The notes below the pieces were generated by a model. That model was not told the origin of the DNA and searched no databases. It was given only the letters and a program-made list of their open reading frames with translations. A stretch of 63,905 bases of DNA, counting the filler, from Dugesia japonica (taxonomy: Eukaryota): assembly GCA_001938525.1 (NCBI GenBank). It is 6 parts of 6 records of this genome, joined end to end, with 100 filler letters (N's around TTAATTAATTAA, not from the genome) between each part and the next. Parts side by side here need not be neighbours in the genome. Positions count along the whole stretch, not along the records: positions 1 to 14,080 come from MQRL01518261.1; 5 more parts are not named here. One strand, 5' to 3'. Positions 1-63,905 of the stretch are shown here, one piece after another. The position numbers and the translations under genes were made by a program. Numbering within the stretch: the first letter of the stretch is position 1; the number at the start of each line of letters is the position of its first letter.

Positions 1-172
1 ATATGTGGCCTGATTAATAATATTATATTAATCGCAAACAAATTGTATTCACACGGTGGTTTCTTATCAGTTATTAATAAATGTTTCCATTATTATATGC
101 ATTACTATTAGTGCCTATCTTTGTGTACTCAATATCCATTTTATATGTACTGTATATGTTAATACACATGTA

Positions 173-174
<2 letters not shown>

Positions 175-241
<67 letters not shown>

Positions 242-291
242 NNNNNNNNNNNNNNNNNNNNNNNNNNNNNNNNNNNNNNNNNNNNNNNNNN

Positions 292-354
<63 letters not shown>

Positions 355-377
355 GTAATTATAATAATTATTATTAT
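175..377. repeat. (TAT)n microsatellite spanning an assembly gap
   Basis: Pure TAT repeats either side of an N run; source of the poly-Y/I/L ORFs. Confidence 0.95.
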
Positions 378-2235
378 TAATGGGTGAATTACTAGAATAA
401 ATCGTGACTTTTAAGAATTTTTTTTGTTATGTTTAACTGAAAATCGAAAAATAAAAGAAATTTTCCATAATTCAGGCAGTAAAATGGTATAAAAATCAAT
501 AAAGTATAATTTTCTCACAATTGCAGTTATTATTTTAACTAAGATTTTTATTTTTCGGTTGGTTGTTTTAATAAAAAACATGTTGTTTACCACAGTTAAA
601 CTATATTTAATTTGTTTTTTTGGTTTCCGTTCTAAAAATATTTTGCTCATGTATAAATAATAGAATTTACAAATAGTTTTTATATTAACAATATTTAAAT
701 GATATATGAAATAAATACAAGTAGATCTTTGTATAATTATTAATAATTATTAATATGGAATAGTTTAATATACATTTTTAAAAACATAGATTATCAGTGA
801 TTTATGAAATAAGGGGTTGTACCTGTATTATATTATCAAGAAAGTTAAGTGTACCTGAAACGAGTTTACAGGAATGGTGAAAAGATGAAAACGCTCAGGG
901 AATTTCTTCAGTTGATTGATATAGACTGTAAATCAGCTAGAAAAACAGTTAAATTGCCATAAAACCTTGACTTTAATACAGGTTTATACGATTTTTTTGT
1001 AAATCGTAAAGAAATTGTACTTTTATCAGACTTATTTTGCAATCTAAAGCTGTTGAATTAAAAGCATACTGGAATAAAAAATTAGGAACTGTTTTTATCG
1101 CGACTGTTTAAAAGAAACTGAAGATCTTGTGTTTTATTTCGAATATAATTCTGACAGAAGAAAAATTTGAAAAGGTAATTAATGATCAAATGATCTATCA
1201 ATTTGTAAATGATTAAAGTTCTAGTGGGTTTTACTAAATCTACTGAGGCAATTTGTCTTGATCTAATTGCTTCAAATAATTTAGATACGGAAAATAAATA
1301 TCAAATATCAAATACTATCCTACCTAATAAACATTCGTAAGTAGTCGATGTCGCCAAAAAGTTATTTGAATATTAAGAACAACAACTAATACGCAGCATT
1401 ACACATGAAATGAATAAAAATTAATGTCAAAACAAAGAAAATCAACAACTTTTTAAAATTTGGTGTTGGATTGCATATTATAAAAAGCTTTTTTGATAAA
1501 CATATCTAATAAATCTTTTGGCATAAAAAAGTTAAATATATAGTAATCCTGCATGTTATCTATAAAACATCAATACACCCAATTTTGTTTTTACATTTTA
1601 CGTTCCAGAAGAAATATACCACATATATGAAAAATAGAGGATCGGTTTCAGACTTTAAAAAATAGCGAAAATAATACAAAGAAGATAATAAAAATTCATT
1701 GTCTTGCTTACTTGCAATTTTAATTTCCATATAGATTGCATAAATAATAAAATTATTATTTATTTCAAAAAGGGAAACAAGTGTCTCAATAATTCATAAA
1801 CATTAAAAGTAAGGAAAATAAATATAAATTACACAAAAATTTATTGTTTTTAGTTCTAGTTTTCAGTCATAAAGAAACAAAGTATGTTCTTTATAAAAAT
1901 TATCAAAATTTAGTAATTTTAAAAAAAATTGTACATAGATTTTACAGGGTATTCCGAAAGAAAAAAAATTACATTTTATAAACTTTTCGAAAGAAATTAT
2001 TTGCATAATTATGTAAATCATTGAGATGTAAACTTATTTAAACATTATATGATAAGAGCTATCAATTTTTAAAATTTTTTCAAGTTTTATAATAAAGAAA
2101 AGTTCTTTGAAATATAAAAAATGAAAATTATTTTTTAAATTGAAAAATTTACAAATACAAGATGTAATTTTTTTTAAATAATAGTTTATATTTTGGATTT
2201 GAATAAATTTTAATCCGGAGAAATTTAATAATTAT

Positions 2236-3254
2236 AGTAAAAAGACTCGACATTAATGTTAAAGATTTATTTAAGAATAATATTTTGTATTATTTTAACA
2301 AAATTGACGGTTTAAATAATCACTATTTTCTAACTTCTCTCTCCATTGAAATTGAAACTCGTTTTAGCCATTCAATTCGTCTTGACTTTGGTTTATCTGG
2401 AAAATTTAGTAAAACTTGATGGGGACTTAAAAACTTATCAATCGTATACGGACCTTCATATATGTCTCCACGTTTATGAATATCATGAGGTTCTTTTTAT
2501 ACAAGAACCTTTTTACCAACTCTAAATTACCTTTGACCTCTTGTATCTGATCCGTACCTTCTTAATTCCTCCGTAACTCGTTTCATTTCTACTTTTGTTT
2601 CATTAACTATTATATTTGTTCATGATTAGCAGGTGTATTTCTCGAAAATCCATGTAATAGCACTTTTTGTCTATACAGAACTTCAAATGGAGAATTCTTT
2701 ATAGCGCTTTGATAAGTTGCATTAATGGAAAATTCAATCTTTTATGATTAAATAATCTTATAATTTTTGATTCTAACAAATCTTCAATTAATTTATCAAC
2801 TTTTTCTTCTAAATGCATTAGTTGCCTTCTTGGATTCTGAGAAATTNNNNNNNNNNNNNNNNNNNNNNNNNNNNNNNNAAAATCGATCCATATTTTCTAA
2901 TCAGATTTTCAATAAATGGAGTTCTGTTAGCAGCATAATTTAATGCCGTTTTAACACGATCACAATCCGTATGTTGTATTTACTTCTGAAGAACCGATCA
3001 ACTTTATTTCTGCCAAGAATAATCCACACAATTTCATCATACCAACGCCTCCTATATCAATTCGGCATCGTGATTGAGACCGTCAAAAAAACTTGGTTTC
3101 GGAATTTANATTTCTTGAGTTATTTTGAGGCAAATTTGAAAAGATCTTATGGCTTTCTTCGCGTTTCGCTTTTGTTAACTCATTAATTTCGGCGTGGTAA
3201 AATATACTCGAAATTAATATTAATATTGACTGTTTAAATAATCACTATTTTCCA
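2236..3254 (-). mobile_element. Small internally deleted Ty3/Gypsy LTR element (TRIM-like) with integrase C-terminal remnant
   Basis: Direct repeats ttgac(g/t)gtttaaataatcactattttc at ~2305 and ~3226, plus gtaaaa..actcga.attaat at ~2237 and ~3197; minus-strand polypurine tract atggagagagaag next to the left repeat; minus-strand GPYTIDKF..RRIEWLK (GPY/F integrase tail). Confidence 0.6.
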
Positions 3255-4296
3255 ATTATTATGATTGAAATATTCAAACACCAACAAGCGTTTCTTCTAA
3301 CATCTAATATGGTTTTTATTCTTTGAAATTTGATCGATTGTAATTTTGAAATAATCACCGTTAATGCGAATGACTAAAAAAACTATGTTTTATGTACAAT
3401 GTACACGTTACGCTTAAATAAAATTTTATGCATTGTTTTATGTTGTTACTATTTTACTTTTTTATTTCTGGTTATTAATCACTTTTAAATATGTATTTAC
3501 AAAGTCCAAGGACTTTTTGCGCACCCTGTATANNNNNNNNNNNNNNNNNNNNNNNNNNNNNNNNNNNNNNNNNNNNNNNNNNNNNNNNNNNNNNNNNNNN
3601 NNNNNNNNNNNNNNNNNNNNNNNNNNNNNNNNNNNNNNNNAGAAGAAGAAGAAGAATTTAAATAACTTAAATAAAATAATATGAAACTAAAATTAAATGA
3701 AATTAAAATAGAATGAGATGTATTATTGATTCTGCACTAATTAACCAATAAGTGGGTTTTAATTTTATCCCCATTTCAATTAACTCAAAATTACAAATAT
3801 TTATATTGTAATTGTTTTGTGTAATTATTTATTACTTTGTTATTTGTAGTTATCTTTTTCTGCTTTTTTTCAGTAGATAGAATTCATCAAAATAAATTTG
3901 ACCTTTATTCATCCCGATTTTTTTAATCATTGCGTTTCTTGTTATTACATCTTGTTCACGGTTTATTTTCTAAAGATTTGATAGAGTTGAAATATTTATC
4001 TATAGTTATTTGTGTATCTCACGTGAATCTGCTTGTGTATTACTAAATTCTGTAAATATTTTTTGTCAAGAATGCTATCTAAGGATTTATTTTCAGAAGT
4101 AACAAAAAAAACTATTCAACGTATTTAGAAAGATCATTTCATAAAAACAGGTAATGCCAATGATGGGTTAAAGCATGAAATAAAATAATGTTAATTTGAA
4201 TTTCAGTTTTGCAAAAAAAATATAACTGAGGTGTTTGTTTAGCTTAAATTTTTTACAGTTGAATTTTAATAACTCGACTCAATTTTTTACTTTTAG

Positions 4297-4504
4297 ATTT
4301 GTTTTTCGAAGATTCAATAAAGATCACATTTTCCAATCGATTTTGCATTTGTTGCAAACTTTTATTAGTTACCTAATTATGTTGGCTTTTATGACTTTCA
4401 ATGTATGGGTTTGTCTGTCGATTCTGCTAGGATCAATGATTGGATATTTTCTTTTTGGGTGGCGTAAATCATTGATTCTGGAAAACTTAGACCATTGTCA
4501 TTAG
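4297..4504 (+). CDS. SLC31A1: High-affinity copper transporter CTR1 (SLC31 family), terminal exon
   Basis: Acceptor ttttag at 4291-4296; HIFQSILHLLQTFISYLIMLAFMTFNVW..GSMIGYFLF..DHCH* contains the MxxxM TM2 motif, GxxxG TM3 motif and C-terminal HCH. Confidence 0.93.
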
Positions 4505-7189
4505 ATAAATAATTATAATTCAGTCAATAACTATAATCTGTTGTTATATAATGTGCTTTAAATAGTGTTGTTATTGAGTCTTGATTATTGAACGTAAAAT
4601 TTTCGATATTGTTTTTCTGTGAAATAAAATTTTGGATGAGTTGTTCAATTTTTAATTCATTGATTATCTAAAAGTTTATTTATGCATTTGTGTGAGAATC
4701 AGTCCAAAGTATTTTATTTAAATCAAAGTTCATTCAAGTGCAGTTTTTTTTTCAAATTCTCGAAAACGAAATAATGATTTCTTAATTGATTTACTTTTCG
4801 TTGGTTTTTATTGTAATTATAATTAAATAATCAATTGTAATGTGACTGTTAGATGAGTTTGAAGTACTCATCGTATCATCAATATCGAAACTCAAGAAAA
4901 TTTATTCACAAAACAAAACTATAACTAATAGTATTTGCTTATTCAAACAAATTAAAATCCCGTGTTTTAATTTATTATTAAAATTTTAATTTATTATTTA
5001 AATCTTTTTAAATCAAAGATTTTAAGAAAAATGATCATCAATCACACAAAAATTTCAACTCGCTTTTCAGAATACACTCCACAAGTGCAATATTTAATTT
5101 TATGAAGTATTTAATTCGAACAAATATGATGTTAAATTGTTTTCTAGAATTTTTTTTAAATTATCAATATTTCATAAAGATTCATTAAAAACTCGAATGT
5201 TACACGACTGTATTTTTGTTTATTTAAATCAAAGTTACAAAATAGACGTTGATAAAAAACAATTATTTATAAATAATATCATTTCATTAAAACAAAAGAT
5301 TTGATCAAATTTTTTTTGTTTTTGATAATATTTCGAATTTTAATTAAGTTAAATTTTAATAATTAAAAACTAAATATTAAAATTTTAATATATTTCTTTT
5401 AATTATAACATGTATAAAACATTAAATATACAGAAAATAATTTAAAAAATTGATCAAAACACAAATTTTCTTAAAAAAAATACAAAAGTTTTAATCGAAA
5501 TAATCTAATTTATTAATATTAATACAATAATTTAAAAATAATAATGATAATAATAATAATTTTATATAAATAGTTTTAAAAATTAAAAAATATAAGATTC
5601 AATAATAATAAAAATTAAATTGAACAAAAAATATATTTTTGATAATTATAAAAGATAATAAATTAAAAAAAAAGATAATTATAATTGAAATAAAATTTTA
5701 AAAATTTCAAATGAATAAAAATTATATTAAAAATATATCAAAATCCAACTAATAATTAAGCATTTAAGAAATTTTTTTCGATGTAATTTAAAATAAAAAT
5801 TTATAACTTAAATAAACCAATAAGATTTTTATAAAATATAAAGAATTTTGTAACAATGTTCTGTTATCGTTTAATCTATCAAAAAGTCATCATATTCCTA
5901 AATAAGACATATGTCGAAAATTTGAATTTCTATAAAAATACATTTTATTTTGATCGAAGCCTTTTCTTTATTTTAATGAAGTATCATTTTTTGTAAAANN
6001 NNNNNNNNNNNNNNNNNNNNNNNNNNNNTTTTTATTTAAATAAATGTTAGAAGAAAAATAAATTGTTATTAATAATGTGTAAGTAAGCCCGCTTCCTAAT
6101 AATAACTATTGCGGCAAATTAAACATTCCTGATAGTTATTTTTAGAGATAATTTTATTATTTTGTTTTAAATTAAAAATATACATTTGAAAAGTATTAGT
6201 AACTTAAATAAAATAGAAATTATTAAAATCAATAAAATGTATTATCATTATAAAAATTTGTACAATTACTTTTACAATTACAGTTTTATCGAAAGTGACA
6301 ATAATAAAAATAACTTATAAAAAATTGTTGGGTTTACATGATTTCAATCTGTGACTAGAAACATTTCATGGAATACCACAAACCTTTAGCATCGGATACT
6401 CCTTGTCCGCACCCGAAGAGATTCTGGTAACTCTCAGACGCACCAAGGTATTGTAACTTCTTTTTTTTCTTCGGGTTCAGCGGATGTGAGTACTAGTCCG
6501 CTATAGATTTTTAATTCTTCGGTAATTATTACCAACCTATATTGGAAGATTTTGACACACTCAGTGAAGATTTTAAGATAACCACAATACTGATTTTACA
6601 CAAGATGAGGAAATCCCACATTTTTTAAGAATGTTAAGTCCTAACTTTAATACATTACGATCATAATAAATTACACAAAATGTTTTCTTCATTTGACCTT
6701 CATAAGCAACTAATCATTTGGTTAGTCTGTTGCCACACTAAAATTTATATCTTTATTACTTATGTTGGGACGAAGCACCCAGAAGAATGAAAGCAAGATG
6801 GAAGGGGGTCATGAATGACCCAATATCAAGATAGTAACGACAGAATAAAACATTTTATGAAAAACAAGTACGAAAATCCGGACAATGATATTAAATGGGA
6901 AACTCAGAAGATCAAATTAAATGAGTGATTAATCATAATAATCGCAAAATTAGGAAAGTTATTAAAGAAAATAAATAAAAGAAGAAGAAATAAATACAAA
7001 AAAATAATAATTAATTTAAACAGAAAAATTAGTTAAAATTGAGACGAAATCTGTTTTATGCAAATAACTCTGGTCAGGAAAGTCGGAGGAAATCCTGGAA
7101 AGAAAATACGGAAAGAAGATAACAAGACGCATTAGAATTGGTAGGAAGCAAAAACTTACCATCATCCAGAAGGGTGCTGCAAGGCTTCC

Positions 7190-7400
7190 AAGATCGGGCC
7201 AATGAGAGACCTAAAAATAAAAATAGAACAAAGACACAATTATCAGGTGTCATGATAAAAATAGCTACCAATTGCTGCACCAAAACTTGTAGAAAATTTT
7301 GGAGAAGTGGCATTGGAGCCAATAGAATCGGAAAAAGGCCGATCTAAAAAATAATCAGCAAATCTAGAACAAGTCTCAGAAATGGTATAAAAAGACCCCT
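7190..7400 (+). promoter_or_regulatory. U3-like Pol II promoter of giant LTR copy 1
   Basis: CCAAT at 7199 and 7319, TATAAAAAG at 7386; TATAAAAAG(g)accc conserved at 24636 and 16305-16313(-). Confidence 0.7.
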
Positions 7401-9041
7401 GACTTTAACGAAAAAAACAACAAAAAAATTATATTTTCATTCCTTGACAGTTGTGTGGAATAATACAAAAAAATTAGATTTGAAAAGTTAATACGCGAAT
7501 TCAATTACTAAAACAAACTAATTTCGTATCAGTGGGAATTAAACCAGAAAAGTCCAAGTAAAAAATTGCACATAAACTTATCCTAAAATAATTATATTAC
7601 TTACAAAGGAGTGAGAAGAAGTCAACATCGACATAAATACACTTTGGTTCAGATCAATTGTTGTTTTCAGTCAAACACCCCGTTGCAGAAAGAAAAGTTG
7701 TGTATAAATAGTAAATATGCGTTATATTTTATATGAGTAATTTAATGAAAACTAATTGTTAATAAATTTTTGTTAACATGTTATTGGTTTATTTTATTAT
7801 TAGTCTAAATAATGATAGTATAAATTCGCAAAATAGCGATTCTGATCTTAAGCTGTTATATAAAATGTATTTTGCCCACAATTAATTCAATTACTCAACT
7901 GGAAAGGCAACCCGGTAAGAAAGTAACAGATGGATGCATACCCACCAACTTATATAACAAATGCTACTGCATATTATCACTTCTCGTCCCACTAGGCATG
8001 CAGCGTAGACAAGTTGATCAGAATAAATTCATGTCTACCCGTCAAGTTGCACAATTAATTTTTTAACCTGGTCATACTGATCGAGATAGGAGACAATTTA
8101 CTAACGGTAATGCGCTGTATAAGGCCTGGATAATAATCGATTAATTCAATTCACTAACCATGCATGTAAAACAATAACACCGCAATCACATACACACAGC
8201 TCGGTTGTAATGCATGCATGCCATGGCAATATTATTCCCAAAATATAGCTAACATAGCAATTCTTAAAACACGTTTCGCAACCTTGAAAGTGTCGCCAAG
8301 GGAAACGTAAATTACCCCAATTCAAATAATACCATTTATTAATATATTTATTAAACATTAAATTGTATTCAGTTATGCTTTCAGGATAGTGAGCCAGCTC
8401 TTAAGTAAATATATCTATAAAACTAAATTAAATTTCAAAGTGTAAAATGAATTATTTCAATTTACAAAGTGGCGAATAAATATTTAAAAAGAAGAAAAAT
8501 TTCTATTAACTGCTATACGGCAAGATGAATAAAATCTTTTACAATTCCCTTCTCAATCGTTTTCTAAAATTGATGGAGAGTATTGTTAGCGAAATGCAAA
8601 AAATTTATTAAAATCAAATCCGGCGTAAATCCAATGATGTATAATATCTTATGGAAAAGTATAACGATGATAAGATAGTTTATGATATTGAATATGGTAT
8701 CCGAAATGTGATGAAAAGCTTTAAGTTGATTTTAATAAAAACAATTTTAACCGTTTTATTAAATTTTAGAACTACAATTGAGAATTTATTGAATTGAATA
8801 GACATAAAATGAAGATTTTCAGGAAAGGTCGCTTTATTACCAGCTAATTTGCAGGGGCACTAATGATTCAAATGGAAAAGAAATACTTGATTTGACAACC
8901 ATATAAATTGTAGCTCCATTTATTTTTTGTTTAAACTTCTCTCATCAGTTTTTTGAAGCAGATACTGGAGTTAGACTGGGGGGATTGTTATAATTTACTA
9001 TGCTAATTAATGGTTAAATAAAAGATAATTTTTGTTGTCAG

Positions 9042-9187
9042 TTAAGAAAACCGGGCAGTGTGACCGACCCTTTCTCGAAAATACTAAAACTAATCCGGCT
9101 TGAAAGGCGTAAATCTCGGAAATGTTCCCCTTGATGTCTTCTGTAGATCTAGATGCAGGACAAGCATCACCTAAAACAGGAGTGTAA
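9042..9187 (+). pseudogene. Cassette ORF A, copy 1 (internal deletion)
   Basis: Acceptor gtcag at 9037-9041; VTDPFSKILKLIRLERRKSRK / MFPLMSSVDLD aligns with copy 2 ORF A ends; AATAAA at 9213. Confidence 0.7.
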
Positions 9188-9321
9188 TCTGTTAATTGCC
9201 TTTCTCGTATAAAATAAATGTACAAGTCGATTGACTCTAATTGTTAATTCTTTGGATTATTATTAATTAATTTAAAGAAAGTTATATATTATAATTGAAA
9301 CCACCTATCTGTTAATTATAG

Positions 9322-9701
9322 ACATAAAGTCAATTTGGGAAAGGGTCGTCGATAGGAGGACTCATCGAAAAATCTTTCGACGACACCACAATCCTCATAA
9401 TCGAGACGCGGGCATCTTGGCCGACCGATCCAATCTACCACCTGTAGAATCAATAGTGTCCCGTATAAGAGATTTTGGGGAACGCCAGCAGTATCAAAAC
9501 TGGACGGGACCTGATCGCACCCTTGCGACGTCTTTTCACTACCGACCTTCTGTTCCAGCTCCTGCTCCCGCAGTGCAGGCTTTCATCTCGAATCTTCTCT
9601 AGGAAGTCAGGGAGCCGAATGGTGTAACCGATGTTGAAAACACCGCCCCAACCCCGACAATAGTAATGATCCACACTAATCCTTTTGGTTGTCTGATATA
9701 A
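9322..9701 (+). pseudogene. Cassette ORF B, copy 1
   Basis: ttatag|AC ATA AAG..; IKSIWERVVDRRTHRKIFRRHHNPHNRDAGILADRSN homologous to B at 27145, 32907, 38949; TAG 9600 at a Trp position; AATAAA at 9701. Confidence 0.72.
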
Positions 9702-9947
9702 ATAAATAAGTGTTTTAGTTGCGGCTACTCTTAATTTTTTTTGGTTTTGTAAAATGAAATTCTGCTAATAAGGGAATGACATTGGATTTAATAACTTTCT
9801 TAAAAAAATAAAATAATAGTAATACCGAGTGATGTTATTAAACTGGATTAATCTTATTATTAATTTGGTGGACCAGACTACTTAGCTTTTCTGTTAGAAA
9901 TTAAACATCTGGTAAAGTGTACCATCTTTAAAAGGTTTATATTTTAG

Positions 9948-10306
9948 TGCATTCGTCATTAAACAAATCACAGGCTCCACGCAAAAAACTACGAGAGACA
10001 AGCGAAGACATTGATCTGACGTGGGACCTTTATAGATTAACTAAAAAGCGTTGGGAGGCCGATGTCGCTAATGCGGAGGCTAAGGTTAAGCGCTATAAAA
10101 CGAAATGCTTATCCTTCAAAGCCGAGGCTGAAGCCTCATATCAACAGGAGAGAGCCTGGAAGGACCAGTTAGACTCTCTGACCGAAATTATCCGGTCCTG
10201 CCACGACCGAGAGAATAAACTGGTAAACGAAATCCTCAAGCTAAAGAAACTCGTACTCCTGTCCCCCCTCATGGTAGATAAAGGCGGGCAGGTTCCTCGA
10301 TCTTAG
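9948..10306 (+). CDS. Cassette ORF C, copy 1 (intact ~119 aa, probable coiled coil, unknown function)
   Basis: attttag|TG CAT TCG..; open to TAG; homologs at 27703 and 33510; AATAAA at 10326. Confidence 0.78.
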
Positions 10307-10440
10307 TTATTTTGTGACTCTAGTTAATAAAAATTTCTGTTGTCTTCGTTGTTCTCTTATTTTCAACCTAATTATGTCATCATCTATATTCAATGCTATT
10401 AATGTGTTTTGAATACTCATGAACTAATTCTTTTATTTAG

Positions 10441-10823
10441 TGCTACGAATTAGTTTTCCCAACAGCGTCCGAAGATGCCATCGCATTATGCGACGCCTTC
10501 TTATTGAGAGGCACTTAAAACGTAAGGCAGATCGGGCCATCCTCAAACATTTAGCCCAACGTGACCAACTAATAAAAAAGTTGGATCTGATAATTAGAAA
10601 ACAGAATGATTTAGCGTCCCAAACCAAGGCCCTCGAGACAGAAAATAAACAACTACTGTTGAGAAAGATAGAATTCCTTAAACAGTATATAGCCGACCTC
10701 TCCCGCCAGATAAACAATCCAACGTTAATACAATAGGACGATGGTGAAGATATCGCCACCTTCAACTTTTCTATAACCGACCCGACCCAGTGGTTGGATC
10801 CTTGGGCGCTAGATTTGATTTAA
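10441..10823 (+). pseudogene. Cassette ORF D, copy 1 (basic N-terminus, coiled coil, acidic QWLDP tail; one W->stop)
   Basis: tatttag|TG CTA CGA..; TAG 10734 aligns with TGG in copy 4; read-through gives DDGEDIATFNFSITDPTQWLDPWALDLI*; AATAAA ~10842. Confidence 0.75.
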
Positions 10824-11399
10824 TTTCTTTTTTGTTTATAAAATAAATGATATAGAATTAATATTGTATTTTCCTTCTTCACTAAAAGATGTAGGGAAAA
10901 GTGAAGCCAAATACAAAGGTTTATGGGTGTGCACCTCCCATTAAGAGAGAGATCAACCGCCATAAACTGAAGACCTACCCTAGGGTCGGTAAGGTAAATT
11001 TTTGAAAGGGTTCCCCTGAGGGCTGTTTTTCCCCAGCCACGTTATTTTTTAACTCAACTCAGGAGGGACCTCAACACTTATATTCTTTACATATTTAAAC
11101 AGTTATTAATTTTAATCTTACAACTTGATTTTCTGTAATCTACACATATTTATGCAATTAAAGACGAGTTACATTTCTGATTTTTTTCGACGAGATTGAG
11201 TACTAATGATATGTTTGAATTCATTTAAATTAAATTTTCAACACAGTTGTCTTTTCATTCTAAGCCAATATTCGTTTTCGAAATTCAAACTTTTCGATTA
11301 CAGTGATTAGTCTCTTACGTCAAGGTTATAACAATGATCCATCAGTTACAAACATAAATTATTCGAAACTGAATATCATCGAAATAACAATTAAAGAAA

Positions 11400-12790
11400 A
11401 CTACGCATGAAAATCAAGGATCATAGAACAGTTGTGTAGCTGACGAAGCAACAAGAAGTTAGAATAAACCGATAAAATAAACGATACTTTTGAGGGTTTA
11501 ATGAAAGCTCTATTGACTGCATCAATATTATGTTTTTCTGAAATAAAAAAAGAATTTATATTAGACACAGATGTCAGGTTTGATACGATTGGATCAGTAT
11601 TGTCGCTGAGAGGTAAAGAAGAAAGCTAAAAGGTTGCGGCTTATGGATTACACTCAATCAAAGGTTATGAAAAAGGATACTGCATCACACGAAAAGATTT
11701 ATTAGCTACTTATTATTTCTGCATGCATTTCAAACATTACTATACGATATAAGATTCACTCTTAGGAAAGATTATAAGGCTCTTACCTTTAGAATGACAA
11801 CGAATAAATCATTTACGGCACAATTCCAGACATGGATTAACTAGCTGAGTAGTCTAGACATGATATCAGAATGTAGAAAAGGAATTCAACATGGTAATAC
11901 AGATATGTTATTTAGACCAAGATGCGAAGTATGTGTACATTGTAAAATGTCACATAAAGATTCCAGGAAAGGGAAGATTAAAACAATAGTACTGATCACA
12001 ATAGAAAAATATAAAGATGGCCAATTAAACATTTCTGAAGAAAAAGATTTAATCAAGAAAATTGATTTTCCGGATTTCGAAATACATGAAACAATGGAAG
12101 AAATACACAAATAATTATGTCATGCAAGAGTTGAAAAGGTGTACGAATATATGATAGACAAATACATTGCGAAGAATTTGTGGAGCCAAATAGTTCATAG
12201 GATAGTTCATAGTTGTGAAATTTGTCAGAAGGCTAATGTAGTGACGACAGCAATTAAAGAGAAGACAAAAAGATTAGAAGCTACCAATTTGTTTGAAGTC
12301 ATATTTATAGATGTATGTTAGCTAATGTAGGAAACAAGTGGACAAAAATACAAACTTAGAACATAAGACCAGTTCGGGACAATTCGAGATTTAATAAATG
12401 CAACACTTTAGGAATGAAAGAAAACAGATTTGGCAGACATTTTACCAGAAATTGATATTACTTTAAACGCAACAAAGCAGAACAGAAGTAGAAAGAGTCC
12501 AGCTGAGATCGCATCTGGAAAGAAAATTATCAAGAAAAGTTGTACGAGTCAGAATTTTCAGATAGAATTAAAGAAAACATTTCAAAAGTAACTAGAGAAC
12601 TCAAAGTAGGAGATTATGTGCTCATCAAGGTAGAAACAAGAAAAAAAGTCAAGACAGAATTCAGGGTCCTTATCGAATAATTGAGAAAATTCACGAAAGA
12701 CGGTATGTGATACAAGGAGAAAATGGACAGCGATTAGAAAAAAATGTAGAAAAACTTAGAAAGTTTCTTAAGAAGGAGAATATAAGGAAA
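11400..12790 (+). mobile_element. Decayed Ty3/Gypsy pol (RNase H-integrase) with PPT
   Basis: FILDTD.., AQFQTWIN, RKGIQHGNTD, CEICQK, FEVIFID, GPYRI; PPT aagaaggaga ~12770; same family as 37440-38632(-). Confidence 0.88.
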
Positions 12791-13029
12791 TAATTAATAA
12801 TTTCAGCCAATAGAAAACGATTAAAAATAATTATCAATATATTAATTATTTCTATGTACCCTTTATTTATTTTAATCAGTTATCTCAGTTAAAAATGAAA
12901 TAAAAATATGTCAAAAATAGTTCTGATTTTCAAAATAAATAATAATTTGAAGATTTATCTAACAATACTCATTCTTAGAGTCTATCAAGCTAAAATATGC
13001 TGCTCCATTTAGTGTATATAACATTATTT

Positions 13030-13420
13030 AAATATTTGACATAAGAAACGCCTGTATCTCCGTTATCGCGTTCAACCTCCCGAAGTCTGAACATAATATT
13101 ATGTTATTTTTATCCTTCTTCCAAATGCAAACTAATGAAGTGTTCAATGGTGAATTTCATGTCCTAATGATACCATTTTCAAACCAATTCCTGATGATCT
13201 CATCCATTTTACTTTCTAGATTAATAAGCTGTCTATATGGTTTTACATTAATTGGATAACTTTTAGTCACAATTCTATGCTTGACCACATGTGTTCTCCC
13301 AACATCTTTTTTATTTTATACATATCTTTTCCAACCGTAGATCCCAATTCCAAATATCTAGATCCTAAGTAATAATATAAGACAACTTTTTCTAAAGTTC
13401 CTTTCACTAACCTGCTTACT
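13030..13420 (-). mobile_element. Gypsy reverse transcriptase N-terminal fragment
   Basis: Frameshifted VGRTHVVKHRI..YPINVKPYRQ..ENGIIR..SP..LVCIWKKD...LCSDFGRLNAIT. Confidence 0.75.
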
Positions 13421-14124
13421 GAAATTTGCCTCTAAATTACAAAAATATAATACAAAAATTTGTTGGTCAAAAAAATATTAAACTAAAATTCGAAACTCCT
13501 GCGAGAAATGTCGTCCAATCAAATTCGAAATCAAAAATCTTTTCTACAGAAATGTGTCGACAAATCAAATTGCGAAGTTTTCAAAGCACTAAATTTATAG
13601 ACCATTTTTCCGGCAGGGAGTGTTCCGATGCGCACTTATCTACCTACTTGTTTTCTGATGGTGTTCAAATAAAGTATTTTTGTTGGAAAATAATACAGAT
13701 TAACCCGTACACCACCAATATAACCAGTAACAACTGAAAAGAAAAGGAAAGTACCACGATTACAAATAAAAAAAAACAATATAAAATTTTGTTAAGGTAG
13801 GAATGCTGGGATAAATTAATTTGTATTAGAAAACAGTTAAAAATCAAATAATTAGGAGCATAATTAAAAAGAATATATTCTTGCTAGTTGAAACAATTAA
13901 GTAATATATGATAAATGAAAAATTATAATTATAAATTGCAGAAAAGCAGAAAAAACAGAAAATGGCTATCGAAAGTAATTAGAGAGCAAAATACAACAAG
14001 TATTGAATAGAAAAGCAATTATATATTATTTTCCTTAACTTTCAAGCATTAGAACTATCTGATGAGATTCTCTGATCTTTNNNNNNNNNNNNNNNNNNNN
14101 NNNNNNNNNNNNNNNNNNNNNNNN

Positions 14125-14136
14125 TTAATTAATTAA
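14125..14136. other. Artificial scaffold-joining spacer TTAATTAATTAA (also 22713, 32104, 42002, 52609)
   Basis: Identical 12-mer with stops in all six frames, embedded in 44-N runs, five times. Confidence 0.95.
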
Positions 14137-14180
14137 NNNNNNNNNNNNNNNNNNNNNNNNNNNNNNNNNNNNNNNNNNNN

Positions 14181-16889
14181 AAAAAAAAATAGCAACACAC
14201 ATTCCCTTAAATCTGTTGATGACTGTTGTTTCTCGGTGCATGATGGTTGATATTGCTTATGAGTAATCGGCAGGTGTGTCTATTAGAACTATAGAGGCAA
14301 TATCAAAATTTTACCAGTATGAATAAACTGACAATTACTGGGAAGGGAAGGACATGCCAATCTGCACGATTCACAATGCTCGAATTATTTCAGGAATTCA
14401 TTACCCAAGCTTACATCTTTTCCTACATTGCTCTGATGGATTAAGGNNNNNNNNNNNNNNNNNNNNNNNNNNNNNNNNNNNNNNNNNNNNNNNNNNAAAA
14501 ATTGGAATTCTCATATTACTAATAAATGTAGATAAGAATAGCTCGCGAGACGATTATTTGATTTTTATTCAAAAAAAAAAATTATCCAAAGCGCTTGAGC
14601 GAAAAATTCAAGAGTATGTTAGAGTCATCTCAATGAACGAATGCCGCTGTTTTATCATTCCTGGGCACTGACTTGGTCTCATGATCCATTATCTTGGTTA
14701 TAAAATACTCGATGCATGATGGAAATATAATGATGATCGGCNTAATTCCGGAGGTGTGGTGATGTGATTTAATCTACTGTTTATCTACTCATTTTCTATA
14801 CGAATCGAAACGGAATTTAACCACTGGTCTCCTTATTTTGGATGTTGGATATAATTAACAATATTACATCAAAATGACCCATGAATGTTCATTTGACTGT
14901 TTTAAATTTATATTAGATGGATTAATCAAATATGAGGAGTTGGTGATTAGATTATGTTGGTTGTTATTTGAGCAGTTACTGAGGGAGAGAGTTTAATTGA
15001 ATACATTTATATATTTTTCTCTTTCTTAATCAATGATAACATGTAAGTAAATTTATTATAATATAACATATATATTCAAAGTGATAAAAATAAAATAATA
15101 GCTAATTATCAATTCACTTTAACAATAACATGATAACAAACATAACAACAAAAATTACTATTATATCTAGCTGTTGGATACGGAGTAAACTGGTTTGCTC
15201 TGAACGGGTACGATAACAACAATGGTCGGTCCTGTTTGTGGAAGTGATAATTTCGTAGTTCGCTCCTTGGCACTTGACTATATTCTGAAATAGTTCTAAC
15301 AATTAATTTTTCCGTTAGATTATTATACCACTTTGCAACTTAGATAGTTAATTAAACGACGATTCACGTCAATTGAGCTCCTGATNNNNNNNNNNNNNNN
15401 NNNNNNNNNNNNNNNNNNNNNNNNNNNNNNNNNNNATTTGACTGTTTTAAATTTGCATTAGATGGATTAATCAAATATGAGAAGTTAGTGATTAGATTAT
15501 GTTGGTTGTTATTTAAGCAGTTACTGAGGGCGAGGGTTTAATTGAATACATTTATATATTTTTCTTTTTCTTAATCAATGATAACATGTAAGTAAATTTA
15601 TTATAATATAACATATATATTCAAAGTGGTAAAAATAAAATAATAGCTAATTATCAATTCACTTTAACAATAACATGATAACAACATAAACAACAAAAAT
15701 TACTATTATATCTAGCTGTTGGATACGGAGTAAACTGGTTTGCTCTGAACGGGTACGATAGCAACAATGGTCGGTCCTGCTTGTGGAAGTGATAGTTCCG
15801 TAGTTCGCTCCTTGGCACTTGACTATATTTTTGCAACTTAGATAGTTAATTAAACGACGATTCACGTCAATTGAGTTCCTGATAGTTTTCTCGTTGATTG
15901 GTGCTACTAAAGGTAGATAACTTAGAGTTGATTAGGCGTAGCTCTACTGATAGAGTAAAATATTGGTTAATGAATGAATTTTTTTGTCTAAAACCGGGGT
16001 CCTTTTTATACGATTTTCTGGACACCCCTACTGGTTTTATATTTGCCGATATTTTTAGAACGGCTTCTTTTCACGCTCATTGGTGCCAGCGCAGAGTTTT
16101 AGAATTTTTTCGTANNNNNNNNNNNNNNNNNNNNNNNNNNNNNNNNNNNNNNNNNNNNNNNNNNTTCACGTCAATTGAGCTCCTGATAGTTTTCTCGTTG
16201 ATTGGTGCTACTAAAGGTAGATAACTTATAGTTGATTAGGCGTAGCTCTACTGATAGAGTAAGATATTGGTTAATGAATGAATATTTTGTCTAAAACCGG
16301 GGTCCTTTTTATATGATTTTCTGGACACCCCTACTGGTTTTAGATTTGCCGATATTTTTAGAACGGCTTCTTTTCACTCTCATTGGTGCCAGCGCAGAGT
16401 TTTAGAATTTTTTCGTAGATTTTGGTGTCGTGATTGGCAACTATTTTTAGAGCGTCAGGTGAGGTTTTATGTCTTTGTTCTAATTCTTTTTCCTGGCCGC
16501 TCATTGGCCGGATTTTTGAATCCTTGCCATACCCCTCTGGAAGGTGGTAGGGTTTTTCTTTTTTCGGTCTGAATTGCACCGTTTAGTTTTCTTCTGGATT
16601 TTTCTTATTAGGGTCCTTTCTGGTGACCAGGGCCCGAGATATCCGCAGAAAACAGATTTTTATCTAATTTTCGTGAATTTTGTTTTTAAAATTAATTAAT
16701 TTTCCGTCTTAATTAATTATTTCTTTATATTATTTTTCGTATTATTTCTTTTTATTTAATAATTTTTCTTTGATTGCTGGCCCGATTGTTGGTTTATGTT
16801 TCATGTATCTTTTTCCTTTTCTCTTTATTTCTTTTCCCTGGTGGCTTTCCTTTTTATTTCTTTTCCTTTAAGGGTGTTTCACCCCAACA
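14181..16889 (-). mobile_element. Giant LTR-like unit, copy 3 (5' part, cut at scaffold end, with internal duplications)
   Basis: Minus strand starts TGTTGGGGTGAAACACCC at 16889 (identical to 23987); promoter region homologous to 7020-7400 and 24280-24660. Confidence 0.82.
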
Positions 16890-17100
16890 TATTTACAATT
16901 TATTCAATTTTTTTGAAAGTTTATTTAATTACTTTGATAAATTATTTTTCATAATGATTTATTTAATTTGCATATTTACATTTACAAAATCCTTGTTCTC
17001 TTTCATACTTAAAAACAACTAAGTGTTTAGAATATTTATTAAATAAAAATTATAACGTTAATTCATATTATTCATCCAACGTTATTTCAAATTTACACAA

Positions 17101-19800
17101 CTCTCCCATCTTTCAAAACGTTTTCCATCTTTTTAGCCATTCTATTCCTTTGGTTTTCAAACTATTTGGAAGTTTGATTTTTTCTTGATATGCTGTTACA
17201 AATCTCACTATATGTTATGGCCTTTCATATAGCAAACCGTTTTTTTATTGTATGCTTCCACTTGGACTAATAACCACTCTCCCTCTTTAAAGTATCTTTG
17301 TCCTTGCTTATCTTTGTCGAAATTTTCCGTTTTCTGTGCAACCTTCTCCAAATTATGTCGTACTATCTCTTCTTTGTCTGCCCTTCCTCTTAAGAGCGCT
17401 TCCTCTTTGTAAGAAAATTTATCTTTCGACCAAATACAATTTCGAAAGGAGGGAATTTTGTTGATTCTTGTATTGTAGCATAAATACTAAATTCTACTCT
17501 CGATAATAATGTCTCCCGATCTTTCTCATTATATTTCTCTTTTATTGATATCGCAATCATGTACCTCGCTGTTTGGATCATCCATTCTTCCAAACCATTC
17601 GACTGGTGTTAATACGGGGAGCTAAATTCGAAATTTTTCTAGTTTCTTTGTCATCACTTGACTTCCAAACACTTTACTTCTGCCCGTCAGAATGAATTTT
17701 GGTTTACCAAAAAGTTAAAACCATTTGTTCAAAATTATCATAAAAATTGTCTCTTTATCCATTTTTAAAACTGAAGATAAGTTGACTAGTTTGCTAAAAC
17801 GATCAATAATTACCACCATATATATATGTCTTTCCAGACTTCCTCGGTTCCATTTAAGCTACATCCACTACAATTTGTTCTAAAAGAATTTTGNTTCTTT
17901 TGTACTACTTTCCTTTTGGCATACATCTCACATTTATCTATACTTTTATTAATTGTTTCACGCATCCCTGGTCAGAAATAATCATCTTGTACGTATGAAA
18001 ATAACTTTTCCCCCCCTACATGACATAAATTTTCATAAATTTTCTTTATCACTTTATCAACTATGTTTGTCGAAAGCACTAACAAGAATTTATTTCCACT
18101 TTCCACAACTAACAAATCATCCACTATTTTCAATTCGTGCTTCAGTTTAATCCAGTAACTTCTTTGATCACTCTTTTTAGTCTCTAAACCTTCTTATTGC
18201 AACATTGCTACACAATTTTGCATTTTTTAATCTTTTGTCTGAGCCTGTCAAATCATTGTAATTATATCGGTCTCATATTAATTCCATTGATATGTTTCAC
18301 TCTCGCCTTTTCTCCTTTTGCGTTTATGTGTTTAATGCTACATAGTAAACATAAACTCTCCTTTAGCCTCGACAACCCATCCGCATTGTTTTATTTTTCG
18401 CCTTTTCTATACTTGAGTTCAAAAATATACTCTCCCAAAATTTGCCATCTACGTCTGAAATTGTGGACTGATTGGTTTCTTTATGTTGTTTTCAGAAATA
18501 CCAACGCTTTGTGGTCTGTTCTTACTAGAAATCTCTTTCCATACAGATATTGTTTGAATTGTTGTATAAATTCGTGTTTAGTTCTTTCCTTGTCATACAA
18601 TACCCTTTTTCATGAGCTGTCAAATGTCAAGATTCAAATCTATTACCACTTCCTTTTCCTCTTCGCATTGACTAAGGACTGCACCGATAGCCCCAAAACT
18701 AGCGTCAGTGTCTAAAATGAACATCCAATTCTCCTCGAGATATTCTATCACTGGAGCATTAGATAATTTGTCTTGTAGCGCATTAAAACGGTTCTGACAT
18801 GCTTCTGTCCAAACTAATGGTTTGGTGCAACCTAAAGTTGTTCCATATAACGGAGCTACTATCTTTGCAAAATCTTTTATGAAACTCCTGTAGCAGTTTG
18901 CTAGTCCCCAAAATGAACGAAGTTTTGAAGAACCTTCTGAAACTATAGAATTTTTTATCTCCTGAATCTTAACTTCATTAATGTATATACTATTTGCACT
19001 GATTGTATGTCCCAAGAATAAGACTTCTTTCTGATAAAGTTTATTCTTAATCCCGAATCTTTGATCCTGTAAAAGACTGTCTCTAGTATTTTATTGTGAT
19101 CCTCAAAATGTTTTTCCGTAAACCAGAATATTGTCCAGTTATACAATAACTCTTTAAAACTAACTCCTCAAATTATTCGTGCATTAACTTTTGAAAATTT
19201 GGCCGGTGCTGTAGCTAATCCAACAGGCATGCTGTTAAATCTGAATTGACCTTCCTTTGCACTAAAAGCACTGACATCTCTTGACTTTTCTGCTAACTCC
19301 ACTTGGTAATAAGCTTGGCCTAGATCAACCAATGAAAATATTTTCAAGCCAGATAAACAATCTAATAATAACTGAATGTCTGGCATTAAAAAAACATTTT
19401 TTCTATCCTCAAACTCACTTGTCTGTAATCCACGCACATTCTTATCAAGTCGTCCTTTTTACCCACAATCACTAATGGAAAATTCCAAGGACTATTACAC
19501 TTGCTGATTACACCAATCTTTGTTAATTGATTTACCATATCTTTAATTTTCTTTTCTAAATGGATTGGCTGTCTTCTAGGGTGATGTATTATAAAGATCT
19601 CCTTTAACTCTTATTACTTTTTTCGAATGTCCAATATCAAACTTTGAAGTCATGATTATCTTACCAAAATTCTGGAGCAACTGAATCATTTTTCTGTTAT
19701 CAATTCCTTTAATCAATTTCAACGCGTTATTTTTTCTATCTTCATCAGAATGTGTTATTTTCAGACTCTCATTTTTGATGTTATTTACTTCTGTTAATTT
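17101..19800 (-). mobile_element. Decayed Ty3/Gypsy pol (RT, RNase H, integrase) with PPT
   Basis: LVDLGQAYYQVEL, QFRFNSMPVGLATAPAKF, LRSFWGLANCYRSFIKDFA, FILDTDASFGAIGAVLSQ, PPFEIVFGR; RT-RH-IN order; PPT gatgggagag at 17101-17110. Confidence 0.93.
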
Positions 19801-20543
19801 CACTCCAAAACTTTGCATAGTATCAATACCGCCTATATATTATAAGTGGATCTGTCTAACTATTATGACTTTATTTTTTCAGACTTCCTTGTTCCACTGT
19901 ATACTTAATTCTGAAAACTATGATCTGGACACTATAAACGGAATTGAATTGATTAGTAAGGCGTTGAAAAAGAAAAGATCTGGAACACTGAATGACTGGT
20001 TTACAAAAAGCGATTAAAATTTATTGTGTTTAAAGATGTTCACATTTCTATTAACTCTTTCAGGACAACTGGTTACACTCGCTAACCACATATTTAAAAT
20101 TAATTTCAAAAATACCTATTGGTTTCTGGTAAGAAACATACTGTAATATGTGTTGATAATACTGCAGATATAGTGTTTGTACATATTCTAGATTGGTAAC
20201 ACTTATTTAAAGGCTGTTAATAATTTGTATAAATAAAAATTTTTTTAGTAAAATACTTTTAGTTCTGTTCTCAAAGAGTTAATACATATTTCATTTTTAT
20301 ATATTTATACATCCTAATATTTAGATATTTGTTTACTTTTAAGGTACAATTTTATGAAATCGTAAAAAGACTTATCAAAATATTTGTAAAAAGAAGACCT
20401 TTTATATATCTTTAAGGGACAGAAAAATTAATTTTAATATCGCGAATAATTATGAATTCTTTAACTCGCCATTTTGTCTAACCCTCCAATTCTTTTAAAT
20501 TTACGGTTCTTGGTGAGTTATAGAGAATTTTGTTTTTATAACT

Positions 20544-20900
20544 CAGGGCTGTCCAACTTTAGGTAACCCGGGAGCCATTGGCAAATATATTTTTTCCATG
20601 GACCACACTAAAAATATTGCAAGTTAATAGGAGTAAATTATATATATGAAAAATCGATCAATTATTAAGTTTAGCAAGTGTTTTCAGAAAAACTATAAAT
20701 ATTATTTTAGTTTAAAACAAGGTTCAAATACATTTTATTTTAATGAGAATTTTGCCACCGTTTTGTTTTCTTTACTAATATAGAAATGTCAATTTCTATT
20801 TGAATTAGAAACGGGACGTGAGCCGTATTTTTGTCGGCCATGTTATAACTGATGGCGGTTCATAATTTCTTTATTTGACAGAAACCAGTATAAGTATTCA
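20544..20900. mobile_element. hAT (Charlie/SPIN-like) terminal fragment
   Basis: Terminus CAGGGCTGTCCAACTT...GGGAGCCA resembles hAT-Charlie termini; partner end not found. Confidence 0.4.
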
Positions 20901-21520
20901 AAATATTATCGATATAACTGATTTGATAGCATAAACTAGTATTGTTGAATTAGTTACTGTTATGAAAGGTGACGTGACTAATTAATTATATTCTTAATTG
21001 AATTTATCGTTTCCCATGTTACTAAAATATTTTATTATGAAAATTTATATAATAAGTAATTAATTTTTCTTGATATTTCTCAAAGTCATACATAACTTTT
21101 TTAAATAAAAAGTTAATAAATCTGATTTAAATCTTATATTTAAAAGAAAAACAAAATCCATCACATTAAAATCTTGTGAAATGAATTTGCACTTTAAAAC
21201 ACAAGTCAGAAATGTAAATGAGGATTCACGTGTGATATTTTCGAAAAGATTACTCGCTTTGAAAATATTATTAATAAGAATAAACAACATCAAAGTAACC
21301 ATTAAAAAATTATCTATGCATTATCTTTTGATTTTAAAAATAAAAATTGAAATTTTTTAATAAAGATATTAACCCATTTTAGATTGGCACAGAAACTGTT
21401 AAAAGGTGTCCAGATTACATAAAATTCAATATTGTAAATCATATAATTAAAAAGAAAAAAATACGCCACATTAAAACATAACCAAAAGTTTTCAACTCAA
21501 AGACAAAATTTAATTAAACA

Positions 21521-22357
21521 TTAAAAATCCAAATCATCATCCGGATCCTCATCATCTTCATCGTCATATTCATCGGGACAATAACTGATACTAATTCCTT
21601 CACCACCTGAAAGAGCAACCTGTTGTTCTTGCTCACTTTTTAAATACGGTAAAACCAATTTATTTTTAGCCTCTAATTCATTTGGTTTCAAATCGATATT
21701 GAAAGTGGTTATTGGCTGTATTGCAGAAGGTTTAGTGTCGGTTTCACAAGATGTGATATCATTATTATGCTTAATAAACTCGTTAATTGTTAAAAATTTA
21801 TAATTTGCATCTAAAACTACATCAATTGATCCTATTTCGATTTTTGAAGTCAACTGTTTATTAATAAAAAAATCACAAATAAATTTTATATGAACATTAG
21901 CTTGACATTCTGAATGTTTGATATTCAATACCGAAGTTGCATACCGATTAAATGTCGAAAATTCATATTCTGTTATACAATCTTCGTGACACAAAATGAT
22001 CATTGTTGAAATATGTGCAAATTGTGAGATTTTTTTTAATTTCTGTACAATCAATTGCACTGGAAATTTCAACAAAATATGATTGATATCATAAATAAAT
22101 ATATTTGTTTTCTTTTCAGAATCGAAATCTTTTGATATTAAATTATCAAAACTCAGTATTTCCAAATTATGAATATTATTTATGTTTTGATTTTCAGAAA
22201 CGCAAAAATTTTCCCGATGAGGAGCTTTTAAATAATTAGAAACTATTGAGTTAAAAAGATGTATTCCTGAATGTTTGTAGTTATCAAATAGAAATACTAA
22301 TTTTGAGGATTCTAAGCCTTGCAACAGATTTTTGATGGAATTAATATTGAGTTTCAT
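21521..22357 (-). CDS. ELP5: Elongator complex protein 5 (Iki1 family), single exon
   Basis: 278-aa intact ORF ending TTFNIDLKPNELEAKNKLVLPY..ISYCPDEYDDEDDEDPDDDLDF, the characteristic ELP5/Iki1 C-terminus. Confidence 0.88.
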   Translation of the reverse strand: MKLNINSIKNLLQGLESSKLVFLFDNYKHSGIHLFNSIVSNYLKAPHRENFCVSENQNINNIHNLEILSFDNLISKDFDSEKKTNIFIYDINHILLKFPVQLIVQKLKKISQFAHISTMIILCHEDCITEYEFSTFNRYATSVLNIKHSECQANVHIKFICDFFINKQLTSKIEIGSIDVVLDANYKFLTINEFIKHNNDITSCETDTKPSAIQPITTFNIDLKPNELEAKNKLVLPYLKSEQEQQVALSGGEGISISYCPDEYDDEDDEDPDDDLDF

Positions 22358-23184
22358 TATTTCAAATAATCTGAATGATTATTTAAACAACTTAGTTTAG
22401 GTTAATATTAAAATTAATTAAAAGAATTACTTAAACATACCTAAGAAAATACTACAACTGAATATTTTATAAAAAAATTTATCAGATCTATTGAGTTTTT
22501 AAGAATGTATTGTTTTTCATTATGAGAAAGTTATCAAAAATTCACAATTTATGAAAGTATTTAATATCATTTACAATTAAATTTAAATACCATTACACTT
22601 TTTTAACAACAAATAATTTTTATTTCAAAAAATTATTTAACAAGCAAAGGTCAAAGTTGCTGTTTTTTNNNNNNNNNNNNNNNNNNNNNNNNNNNNNNNN
22701 NNNNNNNNNNNNTTAATTAATTAANNNNNNNNNNNNNNNNNNNNNNNNNNNNNNNNNNNNNNNNNNNNAACAATCATGACCCGATTTAATCATTATTATT
22801 AACATAATCATTAAAATTATTTGCATAAAATCAGATCATGTGTTGATTCGAAAATGATTTCTTAACAAAATTTATATTAGCATAACAATGAAATCATGTA
22901 CTTTGAAAATTATTTCTTTANNNNNNNNNNNNNNNNNNNNNNNNNNNNNNNNNNNNNNNAAATTAAAGTATTATCACATGTATAAATAATAAATAATATA
23001 TTATTAATTAATCAAAATAAATTTTGTAAACATGATAAAAAAATATTTTATTATAACAAATAAAGTTATTACACAACATATCATTGATAGTTATACATTA
23101 TTTGCTTGATATCCCATAAAGGGATCATAACGTGGTTATTATTCATTTGTTGAAAACCATTTTAAGCAATCTTGATACTATACT

Positions 23185-23493
23185 TTATTGATTTTGGCAT
23201 CTTTTCCATTTTCGACCAATAACATCCAAAATTGTTATTTTATAACCTGGCAAGTAAAGATGATTTTGTATCGAATCAATAGATTTTTCCTCAAAATCTA
23301 AATTGACATTTAACTGTTTCATTGCTTGTCGCATTTTATCCAAATCACATTTACTCATATTTTTTATTGTATAAAAATGTTGTGATTTTTTAATTTCTAC
23401 ACTGTCTTCAATATTTACAATAATCGGTTCATCCAACAACTGGAAACGATAAGTTTTATATTTCCGTATAGTAGAATTATGATTTTGTTCCAT
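23185..23493 (-). CDS. Hypothetical intronless protein downstream of the TBP-like gene
   Basis: 102-aa ORF ~90 bp after the TBP-like stop on the same strand; no recognisable motif. Confidence 0.4.
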   Translation of the reverse strand: MEQNHNSTIRKYKTYRFQLLDEPIIVNIEDSVEIKKSQHFYTIKNMSKCDLDKMRQAMKQLNVNLDFEEKSIDSIQNHLYLPGYKITILDVIGRKWKRCQNQ

Positions 23494-23581
23494 TGGATGT
23501 TGTTGTTGTTGAAGTTTTAAGACTATAATAATAATATAAAAAGAAATTTATACAGATATATACATGATATTTTCTTATTAA

Positions 23582-23986
23582 TTAATTTGATTGATTTAAA
23601 CAATTCAAAACATATTTTGTAATTTCATTAATTATTTCTTGATAATCCAGTGATTTTAGACCGAGTATCACAACGTTTAAATTTGAAAAAACATTAACAC
23701 ATAATGGTTTGTATTTACTGAGGCGTAATGCGGTAAATATATTCTGGTTCGAAAAAGCCTCCTAGTAAATTGTTCAATTTATTTAAATTCACAGATTGAT
23801 CAAGATGATATTTTACAGTAATAGATTGAATGCAGTCTATCTGGATTTTGAGAAATGGATTTTCACAATTAGTTTGCTCTAAACCAATTGGTTTCTTGCA
23901 ACCCATGATTCTACATTTACCTGATTCAAATATAATTACTGAAAAGTCTTCCATTCTTAGGACATATTGTCGAGGTTTCTTCCAAG
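23582..23986 (-). pseudogene. Divergent TATA-binding-protein-like gene, 1-nt frameshift, 5' end cut by giant LTR copy 2
   Basis: Repeat 1 KPRQYVLRMEDFSVIIFESGKCRIMGCK; removing one base after FFEPE gives IFTALRLSKYKPLCVNVFSNLNVVILGLKSLDYQEIINEITKYVL, matching TBP repeat 2 (YEPELFPGL..LLIFVSGKVVLTGAK). Confidence 0.75.
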
Positions 23987-26739
23987 TGTTGGGGTGAAAC
24001 ACCCGCTAAACGGGAATAAGGTTGGAAAGCCGAATCAACAGAATAGAATAGCAGGACAACTATAGTCACCAATAATGAAATATAAGGCCTGAAATCACCA
24101 TTAAAAAAGAACGCAATAAAATCAAAGATGAATACGAAAAACCGGGTAACATGAAAGCAACTTACGATTGGAAATTAAGAAAAGTTAATTAATTAATAAT
24201 AAACAACCAAGAAAAGCAGTATGGAAATAATTAATTAACAAAAGAAAATTAATTAATTTTAAAAAATAAAAAGAAGCAAAATTAGATAAAAAATCTGTTT
24301 TACCCGAATAACGTAGTTCAGGAAAATAGGAGAGAATCCGGGTAAGGAAATACGGAAAGAAAATAATAAGACGCATCAAAATCGCCAAGAAGAAAAACCT
24401 TACCATCATCCCGAAGGGTGCTGCAAGGTCTTCAAGATCGGGCTAATAAGAGACCTGAAAATAAAAATAAAACAAAGACACAATTGTCATGTGTCAAGCC
24501 AAAAATAGACGCCAATGATAACTCCAAAATTTCGAAAACAATTTAGAAAATTGGCACCGGAACCAATAAGAAGTCTAAAAACTCATTTAAAAATAAACCA
24601 CAAATCGGAGAGAAGTTGGGGTGTGCAGAAAATCATATAAAAAGACCCTTAATTTTAGCAGAAACCACAACAAAAAAATTTATAAAACCACTAATTTCGT
24701 ATATTCATATACAGCTAAATTTCTACAGAGGCTTAATCGTGAATCATATCGGTCAACAGATATTCCGAGACATTAGCTGAATAATATTGGTTATCGTGCA
24801 TTAACCGTGATATCACAGAGGATCATTGTAACTTAAATTTTTCTGTTTGCATTGAGGGTAAATTTATTTCTTTCAAGAAACAGGAAAATACCGGAATTCC
24901 CAAGTCAGGAATCAAACCCAGGAATTGCCAAAACGTTATACATAAAAAACCCGTTGCAGGAATCTCTTAGTTTGTCCAAACGAAATAAAGAAGAAGTAAT
25001 TATTATTTTAATTGTGTTAAATTCGTGTTACATGAAAAGTTTATTATAATTTATTCTAATAAATTTAGCTGTTTTATATTGATATTATAAGGAAAATTTA
25101 TCTTGATTTATTAATAATTTCAGCTATGTTGGTTCGAGAAGAAAAAATTTAATCTAATTTATCGCAATAAATTTAGATATGCTAAAAACATCGTAATCTA
25201 CTATTTTAGTTATGAAAATAACTATCACCACGAAAGTCGATGGATAAATTTAGAACCAAAACATCATTAATTTGTTTTTACTTATGCATCTTTAAAAAAA
25301 CAAAAATGAAAATAGTTCGATCATGTCCCACATTAAAATAAATAAGTCCAATGATTTGGTCCAGCTAGAATTTACCGAGTAAACGATTACAAAAAGACAC
25401 AGCAACGGCTAGTATGAAAATCGAATCAGTAATAAATGTTTTGATGTCGATTCAAGTAGTAAATAGCTAGACAAAATAATTGAATACATAAAAAATAAAT
25501 ATATAAAAAAACCATTAGAATTATAACCTTTTTATTTTATCAAAATTAATTATCAATTACAACTCTGAAATGCAAATATCCACAGGAAGGGCCATGGTGG
25601 AAAATCAATAATTATATGTGCATATTTTTCCTTTCTAGTTAAATTCCATAGATCACGAAACTAAGAAACTAGCCTGCTACAGGAGGAAATTAATTATCTA
25701 ACTCCACAATTTTTTCAGTGAATCGAGCTACATAGATAAGTCCTCAAATTGCCTCCAATGTGTTGTTAGGGTCAGAATTTACATTATTAGGAGATATGTG
25801 TAGTTACCGTTATTTAATTCATCATCGAATTGATGCTGACCACTCACTAAACACACCAACACAACAATCGAAAAATCGATGACGTCAGTTAATTCCTAGC
25901 CCGTTGGTGACCTCGAGGCGTTGCCACTGGAGATAAAAATATTTCAAAATTTAAATAATATTGTTATCAATACAACAGTTATTGTATAGTACATGACTTT
26001 CAGGCGGGGTTTATAGGGACATTAATTAAATCTGACCTTCGATAAATTAAAATTATTTTCTTTTATGATAAAATAATAATTGATATCAAGCTCAAAGGAA
26101 GTGGGGATATAATTACAGAAAATAAGAAATAAGATATGATTCTTAAATTTTCTTCATCCCTCATCCTATGAACTTAACGAGCAAAATATGGAAAGTTTTT
26201 TTAAAAAAGTGTTTAGCGGATAAAACCTAAAGCAAAATCTAACAGTATGCAACAATTTATTTAAACCGATATATTTATCATGATTTAAATGTAGACAATA
26301 TCGTTGTTATAAAACGTTTTTCGACCAAATATCAAGTAGAGTTCAACAAAGTAATTATTGATAATTTTGATAAATATCCCTCTCTTAAACAAGAACGGGT
26401 CGCCACCGAGAACAGGTTAATTGAAATAATAAAGAATGAAAGGTGTTATGATATCAATAAATAAACACCTCGTTTTACCTTGTGAAGTAAAATGGGGGGT
26501 TCTTAATGTTGCAAAATTAAGAGATAAAATCGATCGGACGTAGAATTCTCCCATAAATGGTGGTTCCTGGATTTACTAGTGTTCCCCCGATTAAACTCAG
26601 TTACCAATGTTTTAGGGTACTTATCGGAGAATGTTTAAGTTGGATGGTAAACGAACTATAGAGACGTTTTACATTTTCATTCTTTTGGTTAAATAAAACA
26701 TTCTTTCATTCTGTTTCATTAGTCAGGCAACCAAACAGC

Positions 26740-26922
26740 ATGGCCAATCCTTTTACTAGAATATTAAAGCTAATTCGGGTTGAAAGACACAAATCTCGGA
26801 AAAGGTAGTTGCTATCTCACATTCTATCTCGCGGTGTGATCGAGCATCCCGACGAAACTGATCTCCAGTGTTTCGTCGAAATGTTCCCGATCCAGAATCG
26901 AGTAGATTTGGACGAGGAATGA
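26740..26922 (+). pseudogene. Cassette ORF A, copy 2
   Basis: MANPFTRILKLIRVERHKSRKR*LLSHILSRGVIEHPDETDLQCFVEMFPIQNRVDLDEE*; acceptor cattag at 26717-26722. Confidence 0.75.
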
Positions 26923-27126
26923 CAACGCGGAATAGGAATGAATTCGGGCGACATAGTTGCAGGCATAAATGTTTGAATTTTCACCGGTCCTTAATTACAA
27001 TTTTGCATGTGGTTTTACCGAGTAACAAATCTTGCAAAATAAATCGAATTGTTGTTATGGCTTGTGTTTAGTTATATAAATTAAGGTCTATTTGCCACAC
27101 TTCTGTTTTGCTACTCAAATAAAAAC

Positions 27127-27555
27127 CTGGAATACAAATTAGAAGTGAGCCTTGACACCCGTTCAGGTCGAACCGTGTTCCGGCGGTATCAAAATCCTTA
27201 TGATCGCCACGCCGGTGTGTTAATATACCGTTCCAATGTTCCTGTTGAACAATGCACAGCAGATCGGCAATGGGATGCAACTGAGAGGGCAGCCTATTAC
27301 AGTTGGTGTGGCCCGATGAGAGATAGAGTCGCCTTCTCACCGGCACCTCTTTCTTTTGAGCGATCCGCAGAGGTGCCACAAGTAGAACGAGTATGGCATG
27401 ATGGCCCATCGTTTATCGGTATCACCACGAATCGCTTACCCTCAACCTCGCAACTGTCTTCCTTAGTGCAAAATTATCTATGGGATGCCCGTAATGGTAT
27501 GGTCAGCAGTAATGATGAAAACTCTGGTGAAGAAGTCTCCGAGATATCGGTGTGA
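27127..27555 (+). pseudogene. Cassette ORF B, copy 2 (acceptor and start deleted, body open)
   Basis: SLDTRSGRTVFRRYQNPYDRHAG...LWDARNG; close to 38949 copy; AATAAA at 27569. Confidence 0.78.
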
Positions 27556-27702
27556 CCTATCTTATAGAAATAAAGTTTTGGCTAGGAATTTGTTCTCTCT
27601 GTCTTTTATTGTTTGATTGGTTAAAACCCTATTCAACTTTTGCTTTTTTGACTATAAACAGTTTTAATGAAATTCCGTAATTTTATTATGTTTATGTTAT
27701 AG

Positions 27703-27862
27703 TGCATTCCTCGCTAAACCGTCCATCGGCCTCTAATAAACAGATAAGAGAATCCAGTGAAGACACCGAAATGTCCTGGGAGTTATATCGACTAGTGAAA
27801 CATCGATTTGAGGCTGAGATAGCCACTGCCAACGCAAAAGTGAAGCGTTATGAGAATAAATG
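27703..27862 (+). pseudogene. Cassette ORF C, copy 2 (truncated)
   Basis: ttatag|TG CAT TCC..; HSSLNRPSASNKQIRESSEDTEMSWELYRL; homology stops after KC. Confidence 0.75.
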
Positions 27863-28800
27863 TGTAGTAAACTGGATGCCCTTAGCTATCTACATCTCCA
27901 CGCCAAACAAGCAAGAATTGAAGTAGAATCCGAAAATAAAAGACTCCAAACCATAGCAGCAAAAAGTCGAGCTCGTATGGGTCAACCAGCCAGAATATTA
28001 TCCAGAATAAACAATCCGAAGGAGAAAGACATTTTTTCTAGAGAACCCTCCAACTCCCCTTCTAGTATTCAACCCGAATATGAATTCCCAGCTTGCATAT
28101 TTAACGAACCTTACGATAGTGAGATACCTTCAGCATATAACGACATGTCCTGCCCACGATTCTTACTTACACAAAGATGACGGAGCATCTTTTCGTAGGG
28201 GGGTACATGTGTTGAGTTACACACAACATGCAAATACACAGTATGCAAATCAGTACACACATACATAACACACAGATAACAACGAATGCATCAAACAGAA
28301 CCAGATTCAAGTTGATCAATCTTCAAAGTCAAAGCAATCTCCCAAAGCAGAGTTGATTCAAACAAATTCAAATCCCAAACAGATCCAATTCAAAACAATT
28401 TGACTTATCCATTATCTGACATTATTTATTTGACTTATTAATATTCTATTTTCTGACATTGTTTATCTGAATTATTAATTCTGCTGAATTGAACATTTTA
28501 GTTTATAATTCATGAATTAAATAGTGTAGTCAGTTTTGTTTTTAATTCATTGAATTTATTTTATTTTAGTGTAAAATATTTTAAATTTATTTTTAGAAAG
28601 CAATTTATTTTTTGTGAAAATTTTTAAAGTTATTTTTGAAATACAATTAATTTTTGTAAAAAATATCTAAATGAATAAAATTTTATGGCAAATGTAAAGT
28701 TAAATTTTGAGAATTTTATTGTAGGTGTATCAAACCTACCTGTGTGAGATTAGTATAAATACTAATCAGTTTTTATTGTAAAGCAGACAATTCAATTACA
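27863..28800 (+). mobile_element. Probable nested LTR of another retroelement
   Basis: Begins TGTAGTAAAC exactly where ORF C homology breaks; candidate end TTACA at 28800; partner LTR not visible (gap). Confidence 0.45.
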
Positions 28801-29089
28801 GAAGGCTCCGAACTCTAAGTGAGGCAGTACTTCTGATAATTAAANNNNNNNNNNNNNNNNNNNNNNNNNNNNNNNNNNNNNNNNNNNNNNNNNNNNNNNN
28901 NNNNNNNNNNNNNNNNNNNNNNNNNNNNNNNNNNNNNNNNNNNNNNNNNNNNNNNNNNNNNNNNNNNNNNNNNNNNNNNNNNNNNNNNNNNNNNNNNNNN
29001 NNNNNNNNNNNNNNNNNNNNNNNNNTTTAACACCCATAAAATCTTAATTATATATTTTTACGAACCATAAAATCTTTTGTTGAGTTGTA

Positions 29090-29877
29090 ATACCCAACAT
29101 ATGTCTTCCCACCTGGTTTTGCAAATATGTTATTATCGTCACATCTAATTTTGTCAAAATTCCTTCTAATATGATTTTCTGATCCGCATGCGTAACAAAT
29201 TCTTTTCTTTTCCGTACAATTTCTGCTGATATGACCTATCTTCTCACATGACCAACATGTAATTTCTTTTTAAGCTTCATTTTGAGTTTCATTAACTCCT
29301 GAGAAACGTTTTTTTGCCATGCATATTTTTACTGCATTGCTGTTACTCTCCACCGTATTTATATTATCTGTTTCTTTCAGCTCCTTTAGTTCGTCATTTG
29401 CTTTTATTGTTTCAAATATCTCTTCTGAGTTAGCTAGTTTGCCTTCTTTAATCTTTATTTGCATCCTTTTGTCGCGCAACTATTCAATATTAATTCTTTT
29501 GTCATCTCTTCTTTGTCTAGCTTGTGTGCAAAGCTTTTATCGACCAGTGTTAAAATCCTTATCTTGTACACATAAACGTGTTCACCCGTTCTCTTTTAAA
29601 GCTTGCTCCAAGTCTTGTATTAGAGTAGTCTTTTGCGGAACACTTTTCTCAGTCGGTCCTCAAAATCTAATAATTCATCTTGGCACTCGTATGCTTCTCT
29701 TAATTCTCGATCAATTAAGCGAATCACTAAGAGGTTTTTATACTTTTCTTTACACCAATACATTCGAAGTTTTTGGTGCAACCATTGATAAACTGTTCAA
29801 TATCGTCACCATGCCAGTAAATTCCTGGGTGTAGTGCTTCTCGAATGAGGTCCATTGAAGTGTTGGTCGCCATGTTA
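29090..29877 (-). mobile_element. Gypsy gag remnant with two CCHC zinc knuckles and primer-binding site
   Basis: TAACA|TGGCGACC LTR-end/PBS at 29877-29865; CWSCEKIGHISRNC..CYACGSENHIRRN(F). Confidence 0.85.
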
Positions 29878-30089
29878 GTTACTGATAAACTTTCTGAAAA
29901 GTCCATTAAATTCAATAAATTTTTATTTATAACACAACATTTCAAATCTTCAAATCAAAAAAACTCATGTTTTTAAAACCTGAATATTTAAACAAACATT
30001 TTAAATATTTTAAAAAATTTTTGAAATCTTTTTTAACATTTTCTTCAAACTTTAAATTTTAATTTTAAATTTTTAATCCTTAGAGGTAT

Positions 30090-30640
30090 TTAGTAATAAT
30101 TCAGGTTGGCCGTCATCGAGCTGCATTTGGAAGAGACGCTGTTAAAGGGAACTTCTTCGAATTGAATTAACAATTTTAAATGCTTTTTCCATAACTTCTT
30201 TTGTGTTAGGCCTCTTACTGGCTAATAATTGCCGGTGAATTATGCAATGGTATCTCAAAAGACCTTGGAAGTCTCTTCATTTTGACATAGGGCTATAAAT
30301 CCATTTATGTGACCTATGATTGCAGCTGCGCCATCCATTGTTATTGAAATTAATTTAAAAAGTGGTACTTTCAAATCATTGAGCAAATTTTTAAAGGCTT
30401 TGAATATATCGACTTGAAACTTTACGTTTTCTCAATTCAGTATTTTGTGGATAATCTGTTTGATCCTTGTTATGTAAAGTTAAAAAAATGTTTCTCCAGA
30501 TTAGCTTTTTTATGGCTTTCGAGGTAAGGAATATTAAGCAACAACATTCATCATTTACCATCGTAAATAAGTAATCGAATTTCCATTCTTCACTGAAATG
30601 ATAATGTTTCGAATGTTTTGGTTTACTACTCATGTTCATA
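30090..30640 (-). mobile_element. hAT transposase remnant (GTF2IRD2/SPIN-like)
   Basis: HFSEEWKFDYLFT..CCCLI zinc-finger start; KLISITMDGAAAIIG catalytic-D region; deleted and frameshifted. Confidence 0.72.
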
Positions 30641-31715
30641 GGTATACTAAAATACAAAATAAATACTTATTACAATTTTATCTTCCCTTACTTATCTGAA
30701 AGGAATTAAATATTGAAAAAAAATAATAAATATTGAATTAAATATTTTCCAAGAAAATTGAAAACTCATGAACTGCTGTCATTAACTTCGTTAACGGCTT
30801 CAGCTTAGATGTCTGTGCCACAATTTAGTTTAAAGCATAAAGAAAANNNNNNNNNAATTTAAACAGAAGAAAAATTGAAATTTAACGTAGTCACCGTTGA
30901 TAGATAATATGGATTAAGAATAATAATAATATTGTTAATACTCAAGAAAAAAGCTACAGACACTACCAAATATTGACGTATCCATATTTATTTCAACACA
31001 CCACTGACTGTCTTTCTGAGTCATAACTGCATGTATACTGTTGGCGGATTGCGCGTTAATAGCTAATAATATTGCGCAATATTATTTTCAATGATACGAC
31101 TTAGGGACTTTACCTATTTCACTCGTAACCCGAGGGTTTTTGCGCGATCGACTTGTTAGCCGCTCCTGGTATATATCCTCACCTAAAAATGGTAATAAAG
31201 ACAATTCTGGACAGTCCGAGAATTAATAAATGCTACTTTGCGGGAAAAAAGAAGACAGATTGGGTCGGGATACTCAGAGATCGAAGCCACATCGAAGGAA
31301 TACAGCTAAACCAATGACAACAGGAAAAAGTTCAGCTGAGATAGTTGTTGGAAAAGAGACAATTAGTTATTCCGAAAGAAAACGGTAAAATTTATTCTTT
31401 AAATTAGAGATAGAGAAGACTCGAGAAAATAAAAGAAATAACATCCAAAAATTGAAAATCTAAGTCGAACAAAATAGAAAAGATATAAACATAAGCTTTT
31501 AAATATTTGTTTATATGTTTTTGAAATATATTTACATATTAAAAAACTTAATAAATTAATTTTCCAATGATTTTATGGTTTTATTTCCACTTAATTAAAA
31601 CAAAACTTTAAAAAAATGAAAACAAAACGGAAATTATTATTTGAAATATTCTGTGAACACAACTAAAAATATTGAATGTGATTTCATCTATAAAAGTTAA
31701 AAATATCCAATTTTT

Positions 31716-31945
31716 TCAACCTGGAATTCTGACAGCTTCAAACCATAATGATCCCGACATTTTAAGAGATCTACAAAAAAACGTATTTGAAATTTAAAAA
31801 TATTTCAACCATAAAAAACCTGATTATATCAGCAAAAGCATCCAAAAGTGATTTTTCAGTGTAGTTCAATCCATGAATTTTACAAAATTGTTGAATATTA
31901 GGTTTAATGAGATGGTAATTGTGCCTTGGCATATCAGGAAAAAGA
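31716..31945 (-). CDS. Front-end (delta-5/delta-6, FADS1/2-like) fatty acid desaturase, last two exons (31945-31820, 31770-31716)
   Basis: LFPDMPRHNYHLIKPNIQQFCKIHGLNYTEKSLLDAFADIIR|SLKMSGSLWFEAVRIPG*; 49-nt GT-AG intron; follows the QIEHH box as in vertebrate FADS2. Confidence 0.9.
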
Positions 31946-32593
31946 CTAAATATTATAATCACGTTAGGACAATCTAACTTGATTTTAATAATTTATGACA
32001 TTTATTTTTAGATATTTTCAATACACCATTAAATTACTTTCAAAATATCGAACTTGTTTNNNNNNNNNNNNNNNNNNNNNNNNNNNNNNNNNNNNNNNNN
32101 NNNTTAATTAATTAANNNNNNNNNNNNNNNNNNNNNNNNNNNNNNNNNNNNNNNNNNNNATTTTTACTAATTATTATGGTTATTAATAACATTTTTATTA
32201 TTATTAATATTATTCTTGATACTATCAATGAATATGATTCTTATTGATTTCCTCGTTATTCTCGTTATTATTTTAGCATTTTTATGGCATCGATCTCATC
32301 ATCTTTCACAAATAAAATCTATTCGTGACCTGCTCAGTGTTACAGTGATGAATTCCATTAAATTATAGTATCTGTACTAACATTATTATTACTTATATAA
32401 GTACGTGAGTTATGATCCAAACAAATGTTAAAATCGTAGTCTCCTCTTGGGTACCAATACTGGAATGCTATTATCATTTGATTTTTATTCCTTCTTTTCC
32501 TGCATTCGAGTAGTTGACTCCACGCCTAGTGTAAATTCCCTTTTACTATATGCCTGAATTTCATTAAATTTTCTTTGCTGATTCAGATTTTCC

Positions 32594-32785
32594 ATGTCCA
32601 ACGTTCTAATAAGAACCCTCGAACTAATCCAACAAGAACGAGAACGATCACGGAGGAAACAAATAATAGGACACATCTTGGCTCCTTCGCTAATTTTACA
32701 CCCCAATGAGACCGACATCATCTGTTTTGCAGAAAATTTCCCTCCATATAAATTCAACCAAGTCAATCTAGATCAAGGAAGCTGA
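32594..32785 (+). CDS. Cassette ORF A, copy 4 (intact 63 aa)
   Basis: MSNVLIRTLELIQQERERSRRKQ..HPNETDIICFAENFP; HPxETD..CF.E.FP shared with copies 2 and 5. Confidence 0.75.
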   Translation: MSNVLIRTLELIQQERERSRRKQIIGHILAPSLILHPNETDIICFAENFPPYKFNQVNLDQGS

Positions 32786-32906
32786 TATTTTCTTCAGTTT
32801 TATATCAATTATTAAATGCGTTTCTATAATTATCTCGCTTTTTCATATTTATTGAGTTATTTATCACTATTTAATCTAAATAAAAGTTTACTATAATTTT
32901 ACAGAG

Positions 32907-33320
32907 ATGGAATATAAGTGGGAAGTCGTCCTCGATCGGAGAACTGGCCGCACAATATTCAAACGCTATAAGAACCCCTACAATAGAGATTCGGGTGTTT
33001 TCGCAGAAGGTTCTAACTTGCCACATGAAGAAGCTGAGGAAAAAACACAGTGAAACGCCACCATGCGCCACGCCTTCTATGACTGCAAGGGGCATGATAG
33101 GGCACGAGCTGTTTATCATGCAAGTACGTCTACAAACACATATGCCAATGGTGAATCACATACTATCCGGACGTGACAGGAAGGCCCATCGGTTGTAGGT
33201 CTCACTACCAATCAGTTGGCTTCTTTCTTTAACCTAAACGCGTTTGTGCAGTATTCGTAACACAGATGAGGGTGGCAATAATGAAAATTCTGGTGAAGCG
33301 ATCGATAACGACTCAACTTG
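32907..33320 (+). pseudogene. Cassette ORF B, copy 4
   Basis: ttttacag|AG ATG GAA TAT AAG TGG; MEYKWEVVLDRRTGRTIFKRYKNPYNRDSG..; two TGA at conserved Trp. Confidence 0.75.
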
Positions 33321-33509
33321 ATTATTTAGCTTGTTGTCTTTGTGTAATTAGTAATAACAATTTTACCGTTGTAATTCATTAATTGATTCATATCTACCTA
33401 TTCACTTACTTTCTTCCTAATTATCATAATAGGGATTAATCGTTTCAAATAATAAGTTTTACTGATCTTTGATTTTCTGTAATTGATAATGAAAATTTTT
33501 TGTTTATAG

Positions 33510-33868
33510 TGCATTCGTCATTAAACCGATCAACAGCACCCACTAAAAAAGTGCGAGAAACGAGCGAAGACTCCGAAAGGTCTTGGGAACTTTATCGTTT
33601 GGCGAACAATAGATGGGAGGCTGATGTGCCTATCGCAAACCCTAAGGTGAAACACTATAAAGCTAAGTGCATTGCCTTTCAAAAAGAAACAGAGGCCTTC
33701 CACGCTCAGGAGTGACTCTGGAAGACCCAGTTAGAGTCCTTCGCAGAGATCATCCCGTCCCTCCATGACCGTGAAAATAAGCTGGTCTCAGATATTTTAA
33801 CTCTAAAGAAGTCCATGCCACTCGAGCTGCTGATGGTTGATAAGAATACGCAAATCTCACGGCCATAA
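33510..33868 (+). pseudogene. Cassette ORF C, copy 4 (one internal TGA)
   Basis: ttatag|TG CAT TCG; same length as and colinear with 9948-10306, through HDRENKLV..LMVDK. Confidence 0.78.
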
Positions 33869-34016
33869 TCTTGGTGATTGTTTTCACCTGTAAATATAAG
33901 TTTCCTTGATTGTGAATTGATTTGTTTTCAATTATCTATTTGATAACTATTCTTATTATTCGATTGAATTTAATTCACTCAATCTATTGTTAATCTAATA
34001 ATTATTATCTGTTTAG

Positions 34017-34377
34017 TGCCAAGTATTCTCTTACCCACCAATCTCCGGAGGTGCCACCGTCTCATTCAAAAATTGTTACTGGAATGCCACATTAAGCGTC
34101 AAAATGAAAGAGCCTTGTTACGACACCTGACACAACGCAACCGTTTAATTAAAAAGCTCGACTACATAGTAAAAAACAGAGCGAGTTGGCGTAACAGACT
34201 AAACAGGTTCTCCAGCACAAAATCGACTTCTTGCAACGCTACATAGCAGATCTATCTAGTCAATTAGGAAACGAGACACGGGTTCGTTGGGATGACAACG
34301 ATGATGATGCCGCGCTAACTTTTTTACCTGAAGAGCCTACCCAGTAGTTAGACCCGAGTGCTCTCGATGATATGTAA
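34017..34377 (+). pseudogene. Cassette ORF D, copy 4 (frameshifted)
   Basis: gtttag|TG CCA AGT; RRCHRLIQKLLLECHIKRQNERALLRHLTQRNRLIKKLD; ends PTQ*LDPSALDDM*; AATAAA at 34388. Confidence 0.75.
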
Positions 34378-34651
34378 TTTCAAACCGAATAAAATTTAGT
34401 TTTAATAGTTTATTAATTGATTTTAGCTAATTTTAAACAAAGGAAAATATTGAACCTGAACCAAAGGTACACGTGTGTGCACCTCAAATGAGTGTTGGAG
34501 GTCAACCACTCTTAACTTAAAATCTAAATAGGGACTTTAGATTAAATTCTTGAACGGGTCCCCCGAGGCCTGTTTTTTTCCTAGCCATGTTTTTCTACCA
34601 CAAACTCAGGTGGAACCCCAACAAGACTAAATAATCTCAGTTTTCAATTTT

Positions 34652-34697
34652 CTGATGATGACACCAAGTTGCTCTGTCGAGATATATCACAATAAAG
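34652..34697 (+). ncRNA. Degenerate minimal hammerhead ribozyme core (Penelope-like element remnant)
   Basis: CTGATGA-TGAC..GTC-GAGA (GAAA mutated) followed by AATAAA. Confidence 0.35.
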
Positions 34698-49199: not shown

Positions 49200-50650
49200 A
49201 GCTATAAAATTGTAAAATGAAAAATGCACATTTCTTTATAAAAGGTTTACCTTTAAAATCCAGTAATTAACTTAACAAATAATTAAAAACGTCATTTTGG
49301 TGGAGGCAGCCACATAAAATTTGAAATTCTTGAAGATAAGCTTTTGCATTTAATTGAAGATCGCAACAAAAAAGGCTTGTGTGTGAAAGCAAAGTATCTA
49401 ATTTAAGAGACGTTAAAAATAAAGGAATAAATCTGCAGCAGTTAGAAGAATCGATTTCTGTGTAACAGTGGTAATAGCAGCGAATTAATTAAATTGAAAG
49501 AGGAACTCTCCAAAGTGATATAAGCAACGCAATAAAATTGTTTACAGACGCCAAACAAGATTCAGGAAACTTCCTAAAAATTTCTATGAAATTTGAAGAA
49601 ATTTTGTAACGGAGTGTCAGATATTGATGTCAAAACATTAGATTACTCCAGAAAATATTATAAATGCTGACCAAGTACCACTCTACTTTTAGCATGAACC
49701 TAAATCCACAATTACTAAAAAAAATTTCAAAGTTTTTTTGTGCAAAGTATCTCTGAGTTACAAAAATTCACTTATACTCCGACGGTTAATGCCAAAAAAG
49801 AATTTATGATTCATCATTTGTTTTTTTTNNNNNNNNNNNNNNNNNNNNNNNNAAGTAGAATTTTCGGTTGATATTAACATAACCGGTATGTGGAATGAAA
49901 AAATTCTCAGAGATTATTTAAATGTGATTCTTCGTCGACATCAAACCAATTTATTAAGGATACCTATACTACTATTGATTGAGAGTTACAAAGTCCACGA
50001 GAAAGTTTTTAGAGATGCATAGAAAACATACCGTGACAAATATAACGTATTCATCAAATTGATTAAACCATATTTAACAGGCATGTTTCAGCCGTTAGAT
50101 ACAGTAGTTAATAAAAGTCTGCCAACATTTTATTACACCAAATATAACAACAACTTATCAATAGCTTTCAAGGATAAAAATCTACAGACTAAAAATACGT
50201 AAAATTCCCAACCTGTATGGACGCATTAAACTGGATAAACGAATGGCCAAAATCAAAAAGTAGCGAGGATTTGTCAAATGAGTTTAAAGTTTGTGGATTG
50301 TACCCGAGATTCGATGCAGCGAATAAATTTAATAAGCAATTTCAAAATACACGTACAAATGATGAGAATCGCTACTTTTTCGAAGAATTTGAAAATGATT
50401 GGATTACAAACAAGTCTTTGTGGAAGGTTTTAAACAATACAGAGGAATTCTATGCTGACTGGAAACATAAAACTCACGAAGCTTTGTCTGTCATCATGGA
50501 AATGAAGAATTAGACACTTTTTGATGCTGATCAGTAAACGCTATTCGACGAAGAAAAACTGATGTAAGCCGAGTTCATTTGTGGGCAATGTCCAACATTC
50601 TCAAAGTCTGCATTGATCTATATATTCTTGATCAGAATTGTTATGTCAAA
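49200..50650 (+). mobile_element. pogo/Tigger-type DDE_1 transposase remnant in the CREB3L intron
   Basis: IINADQVPLYF, WNEKIL, ILLLIESYKVH, PYLTGMFQPLDTVVNKSL. Confidence 0.8.
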
Positions 50651-50897
50651 AAAATTGTTTTTAATGATTTTGAAAACAAAATTTTGATTGTTATATTTGA
50701 CGGCGCAATATATGGTTATAAGAATAGAATGAGTATAGATGAAAATATTTAATTTTTCTCTTTATTAATTTTCATTACTCATAAACTAGAAAAAATATAT
50801 AGAAACCAAGTTAAATATTCCAATCTATAGGTTTTTTTTACTTCTACTTTTGCAATTACTAATTTTATTTTGCATTTTCAATTATTTCATTTTTTAG

Positions 50898-51100
50898 ATT
50901 CCTCAAAGCGGAATTTTAATATTGACCGAGGAAGAAAAGCGAACTCTTCTTTTGGAGAATTATTCTATTCCAACTCGATTACCATTAACAAAACAAGAAG
51001 AAAGAAATTTAAAAAAGGTTCGAAGGAAGATTAAAAATAAGATCAGTGCTCAAGAAAGTCGAAGAAAAAAGAAAGAATATATGGAAGCTTTAGAAAAGAA
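50898..51100 (+). CDS. CREB3L1/CREB3L2 (CrebA-like) bZIP basic-region exon
   Basis: ttttag acceptor; [59 protein letters not shown]|gttggt, the ATB plus basic domain signature. Confidence 0.93.
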
Positions 51101-51299
51101 GTTGGTAATATATATATTTATAACTGCTGTTAACAATTAAAATAAATTTAATAATTAACTTTTGAAAATTTAACGATTAATTAATTTTTACTAATTTTGT
51201 AATATTTAAAAAACGAGTTACAAATAACACTAATCAAATGATGGAAGCCAGTTGGATAAATATCTGAAGAATATGGTGGATGTTGCAGAATTTCCCATT

Positions 51300-52113
51300 T
51301 TAATTCAATACATTTTTTTGATGAGTTTTGCTAAGCGAGGCTTTGAATTATTATAGAGTAACATAACGTTATTTCTATATATAAGACCCAGTTCAATTTG
51401 AAGCGCCCTATATTTCACACGTTCTAGTTGCTTTATATACAAGTCACCAGTTACTGTCTGGCCCTTTTCTAGAAATTTGTGATGAATGATACCATCTGCA
51501 TTCCACCATACGCAAAACATGACCTTCAAAGAATGCATTTGTGTCCAAGTGTATGTGTGTGTGGGACGGCATCATTTGCTGACAACTAATGATGAGTCTT
51601 TTTGTTATTGCTTAAGTAAACCAATTTTTTACCAGAGATTAATAAGCAATCCAAAAATGGTGATATTTGTTGATGTGACATTCGAAGAACATAGCATTAA
51701 TCTTTACATCTTGTTTTCCTTTGATAATGAATGTGGTACCCACGTGCTTAGCTTCTATCATTTTCCAAATGCATACAAATGAGTACGAGATGCTTCATTG
51801 CTTGCATGAAGCATTCCAGTTAACTCTTCGTATGCTAAACTTGAATTTCTTTCAATAATTTCTATTAAATCGTCATCATTGATCTTTAATGATGCATCTT
51901 CAAGTAACTCATTGTCATTCATGAATTTTGCAAACNNNNNNNNNNNNNNNNNNNNNNNNNNNNNNNNNNNNNNNNNNNNNNNNNNNNNNNNNNNNNNNNN
52001 NNNNNNNNNNNNNNNNATTACCATATTGACATTTAAATACCTTTATACAATCCCTTATGGTTCGTTATTCTATGTATATACCAAAACCGAACACATTTTC
52101 CAGGTTACCTAAT
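51300..52113 (-). mobile_element. mariner transposase remnant
   Basis: WVPH motif, KVMFCVWWNADGIIH..GQTVTGDLYIKQL; TIR-like TATTAGGTAACC end at ~52113. Confidence 0.82.
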
Positions 52114-52496
52114 AAATATATGAAAATTTTCATTGACATCTAGCAAATTTATGAAGCATTTCTATCCATTTCTTGAAATTTCTAGTAATTTAATGAAAAA
52201 TTTCATTGACTTGAGTGGTGAAAAATCCATCGATACGGATGAAAAACCTTTAATTTTTTATTAAAACCCTCAATGATAATGAAAAGCGCCTAATACAAAG
52301 TTTAAACTGTAATGTTGACTACACAAATTTCTTATTAATTAAATAAATAAGTTGCCAGAATAGATAATAAATTAACTGAATTAACTTTAATAGTGAACTA
52401 AAAAATTTTTATGTATTGGGAGCAGACTTTAGAGTAAAAACTATTGAATTTTATCGAACTTGGCGTATATTATTTTAAATTTGTAAAAGTCTTAAT

Positions 52497-52498
52497 GA

Positions 52499-52564
<66 letters not shown>
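52497..52564. repeat. (AAT)n microsatellite (others at ~42058, 46815-47075, 47858-48010)
   Basis: Pure trinucleotide runs abutting gaps. Confidence 0.9.
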
Positions 52565-55500
52565 NNNNNNNNNNNNNNNNNNNNNNNNNNNNNNNNNNNN
52601 NNNNNNNNTTAATTAATTAANNNNNNNNNNNNNNNNNNNNNNNNNNNNNNNNNNNNNNNNNNNNCTTTATGCTAGAATGTAATATTTAAATTCTAAAAAA
52701 ACTAAAGCATAATATGCGTGGTATCGCACGGAAACATTGTTTTTAATTTTTAATTACTGATGGATTGGTTCGTGCTTTAAACACAATTTATATGAAAACG
52801 TATATATTTTGATAAAATTATTTAATAAATATGCTTCAACATTTAAAATAATAGTATTATATGAACAAAAGAGTGCAAGACTTAAACTTATTATTAACTC
52901 TTCTCTTTTTAAAATTTTGAATTCACGTTTTTCAGCAAATTAATGATTCCCATTTGCAAAAAGATAAATTTAGTAAGCCCTATGTTATTACTTTTTAACT
53001 GTTTAATGTTAAATAGGAAATCAATAATTAATAAAAAACCAAAGTATAAATTAAAACTACGAAAATAATAAATTCAAAATCACTTGAAATATATTTCATA
53101 AAAATCGCAGAGGTTTGAGAATAGAAGCGAGTTGCTCAAATGTTGGTAAGACACAAGTTTAAAAATTGAAAACAATTTTTAAATAATAATAATAATAATA
53201 NTAATAATATTTATTATTATTATTATTATTATTNTGATTATTATCAGTATCGAATAGAAAAATTAAACTCATTAGCAGAATTAGAAGTCATTATTTAACC
53301 ATTCACTGATTAAATATATAAACCAGCGATGTTGACAAGGTCGATTGCATACCACTTAAAGTTTATTCCTTAGAGAAAAGAAATATTATATGAAAAATGA
53401 AATTAGTGTTGTTAACAATTTATTATATTGAATTATATTTTTGGTAAATTTTTTATTTTTGCATGAGAAAATTTGCCAATTTTTTTATTTGTCTACAATT
53501 TTCTTTATCAGTGGTGATCAACTTGTTATAAATTGTTCTTTTAATATCAATATTGATAATGATGCAACCATAACAAAACCAAAGATTAGTTCCTTGGAGT
53601 ATATAAGAAATAAAATTAAAATTCATTTGAAAAATTCTAAATGTTACTAAATGTGACGATGCTGATTTTCGAATATTATGAACAATTTTAAATATAATAA
53701 AAGTTGCAAAAAGGTTGGGTAACACTGCTATAATTAGTTTTTAAAAATTTTATATTAGTTGTTTGAAAATGAATTTATTTAGCTTTATTTCTATAATTTC
53801 TTTTAAAATAGAAAGAAATTATTGATTTAAAATTGATTTAAAATTTGACAAAGTATTGTTCATGTAATTTTACATCTCTTTAATGTCTAAAAACTTTTGG
53901 ATATTTTTATTGTTTAGATTTTTATATTAAAATTTTTTCTACAATGTGTTCTAAAAAAGTTTCCAAAAAACGACGAAAGTTACATTAAATATGACTTTTG
54001 ATTTTAGCCTCAACAATGTTGTGATACCCACTAAATTATAGGCTGTGAAAAAAATTCGAAGAGTTCAGCGAAACTAACGAAATTAGAGCACCTAAAGACT
54101 CAACAAAAAACTTCAAAAAACAAAAAAAGTAATAAATGCAAAAAATTCTTTGTTGCCTTTCAAAGCCAACCTAAGACAGTCTCAAACAGACTTAAAGGCT
54201 TATTAGTGAAAGCTTATTAGAAAAAATCGAGCTAGCCTATTTCAAGAAGTTTGTCATATATTATAGTGAGGTCCAATTTCTATCAATGGGAAATTGCTTT
54301 ATTCAGTTTGTCACATTGTTTCATATATTAATCATATATTAATTAAAGAAACAAGCATAAAGGTTTCAGTGAGTTCACTATTACAGAATTAAATTTTCTA
54401 CATGGAAAATATCTTCAGATATTTTAGAACATTTATCTTTTCAAAGATCTTATATTAATCTAGTTGGCACAACACAGCTCATCTAATTATTTCCCTTTCT
54501 TGGAAACTCGATATGGTCGCAGATTATTATTTCCAATAGGATGATTATAAATAATTTGGAATTTTCAAACAACTTTAAGTTCCAGTTTGAAGACTTATTA
54601 GAATTGATAATTCCAAAATATGTCGATCAAATTCATATTACAGCTAAAGATGTTACCAAAGAGAAACAAGAGCTGCATCTGAAATTGTGTAATATTATGA
54701 NNNNNNNNNNNNNNNNNNNNNNNNNNNNNNNNNNNNAAAAAAATAGTGAAAATTACAAAGTAATATTAAAATTGTTAAACCATTTATTATCAATTTGCGA
54801 ACTTCATATTTAGTAGAAAAATAAATTTCAATTATGCTTAAAAGTTTTAGTAAATAACGATCGAAAATAGAGTTATAAGGGAATACTGAAATTTGTCTTA
54901 ATCTTACCAATATTCGATCATTATCGAAAGTTCGTCAACACCCATCATATAAGCGTATCCTAAATATTAAATCTAGTTGTATATACTATACTTAAGGTAA
55001 AATTTAAGTTTTCAATAAAAGGAATAATTACTGAATAAAATTCTCAAACATGTATACAAATTATTCAAGATTTACACAAATATCTAAATCAATAATTTTT
55101 TTTAATTTCAAGCAATAAAAGATTTAAATCGATTAAACATAATTTCGATAAAATAAAGCTTGCAAAATCATTTTAAAAGAATATTAAAAAAAATTTACAC
55201 TTCAAAGTATTTGCCGAATTTTACTGCATAAGGCGACAATATTTTCTACGGTTCTACGTGAAAATAGAGAATTATAGATATGAATTCTTTATAATAAATT
55301 TCAAAGAGGTTTCTGATAATTACTGGAAATAAATAGTAACCATTGAAATAAAAATACACTTAAAACGATTGAATAAATCCAAATCAAAAACCTGCTTTTT
55401 GATTTATAATAAAAACATATGTGGGCAAAATTTCACTTAAGTGCTGTTTATTGAAATTAAAACTTGGTCATAAATCCTTAATTAAGTGTGACATTTCTGT

Positions 55501-58152
55501 TTCATCGTTGCAAATATCCGGCAAAGACATTTAATTGAATTGAATGTGTATAATCCAACATATAATCGGAATCAGTTCAATTTAGTCGTATAAATGATAG
55601 AAGGACAAATATTAGCCAAGACATTACACAACTTTACATGCAGTTTTCAAGTTAGTTATTTAAATGGGTTATTTTAATTTCTAACTGAAAATTTTTATAG
55701 GTTCTATATATTTGGAATAATTTATAATATAAAATGACATATACAGTTGAAAAATTAAGTTTTCAAGCATGATTTAAAAAATATTTTAATTTCTTACTGG
55801 AATATAATATTTTCACTTTTTTTTACCGAAAGAACATTTACATTCAAAATTTACTTGTATAAATTAATACAACATTTTTTTAAAATACTTCATGTACCAA
55901 TAGAGTTTATCGAAAGTAAAAATATAAAGAATAATTTTACTAGCAATCGATTTGTTTATTTATTTTGGAAAGTAATAACTGTAAAGAAAAGACAAATATT
56001 GAGTTAAAACGATTTTAATTTTTGAAAATTTACATATTTAAATTAAATAAATTAAGTTTATTAAATTTATAAATGTAAATTTTATTTGGAAATATATTTT
56101 AAGAAGTGGATTTTTAAAATTGAAGTTTGCTTTCAAATTATTTAGTTTTGTATGAAATATTTGTTTTGTTGGAATCAACACAATAATTAAAAGATTTTTC
56201 TAAAATTAAATTATGGGCGAAAATAAACTTTTGAATTTGACGACGAGCGCATTGGATCCACTAAGCAATAACAATCACATAGTTAATGGAAATTAAGTTA
56301 TTTTTACATTACTTTACAATCATAAAACGTGGATAACTAAGTAAATTTACTTGGACAGTATTTATAGATAACAACATATCCGAGGTAGATACCTTTGGGC
56401 TTAAAATATAAGAATGTGATAAGAGTATTATCCAAAATTATAAAGTTAAAAACCTCATCATTATGTGAAAGTTTACATAAGACTGGAATTAGCTAATGAA
56501 ACTTATAAAAATGACAATTTTCAAAACTTTAACTTTTCGATAATGGCCAACGTGATTAAGATTTCCTTTAACAAATTAGTTGTTTTTACTGTCNAAATTA
56601 AATAAACAAACGATTTCTAGCAAATTTATCCTTATTTCTATTATTTTTGTCAAACTCTGCTGGCATATGGCGTGTTTTAAAAAGACAAATGAGCTTGTAT
56701 AATTCACAAATGAAATATAACATAAATATGTACCTCAATTAATACCATAATTTAAATGATTTCATTTTATAAACAGTTGCAGTGCATTTTAATGATTAAT
56801 AGAATTAAAAACTTAGAAAATAGGACTATAGAAATTAAATGAAAACAATACAATAATCTAAAAGAAAAATCCAGTGCCCAGAACATAATTTTTTAGTCAA
56901 AAAAACTATTATTCATTATTTTATTAGTAAGACATATTAAAAGCAAAAATAGATAAATGAGTTTCAGTCAATTTTCAAAGTAATTCAATTGATAAATTAT
57001 TGTAACATTTCCTAATTATGTTACAATTTTCTAAAACGTTTTAATAGAATCGAATAGTCACAAACTTTGTAAATTGATAAATATAAATATTTGTAATATA
57101 TGATGCTAATTTCANNNTAAGTCTGCTTCAGATTTTGAAAAACCTTTTAAGCAAACCAATATACATTATTTACGAAAATTGAATCACATACGGAAATTTC
57201 AGTCAAATCCTGTACAGTGACGGTGTATATTTACCCAAGAAACCTTCAGTATTTCAACAAAAAAAATGTTTTGTATTTAATTTTAATTTGGAATATTAAA
57301 AAAATTAAAATGCCGAAATAAGATCTTCATAATATTATAATACTACTTATAATAACAATTGATAATAAAATGTGTATATTTATCAATATAATCAAGCAAA
57401 TACTAGACAGGAAAATTATCAATAAAACTTCAACTATAGCACACACACAAACAAAAATTTATTTCACAAATCAATACAATAAATCAATTTATTTGTTAGA
57501 AAATGTTGTACAGGTTGGAAAATAGTATCCAAATTTATGGAATACGACAACAAATTAATATTATTAACAAGAGAATTTAGAACATCAAATTATTTGTAAT
57601 CGAAATTTTAATATTTTTTTATTCAATTATATTTGTTAGATTTTGGTAGGCAAATTTTGAAAAAAAACACTTTTAAACCAATGCTCAGTTCAGAATTTAA
57701 GCGGTAACGATTACATTTATATAAACATAAATACACAAAATTTAGACACAAAATAACTTTTCATATTAATGTCAAATTAATCAAATATACCTGTTCGTAA
57801 ATGCAAAGACGTTCTCAATGAATTAGACCCATTATATGAATTATGTACCTGAACAAGCCAATAGACATCAAATGTTAAAATTTTTTTGTGAAATCAAAAA
57901 AACACATTATTTAATATTGATTTATTTGTAGAAGTAATAGGGCACAGATAATGGAAAAAAATTCTCAATTAGCTGTTGTTCAAACCATATTTTTATTAAA
58001 TATATGTAATTTATCGATTTTAGATAAATTAGATATTTTCAATTGTGCGTTATAACCGAATCTCTTTATTTTACCCTATTAACTATTTCATTATTACCTA
58101 TGATGCTAAATGAAATCAGCGAATATTTTTTAATGCTTTTTTGTTTAGAAAT

Positions 58153-58189
<37 letters not shown>

Positions 58190-58210
58190 TTGTTTGATTT
58201 GTGTTGTGAC

Positions 58211-59085
58211 TAGGGTTTGCAATCCCGGGATCACAGGATCCCGTTTAATTTCTCTATCCTGAAATTCCGGTATTTTGGTAAAAAAAAATAATGGTTCAAA
58301 GTTTTCTATTTCGTTTGATGAGTGGACCTCATCTCGAAACTATCTCTATATGAATTTAAATTTGCATAATGCCGGAAATAATTTTTAGAATTTTGGTTTG
58401 ATACCAGCTGAAAAGTGTTTTATTGTTCAAGTAGAGACTTTCATTGTTCAAAATTGATCTCGAGGATAGTATTGTTTGTATGATGAAGAAAGTAAGAAAC
58501 ATTTTACGAAAAAATCAACAATTATACTTTGCATATACCATACAACTGGCTCTACTTTCAGGTAAATACAAGCCAGAATTCTGAATTTTCTGAATTTGAA
58601 AAGTAAAGCAACAACATTGAAAATATAGAATATGAAAATAATGATGAAAAAAATAATGATTCTAGTTCTGAGAGTGATTGTAAAGATGACAAATATTATT
58701 TTGCAGTTTATAATTTGAATCAGAAAACATCTGATGTAAAAAATCACCCATGAAATGATTGGACCGATCATAAAAAAGTAAGAAAAATAGTTCATATGTT
58801 TAAAAGATCACACACAAAAAGCGATAATTATTTATAATATATGTAAAAATCGATTTTGAACAAATGTTATTTTTTAAAGGAAATATTTTTATTATGTAAT
58901 GTTTTGTTTATAATGCAAAATAAATTAATGCATTATTTATTTATAAATAGCCTACACCAAGAAATATTAATTTTATTCATAAATAACCAATAACACACAA
59001 TTTATGTATCGGTTTATTTTAAAAACTAAAAAAATACCGGGATTATAAAATCTTTGATTCCCAAATCCCGGGATTGCAATCAATA
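58211..59085 (+). mobile_element. Internally deleted hAT DNA transposon
   Basis: TIRs TAGGGTTTGCAATCCCGGGAT / ATCCCGGGATTGCAATCAATA; 8-bp TSD-like gttgtgac/gtcgtgat; internal KFSISFDEWTSSRN and FAYTIQLAL. Confidence 0.82.
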
Positions 59086-59701
59086 GTCGTGATTGGCCAA
59101 ATCATGATACGCAACATGAATGCAGTCTGATATTTTATTTACTTGATTAGTGTAGTATTTCCGCTTAAAAGAAGTTCAAAAAAGTTTAAAAATTGCTATA
59201 AAGAATTTAATTTGATAATGAAAGGGTAAACTGCTTAAATTTCTCCTACATTCTAATTATATATTCTCACAGTTACATAACGAAATAACATATACATTTT
59301 GTATGAACATTAATATACTATTTCTATGAAGAATTTACAATCAAATTATGATACAGAAGAATGTTGATTATCTGGATTCTTGAGAATAAATAGAAATTTT
59401 ACATTTTGTCACTTTGCACGTAACGATTTGTATTTACTTTCAAATATCAAATATTACATATAGCAGTTCGTAAATGCAAAAGGAACTTCAACGTTCTCAG
59501 ATATAAAGAAACAAAGTGAAAAAATTATGAAGTTTCTTATTTGTTTAATGTCAGAGAATGGAAATACTGAGTTTTTTTAGATATCGCCATGAAATGGTTC
59601 GAGAACCAAGTGACTCTTATGTGTCTTAAAAGTATTCAAGATTAAGCAGATTCAAAAGAAACAGCTAACTGTAAGTAAAAATCAATATTTAAATTTCGTA
59701 A

Positions 59702-59924
59702 CTGTTAACATCATTCCACCAGCCGGACAGTCGTGTTCACTTTTTTAATGAAAAAGTAATTTAAAATAATCAAGAAATTTGATACAAATACAAGATTATT
59801 AAATGTAATTTAACTATCTGAATTGTGATTTTCACATAAAACTAATATTTCTTGGTTATTTTGAATTATTTTTGCATTGAAAAAATGAGCATGGCTGCTC
59901 CGGTTGGTAGAATGAAGTCAACGG
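59702..59924. mobile_element. piggyBac-like MITE
   Basis: ~45-bp imperfect TIRs (ctgttaacatcattccaccagccgga.. / ..tccggttggtagaatgaagtcaacgg) flanked by GTAA/TTAA. Confidence 0.6.
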
Positions 59925-60379
59925 TTAATAAAAAACAATTTTATATTGAAACTTTAAACTAAATATTTAAACATATACTAGTGTAAAATATTATACTGAA
60001 TGACTTGACTTTATTTACCAATAATATTTTCGATTATAACCCGGTCTATGTTTATCCCCAATTAGACGGATAATCGAGATTCTATTGTACTATCCTTTTT
60101 GTTTAAAAATTAATCAACAAAGAAATTTCTTATAATACTGATATGTTCAGTATTTTATGTTTATTAAATTAAAAATTTTAACAAGTGATATTACATAAGC
60201 ATGGAAACACAGCATAAAAATTAATATTCTTTATGAGTAATATTTAAAATATCGGGAAAAATAAATCAAATTTATAATTCAACAATAATTGAATTTTGAA
60301 AAGGTTGCAGAAAACAAGGCTCGTTGTAATTATTACAACAAAGTGTGGAGCTGCAAATGATCGTCTACAAGTAATCTTT

Positions 60380-61879
60380 AACGATCAATTAACGATATTT
60401 TCTCGAAGATTGACAATTCAATGATAATAAAATAAACTGCATTTACATGTTTACAGAAAATATTTATAATTTAATTTTATTTCTAAGCCTAATTTAAATT
60501 ATTGAACTCCACTATTAAAATATTGATTACTACGTAAACAATAAGTTTTATTGACGATTTCATTATTATATATTATTGTAAATATCTTGATCTTAATATA
60601 AATATAATTGATATAAGTTTGGATAGAAATAATGAAATTATTTAAATTTCAGACAATAACTAAGTCGAATTATTGTTCAAATGATGTTTATTTCAACATG
60701 TTCTTACAAAAATTGACAATTTTAGACTTATGATAAGATTTACTATTATTTTCATTCAGGATCCAGCCAAGCTGAAAATAGTGAAATACAGTATTTTGTA
60801 AACAGAGATTAGTATCAATGATCAATTAACGATATTTTCTCAAAGATTGACAATTCAATGATAATAAAATAAACTGCATTTATCCATTCAAAAATAACAA
60901 TTGCATGATTTCAGCTAACAGAGGGTACAAGAGTTTTGGAACTGTTGTTAAAAAAGATCAAAGATGTATACAAGATAATGGTTGGCATTGAGTCCCGGAA
61001 CATGTATTTCTTTCTGAAATAGATTATTCACACTTCCCAAATAATATTATTTACTATTTTCATTTTGAATTAGGATCTGGTCAAGTTGAAAAGATCGAAA
61101 TAAAGTATTTTTAACAATTCAATGATAATAAAAGAAAACTGTATTTATCCATTCAGAGAAAACAATTTAATGCAAATTCATGATTGCAGTTGAGATAAGA
61201 GGGTGAAGAATTGTGAAACCGTTGTCAAACCTAAAACTATGTATACAAGAATCAAATCTATCAAAAGAAAACATGATAATGGTTGGCATTGATTCCCGAA
61301 AATCCCGGAATTAATATCAATATAAAATGCAATTGTTTTTTAAAAAGATTATTCATACTTTCCAAGTTATATTATTTACTTTTTTTGAATTAGGATCTGG
61401 CGAAGTTTAAAAGATCTAAATATATACTATTTTTTTTAAAGCAGAGATTAACTTCAATGATCAATCTGCAATTAANGACATTTTTCGAAGATTGACAATT
61501 TAATGATAAAATAAATAGCATTTATTGATTCAAAGAAAACAAATGCATTATTTCAATTGAGATAAGAGGATACAAGAATCAAATCTATCAAAAGAAAACA
61601 TGATAATGGTTGACATTGATTGCCGAAAAACTCTTCATTAGTATCGATATAAAATGCATTTCTTTTTGAAATAGATTATTCACACTTTCCAAGTTATATT
61701 ATTTACTATTTTCATTTTGCATTAGGATATGGTGAAGTTGAAAAGATCGAAATATAGTATTTTTTTAAAGCAGAGATTAGCTTTAATGATCAATCAGCAA
61801 TTAACGATATGTTCTCAAAAGATCGATAATTCAATGATAATAAAAGAAAACTGTATTTATCCATTCAAAGAAAACAATT
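60380..61879. repeat. Imperfect tandem satellite (~300-440 bp units)
   Basis: Recurring gaagattgacaattcaatgataataaaa..aactg.attta, gataatggttggcattga and aagatcgaaata blocks. Confidence 0.8.
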
Positions 61880-63905
61880 NNNNNNNNNNNNNNNNNNNNN
61901 NNNNNNNNNNNNNNNNNNNNNNNNNNNNNNNNNNNNNNNNNNNNNNNNNNNNNNNNNNNNNNNNNNNNNNNNNNNNNNNNNNNNNNNNNNNNNNNNNNNN
62001 NNNNNNNNNNNNNNNNNNNNNNNNNNNNNNNNNNNNNNNNNNNNNNNNNNNNNNNNNNNNNNNNNNNNNNNNNNNNNNNNNNNNNNNNNNNNNNNNNNNN
62101 NNTTTCAACATGCAATTATCTGAAATCAGTTCAAATAATAAACAAATCTATAATGCACCCGAATATGTTCGTTACCGTAGTCAAATACTGTTGTAACACG
62201 GAGATGTAGACATAATAGCCTTACAAAGAGATGTGCAATCATGAATTCAGAAGGAGGGATTATAATACAACAGCTGATCGAAGCATTGTCGCGATTTCTG
62301 CCCTCAAAAAATCGAATTTAGTATTCTGAAAATGGAAATGTAAAGCTTCATTATCAAATCAGGTCAAATGATAAATAAAGCTGTAATCAATAATATTTCC
62401 GTGAGGATTGATAAGAGGCAACAAATAAGCGAGATATTCTTAATCAATTCAAAAGAATCCAACGAAAATAGCTCCATAAATCTGTAGTAGCCATAGAAAT
62501 GGAAGGATAGGAAAAATTCGAGAACACAAGATTTAATAAAACCACAAAAGAGTAACTACAAATTAAACACAAATCGATTAATTATTGGTCAGTTAATAAG
62601 TTCTTTCGTACTAAAAATCCTTTTTTTACTTAAAATTTTGATAATAATGGTAAAAATAAGATAAAATCATTTTAAAAAGTTATCATAATCAATTAGTAAC
62701 ATAATAAAAAATAGTAACAAATGTTTATCTAAATTAGTTAATAAATTGTTACAATAAAATAAAGGAACTATTAATAAATACCGAAGAAAAACATGAAAAT
62801 TATATTTATCTTAATTAAATATTTATTTATTTCCTCTTATTGATTAAGATTTATTAATGTGTTTCAAAATTGTTTTTGGANNNNNTTTGAATAAATTATT
62901 AAAAAATAATTATCATCAAAAAACTTAAAATGAATATAACATAGTAATGATAGAATTCAATTATATTATTTATTATCTAAATATAAAAACTAAATAATCA
63001 AAAAAATGACTTACAATTTCCTGCATTAGAAAAACTTGATCATTCAATTAATTCTAAAATACGAAAAAAATATAATTTTGACACGAATTTATTAAAATTA
63101 AAGTCAAATATTTGAATATTAAAAGCAAATTAAAATTTTTAAATATTAACTTAATATAGACACTATTAATGAGACATGTAAAATCAAGCTCAATAATAGT
63201 GACTTTGAAAACATAAATATTAAACTAAGTTAGATATTATTTAAAATACATAAAATATTATAAAATATTATAAGGTTTCACAACATATGCTTTAAAAAAG
63301 TATTTTTAAATTAGAATTTCACATTGTTTATGAAACTGTAAAATTAAAACAACCAGAATTTTTAATGTATTCATTAATTAATTCATAAAAGTTTAGCTAC
63401 ACTAGCAAAAATATATTAGAACCANTGTTTATTGCTACTTTTTAAGAATTTTTTTCTTTAATTTATACTTACATTAAATTGAATTATTTGAGAATTTTTA
63501 AAATTTATGATTTCATAGGAGCTAAAAATATTAAGACTAAAGAAATGGAGATTATTAATTTCCTTCTATTTTTTTGGAATTTTTCAAGTTTTGAAAATGA
63601 ATTTGAAAAATGATAGAATGCTTATTTTTAATTTCTATTTTAAAATAATGATTTGACTCGAATTTTAATCAGTTATAATATTTTACGAAAACATTTTTGA
63701 ACTAATATAGTTTTATTAAAATGTATTTATTTTTCAAGAAACATTGAATGAGGCACGCAGAGTGTTGATATAAAATCAAGAAATTGAAATTAGAAAATTA
63801 AGTGCTTTTAAAGTGAGATCGCCTGGCCTCAATAATTTATAACTATTCATTAATGATGTGAATAATTTTAATTAGCCTGATGATAAACTAATTTTTTGGG
63901 ATAAA

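Follow-up and report, generated by a model that had tools for sequence, protein, structure and literature searches.

A probable solo LTR of a high-copy planarian retrotransposon family that may join one non-coding leader to at least four alternative last exons

In a 63,905-nucleotide stretch of Dugesia japonica DNA (the window), we find a 4,314-bp repeat that is, judging from its sequence, most likely the solo LTR of a high-copy retrotransposon family and that carries a row of separately ending ORFs (A to D) downstream of a promoter-like block. Our preferred explanation, with a probability of roughly 0.6, is that these ORFs lie in alternative last exons that are cis-spliced singly to one shared non-coding leader, all inside this probable solo LTR. 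What is directly visible comprises the ends of the element, its target-site duplication (TSD), the promoter motifs repeated between copies, the selection on A to D, and the layout of AGs and AATAAAs. The original prediction had confined the unit to 9000..10850, which is too narrow, since the unit spans 6763-11076, and had overlooked the enclosing frame, namely that the modules sit within a probable LTR. The element and its copies in the window are the following.

6763..11076, + strand: copy 1 in full, a probable solo LTR (4,314 bp, TGTTG...CAACA), with ends set by homology to the other copies
6759..6762, + strand: left target-site duplication, CTTA
11077..11080, + strand: right target-site duplication, CTTA
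10914..11076, + strand: conserved 3' end block, U5-like, 72% identical to 34462-34623, with the deepest contig cover
23987..27866, + strand: copy 2, with 5' end, promoter (TATA 24636), leader candidate, A (acceptor 26721, ATG 26740), B, and the first half of C (acceptor 27701), then broken off
32585..34623, + strand: copy 3 (copy 4 of the original prediction), with an open A (ATG 32594, 63 aa), AATAAA 32879, B (acceptor 32903, ATG 32907), C (33508), D (34015), AATAAA 34388, and the 3' end
38641..39396, + strand: copy 4, with the 3' part of A, B (ATG 38949), and AATAAA 39391
16250..16889, - strand: fifth copy, with 5' end and promoter only and different sequence after

Copy 1 is the only complete copy in the window and the one from which the TSD evidence comes. 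Its flanking CTTA tetranucleotides are identical (chance of matching 4-mers, 0.007) and fall within the 4 to 6 bp of an LTR-element TSD, and its termini are of the TG...CA type found at LTR ends (TGTTG at 6763, CAACA at 11076). Four contigs from two runs terminate at this same CAACA. The terminal inverted repeats amount to 9 exact bases (start of copy 2 versus end of copy 3) and about 17 imperfect ones, and motifs in the style of a U3 promoter, CCAAT boxes and a TATA box, occur as sequence motifs in 3/3 copies. The LTR assignment rests on the ends, the TSD, and the promoter, because a primer-binding site (PBS), polypurine tract (PPT), or gag-pol is attached to none of the copies in the window; no parent gag-pol was found. 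That the family is a large one is indicated by 4,901 contigs of a single run mapping to 8200-11150 at 80-100% identity. Five scans of viral contigs and two of metagenome contigs (IMG/VR, JGI) recovered no locus. Once the TSD and the 3' end were known, the idea that the 5' block is a short Gypsy LTR in its own right, its PBS lying at 7523-7545, was dropped. A connection of the cassette with the fragments of Gypsy pol at 11450-12970, 17100-19700, and 37265-38640 was likewise rejected, their orientations being different and their own PPT-like tracts lying elsewhere. The fifth copy is inserted ~200 bp inside the apparent LTR of another Gypsy. Rfam returned only three sub-threshold matches across 7500-41000, and the window contains no tRNA genes. 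Searches with an Elp5-like ORF, aimed at the host, recovered no match.

The 5' portion of the element contains the regulatory features that the modules would share.

6941..7430, + strand: conserved non-coding promoter block, U3-like, with CCAAT boxes at 7199, 7268, and 7319
7386..7394, + strand: TATA box TATAAAAAG, identical in 3/3 copies
7415..7710, + strand: putative non-coding leader exon, ATG-free, last base A, its start placed ~30 nt past the TATA box
7711..7716, + strand: candidate splice donor A|GTAAAT, aligning with the copy-2 donor A|GTAATT at 24995/24996

The promoter block is 75% identical to 24238-24680 and 71% identical to 16560-16333, is devoid of codon periodicity, and shows an excess of CCAAT in all three copies (p=0.0015 in copy 1; 0.045 and 0.0035 in the others). 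Conserved RNA structure in this block is unsupported (covariation term +5.45), and folding of the 3' block gave z values of -1.8 to -0.2. In copy 1, the first ATG comes 331 nt after the TATA box, an ATG-free run as long as which occurred in 0/2000 shuffles; the corresponding stretch in copy 2 is 396 nt (p=0.0005), and in both it is seen on the + strand only. It is shorter in the fifth copy (p=0.09). Beyond the leader, at least 18 ATGs fall within the first 900 nt past the TATA box. A candidate A|GTAA donor, chosen after the fact, lies 7 and 37 nt ahead of the first ATG in the two copies; alternative candidate donors are present at 7557 and 7610, and a motif shared ahead of the chosen one is non-significant (29/300 shuffles).

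Downstream of this region, copy 1 carries the following modules.

9040..9218, + strand: module A, with acceptor 9040, a remnant of ORF A (without ATG, with an internal deletion), and AATAAA 9213; dN/dS 0.19-0.20
9320..9706, + strand: module B, with acceptor 9320, ORF B (without ATG, stop at 9600-9602 in copy 1), and AATAAA 9701
9946..10331, + strand: module C, with acceptor AG|TG 9946, an open coiled-coil-like ORF to 10306, and AATAAA 10326; dN/dS 0.13
10439..10847, + strand: module D, with acceptor AG|TG 10439, an early stop at 10734-10736 (homologous end 10821-10823), and AATAAA 10842
8573..9022, + strand: possible further unit, badly decayed and a weak lead, ending at AATAAA 9017

Copy 1 is a decayed copy in which only C is open throughout and A changes frame near 9120 in addition to its internal deletion. 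Comparison of the copies gave dN/dS of 0.11-0.20 in 4/13 exon pairs; dS is saturated in the remaining 9/13, with pN of 0.20-0.42, and non-coding controls gave ratios of 0.44-0.94. On this sequence comparison, ORFs A to D are under purifying selection between copies, and the separately terminating ORFs of the original prediction are borne out, each exon being a separately ending, selected ORF. A further ORF considered in the 3' block is not supported (ratios 0.44-0.94). In the possible further unit, the context of AATAAA 9017 is conserved with that of 26692, and protein similarity is non-significant (61/500 shuffles).

A to D match no known family within the Pfam, PDB, and protein searches run. 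Pfam yielded no match at the curated cut-off for any of them and only weak coiled-coil matches, and word-indexed protein searches with C and with a B profile recovered nothing. A PDB sequence search with B gave a best E of 0.49 (adenovirus fibre), which we take as chance, and an Atlas search with B gave 0.90 at low recognition, a lead only. The predicted fold of B has a pLDDT of 45 (best Z 3.6), and that of A, with a pLDDT of 73, recovered no viral match under E 5. Database relatives that begin with Met were found for B (E 1e-20) and A (E 1e-8). Because A has a basic helix, and C and D combine a basic part with a coiled coil, we tentatively suggest that the proteins might be nuclear regulators of the element, with the odds somewhat against it.

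The sites bounding the modules are where the original prediction had placed them: all four AGs (9040, 9320, 9946, and 10439) and the AATAAAs at 9017, 9213, 9701, 10326, 10842, 26692, 32879, and 34388 are present. Its description of the acceptors as pyrimidine rich holds to the extent that they have 8-12 pyrimidines in 15 nt, but individually they are weak, with 10% of the 2,626 AGs in the window being YAGs with at least 10 pyrimidines; they carry weight because they are conserved across copies. AATAAA occurs nine times on the + strand of 9000-10860 against 2.7 in dinucleotide shuffles (1/500 shuffles reach 9) and once on the - strand. A downstream stretch with T+G >= 0.6 follows 5/10 of the exon-end signals versus 12% of the 219 AATAAAs of the window. 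Counter-points to this layout are copy 2, which has no AG near the start of B, and copy 3, which, as the original prediction had recorded, lacks AATAAA after B and C.

Outside copy 1, A and B have their own ATG, with an AG just ahead of it in most copies, while C and D have no start codon of their own, and their exons begin with AG|TG in 5/5 copies. This invariance contrasts with fourfold sites, which agree at 14/48, and with comparable YAGs, only 6% of which are followed by TG. The AG|TG starts need an upstream exon. The reading frame of A relative to its AG is different in three copies, as expected with a non-coding leader; that the leader has to be non-coding had escaped the original prediction. 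Under the preferred reading, the promoter within the repeat would start transcription near 7415, and the leader, some 300 nt long, would end near 7710 at the A|GT donor. Depending on which acceptor and which poly(A) site are used, four mRNAs would then arise, each cut at its own signal; A and B would begin at their own ATG, and the ATG of C and D would form from the last A of the leader and the TG of the exon. The full-length element RNA would read past all of the signals into PBS-gag-pol.

Alternative terminal exons fed from one promoter, as originally predicted, are supported at the level of DNA by the promoter, the leader, the selected ORFs, and AG|TG, but no junctions or poly(A) sites were seen in RNA. 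Neither four raw RNA runs (145 reads, none 99% alike) nor four contig runs contained spliced reads at these AGs or poly(A) ends near the AATAAAs; the leader is barely covered by these data, the candidate donor being only 11 nt inside the stretch used for raw reads and outside that used for contigs. No loose read ends lie at the acceptors among those listed (18 of 35 raw; 24 of 1,212 contig). RNA reads related to C were found in the raw runs, and in runs that are presumed to be RNA, some contigs continue unspliced across acceptors and poly(A) signals.

These read-through contigs, together with the want of a junction and the weakness of the individual acceptors, could also be read to mean that the same element expresses its ORFs from unspliced RNAs with alternative 3' ends, with C and D initiated at GTG (the invariant AGTG can be read as containing this codon) or by re-initiation and the AGs being by-products of AT-rich spacers. 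The MDG1 sORFs would be the parallel, the full-length RNA of MDG1 being without splicing (PMC11952523). However, the 18 or more ATGs downstream of the leader mean that scanning could not reach A to D on such an RNA, and A and B mostly have an AG directly ahead of their ATG. GTG starts are, moreover, poor in animals. We regard this alternative as unlikely.

A shade less likely still is a non-autonomous DNA transposon (Ginger-like) or other mobile unit, rather than an LTR, bearing the same cassette. TGTTG ends and a 4-bp TSD would suit Ginger, whose ends are TGTNR and whose TSD is 4 bp (PMC2836005), and no end in the window adjoins an internal retroelement region. Against this, the inverted repeats of Ginger are about 40-270 bp long (PMC2836005), far beyond those found here, no transposase remnant was seen in copy 1, and the layout, in which the promoter comes first, matches an LTR.

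The original prediction had also offered an operon resolved by spliced-leader (SL) trans-splicing, which we consider improbable. Planarians do trans-splice, and SL1-type operons can have a poly(A) site directly next to an acceptor (PMC12582326). The stop-to-acceptor gaps of copy 1 (about 130-250 nt) are within the 300-nt operon threshold, and A and B, having their own ATG, could accept an SL, so that for them this route is possible. It fails for C and D if judged by the SLs of parasitic flatworms, which end in ATG (PMC12582326): the frame set by such an SL closes after four codons in C (3/3 copies) and is the non-conserved frame in D (2/2 copies). Nor does it account for the invariant TG or for the leader being free of ATG. 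A coding exon that all modules share, that ends in phase 1, and that gives all proteins a common N-terminus, an arrangement like that of mod(mdg4)/lola, would suit the conserved frame being in the same phase at 8/9 of the acceptors first examined but is very improbable, in that the phase of A differs among three copies, in B of copy 4 an in-frame stop directly precedes the ATG when reading starts at the nearer AG, the leader zone is without ATG and no conserved upstream coding exon was found, and a third-position G would not remain fixed at saturated dS.

The usual view of LTRs is that they are control regions without coding content, and repeat masking conceals what they contain. If cis-splicing to a non-coding leader is correct, a high-copy LTR encodes four or more selected protein families unlike any known kind, expressed without the rest of the element, and solo LTRs are not inert. 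It would also pose a problem of 3'-end control, in that the full-length RNA has to read through some five poly(A) signals while still in the 5' LTR. For replication, a U5 that is about 3.6 kb long and holds five poly(A) signals is awkward. We see a little less than an even chance that, in one family of animal retroelements, the LTR part behind the promoter has become an adenovirus-like unit with a non-coding leader, at least four alternative last exons, each with its own poly(A) site, and two splice-built starts, that each solo LTR left in the genome is a complete multi-gene unit for novel regulatory proteins, and that the GLT elements of planarians, which are PIWI-repressed and tissue-specific, may be alike.

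In the adenovirus major late unit, a single leader serves many acceptors and there are several poly(A) sites, but the unit is not part of a retroelement. MMTV sag and HIV nef are each a single ORF within an LTR (U3), upstream of the promoter, that uses the LTR poly(A) site, whereas the ORFs described here are downstream of the promoter. Judging by their listings, none of the papers returned by a literature search that excluded most subscription journals and Repbase Reports describes ORF arrays inside LTRs. Burro/GYPSM1 are giant Gypsy-like planarian elements (>30 kb in total, up to 25 kb internal) that, compared by description only, are similar in being very large, high-copy LTR elements that have long LTRs and accessory ORFs and reside in AT-rich genomes of flatworms; ORFs inside the LTR are unmentioned in section 7 of PMC6431247. 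GLT2 of Schmidtea mediterranea is PIWI-repressed and neuron-enriched (PMC8532177). On the reverse strand of its probe (first 400 of 485 letters, by eye), an AT-rich spacer is followed by AG|TG and an open, helical-looking frame, as in C and D; the likeness to C, also judged by eye, is weak, and the available part of PMC8532177 gives neither its class nor its ORFs. One GLT2 primer is absent from the window at up to 3 mismatches, and three window motifs are absent from the text of Table S1 in the first 400 letters of its cells (PMC8532177).

The MDG1 group of Drosophila (412, Mdg1, Stalker, Blood) shares with the present element small accessory ORFs under selection and a dedicated poly(A) site in an LTR retrotransposon: sORF1 and sORF2 lie upstream of gag, and an alternative poly(A) site after sORF1 gives a short transcript (PMC11952523). 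No sequence match of MDG1 to the cassette was found. As described there, the group has two unspliced ORFs between LTR and gag with one extra poly(A) site, whereas here the terminal repeat itself contains at least four ORFs, all of them preceded by an acceptor and most of them followed by a signal of their own. Errantivirus env (gypsy, springer subclade) acquires its start codon by splicing to a 5' leader, with a donor AT joined to an exon G; this concerns a single env gene, whose end lies in the 3' LTR (PMC2585583; bioRxiv 10.1101/2023.08.03.551782). Here the start would be assembled as A|TG, and in two ORFs that are not env and have poly(A) signals internal to the element.

The DNA of the window is AT-rich and animal-like, with TTA runs, and holds pieces of host genes, among them a Ctr copper transporter exon and an Elp5/Iki1-like ORF that is intronless (279 aa; region, 21521 to 22360, minus strand; Pfam PF10483, E = 1.6 × 10−5) and without a close relative in the protein collection searched. 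It also holds decayed Gypsy pol remnants from two families, a PPT-like tract following the integrase in each, and a degenerate tandem repeat whose unit measures ~300 to 330 bp (60400 to 61880). Within this DNA, sequence comparison recovered four copies of a cassette of four small ORFs (A to D), each ORF forming, in copy 1, a module with an acceptor AG and an AATAAA, inside what is a probable solo LTR.

Cassette copies and Gypsy fragments in the window
9.0-11.1 kb, plus strand: cassette of copy 1 (element 6763-11076)
26.7-27.9 kb, plus strand: cassette of copy 2 (23987-27866)
32.6-34.6 kb, plus strand: cassette of copy 3 (32585-34623)
38.6-39.4 kb, plus strand: cassette of copy 4 (38641-39396)
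11450-12970, plus strand: decayed Gypsy RT/RNase H/integrase fragment
37265-38640, minus strand: decayed Gypsy RT/RNase H/integrase fragment
17100-19700, minus strand: decayed Gypsy RT/RNase H/integrase fragment

The element around copy 1 spans 4,314 bp and has CTTA on either flank (chance, 0.007). Its repeat at 6996 to 7430 recurs at 24238 to 24680, upstream of copy 2 with matching orientation, and as an inverted repeat copy at 16.3 to 16.8 kb, all three copies of the 5' block starting with TGTTGGG; a second block (10914 to 11076), with a terminal CAACA, recurs at 34462 to 34623. Contigs of other family members end at the identical CAACA (one in sequencing run X9 and three in X10). The family is large, since run X3, whose kind is not on record, gave 4,901 contigs on 8200 to 11150 spread over all identity bands (depth being no copy number). 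The window has no copy joined to PBS-gag-pol, and scans of viral and metagenome contigs found no locus. TGT ends and a 4-bp TSD are shared with Ginger transposons, but the TIRs of these measure 40 to 270 bp (PMC2836005). The 5' end of copy 2 interrupts a tandem row of a TBP-like ORF (Pfam PF00352, E = 1.5 × 10−4, below the cutoff) and a 120-aa unknown ORF (23185 to 24005, minus strand), which perhaps belongs to a different mobile element with several ORFs.

The 5' block is ~75% conserved among copies, above synonymous sites, with neither a codon pattern nor RNA covariation among the copies in the window, and carries CCAAT boxes and TATAAAAAG in all three. It reads as a U3 promoter directed into the cassette, which would place A to D in R/U5. 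Downstream of the TATA box, the ATG-free stretch is 331 nt long in copy 1 (0 of 2,000 shuffles) and 396 nt long in copy 2 (P = 0.0005); it occurs on the plus strand only. A candidate donor, A|GTAA, lies shortly before the first ATG in both (7710 and 24995), and the two align with each other; between TATA and module A there are 5 and 6 such donors, and a motif common to both copies upstream of the donors is not significant alone (29/300). The fifth copy (16250 to 16889, minus strand) is ATG free for 183 nt after TATA (P = 0.09). Its sequence past the TATA box (14890 to 16250, minus strand) differs and includes a 90-codon frame with a hydrophobic stretch at its end (15659 to 15931); this copy, which is duplicated around assembly gaps, perhaps represents a subfamily with another cassette.

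The positions of AGs and AATAAAs in the original prediction were all confirmed. The plus strand of 9000 to 10860 has nine AATAAAs versus 2.7 expected (at least nine in 1 of 500 shuffles), and the minus strand has one. The acceptors are of modest strength (8 to 12 pyrimidines per 15 nt; 10% of 2,626 AGs reach at least 10). A further pyrimidine-rich AG, two bases, an ATG, and a decayed frame at 7997 to 8260 (plus strand) are laid out as in module B, and no homologue was found in copy 2. Copy 1 shows decay: neither A nor B keeps an ATG, A also carries an internal deletion, and stops interrupt B at 9602 and D at 10736; C is open. At the break of C in copy 2 starts a frame of 106 codons (27860 to 28180, plus strand), whose end is acidic and rich in proline and which has no match in Pfam.

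By sequence comparison, A to D are real genes: dN/dS is 0.11 to 0.20 in 4 of the 13 exon pairs compared, versus 0.44 to 0.94 in six control frames of the noncoding end blocks; in the other nine, synonymous sites are saturated (pN, 0.20 to 0.42). Among 1.84 billion proteins, profile searching recovered two relatives, of B (94 aa) and A (60 aa), both unnamed singletons with a Met start on short contigs; Pfam, PDB, Atlas, and fold comparison gave no reliable match. ORF A is predicted to form a long basic helix, behind which lies a conserved HPxExD...F.E.FP segment (model pLDDT, 73), and C and D have basic N termini and coiled-coil-like bodies, with an acidic, aromatic tail in D. These layouts may point to nuclear regulators.

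We favor, with a probability of about 0.6, the reading that the modules are alternative last exons with their own poly(A) signals, cis-spliced to one noncoding leader. ORF A in copies 2 and 3 and B in copies 3 and 4 have their own ATG shortly after the acceptor, and the phase of A differs from copy to copy among three, which makes a coding leader unlikely. In C and D, no Met is conserved: three of five copies lack one within the first 60 codons, and the remaining two have it at differing positions. Both ORFs start AG|TG in 5/5 copies; as background, 14 of 48 fourfold sites agree, and of 696 comparable YAGs, 44 have TG next. Joined to the TG of the exon, a leader whose last base is A would yield an ATG in the conserved frame of C and D.

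The RNA evidence is a weak test of the spliced reading and in part speaks against it; it also bears on the alternative that A to D are read from unspliced RNAs with alternative 3' ends. Contigs from three runs guessed to be RNA numbered 646, 523, and 580 on 8200 to 11150, a stretch that starts downstream of the candidate donor. The predicted junctions at the acceptors did not appear among the 15 of 26 contig joints listed, and several contigs run unspliced across acceptors and poly(A) signals, as would be expected of full-length element RNA, of DNA carry-over, or under this alternative. In raw RNA (four runs from three studies, ~6 to 25% of each sampled), 145 reads fell on 7700 to 11300; copy 1 was not seen expressed, because none was 99% alike, and sequences related to C and to the 3' block were present among the reads. 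No joints were listed for these reads, the candidate donor lying only 11 nt inside the stretch. Among the loose ends listed (18 of 35 for raw reads and 24 of 1,212 for contigs), none lies at an acceptor. The ATG-free leader and AG|TG starts partly support the shared promoter and alternative exons originally proposed. The spliced-leader operon offered beside them fails for C and D, as a leader ending in ATG, as in parasitic flatworms (PMC12582326), would close the frame of C after 4 codons and misframe D in the copies checked.

A literature search for ORF arrays inside LTRs listed nothing comparable with this cassette. Three described systems come closest: the MDG1-group sORFs, errantivirus env splicing, and the giant planarian Burro elements, for which the review section consulted names no ORFs in the LTR (PMC6431247). 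The MDG1-group sORFs are accessory ORFs before gag, unspliced and with one alternative poly(A) site (PMC11952523). The published GLT2 probe (PMC8532177) has by eye the same spacer-AG|TG-open-frame layout, but one of the GLT2 primers lacks a match in the window; on its reverse strand, a GLT probe (Table S1 of the same source) has CCAAT- and TATA-like motifs and then a short open frame, likewise by eye. Going by these motifs, GLT elements may be promoter-plus-small-ORF repeats as well. For a start codon made by splicing, the precedent is Gypsy env, where it is formed as AT|G (PMC2585583; bioRxiv 10.1101/2023.08.03.551782).

Follow-up and report, generated by a model that had tools for sequence, protein, structure and literature searches.

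Our analysis suggests that a 4.3-kb repeat, likely the solo long terminal repeat (LTR) of an LTR retrotransposon, probably carries a compact expression unit in which a promoter, an ATG-free leader ending in A and one splice donor serve four acceptors, and in which the start codon of two ORFs, C and D, is put together by the splice itself (A/UG; slashes in motifs mark exon boundaries). Transcription would begin at a promoter ~620 nt inside the LTR and produce a leader of ~300 nt whose last base is A, and splicing would connect the single donor to any one of four acceptors; behind each acceptor lie a small ORF and a poly(A)-like signal, such that A, B, C and D would occupy alternative last exons. 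A and B would start at their own ATG; for C and D, the A of the leader and the TG that opens the exon would together form the AUG. The transcription start, the use of donor and acceptors, the choice of last exon and initiation at the joined AUG are all predicted from the DNA.

A repeat family resembling solo LTRs

The window (the whole 63,905-nucleotide stretch that was analysed, filler included) consists of AT-rich eukaryotic DNA interspersed with N gaps, microsatellites and remnants of pol. Comparison of the window with itself revealed five partial copies of one repeat family:

6763 to 11076, plus strand: copy 1, the complete element, 4,314 bp, TGTTGGG...CCTCAACA, with a 4-bp target duplication
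15704 to 16889, minus strand: copy 2, 5' part, with a TATA-like box and an ATG-free leader (last base A at 15704, donor at 15703)
23987 to 27866, plus strand: copy 3, with the element start at 23987, leader to 24995, donor at 24996, A (ATG at 26740), B (to 27555) and C from 27703
32587 to 34623, plus strand: copy 4, 3' part, with A, B, C, D and the element end CCCCAACA at 34623
38641 to 39400, plus strand: copy 5, a fragment with the 3' part of A, and B

Only copy 1 has the leader, C and D together, and every copy is decayed in at least one ORF. Copy 2 has a local duplicate with its donor at 15158, and its downstream ORFs are absent before an assembly gap; copy 3 is interrupted at 27866 by unrelated sequence, and the 5' part of copy 4 was not found in the window. 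The element start, TGTTGGG, is common to copies 1, 2 and 3 (6763, 16889 on the minus strand and 23987, respectively), and the element end, CC(C/T)CAACA, closes copies 1 and 4 (at 11076 and 34623). The element therefore has the TG...CA ends with short inverted termini that are typical of LTRs, and the CTTA on either side of copy 1 is a target duplication of 4 bp, within the 4–6 bp range of LTR elements (as judged on copy 1, one end being missing from every other copy). Inspection of the flanks revealed no PBS after copies 1 and 4 and no PPT before copies 1–3. Because no copy borders on a PBS, PPT or internal region, a solo LTR is the best reading of the repeat, and a likely one, with no full-length element seen among the five copies. 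The candidate promoter and poly(A) sites within the repeat are defined by motifs alone, namely a TATA-like box (present in 3 of 3 copies) and AATAAA-like hexamers.

The 3' end of the element is conserved and contains a further pair of candidate splice sites:

11020 to 11076, plus strand: conserved stretch that closes the element at its 3' end; two acceptor-like sites, with exons starting at 11037 and 11063 (counterparts in copy 4 at 34585 and 34610)

These sites lie 40 and 14 nt before the element 3' end in both copies 1 and 4 (34570–34623 in the latter), in a block that is 71% identical overall between the two, which means that finding them twice does not count as independent evidence. Splicing from the leader to these acceptors would bypass A to D altogether and, in a full-length element, could serve to express gag-pol. 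At the other end of the repeat, a block at 7040–7400, with counterparts at 24280–24650 and 16300–16770, has 70–78% nucleotide identity, which is above that of the ORFs, and a codon-like periodicity. Read in its best frame, which is a minus-strand one (dN 0.17, dS 0.56), the block is hydrophobic, with stops in all copies; it may represent either a fifth gene in antisense orientation or a promoter region under constraint.

Several other features were found in the window. Decayed gypsy-type pol remnants are located at 11500–12970 (plus strand) and at 12980–13340, 17110–19700 and 37265–38630 (minus strand). The remnant near copy 2 (PF17919, E = 1.6e-14) ends near 17112, with a purine tract of its own behind it and a TGT start at ~17096, ~207 nt before copy 2, and it may be part of another element. 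The segment at 27867–28230, which adjoins the broken ORF C of copy 3, contains the end of an unrelated ORF (106 aa, no Pfam match), a G-rich tract and a TGT start, and corresponds to the 3' end of another LTR element. An intronless ELP5/Iki1-like host ORF is present at 21521–22378 on the minus strand (PF10483, E = 1.7e-05; distant protein matches with 28–44% identity), and at 4300–4510 on the plus strand is a last exon that, by eye, we take to resemble that of a Ctr copper transporter. At 14891–16417 and 60380–61880 there are near-identical local duplicates next to N gaps (96–98% identity) and a tandem array of ~320 nt; the duplicate at 14891–16417 is probably an assembly artefact.

An ATG-free leader and its donor

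The predicted 5' part of the unit is laid out in copy 1 as follows:

7386 to 7394, plus strand: TATA-like box (TATAAAAAG), predicted promoter; counterparts at 24636 in copy 3 and at ~16011 (minus strand) in copy 2
7416 to 7710, plus strand: predicted noncoding leader exon, ATG-free, last base A; the 5' end is assumed to be TATA+30
7711 to 7716, plus strand: predicted splice donor, GTAAAT

The TATA-like box is conserved ~620 nt inside copies 1 and 3 and is also found in copy 2. The three donors named in the original prediction are present as written, with A as the last exon base at 7710, 24995 and 15159/15704 (minus strand; local duplicates), and all three leaders end in A/GTAA(A/T)T. As had also been predicted, a joined AUG would have A at position -3 with each of the three leaders. 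The CCCGTT(G)CAG motif that was noted upstream of the donors does occur 32–50 nt before all three, but CCCGTT is found 13 times in the window, once within B. We take CCCGTT(G), at 7679, 24950, 15753 (minus strand) and 25900, to resemble a Myb-type binding site. Base composition changes at each donor, with GC content falling from 0.33 to 0.17, from 0.36 to 0.16 and from 0.45 to 0.20, and T rising in every case (from 0.31 to 0.47 in copy 1).

The leaders are depleted of ATG. Between TATA+30 and the donor there is no ATG in 295, 330 and 277 nt, compared with 4.7, 4.6 and 1.8 expected; when the leaders are pooled, there are 0 versus 11.0 expected in 902 nt (z = -4.4; matched by 0 of 3000 shuffles), and ATG is the most depleted of the 64 triplets. 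The first intron stretches behind the donors, by comparison, contain 22 ATG versus 18.7 expected, and in copy 1 the ATG-free run extends from 7385 to 7716, that is, from the TATA-like box to 6 nt beyond the donor. The leaders align with one another no better than shuffled sequences do (22, 101 and 268 of 300 shuffles scored as high), so they constitute three nearly independent tests of ATG depletion, conducted on donors that had been picked on grounds other than ATG content. These numbers should be read with the caveats that the 300 nt preceding the TATA-like box are likewise somewhat low in ATG (8 versus 15.2 expected) and that 42 of 2522 comparable 300-nt windows are ATG-free. The terminal A carries less weight by itself: A precedes GTAA(A/T)T at 68 of 187 sites in this DNA, so three A's alone would have a chance probability of ~0.05.

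Fifteen donor-like sites were listed in all, with A at position -1 in ten, G in three and C in two; between the leader and ORF A there are eight in copy 1 and, counting from the element start, five in copy 3. The proposed donors are weak: they have neither G at -1 nor G at +5, and they match the common planarian U1 at only 6–8 of 11 bases. G is the usual -1 base of splice donors. Another donor, or an internal micro-exon ending in G (or in C or T), might instead feed C and D, with translation beginning at a near-cognate GUG, CUG or UUG codon, which would likewise keep the TG fixed, and G-ended sites do exist at 7915 (G/GTAAGA, in the stretch between leader and ORF A of copy 1) and at 24858 (G/GTAAAT). 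We consider this unlikely, as neither of these sites has a counterpart in other copies or a fall in GC behind it, the site at 7915 sits behind an ATG-rich stretch (10 ATG in the 300 nt after 7711), and the other copy 1 candidates that do show a GC fall, 7737 and 8405, also have A at -1. Between the donor and ORF A lie 1.3–1.7 kb that do not align between copies, with no alignable block and no conserved peptide on either strand, and an internal exon could be accommodated there. A second leader micro-exon near 8370–8404 was considered and rejected (alignment score 60, versus a null mean of 46 and maximum of 81; its donor is missing in copy 3).

Four ORFs and a start codon divided between exons

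The leader ending in A would be joined to exons containing one of four ORFs, represented as follows:

9042 to 9218, plus strand: ORF A region of copy 1 (acceptor 9042), decayed and internally deleted; AATAAA at 9213
9322 to 9706, plus strand: ORF B region of copy 1 (acceptor 9322, phase 1); AATAAA at 9701
9948 to 10306, plus strand: ORF C of copy 1, TG plus 118 open codons; AATAAA 20 nt past the stop
10441 to 10823, plus strand: ORF D of copy 1, TG plus 126 codons, interrupted by a single stop near 10734; AATAAA 19 nt past the end
32587, plus strand: acceptor of A in copy 4, ATG at 32594
32905, plus strand: acceptor of B in copy 4, ATG at 32907
33510 to 33868, plus strand: ORF C of copy 4, with one internal stop
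34017 to 34377, plus strand: ORF D of copy 4, frameshifted
38937, plus strand: acceptor of B in copy 5, ATG at 38949, with an in-frame stop before it

Poly(A)-like hexamers occur 11–26 nt past the stop at 7 of the 10 ORF ends scanned, with none within 30 nt at the other 3, and their positions fit a set of predicted alternative last exons. A and B are under purifying selection, with synonymous sites near saturation. The distance from acceptor to ATG is 17 nt for A in copy 3 and 7 nt in copy 4 (18 nt to the aligned codon in copy 1), and 2 nt for B in copy 4 and 12 nt, including an in-frame stop, in copy 5; B of copy 1 has no ATG where copies 4 and 5 carry one. Six codons into B is a donor-like GAA/GT(G/A)AGC, with A at -1, which is found in copies 3 and 5 only (27145 and 38967).

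The acceptors of B in copies 1 and 4 had been described as phase 1, which is correct, but copy 5 enters B in phase 0 and has an in-frame stop immediately ahead of the ATG of B, and the phase is not conserved. Entry in phase 1 is also seen for A in copy 3 and for every C and D, a distribution that could reflect a shared phase-1 coding exon to which B, C and D are attached as alternative C-terminal halves, with xTG encoding an internal Met, Leu or Val; in copy 1, moreover, there is an ATG 30 nt before the donor-like site at 8405. Such a fusion appears quite improbable. A and B have their own ATG, with the stop in copy 5 lying between acceptor and ATG, A alone is entered in three different phases, and, because the entry phases of A and B differ, no shared coding exon could be in frame with all of them (bearing in mind that the copies are decayed and that single indels could blur the phases). 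There is no ATG within 300 nt before the three donors and no peptide conserved from there to A, and a phase-1 exit at 8405 would not be in frame with the ATG preceding it, nor does copy 3 have that donor.

Our data support the predicted arrangement of C and D, in which a noncoding leader would supply the first base of the start codon. C (at 9948, 27703 and 33510) and D (at 10441 and 34017) open with TG directly after an AG in five of five cases, each time after a TAG that ends a T-rich tract, and the closest other upstream AG is at least 15 nt away. The original prediction counted these as five instances; all five are indeed AG/TG, but they come from only three element copies and represent two independent origins, C and D not being detectably related. 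TG follows 22 of the 277 acceptor-like YAG sites in the window (7.9%, or ~0.6% for two independent ORFs). The frame said to be conserved, beginning 2 nt past the AG, is the one under selection, as shown by dN/dS in C (dN 0.30 and dS 2.48 between copies 1 and 4, 117 codons) and by pN/pS in D (pN 0.32 and pS 0.86 between the same copies, 54 codons), and, again as proposed, there is no ATG at the start of C or D; none is conserved nearby either. The first in-frame ATG in C is at codon 109 in copy 1, codon 103 in copy 4 and codon 24 in copy 3 (where it is not shared); in D it is at codon 17 in copy 1 (not shared), and there is none in the 54 codons of copy 4. The five residues that follow the split codon of C, HSSLN, are invariant across its copies. 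The ORFs that have their own ATG (A and B) lack TG after the acceptor, whereas both of those without an ATG (C and D) have it.

The third base of xTG is informative in its own right. Among 88 pairwise comparisons of fourfold sites, overlapping pairs included, the base is retained in 30, and in C it is retained in none of six three-way comparisons, yet the G of xTG is retained in three copies of C and two of D. For an internal Val or CTN Leu codon, the probability of this is ~0.04. Retention of this G points to a Met or start codon, although splicing or a TTG Leu codon could also hold it in place. In the unspliced DNA sequence the in-frame codon, made up of the G of AG and the TG, is GTG in five of five cases, and this codon could act as a near-cognate start on separate short transcripts with no splice involved. 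We find this very doubtful: the T-rich tract and TAG are kept before all five starts, and also before A and B, which need none for their start; the base three before GTG is T in three of five; no separate promoter motif was seen; and the ATG-free leader and its donor would be left unexplained. That A to D form an operon resolved by spliced-leader (SL) trans-splicing, with the SL giving the AUG, is highly improbable, since, although inter-ORF gaps are below about 350 nt and contain poly(A)-like signals, as in flatworm operons (PMC12582326), and although a flatworm SL ends in AUG and can start ORFs (PMC9851317), an AUG-ended SL would enter in phase 0 and, as originally noted, out of frame, closing after 4 codons in the three copies of C and after 25 and 37 in D, and a good upstream cis donor is said to out-compete the SL (PMC4558846).

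Together, the ATG-depleted leaders, the varying phases of A and B and the retained G strengthen the proposal that the AUG of C and D is completed, through a predicted splice, by a noncoding leader that acts in cis and ends in A. The accompanying notion of a regulatory switch fares less well. Unspliced RNA from the same promoter already has 46 ATGs before C and 54 before D, and so would hardly translate either ORF even with an intact ATG; A and B would rely on splicing as much as C and D do, and the term appears overstated. What the split start would likely achieve is that C and D are made only from RNA spliced to their own acceptor (one splice, one protein), and a read-through RNA that has been spliced further upstream would likely not yield them by leaky scanning or re-initiation. 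The unusual A at -1 of the donor would likely be locked in place by two genes. The split start may, however, have arisen without benefit and then become fixed.

Relatives, precedents and implications

Searches for relatives covered Pfam and the window for A and D, and extended more widely for B and C. C and D have no Pfam match above cut-off, only sub-cut-off coiled-coil matches, and Rfam gave no match within 6700–35000. C alone gave 14 candidates, none at E <= 0.001, and an alignment of B gave 286, none confirmed as relatives; patterns of B and C gave 271 and 591 matches, respectively, among metagenome contigs, none confirmed, and viral contigs gave 29 matches, none of them a relative. The sole match of a C profile among 1.84 billion representatives, consisting of eight short repeats in an unrelated 988-aa protein, was rejected, and Atlas matches for C and B fall below recognition level. 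Comparisons of C with D and of C with A were blank, and the paralogy of A with D hinted at by weak tblastn matches (E = 0.013–0.12) did not hold up in a profile comparison. A model of C built from a three-row alignment is a single 86-residue helix (pLDDT 84, pTM 0.44), and a coiled-coil accessory role is our best guess for this protein.

In complex retroviruses and in the adenovirus late genes, a common leader is spliced to a row of acceptors, yielding one protein each. The element described here would resemble these systems in having one leader and several acceptors, but would differ from them in that the whole unit sits in one terminal repeat and the leader adds a base to two start codons. 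A start codon built by splicing is already known in an LTR element: the env ORF of Drosophila errantiviruses belonging to the springer subclade is joined by splicing to a short upstream piece whose AU dinucleotide forms part of the start codon (bioRxiv 10.1101/2023.08.03.551782). In both cases an extra ORF of an LTR element would complete its start codon by a splice, which is predicted here. Springer env has a codon split AU/G, is one ORF located downstream of pol, and has mapped junctions, whereas the exons described here open with TG, so that the codon would be split A/UG by a predicted splice, and two unrelated ORFs would depend on one donor, inside the terminal repeat and beside two ORFs with ordinary starts. 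C and D (119 and 127 codons, respectively) are small and, having no Pfam match above cut-off, are unlike an F-type envelope encoded downstream of pol. Narrow phrase searches of the open-access literature returned no A/TG start common to alternative last exons in an LTR, which is not proof of absence.

Three other systems share some features with the element. MDG1-group Ty3/gypsy elements of Drosophila encode sORF1 and sORF2 (70–110 aa) upstream of gag, with an internal poly(A) site and a short transcript (PMC11952523); they likewise combine small accessory ORFs with an internal poly(A) site, but these ORFs lie outside the LTR, are unspliced and have ordinary starts. Sequence likeness was assessed through the family searches, which were blank. 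The 3'-terminal AUG of the flatworm SL acts as an initiator (PMC9851317, PMC12582326), so that there, too, a splice gives a start codon to an ORF without one, but it supplies a whole AUG, in phase 0 and in trans. Burro/GYPSM1, giant planarian gypsy elements with accessory domains in the internal region (PMC6431247), are similarly very long LTR elements with accessory ORFs in AT-rich flatworm genomes, and differ in that the available description includes no spliced ORFs in the LTR (PMC6431247); PMC8532177 and PMC11410931 contribute nothing further to the comparison.

A more speculative possibility concerns the recognition of the donor. In Schmidtea mediterranea, U1C snRNA variants are 2–4 fold enriched in stem cells, and U1C, a minor variant by read count, has a C to U change at the base that pairs with donor position -1, which fits A/GT donors (PMC6312358). 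When the S. mediterranea U1C sequence was compared with the donors of this element by counting matches over 11 bases, U1C gained the -1 pair at all three, extending the unbroken helix from 4 to 5–6 pairs, but total matches relative to common U1 were 7 versus 7, 8 versus 8 and 8 versus 6, and thus higher at one donor only. It is conceivable, though we regard it as a long shot, that the last A of the leader doubles as a start-codon letter and a splice-site key, with C and D produced mainly in stem cells, by means of a U1 specific to that cell type, from a four-gene unit of alternative last exons within the LTR whose fifth acceptor, at the LTR end, serves gag-pol.

If the proposed organization is correct, the terminal repeat of a mobile element would amount to a complete multi-gene unit, and two unrelated proteins would owe their full start codons to one and the same donor. 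Without a genomic ATG, such genes are invisible to ORF callers, and so the number of accessory proteins in LTR elements may be underestimated. Were the host a planarian, the element would also offer a natural test substrate for the role of stem-cell U1 variants in which the base that pairs with position -1 is changed.

Follow-up and report, generated by a model that had tools for sequence, protein, structure and literature searches.

Intron loss serves as a reporter of retrotransposition in engineered elements. For Ty1 carrying an inserted intron it is described as proof of retrotransposition (PMC12786077), and in mini-Tnt1 the loss of an engineered intron marks the same event (PMC2923131). 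The locus described here, from the planarian Dugesia japonica, resembles both systems in that an intron in element RNA appears to have been removed exactly in reverse-transcribed copies. As those systems are described, however, their intron is artificial and internal, whereas the candidate presented here is natural, about 47 nt long, located within the LTR and apparently retained by most copies.

Natural introns have also been described in LTR elements. Ogre, a giant-LTR gypsy element, carries one that is spliced from only part of its transcripts (PMC6317226), while in BARE1 a 104-nt gag intron is removed from roughly half the transcripts of one RNA pool, and genomic DNA did not show the spliced form, as only unspliced RNA is packaged (PMC3735527). 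Our locus would share with BARE1 a short intron in an LTR element, and with Ogre a natural intron in a giant-LTR gypsy-type element. It differs from BARE1, going by that description, in that intron-less DNA copies exist, and from Ogre in that the Ogre intron is described as dividing two coding frames of the internal region, whereas the present piece belongs to a leader that is non-coding and part of the LTR. Intron-less genomic copies of Ogre have reportedly been observed. Penelope-like retroelements with introns are likewise said to have been reported by Arkhipova et al. in 2003; they too retain introns despite an RNA stage, but they are a non-LTR class with another enzyme and another mode of replication.

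The closest described relatives by host are Burro and GYPSM1, giant gypsy-like planarian elements with multi-kilobase LTRs, high copy number and an internal region of up to 25 kb that encodes a giant ORF1 (gag, MATH, BCL2, env-like, BIR, pol) (PMC6431247). Multi-kilobase LTRs, high copy number and an AT-rich lophotrochozoan host are features in common, in a comparison made by description alone; section 7 of that source mentions neither an LTR intron nor LTR-borne small genes (PMC6431247). Our literature search, which covered few subscription papers and not the primary Burro and Ogre papers (either of which may hold a precedent), returned no paper that, by its title or opening abstract lines, reports an LTR-internal intron lost from genomic copies or splicing in planarian giant LTRs. 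The process itself is known; what is new here is its location inside the LTR, its likely repetition and the retention of the intron across lineages.

Contig structure of the locus

The window analysed is a 63,905-nt stretch of the D. japonica assembly GCA_001938525.1, and its MQRL01512880.1 part (positions 14,181-22,668) holds three contigs, A, B and C. We compared it with 7 of 24 public runs, namely the contig sets X1, X4, X5 and X8 and the raw RNA runs X15, X16 and X19. The layout of the locus is as follows.

14497-15385, minus strand: contig A, LTR copy with the 47-nt piece (alignment, public contigs)
15386-15435, no strand: 50-N scaffold gap between A and B
15436-16114, minus strand: contig B, alternative LTR copy without the 47 nt, joint at 15829/15830 (alignment)
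16115-16164, no strand: 50-N scaffold gap between B and C
16165-16187, no strand: first 23 nt of contig C, which starts at 16165; overlap with A (exact match)

An earlier, sequence-only reading of this DNA had described two duplicates of the LTR leader lying side by side. That arrangement does not hold. The copies are not contiguous but sit on separate contigs with N gaps between them, and the last 23 nt of A (15363-15385) match the first 23 nt of C exactly, which indicates that A and C are one haplotype. Contig B, by contrast, overlaps A with 3.1 % difference (14/447) and C with 2.8 % (7/253). Record 8 of X1, a public DNA contig, matches 15317-15385 with 0 differences, and record 14 of X5, with C-type letters, halts at the joint with 15 letters remaining; both support a junction of A with C that retains the intron. 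The gaps, the exact overlap and the public contigs that join C-type sequence to the intron side together led us to reject a tandem duplication; on these alignments, contig B is another copy or allele that the scaffolder wedged between A and C. Anyone working with this assembly should read the seeming tandem duplicate as a scaffolding bubble. No letter private to B was found in X4, X5 or X8, and none is listed in X1, so B is represented by the assembly of the window and by none of the public contig sets compared.

Several other features of the window were recorded. The same part carries the host gene ELP5/Iki1 (Pfam PF10483) at 21521-22520 on the minus strand, with a candidate GT...AG intron of 70 nt towards its 5' end. 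A CREB3-like bZIP exon lies at 50898-51101 on the plus strand, its best named matches including flatworms and molluscs at 79-87 % identity, and a tandem repeat with a unit of approximately 320-330 nt occupies 60380-61880. The TTAATTAATTAA spacers between runs of 44 N (14125-14136, 22713-22724, 32104-32115, 42002-42013 and 52609-52620, the last assigned from the N pattern) are joining marks and not genome.

The 47-nt piece and its putative splice signals

The leader in which A and B differ can be laid out on the strand of the TATA box as follows.

16883-16889, minus strand: giant LTR start TGTTGGG, 576 nt ahead of the TATA box
16306-16313, minus strand: TATA box TATAAAAA of copy A-C (in B at 16003-16010)
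15332-15385, minus strand: putative leader exon 1, 3' part in A (runs on in C), with diagnostic places at 15361, 15362 and 15371
15285-15331, minus strand: candidate micro-intron, 47 nt, GTGGTA...TTTCAG, in A and missing in B (alignment; X4 contig joint 15284->15332)
15159-15284, minus strand: putative leader exon 2, 126 nt, GC 0.41, no ATG
15200-15208, minus strand: motif CCCGTTCAG in leader exon 2, common to other LTR lineages
15153-15158, minus strand: candidate second donor GTAATT, with AT-rich DNA (GC 0.16) after it

Alignment of A with B gave 447 letter pairs with 14 mismatches (13 of them transitions), two 1-nt gaps and a single 47-nt gap, which falls exactly at 15285-15331, as the sequence-only reading had it. 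Its further observation of a GT start, a CAG end and boundaries that cannot slide was also borne out: on the TATA-box strand the piece runs GTGGTA...TTTCAG, with the GT start and YAG end of a U2-type intron, and its boundaries slide 0 positions to the left and 0 to the right, leaving no microhomology. When random 40-60-nt deletions were scored on the element strand with sliding allowed, GT...AG ends arose in 54/15729, 41/13755, 283/89124 and 293/87024 cases in four LTR stretches, a rate of 0.30-0.34 %, and GT...YAG ends in 0.13-0.24 % of deletions in the same stretches. The GC content of the piece is 0.26 against 0.35 and 0.41 in its flanks. Its length lies inside the planarian short-intron peak of 45-85 nt (as given in PMC13594981), and planarian intron lengths are elsewhere described as centred on 57 (PMC4978528).

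The splice signals are uneven in quality. A competing GT at 15328, 3 nt further in, would yield a 44-nt intron, slightly under the 45-85-nt peak, which may explain the use of a weak donor. Beyond GT, the donor consensus is GTRAGT, pairing with U1; against this general, not planarian-specific consensus AAA/GTGGTA is a poor match, in agreement with the earlier view that the donor is weak beyond its first two letters. The CTAAC noted before as a branch-like motif is present, at intron positions 14-18 of 47. Its role as branch site is doubtful since it lies close to the donor (17 nt) and is followed by a TAG at 35-36, and TTAAT at 26-30 would be the likelier branch site.

Intron-less and intron-bearing copies in public contigs

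The sequence-only reading had proposed counting variants with and without the intron in genomic reads. An intron-less one was found in assembled contigs: record 16/6 of X4 (232 nt, depth 24.6) carries the joint 15284->15332, here called haplotype E. On the short side of the joint lie 26 letters, fewer than the 31 of the bridging rule, and X4 is classed 'DNA?' by guess, in a set whose contigs may be mosaics. The joint is listed or covered in one of the four contig sets (X4; not X1, X5 or X8). Haplotype E aligns to B unbroken over 15804-16032, beyond the TATA box, and differs from it by 10 letters and 1 gap over 228 nt. Seven of these 10 letter differences are listed; five are found at 20-47 nt from the joint, spaced by no more than 20 nt, and hence likely belong to the same molecule as the joint. 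By these letters, E is an intron-less haplotype other than B.

This second haplotype bears on whether B could be an assembly artefact, or could derive from cDNA reads that had entered the assembly. In favour of such an origin, B is short, is flanked by gaps and has private letters that are absent from the public sets compared with it; the same joint nevertheless recurs in an independent contig set on another haplotype, and B keeps its TATA box, the 104 nt that precede it and 268 nt downstream of the candidate second donor, unlike a mature mRNA. We regard an artefact as very improbable. A processed copy of a mature mRNA was rejected on related grounds: E also runs past the TATA box, and retention of the TATA region in both, together with the 268 nt past the next donor in B, indicates that neither copies a finished mRNA.

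Depth at 15311 in intron-bearing contigs is 240.6 in X4 and 730.7 in X1, while the joint has 24.6 in X4 and none listed in X1; contig depth measures copy number no more than roughly, yet since intron-bearing contigs are far deeper, the intron-bearing state is the common one and the change is a loss. A third haplotype, D, taken from the main contigs and possibly a majority mosaic, shows that intron-bearing copies other than A exist.

The three diagnostic places allow the copies to be ordered. A agrees with B at 15361, 15362 and 15371, whereas E reads differently there and agrees with paralogue contigs (F) whose match to A ends at 15351; the F letters come from loose-end rows of X1 and X4, in a register set by the last 10 letters matching A. 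The F paralogues are probably intron-bearing, because only 20 nt of exon 1 are left of 15351 and no X4 depth is added across the joint on B. With the intron state of F so assigned, the tree from the diagnostic letters is ((A+, B-), E-), F+, for which two losses at identical boundaries are the simplest reading. The 47-nt piece has thus probably been lost twice, separately and at the same two bases; a crossover within ~29 nt of the joint could mimic this pattern.

Such a crossover is what a single, ordinary DNA deletion would require. In that account, a deletion that ended on GT and AG by chance, in sequence that was never spliced, spread to B and E by copying or recombination, and the pairing of intron-bearing A with B then calls for the crossover near the joint. 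Plain deletions do happen in this leader: among its large skips (47, 68 and 72 nt) one of three has GT-AG ends, and the two others do not. The donor is weak, the indel was picked out of several, which by our estimate raises the chance of one GT...AG match to approximately 1-3 % for 3-10 indels, and the RNA runs yielded no junction. Each such deletion would nonetheless carry a chance of only 0.3 %, with zero microhomology at an intron-sized length, and matching GT...AG pieces occur in two other lineages (see below). We consider a chance deletion distinctly unlikely; the shared pair of loss boundaries is explained by splicing and not by chance deletion. The 68- and 72-nt skips were seen in paralogue contigs of X5 and X8 at 15914-15987 (in B), right past the predicted transcription start.

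The RNA runs themselves contributed little. On A, at 90 %, X16 and X19 each yielded 0 reads in a comparison that had no host-gene control and is silent on expression, and X15 gave 1 partial read on B at 85 %, again with no host-gene control. X8, labelled 'RNA?', has a DNA-like profile whose depth is high across the TATA region but drops to 0 across 15804-15872, leaving the joint uncovered.

Another account keeps the intron but changes the route of its loss: a real intron would have been removed from resident LTR copies by recombination with cDNA of the spliced leader (gene conversion), in which case B may be an allele of A-C. B sits as a bubble on A-C, as alleles do, it retains the TATA region and the second intron, and planarian genomes are described as having regions of lasting heterozygosity (PMC11410931). 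Against this, the A-B divergence of ~3 % exceeds the ~1.3 % neutral value that we computed from strain-split figures given in PMC13309565. Moreover, summed contig depth over the promoter stretch 15965-16080 (in B) is ~24,000-34,000 compared with 25-54 at the joint, which suggests that several hundred copies or more share the promoter while the leaders behind it diverge; with hundreds of promoter-sharing copies, paralogues are abundant. We regard gene conversion or allelism as unlikely.

We therefore favour, as likely though well short of certain, a micro-intron of the spliceosomal type, close to the 5' end of the LTR transcript, that was lost through reverse transcription of spliced RNA, probably on two occasions. 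The earlier proposal that a spliced RNA was reverse-transcribed back into the genome gains from the intron-less joint in an X4 contig judged to be DNA, on a haplotype that is not B; in one detail it was wrong, the blocks not being tandem duplicates. Its corollary, support for an RNA-intermediate life cycle, is not needed, since all LTR elements are expected to have such a cycle.

Reverse transcription of spliced RNA would proceed as follows. A TCATT initiator-like site lies ~30 nt past the TATA box TATAAAAA, and transcription from this box, ~600 nt into the LTR, would start ~30 nt or more beyond it, so that the 47-nt piece would fall within R or U5, ~150 nt from the RNA 5' end. During LTR replication, an intron in R/U5 is copied early and passed to both new LTRs. 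The piece would accordingly enter minus-strand strong-stop DNA, and an RNA from which the cap-near intron had been removed and in which the next intron had been kept would give new LTR DNA without the 47 nt; the same product would result if the template switched, within exon 2, to a spliced leader. Most packaged RNA would keep the intron, presumably on account of the weak donor.

Matching leaders and small frames in the giant LTRs

The best reading of the surroundings is that the 47-nt feature sits in a giant Ty3/gypsy-type LTR. Of the copy at 16889 only the start lies within the window, with no purine tract ahead of it, and no internal region linked to the giant LTRs was found within the window. 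Diverged lineages of the LTR are present in other parts and provide the following features.

6763-11076, plus strand: LTR1, solo LTR from a diverged lineage, complete at 4.3 kb, with ends TGTTG...CAACA and a CTTA target-site duplication
7558-7608, plus strand: 51-nt GTAAAA...AAG piece at the matching place in the LTR1 leader
9322-10736, plus strand: three small open frames in LTR1 (92, 118 and 97 codons), with a phase-1 YAG acceptor ahead and AATAAA after
23987, plus strand: start of LTR2, a diverged lineage
24828-24877, plus strand: 50-nt GTAACT...AAG piece at the matching place in the LTR2 leader

LTR1 has the TG...CA ends and short inverted repeat of an LTR, with CTTA on both sides, and a further diverged LTR end was seen at 34623. 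The TATA box TATAAAAA lies 576-649 nt after the LTR start in three lineages. The leaders of LTR1 and LTR2 cannot be aligned to A at the piece, yet both contain an AT-rich GT...AG piece there, at similar distances from the TATA box (172 nt in LTR1, 192 nt in LTR2 and 180 nt in A) and from a shared motif, CCCGTT(G)CAG (71, 73 and 77 nt, respectively). This motif occurs at 7679, 15208, 15753 and 24950, in leader exon 2 of the three lineages, the rest of their leaders being unalignable. At other positions such a GT...AG piece is met at 1.7 % and 2.8 % of places, by criteria that were set after the data were seen. The acceptor of both the LTR1 and the LTR2 piece is AAG, a weaker form.

The leaders also lack start codons. 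With boundaries chosen by the analyst, those of the three lineages (276, 224 and 256 nt) contain 0 ATG compared with ~4 expected (P 0.0135, 0.010 and 0.008, respectively), and the ATG-free stretches run over 7436-7710, 15159-16283 and 24690-24995.

The small frames inside the LTRs are arranged in a way that fits splicing from a common leader, as judged from the frame layout of LTR1. A phase-1 acceptor in the homologous frame was seen in 7/9 candidate exons, which were picked by eye in four LTR lineages. None of five small LTR frames tested reached a Pfam family above the cut-off, matches in the Atlas for 9950-10303 were weak (recognition 1526), and no relative of the frame at 27112-27552 was found among 11 candidates. 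The leaders offer no start codon for downstream frames, though most of the small frames begin without an ATG of their own, and an exon that would supply one was not found.

Remnants of other retroelements lie near these LTRs. A decayed Ty3/gypsy pol with RNase H (Pfam PF17919) occupies 16890-20000 on the minus strand and ends in a purine tract of its own at about 17100; the would-be 3' LTR of this decayed element appears to carry the giant LTR as an insertion ~200 nt in. We doubted that the pol at ~17100-20000 is the giant LTR's own, given that its purine tract lies ~200 nt ahead of the giant LTR start, and it likely belongs to another element. Two decayed gypsy RNase H-integrase copies, 76 % alike, were found at 11400-12970 (plus strand) and 37265-38630 (minus strand), the latter adjoining an LTR small-gene fragment at 38700-39400. 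At 29000-29850 on the minus strand, inspection by eye revealed a decayed, gag-like stretch bearing CCHC knuckles.

Taken across lineages, the matching pieces allow a tentative proposal that goes further than the loss itself: giant LTRs may keep a host-type micro-intron across unalignable lineages, even though their own replication can erase it, and intron-less copies may recur with identical boundaries but stay rare since the element needs the intron. If so, the need could be for common-leader splicing to the small LTR genes, for export or for escape from silencing. The intron would also be a natural reporter of retrotransposition, and selection against its loss could be measured from genomes alone.

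Passage through RNA is classically marked by the exact loss of an intron, which here would provide DNA-level evidence that the leader is spliced. Leader splicing in turn would support the idea that a single spliced leader serves the expression of the small genes in giant LTRs. How an LTR element retains an intron that its own reverse transcriptase removes would become a question that can be answered by counting: with hundreds of copies, the share, age and descendants of intron-less lineages should be readable from a long-read assembly.
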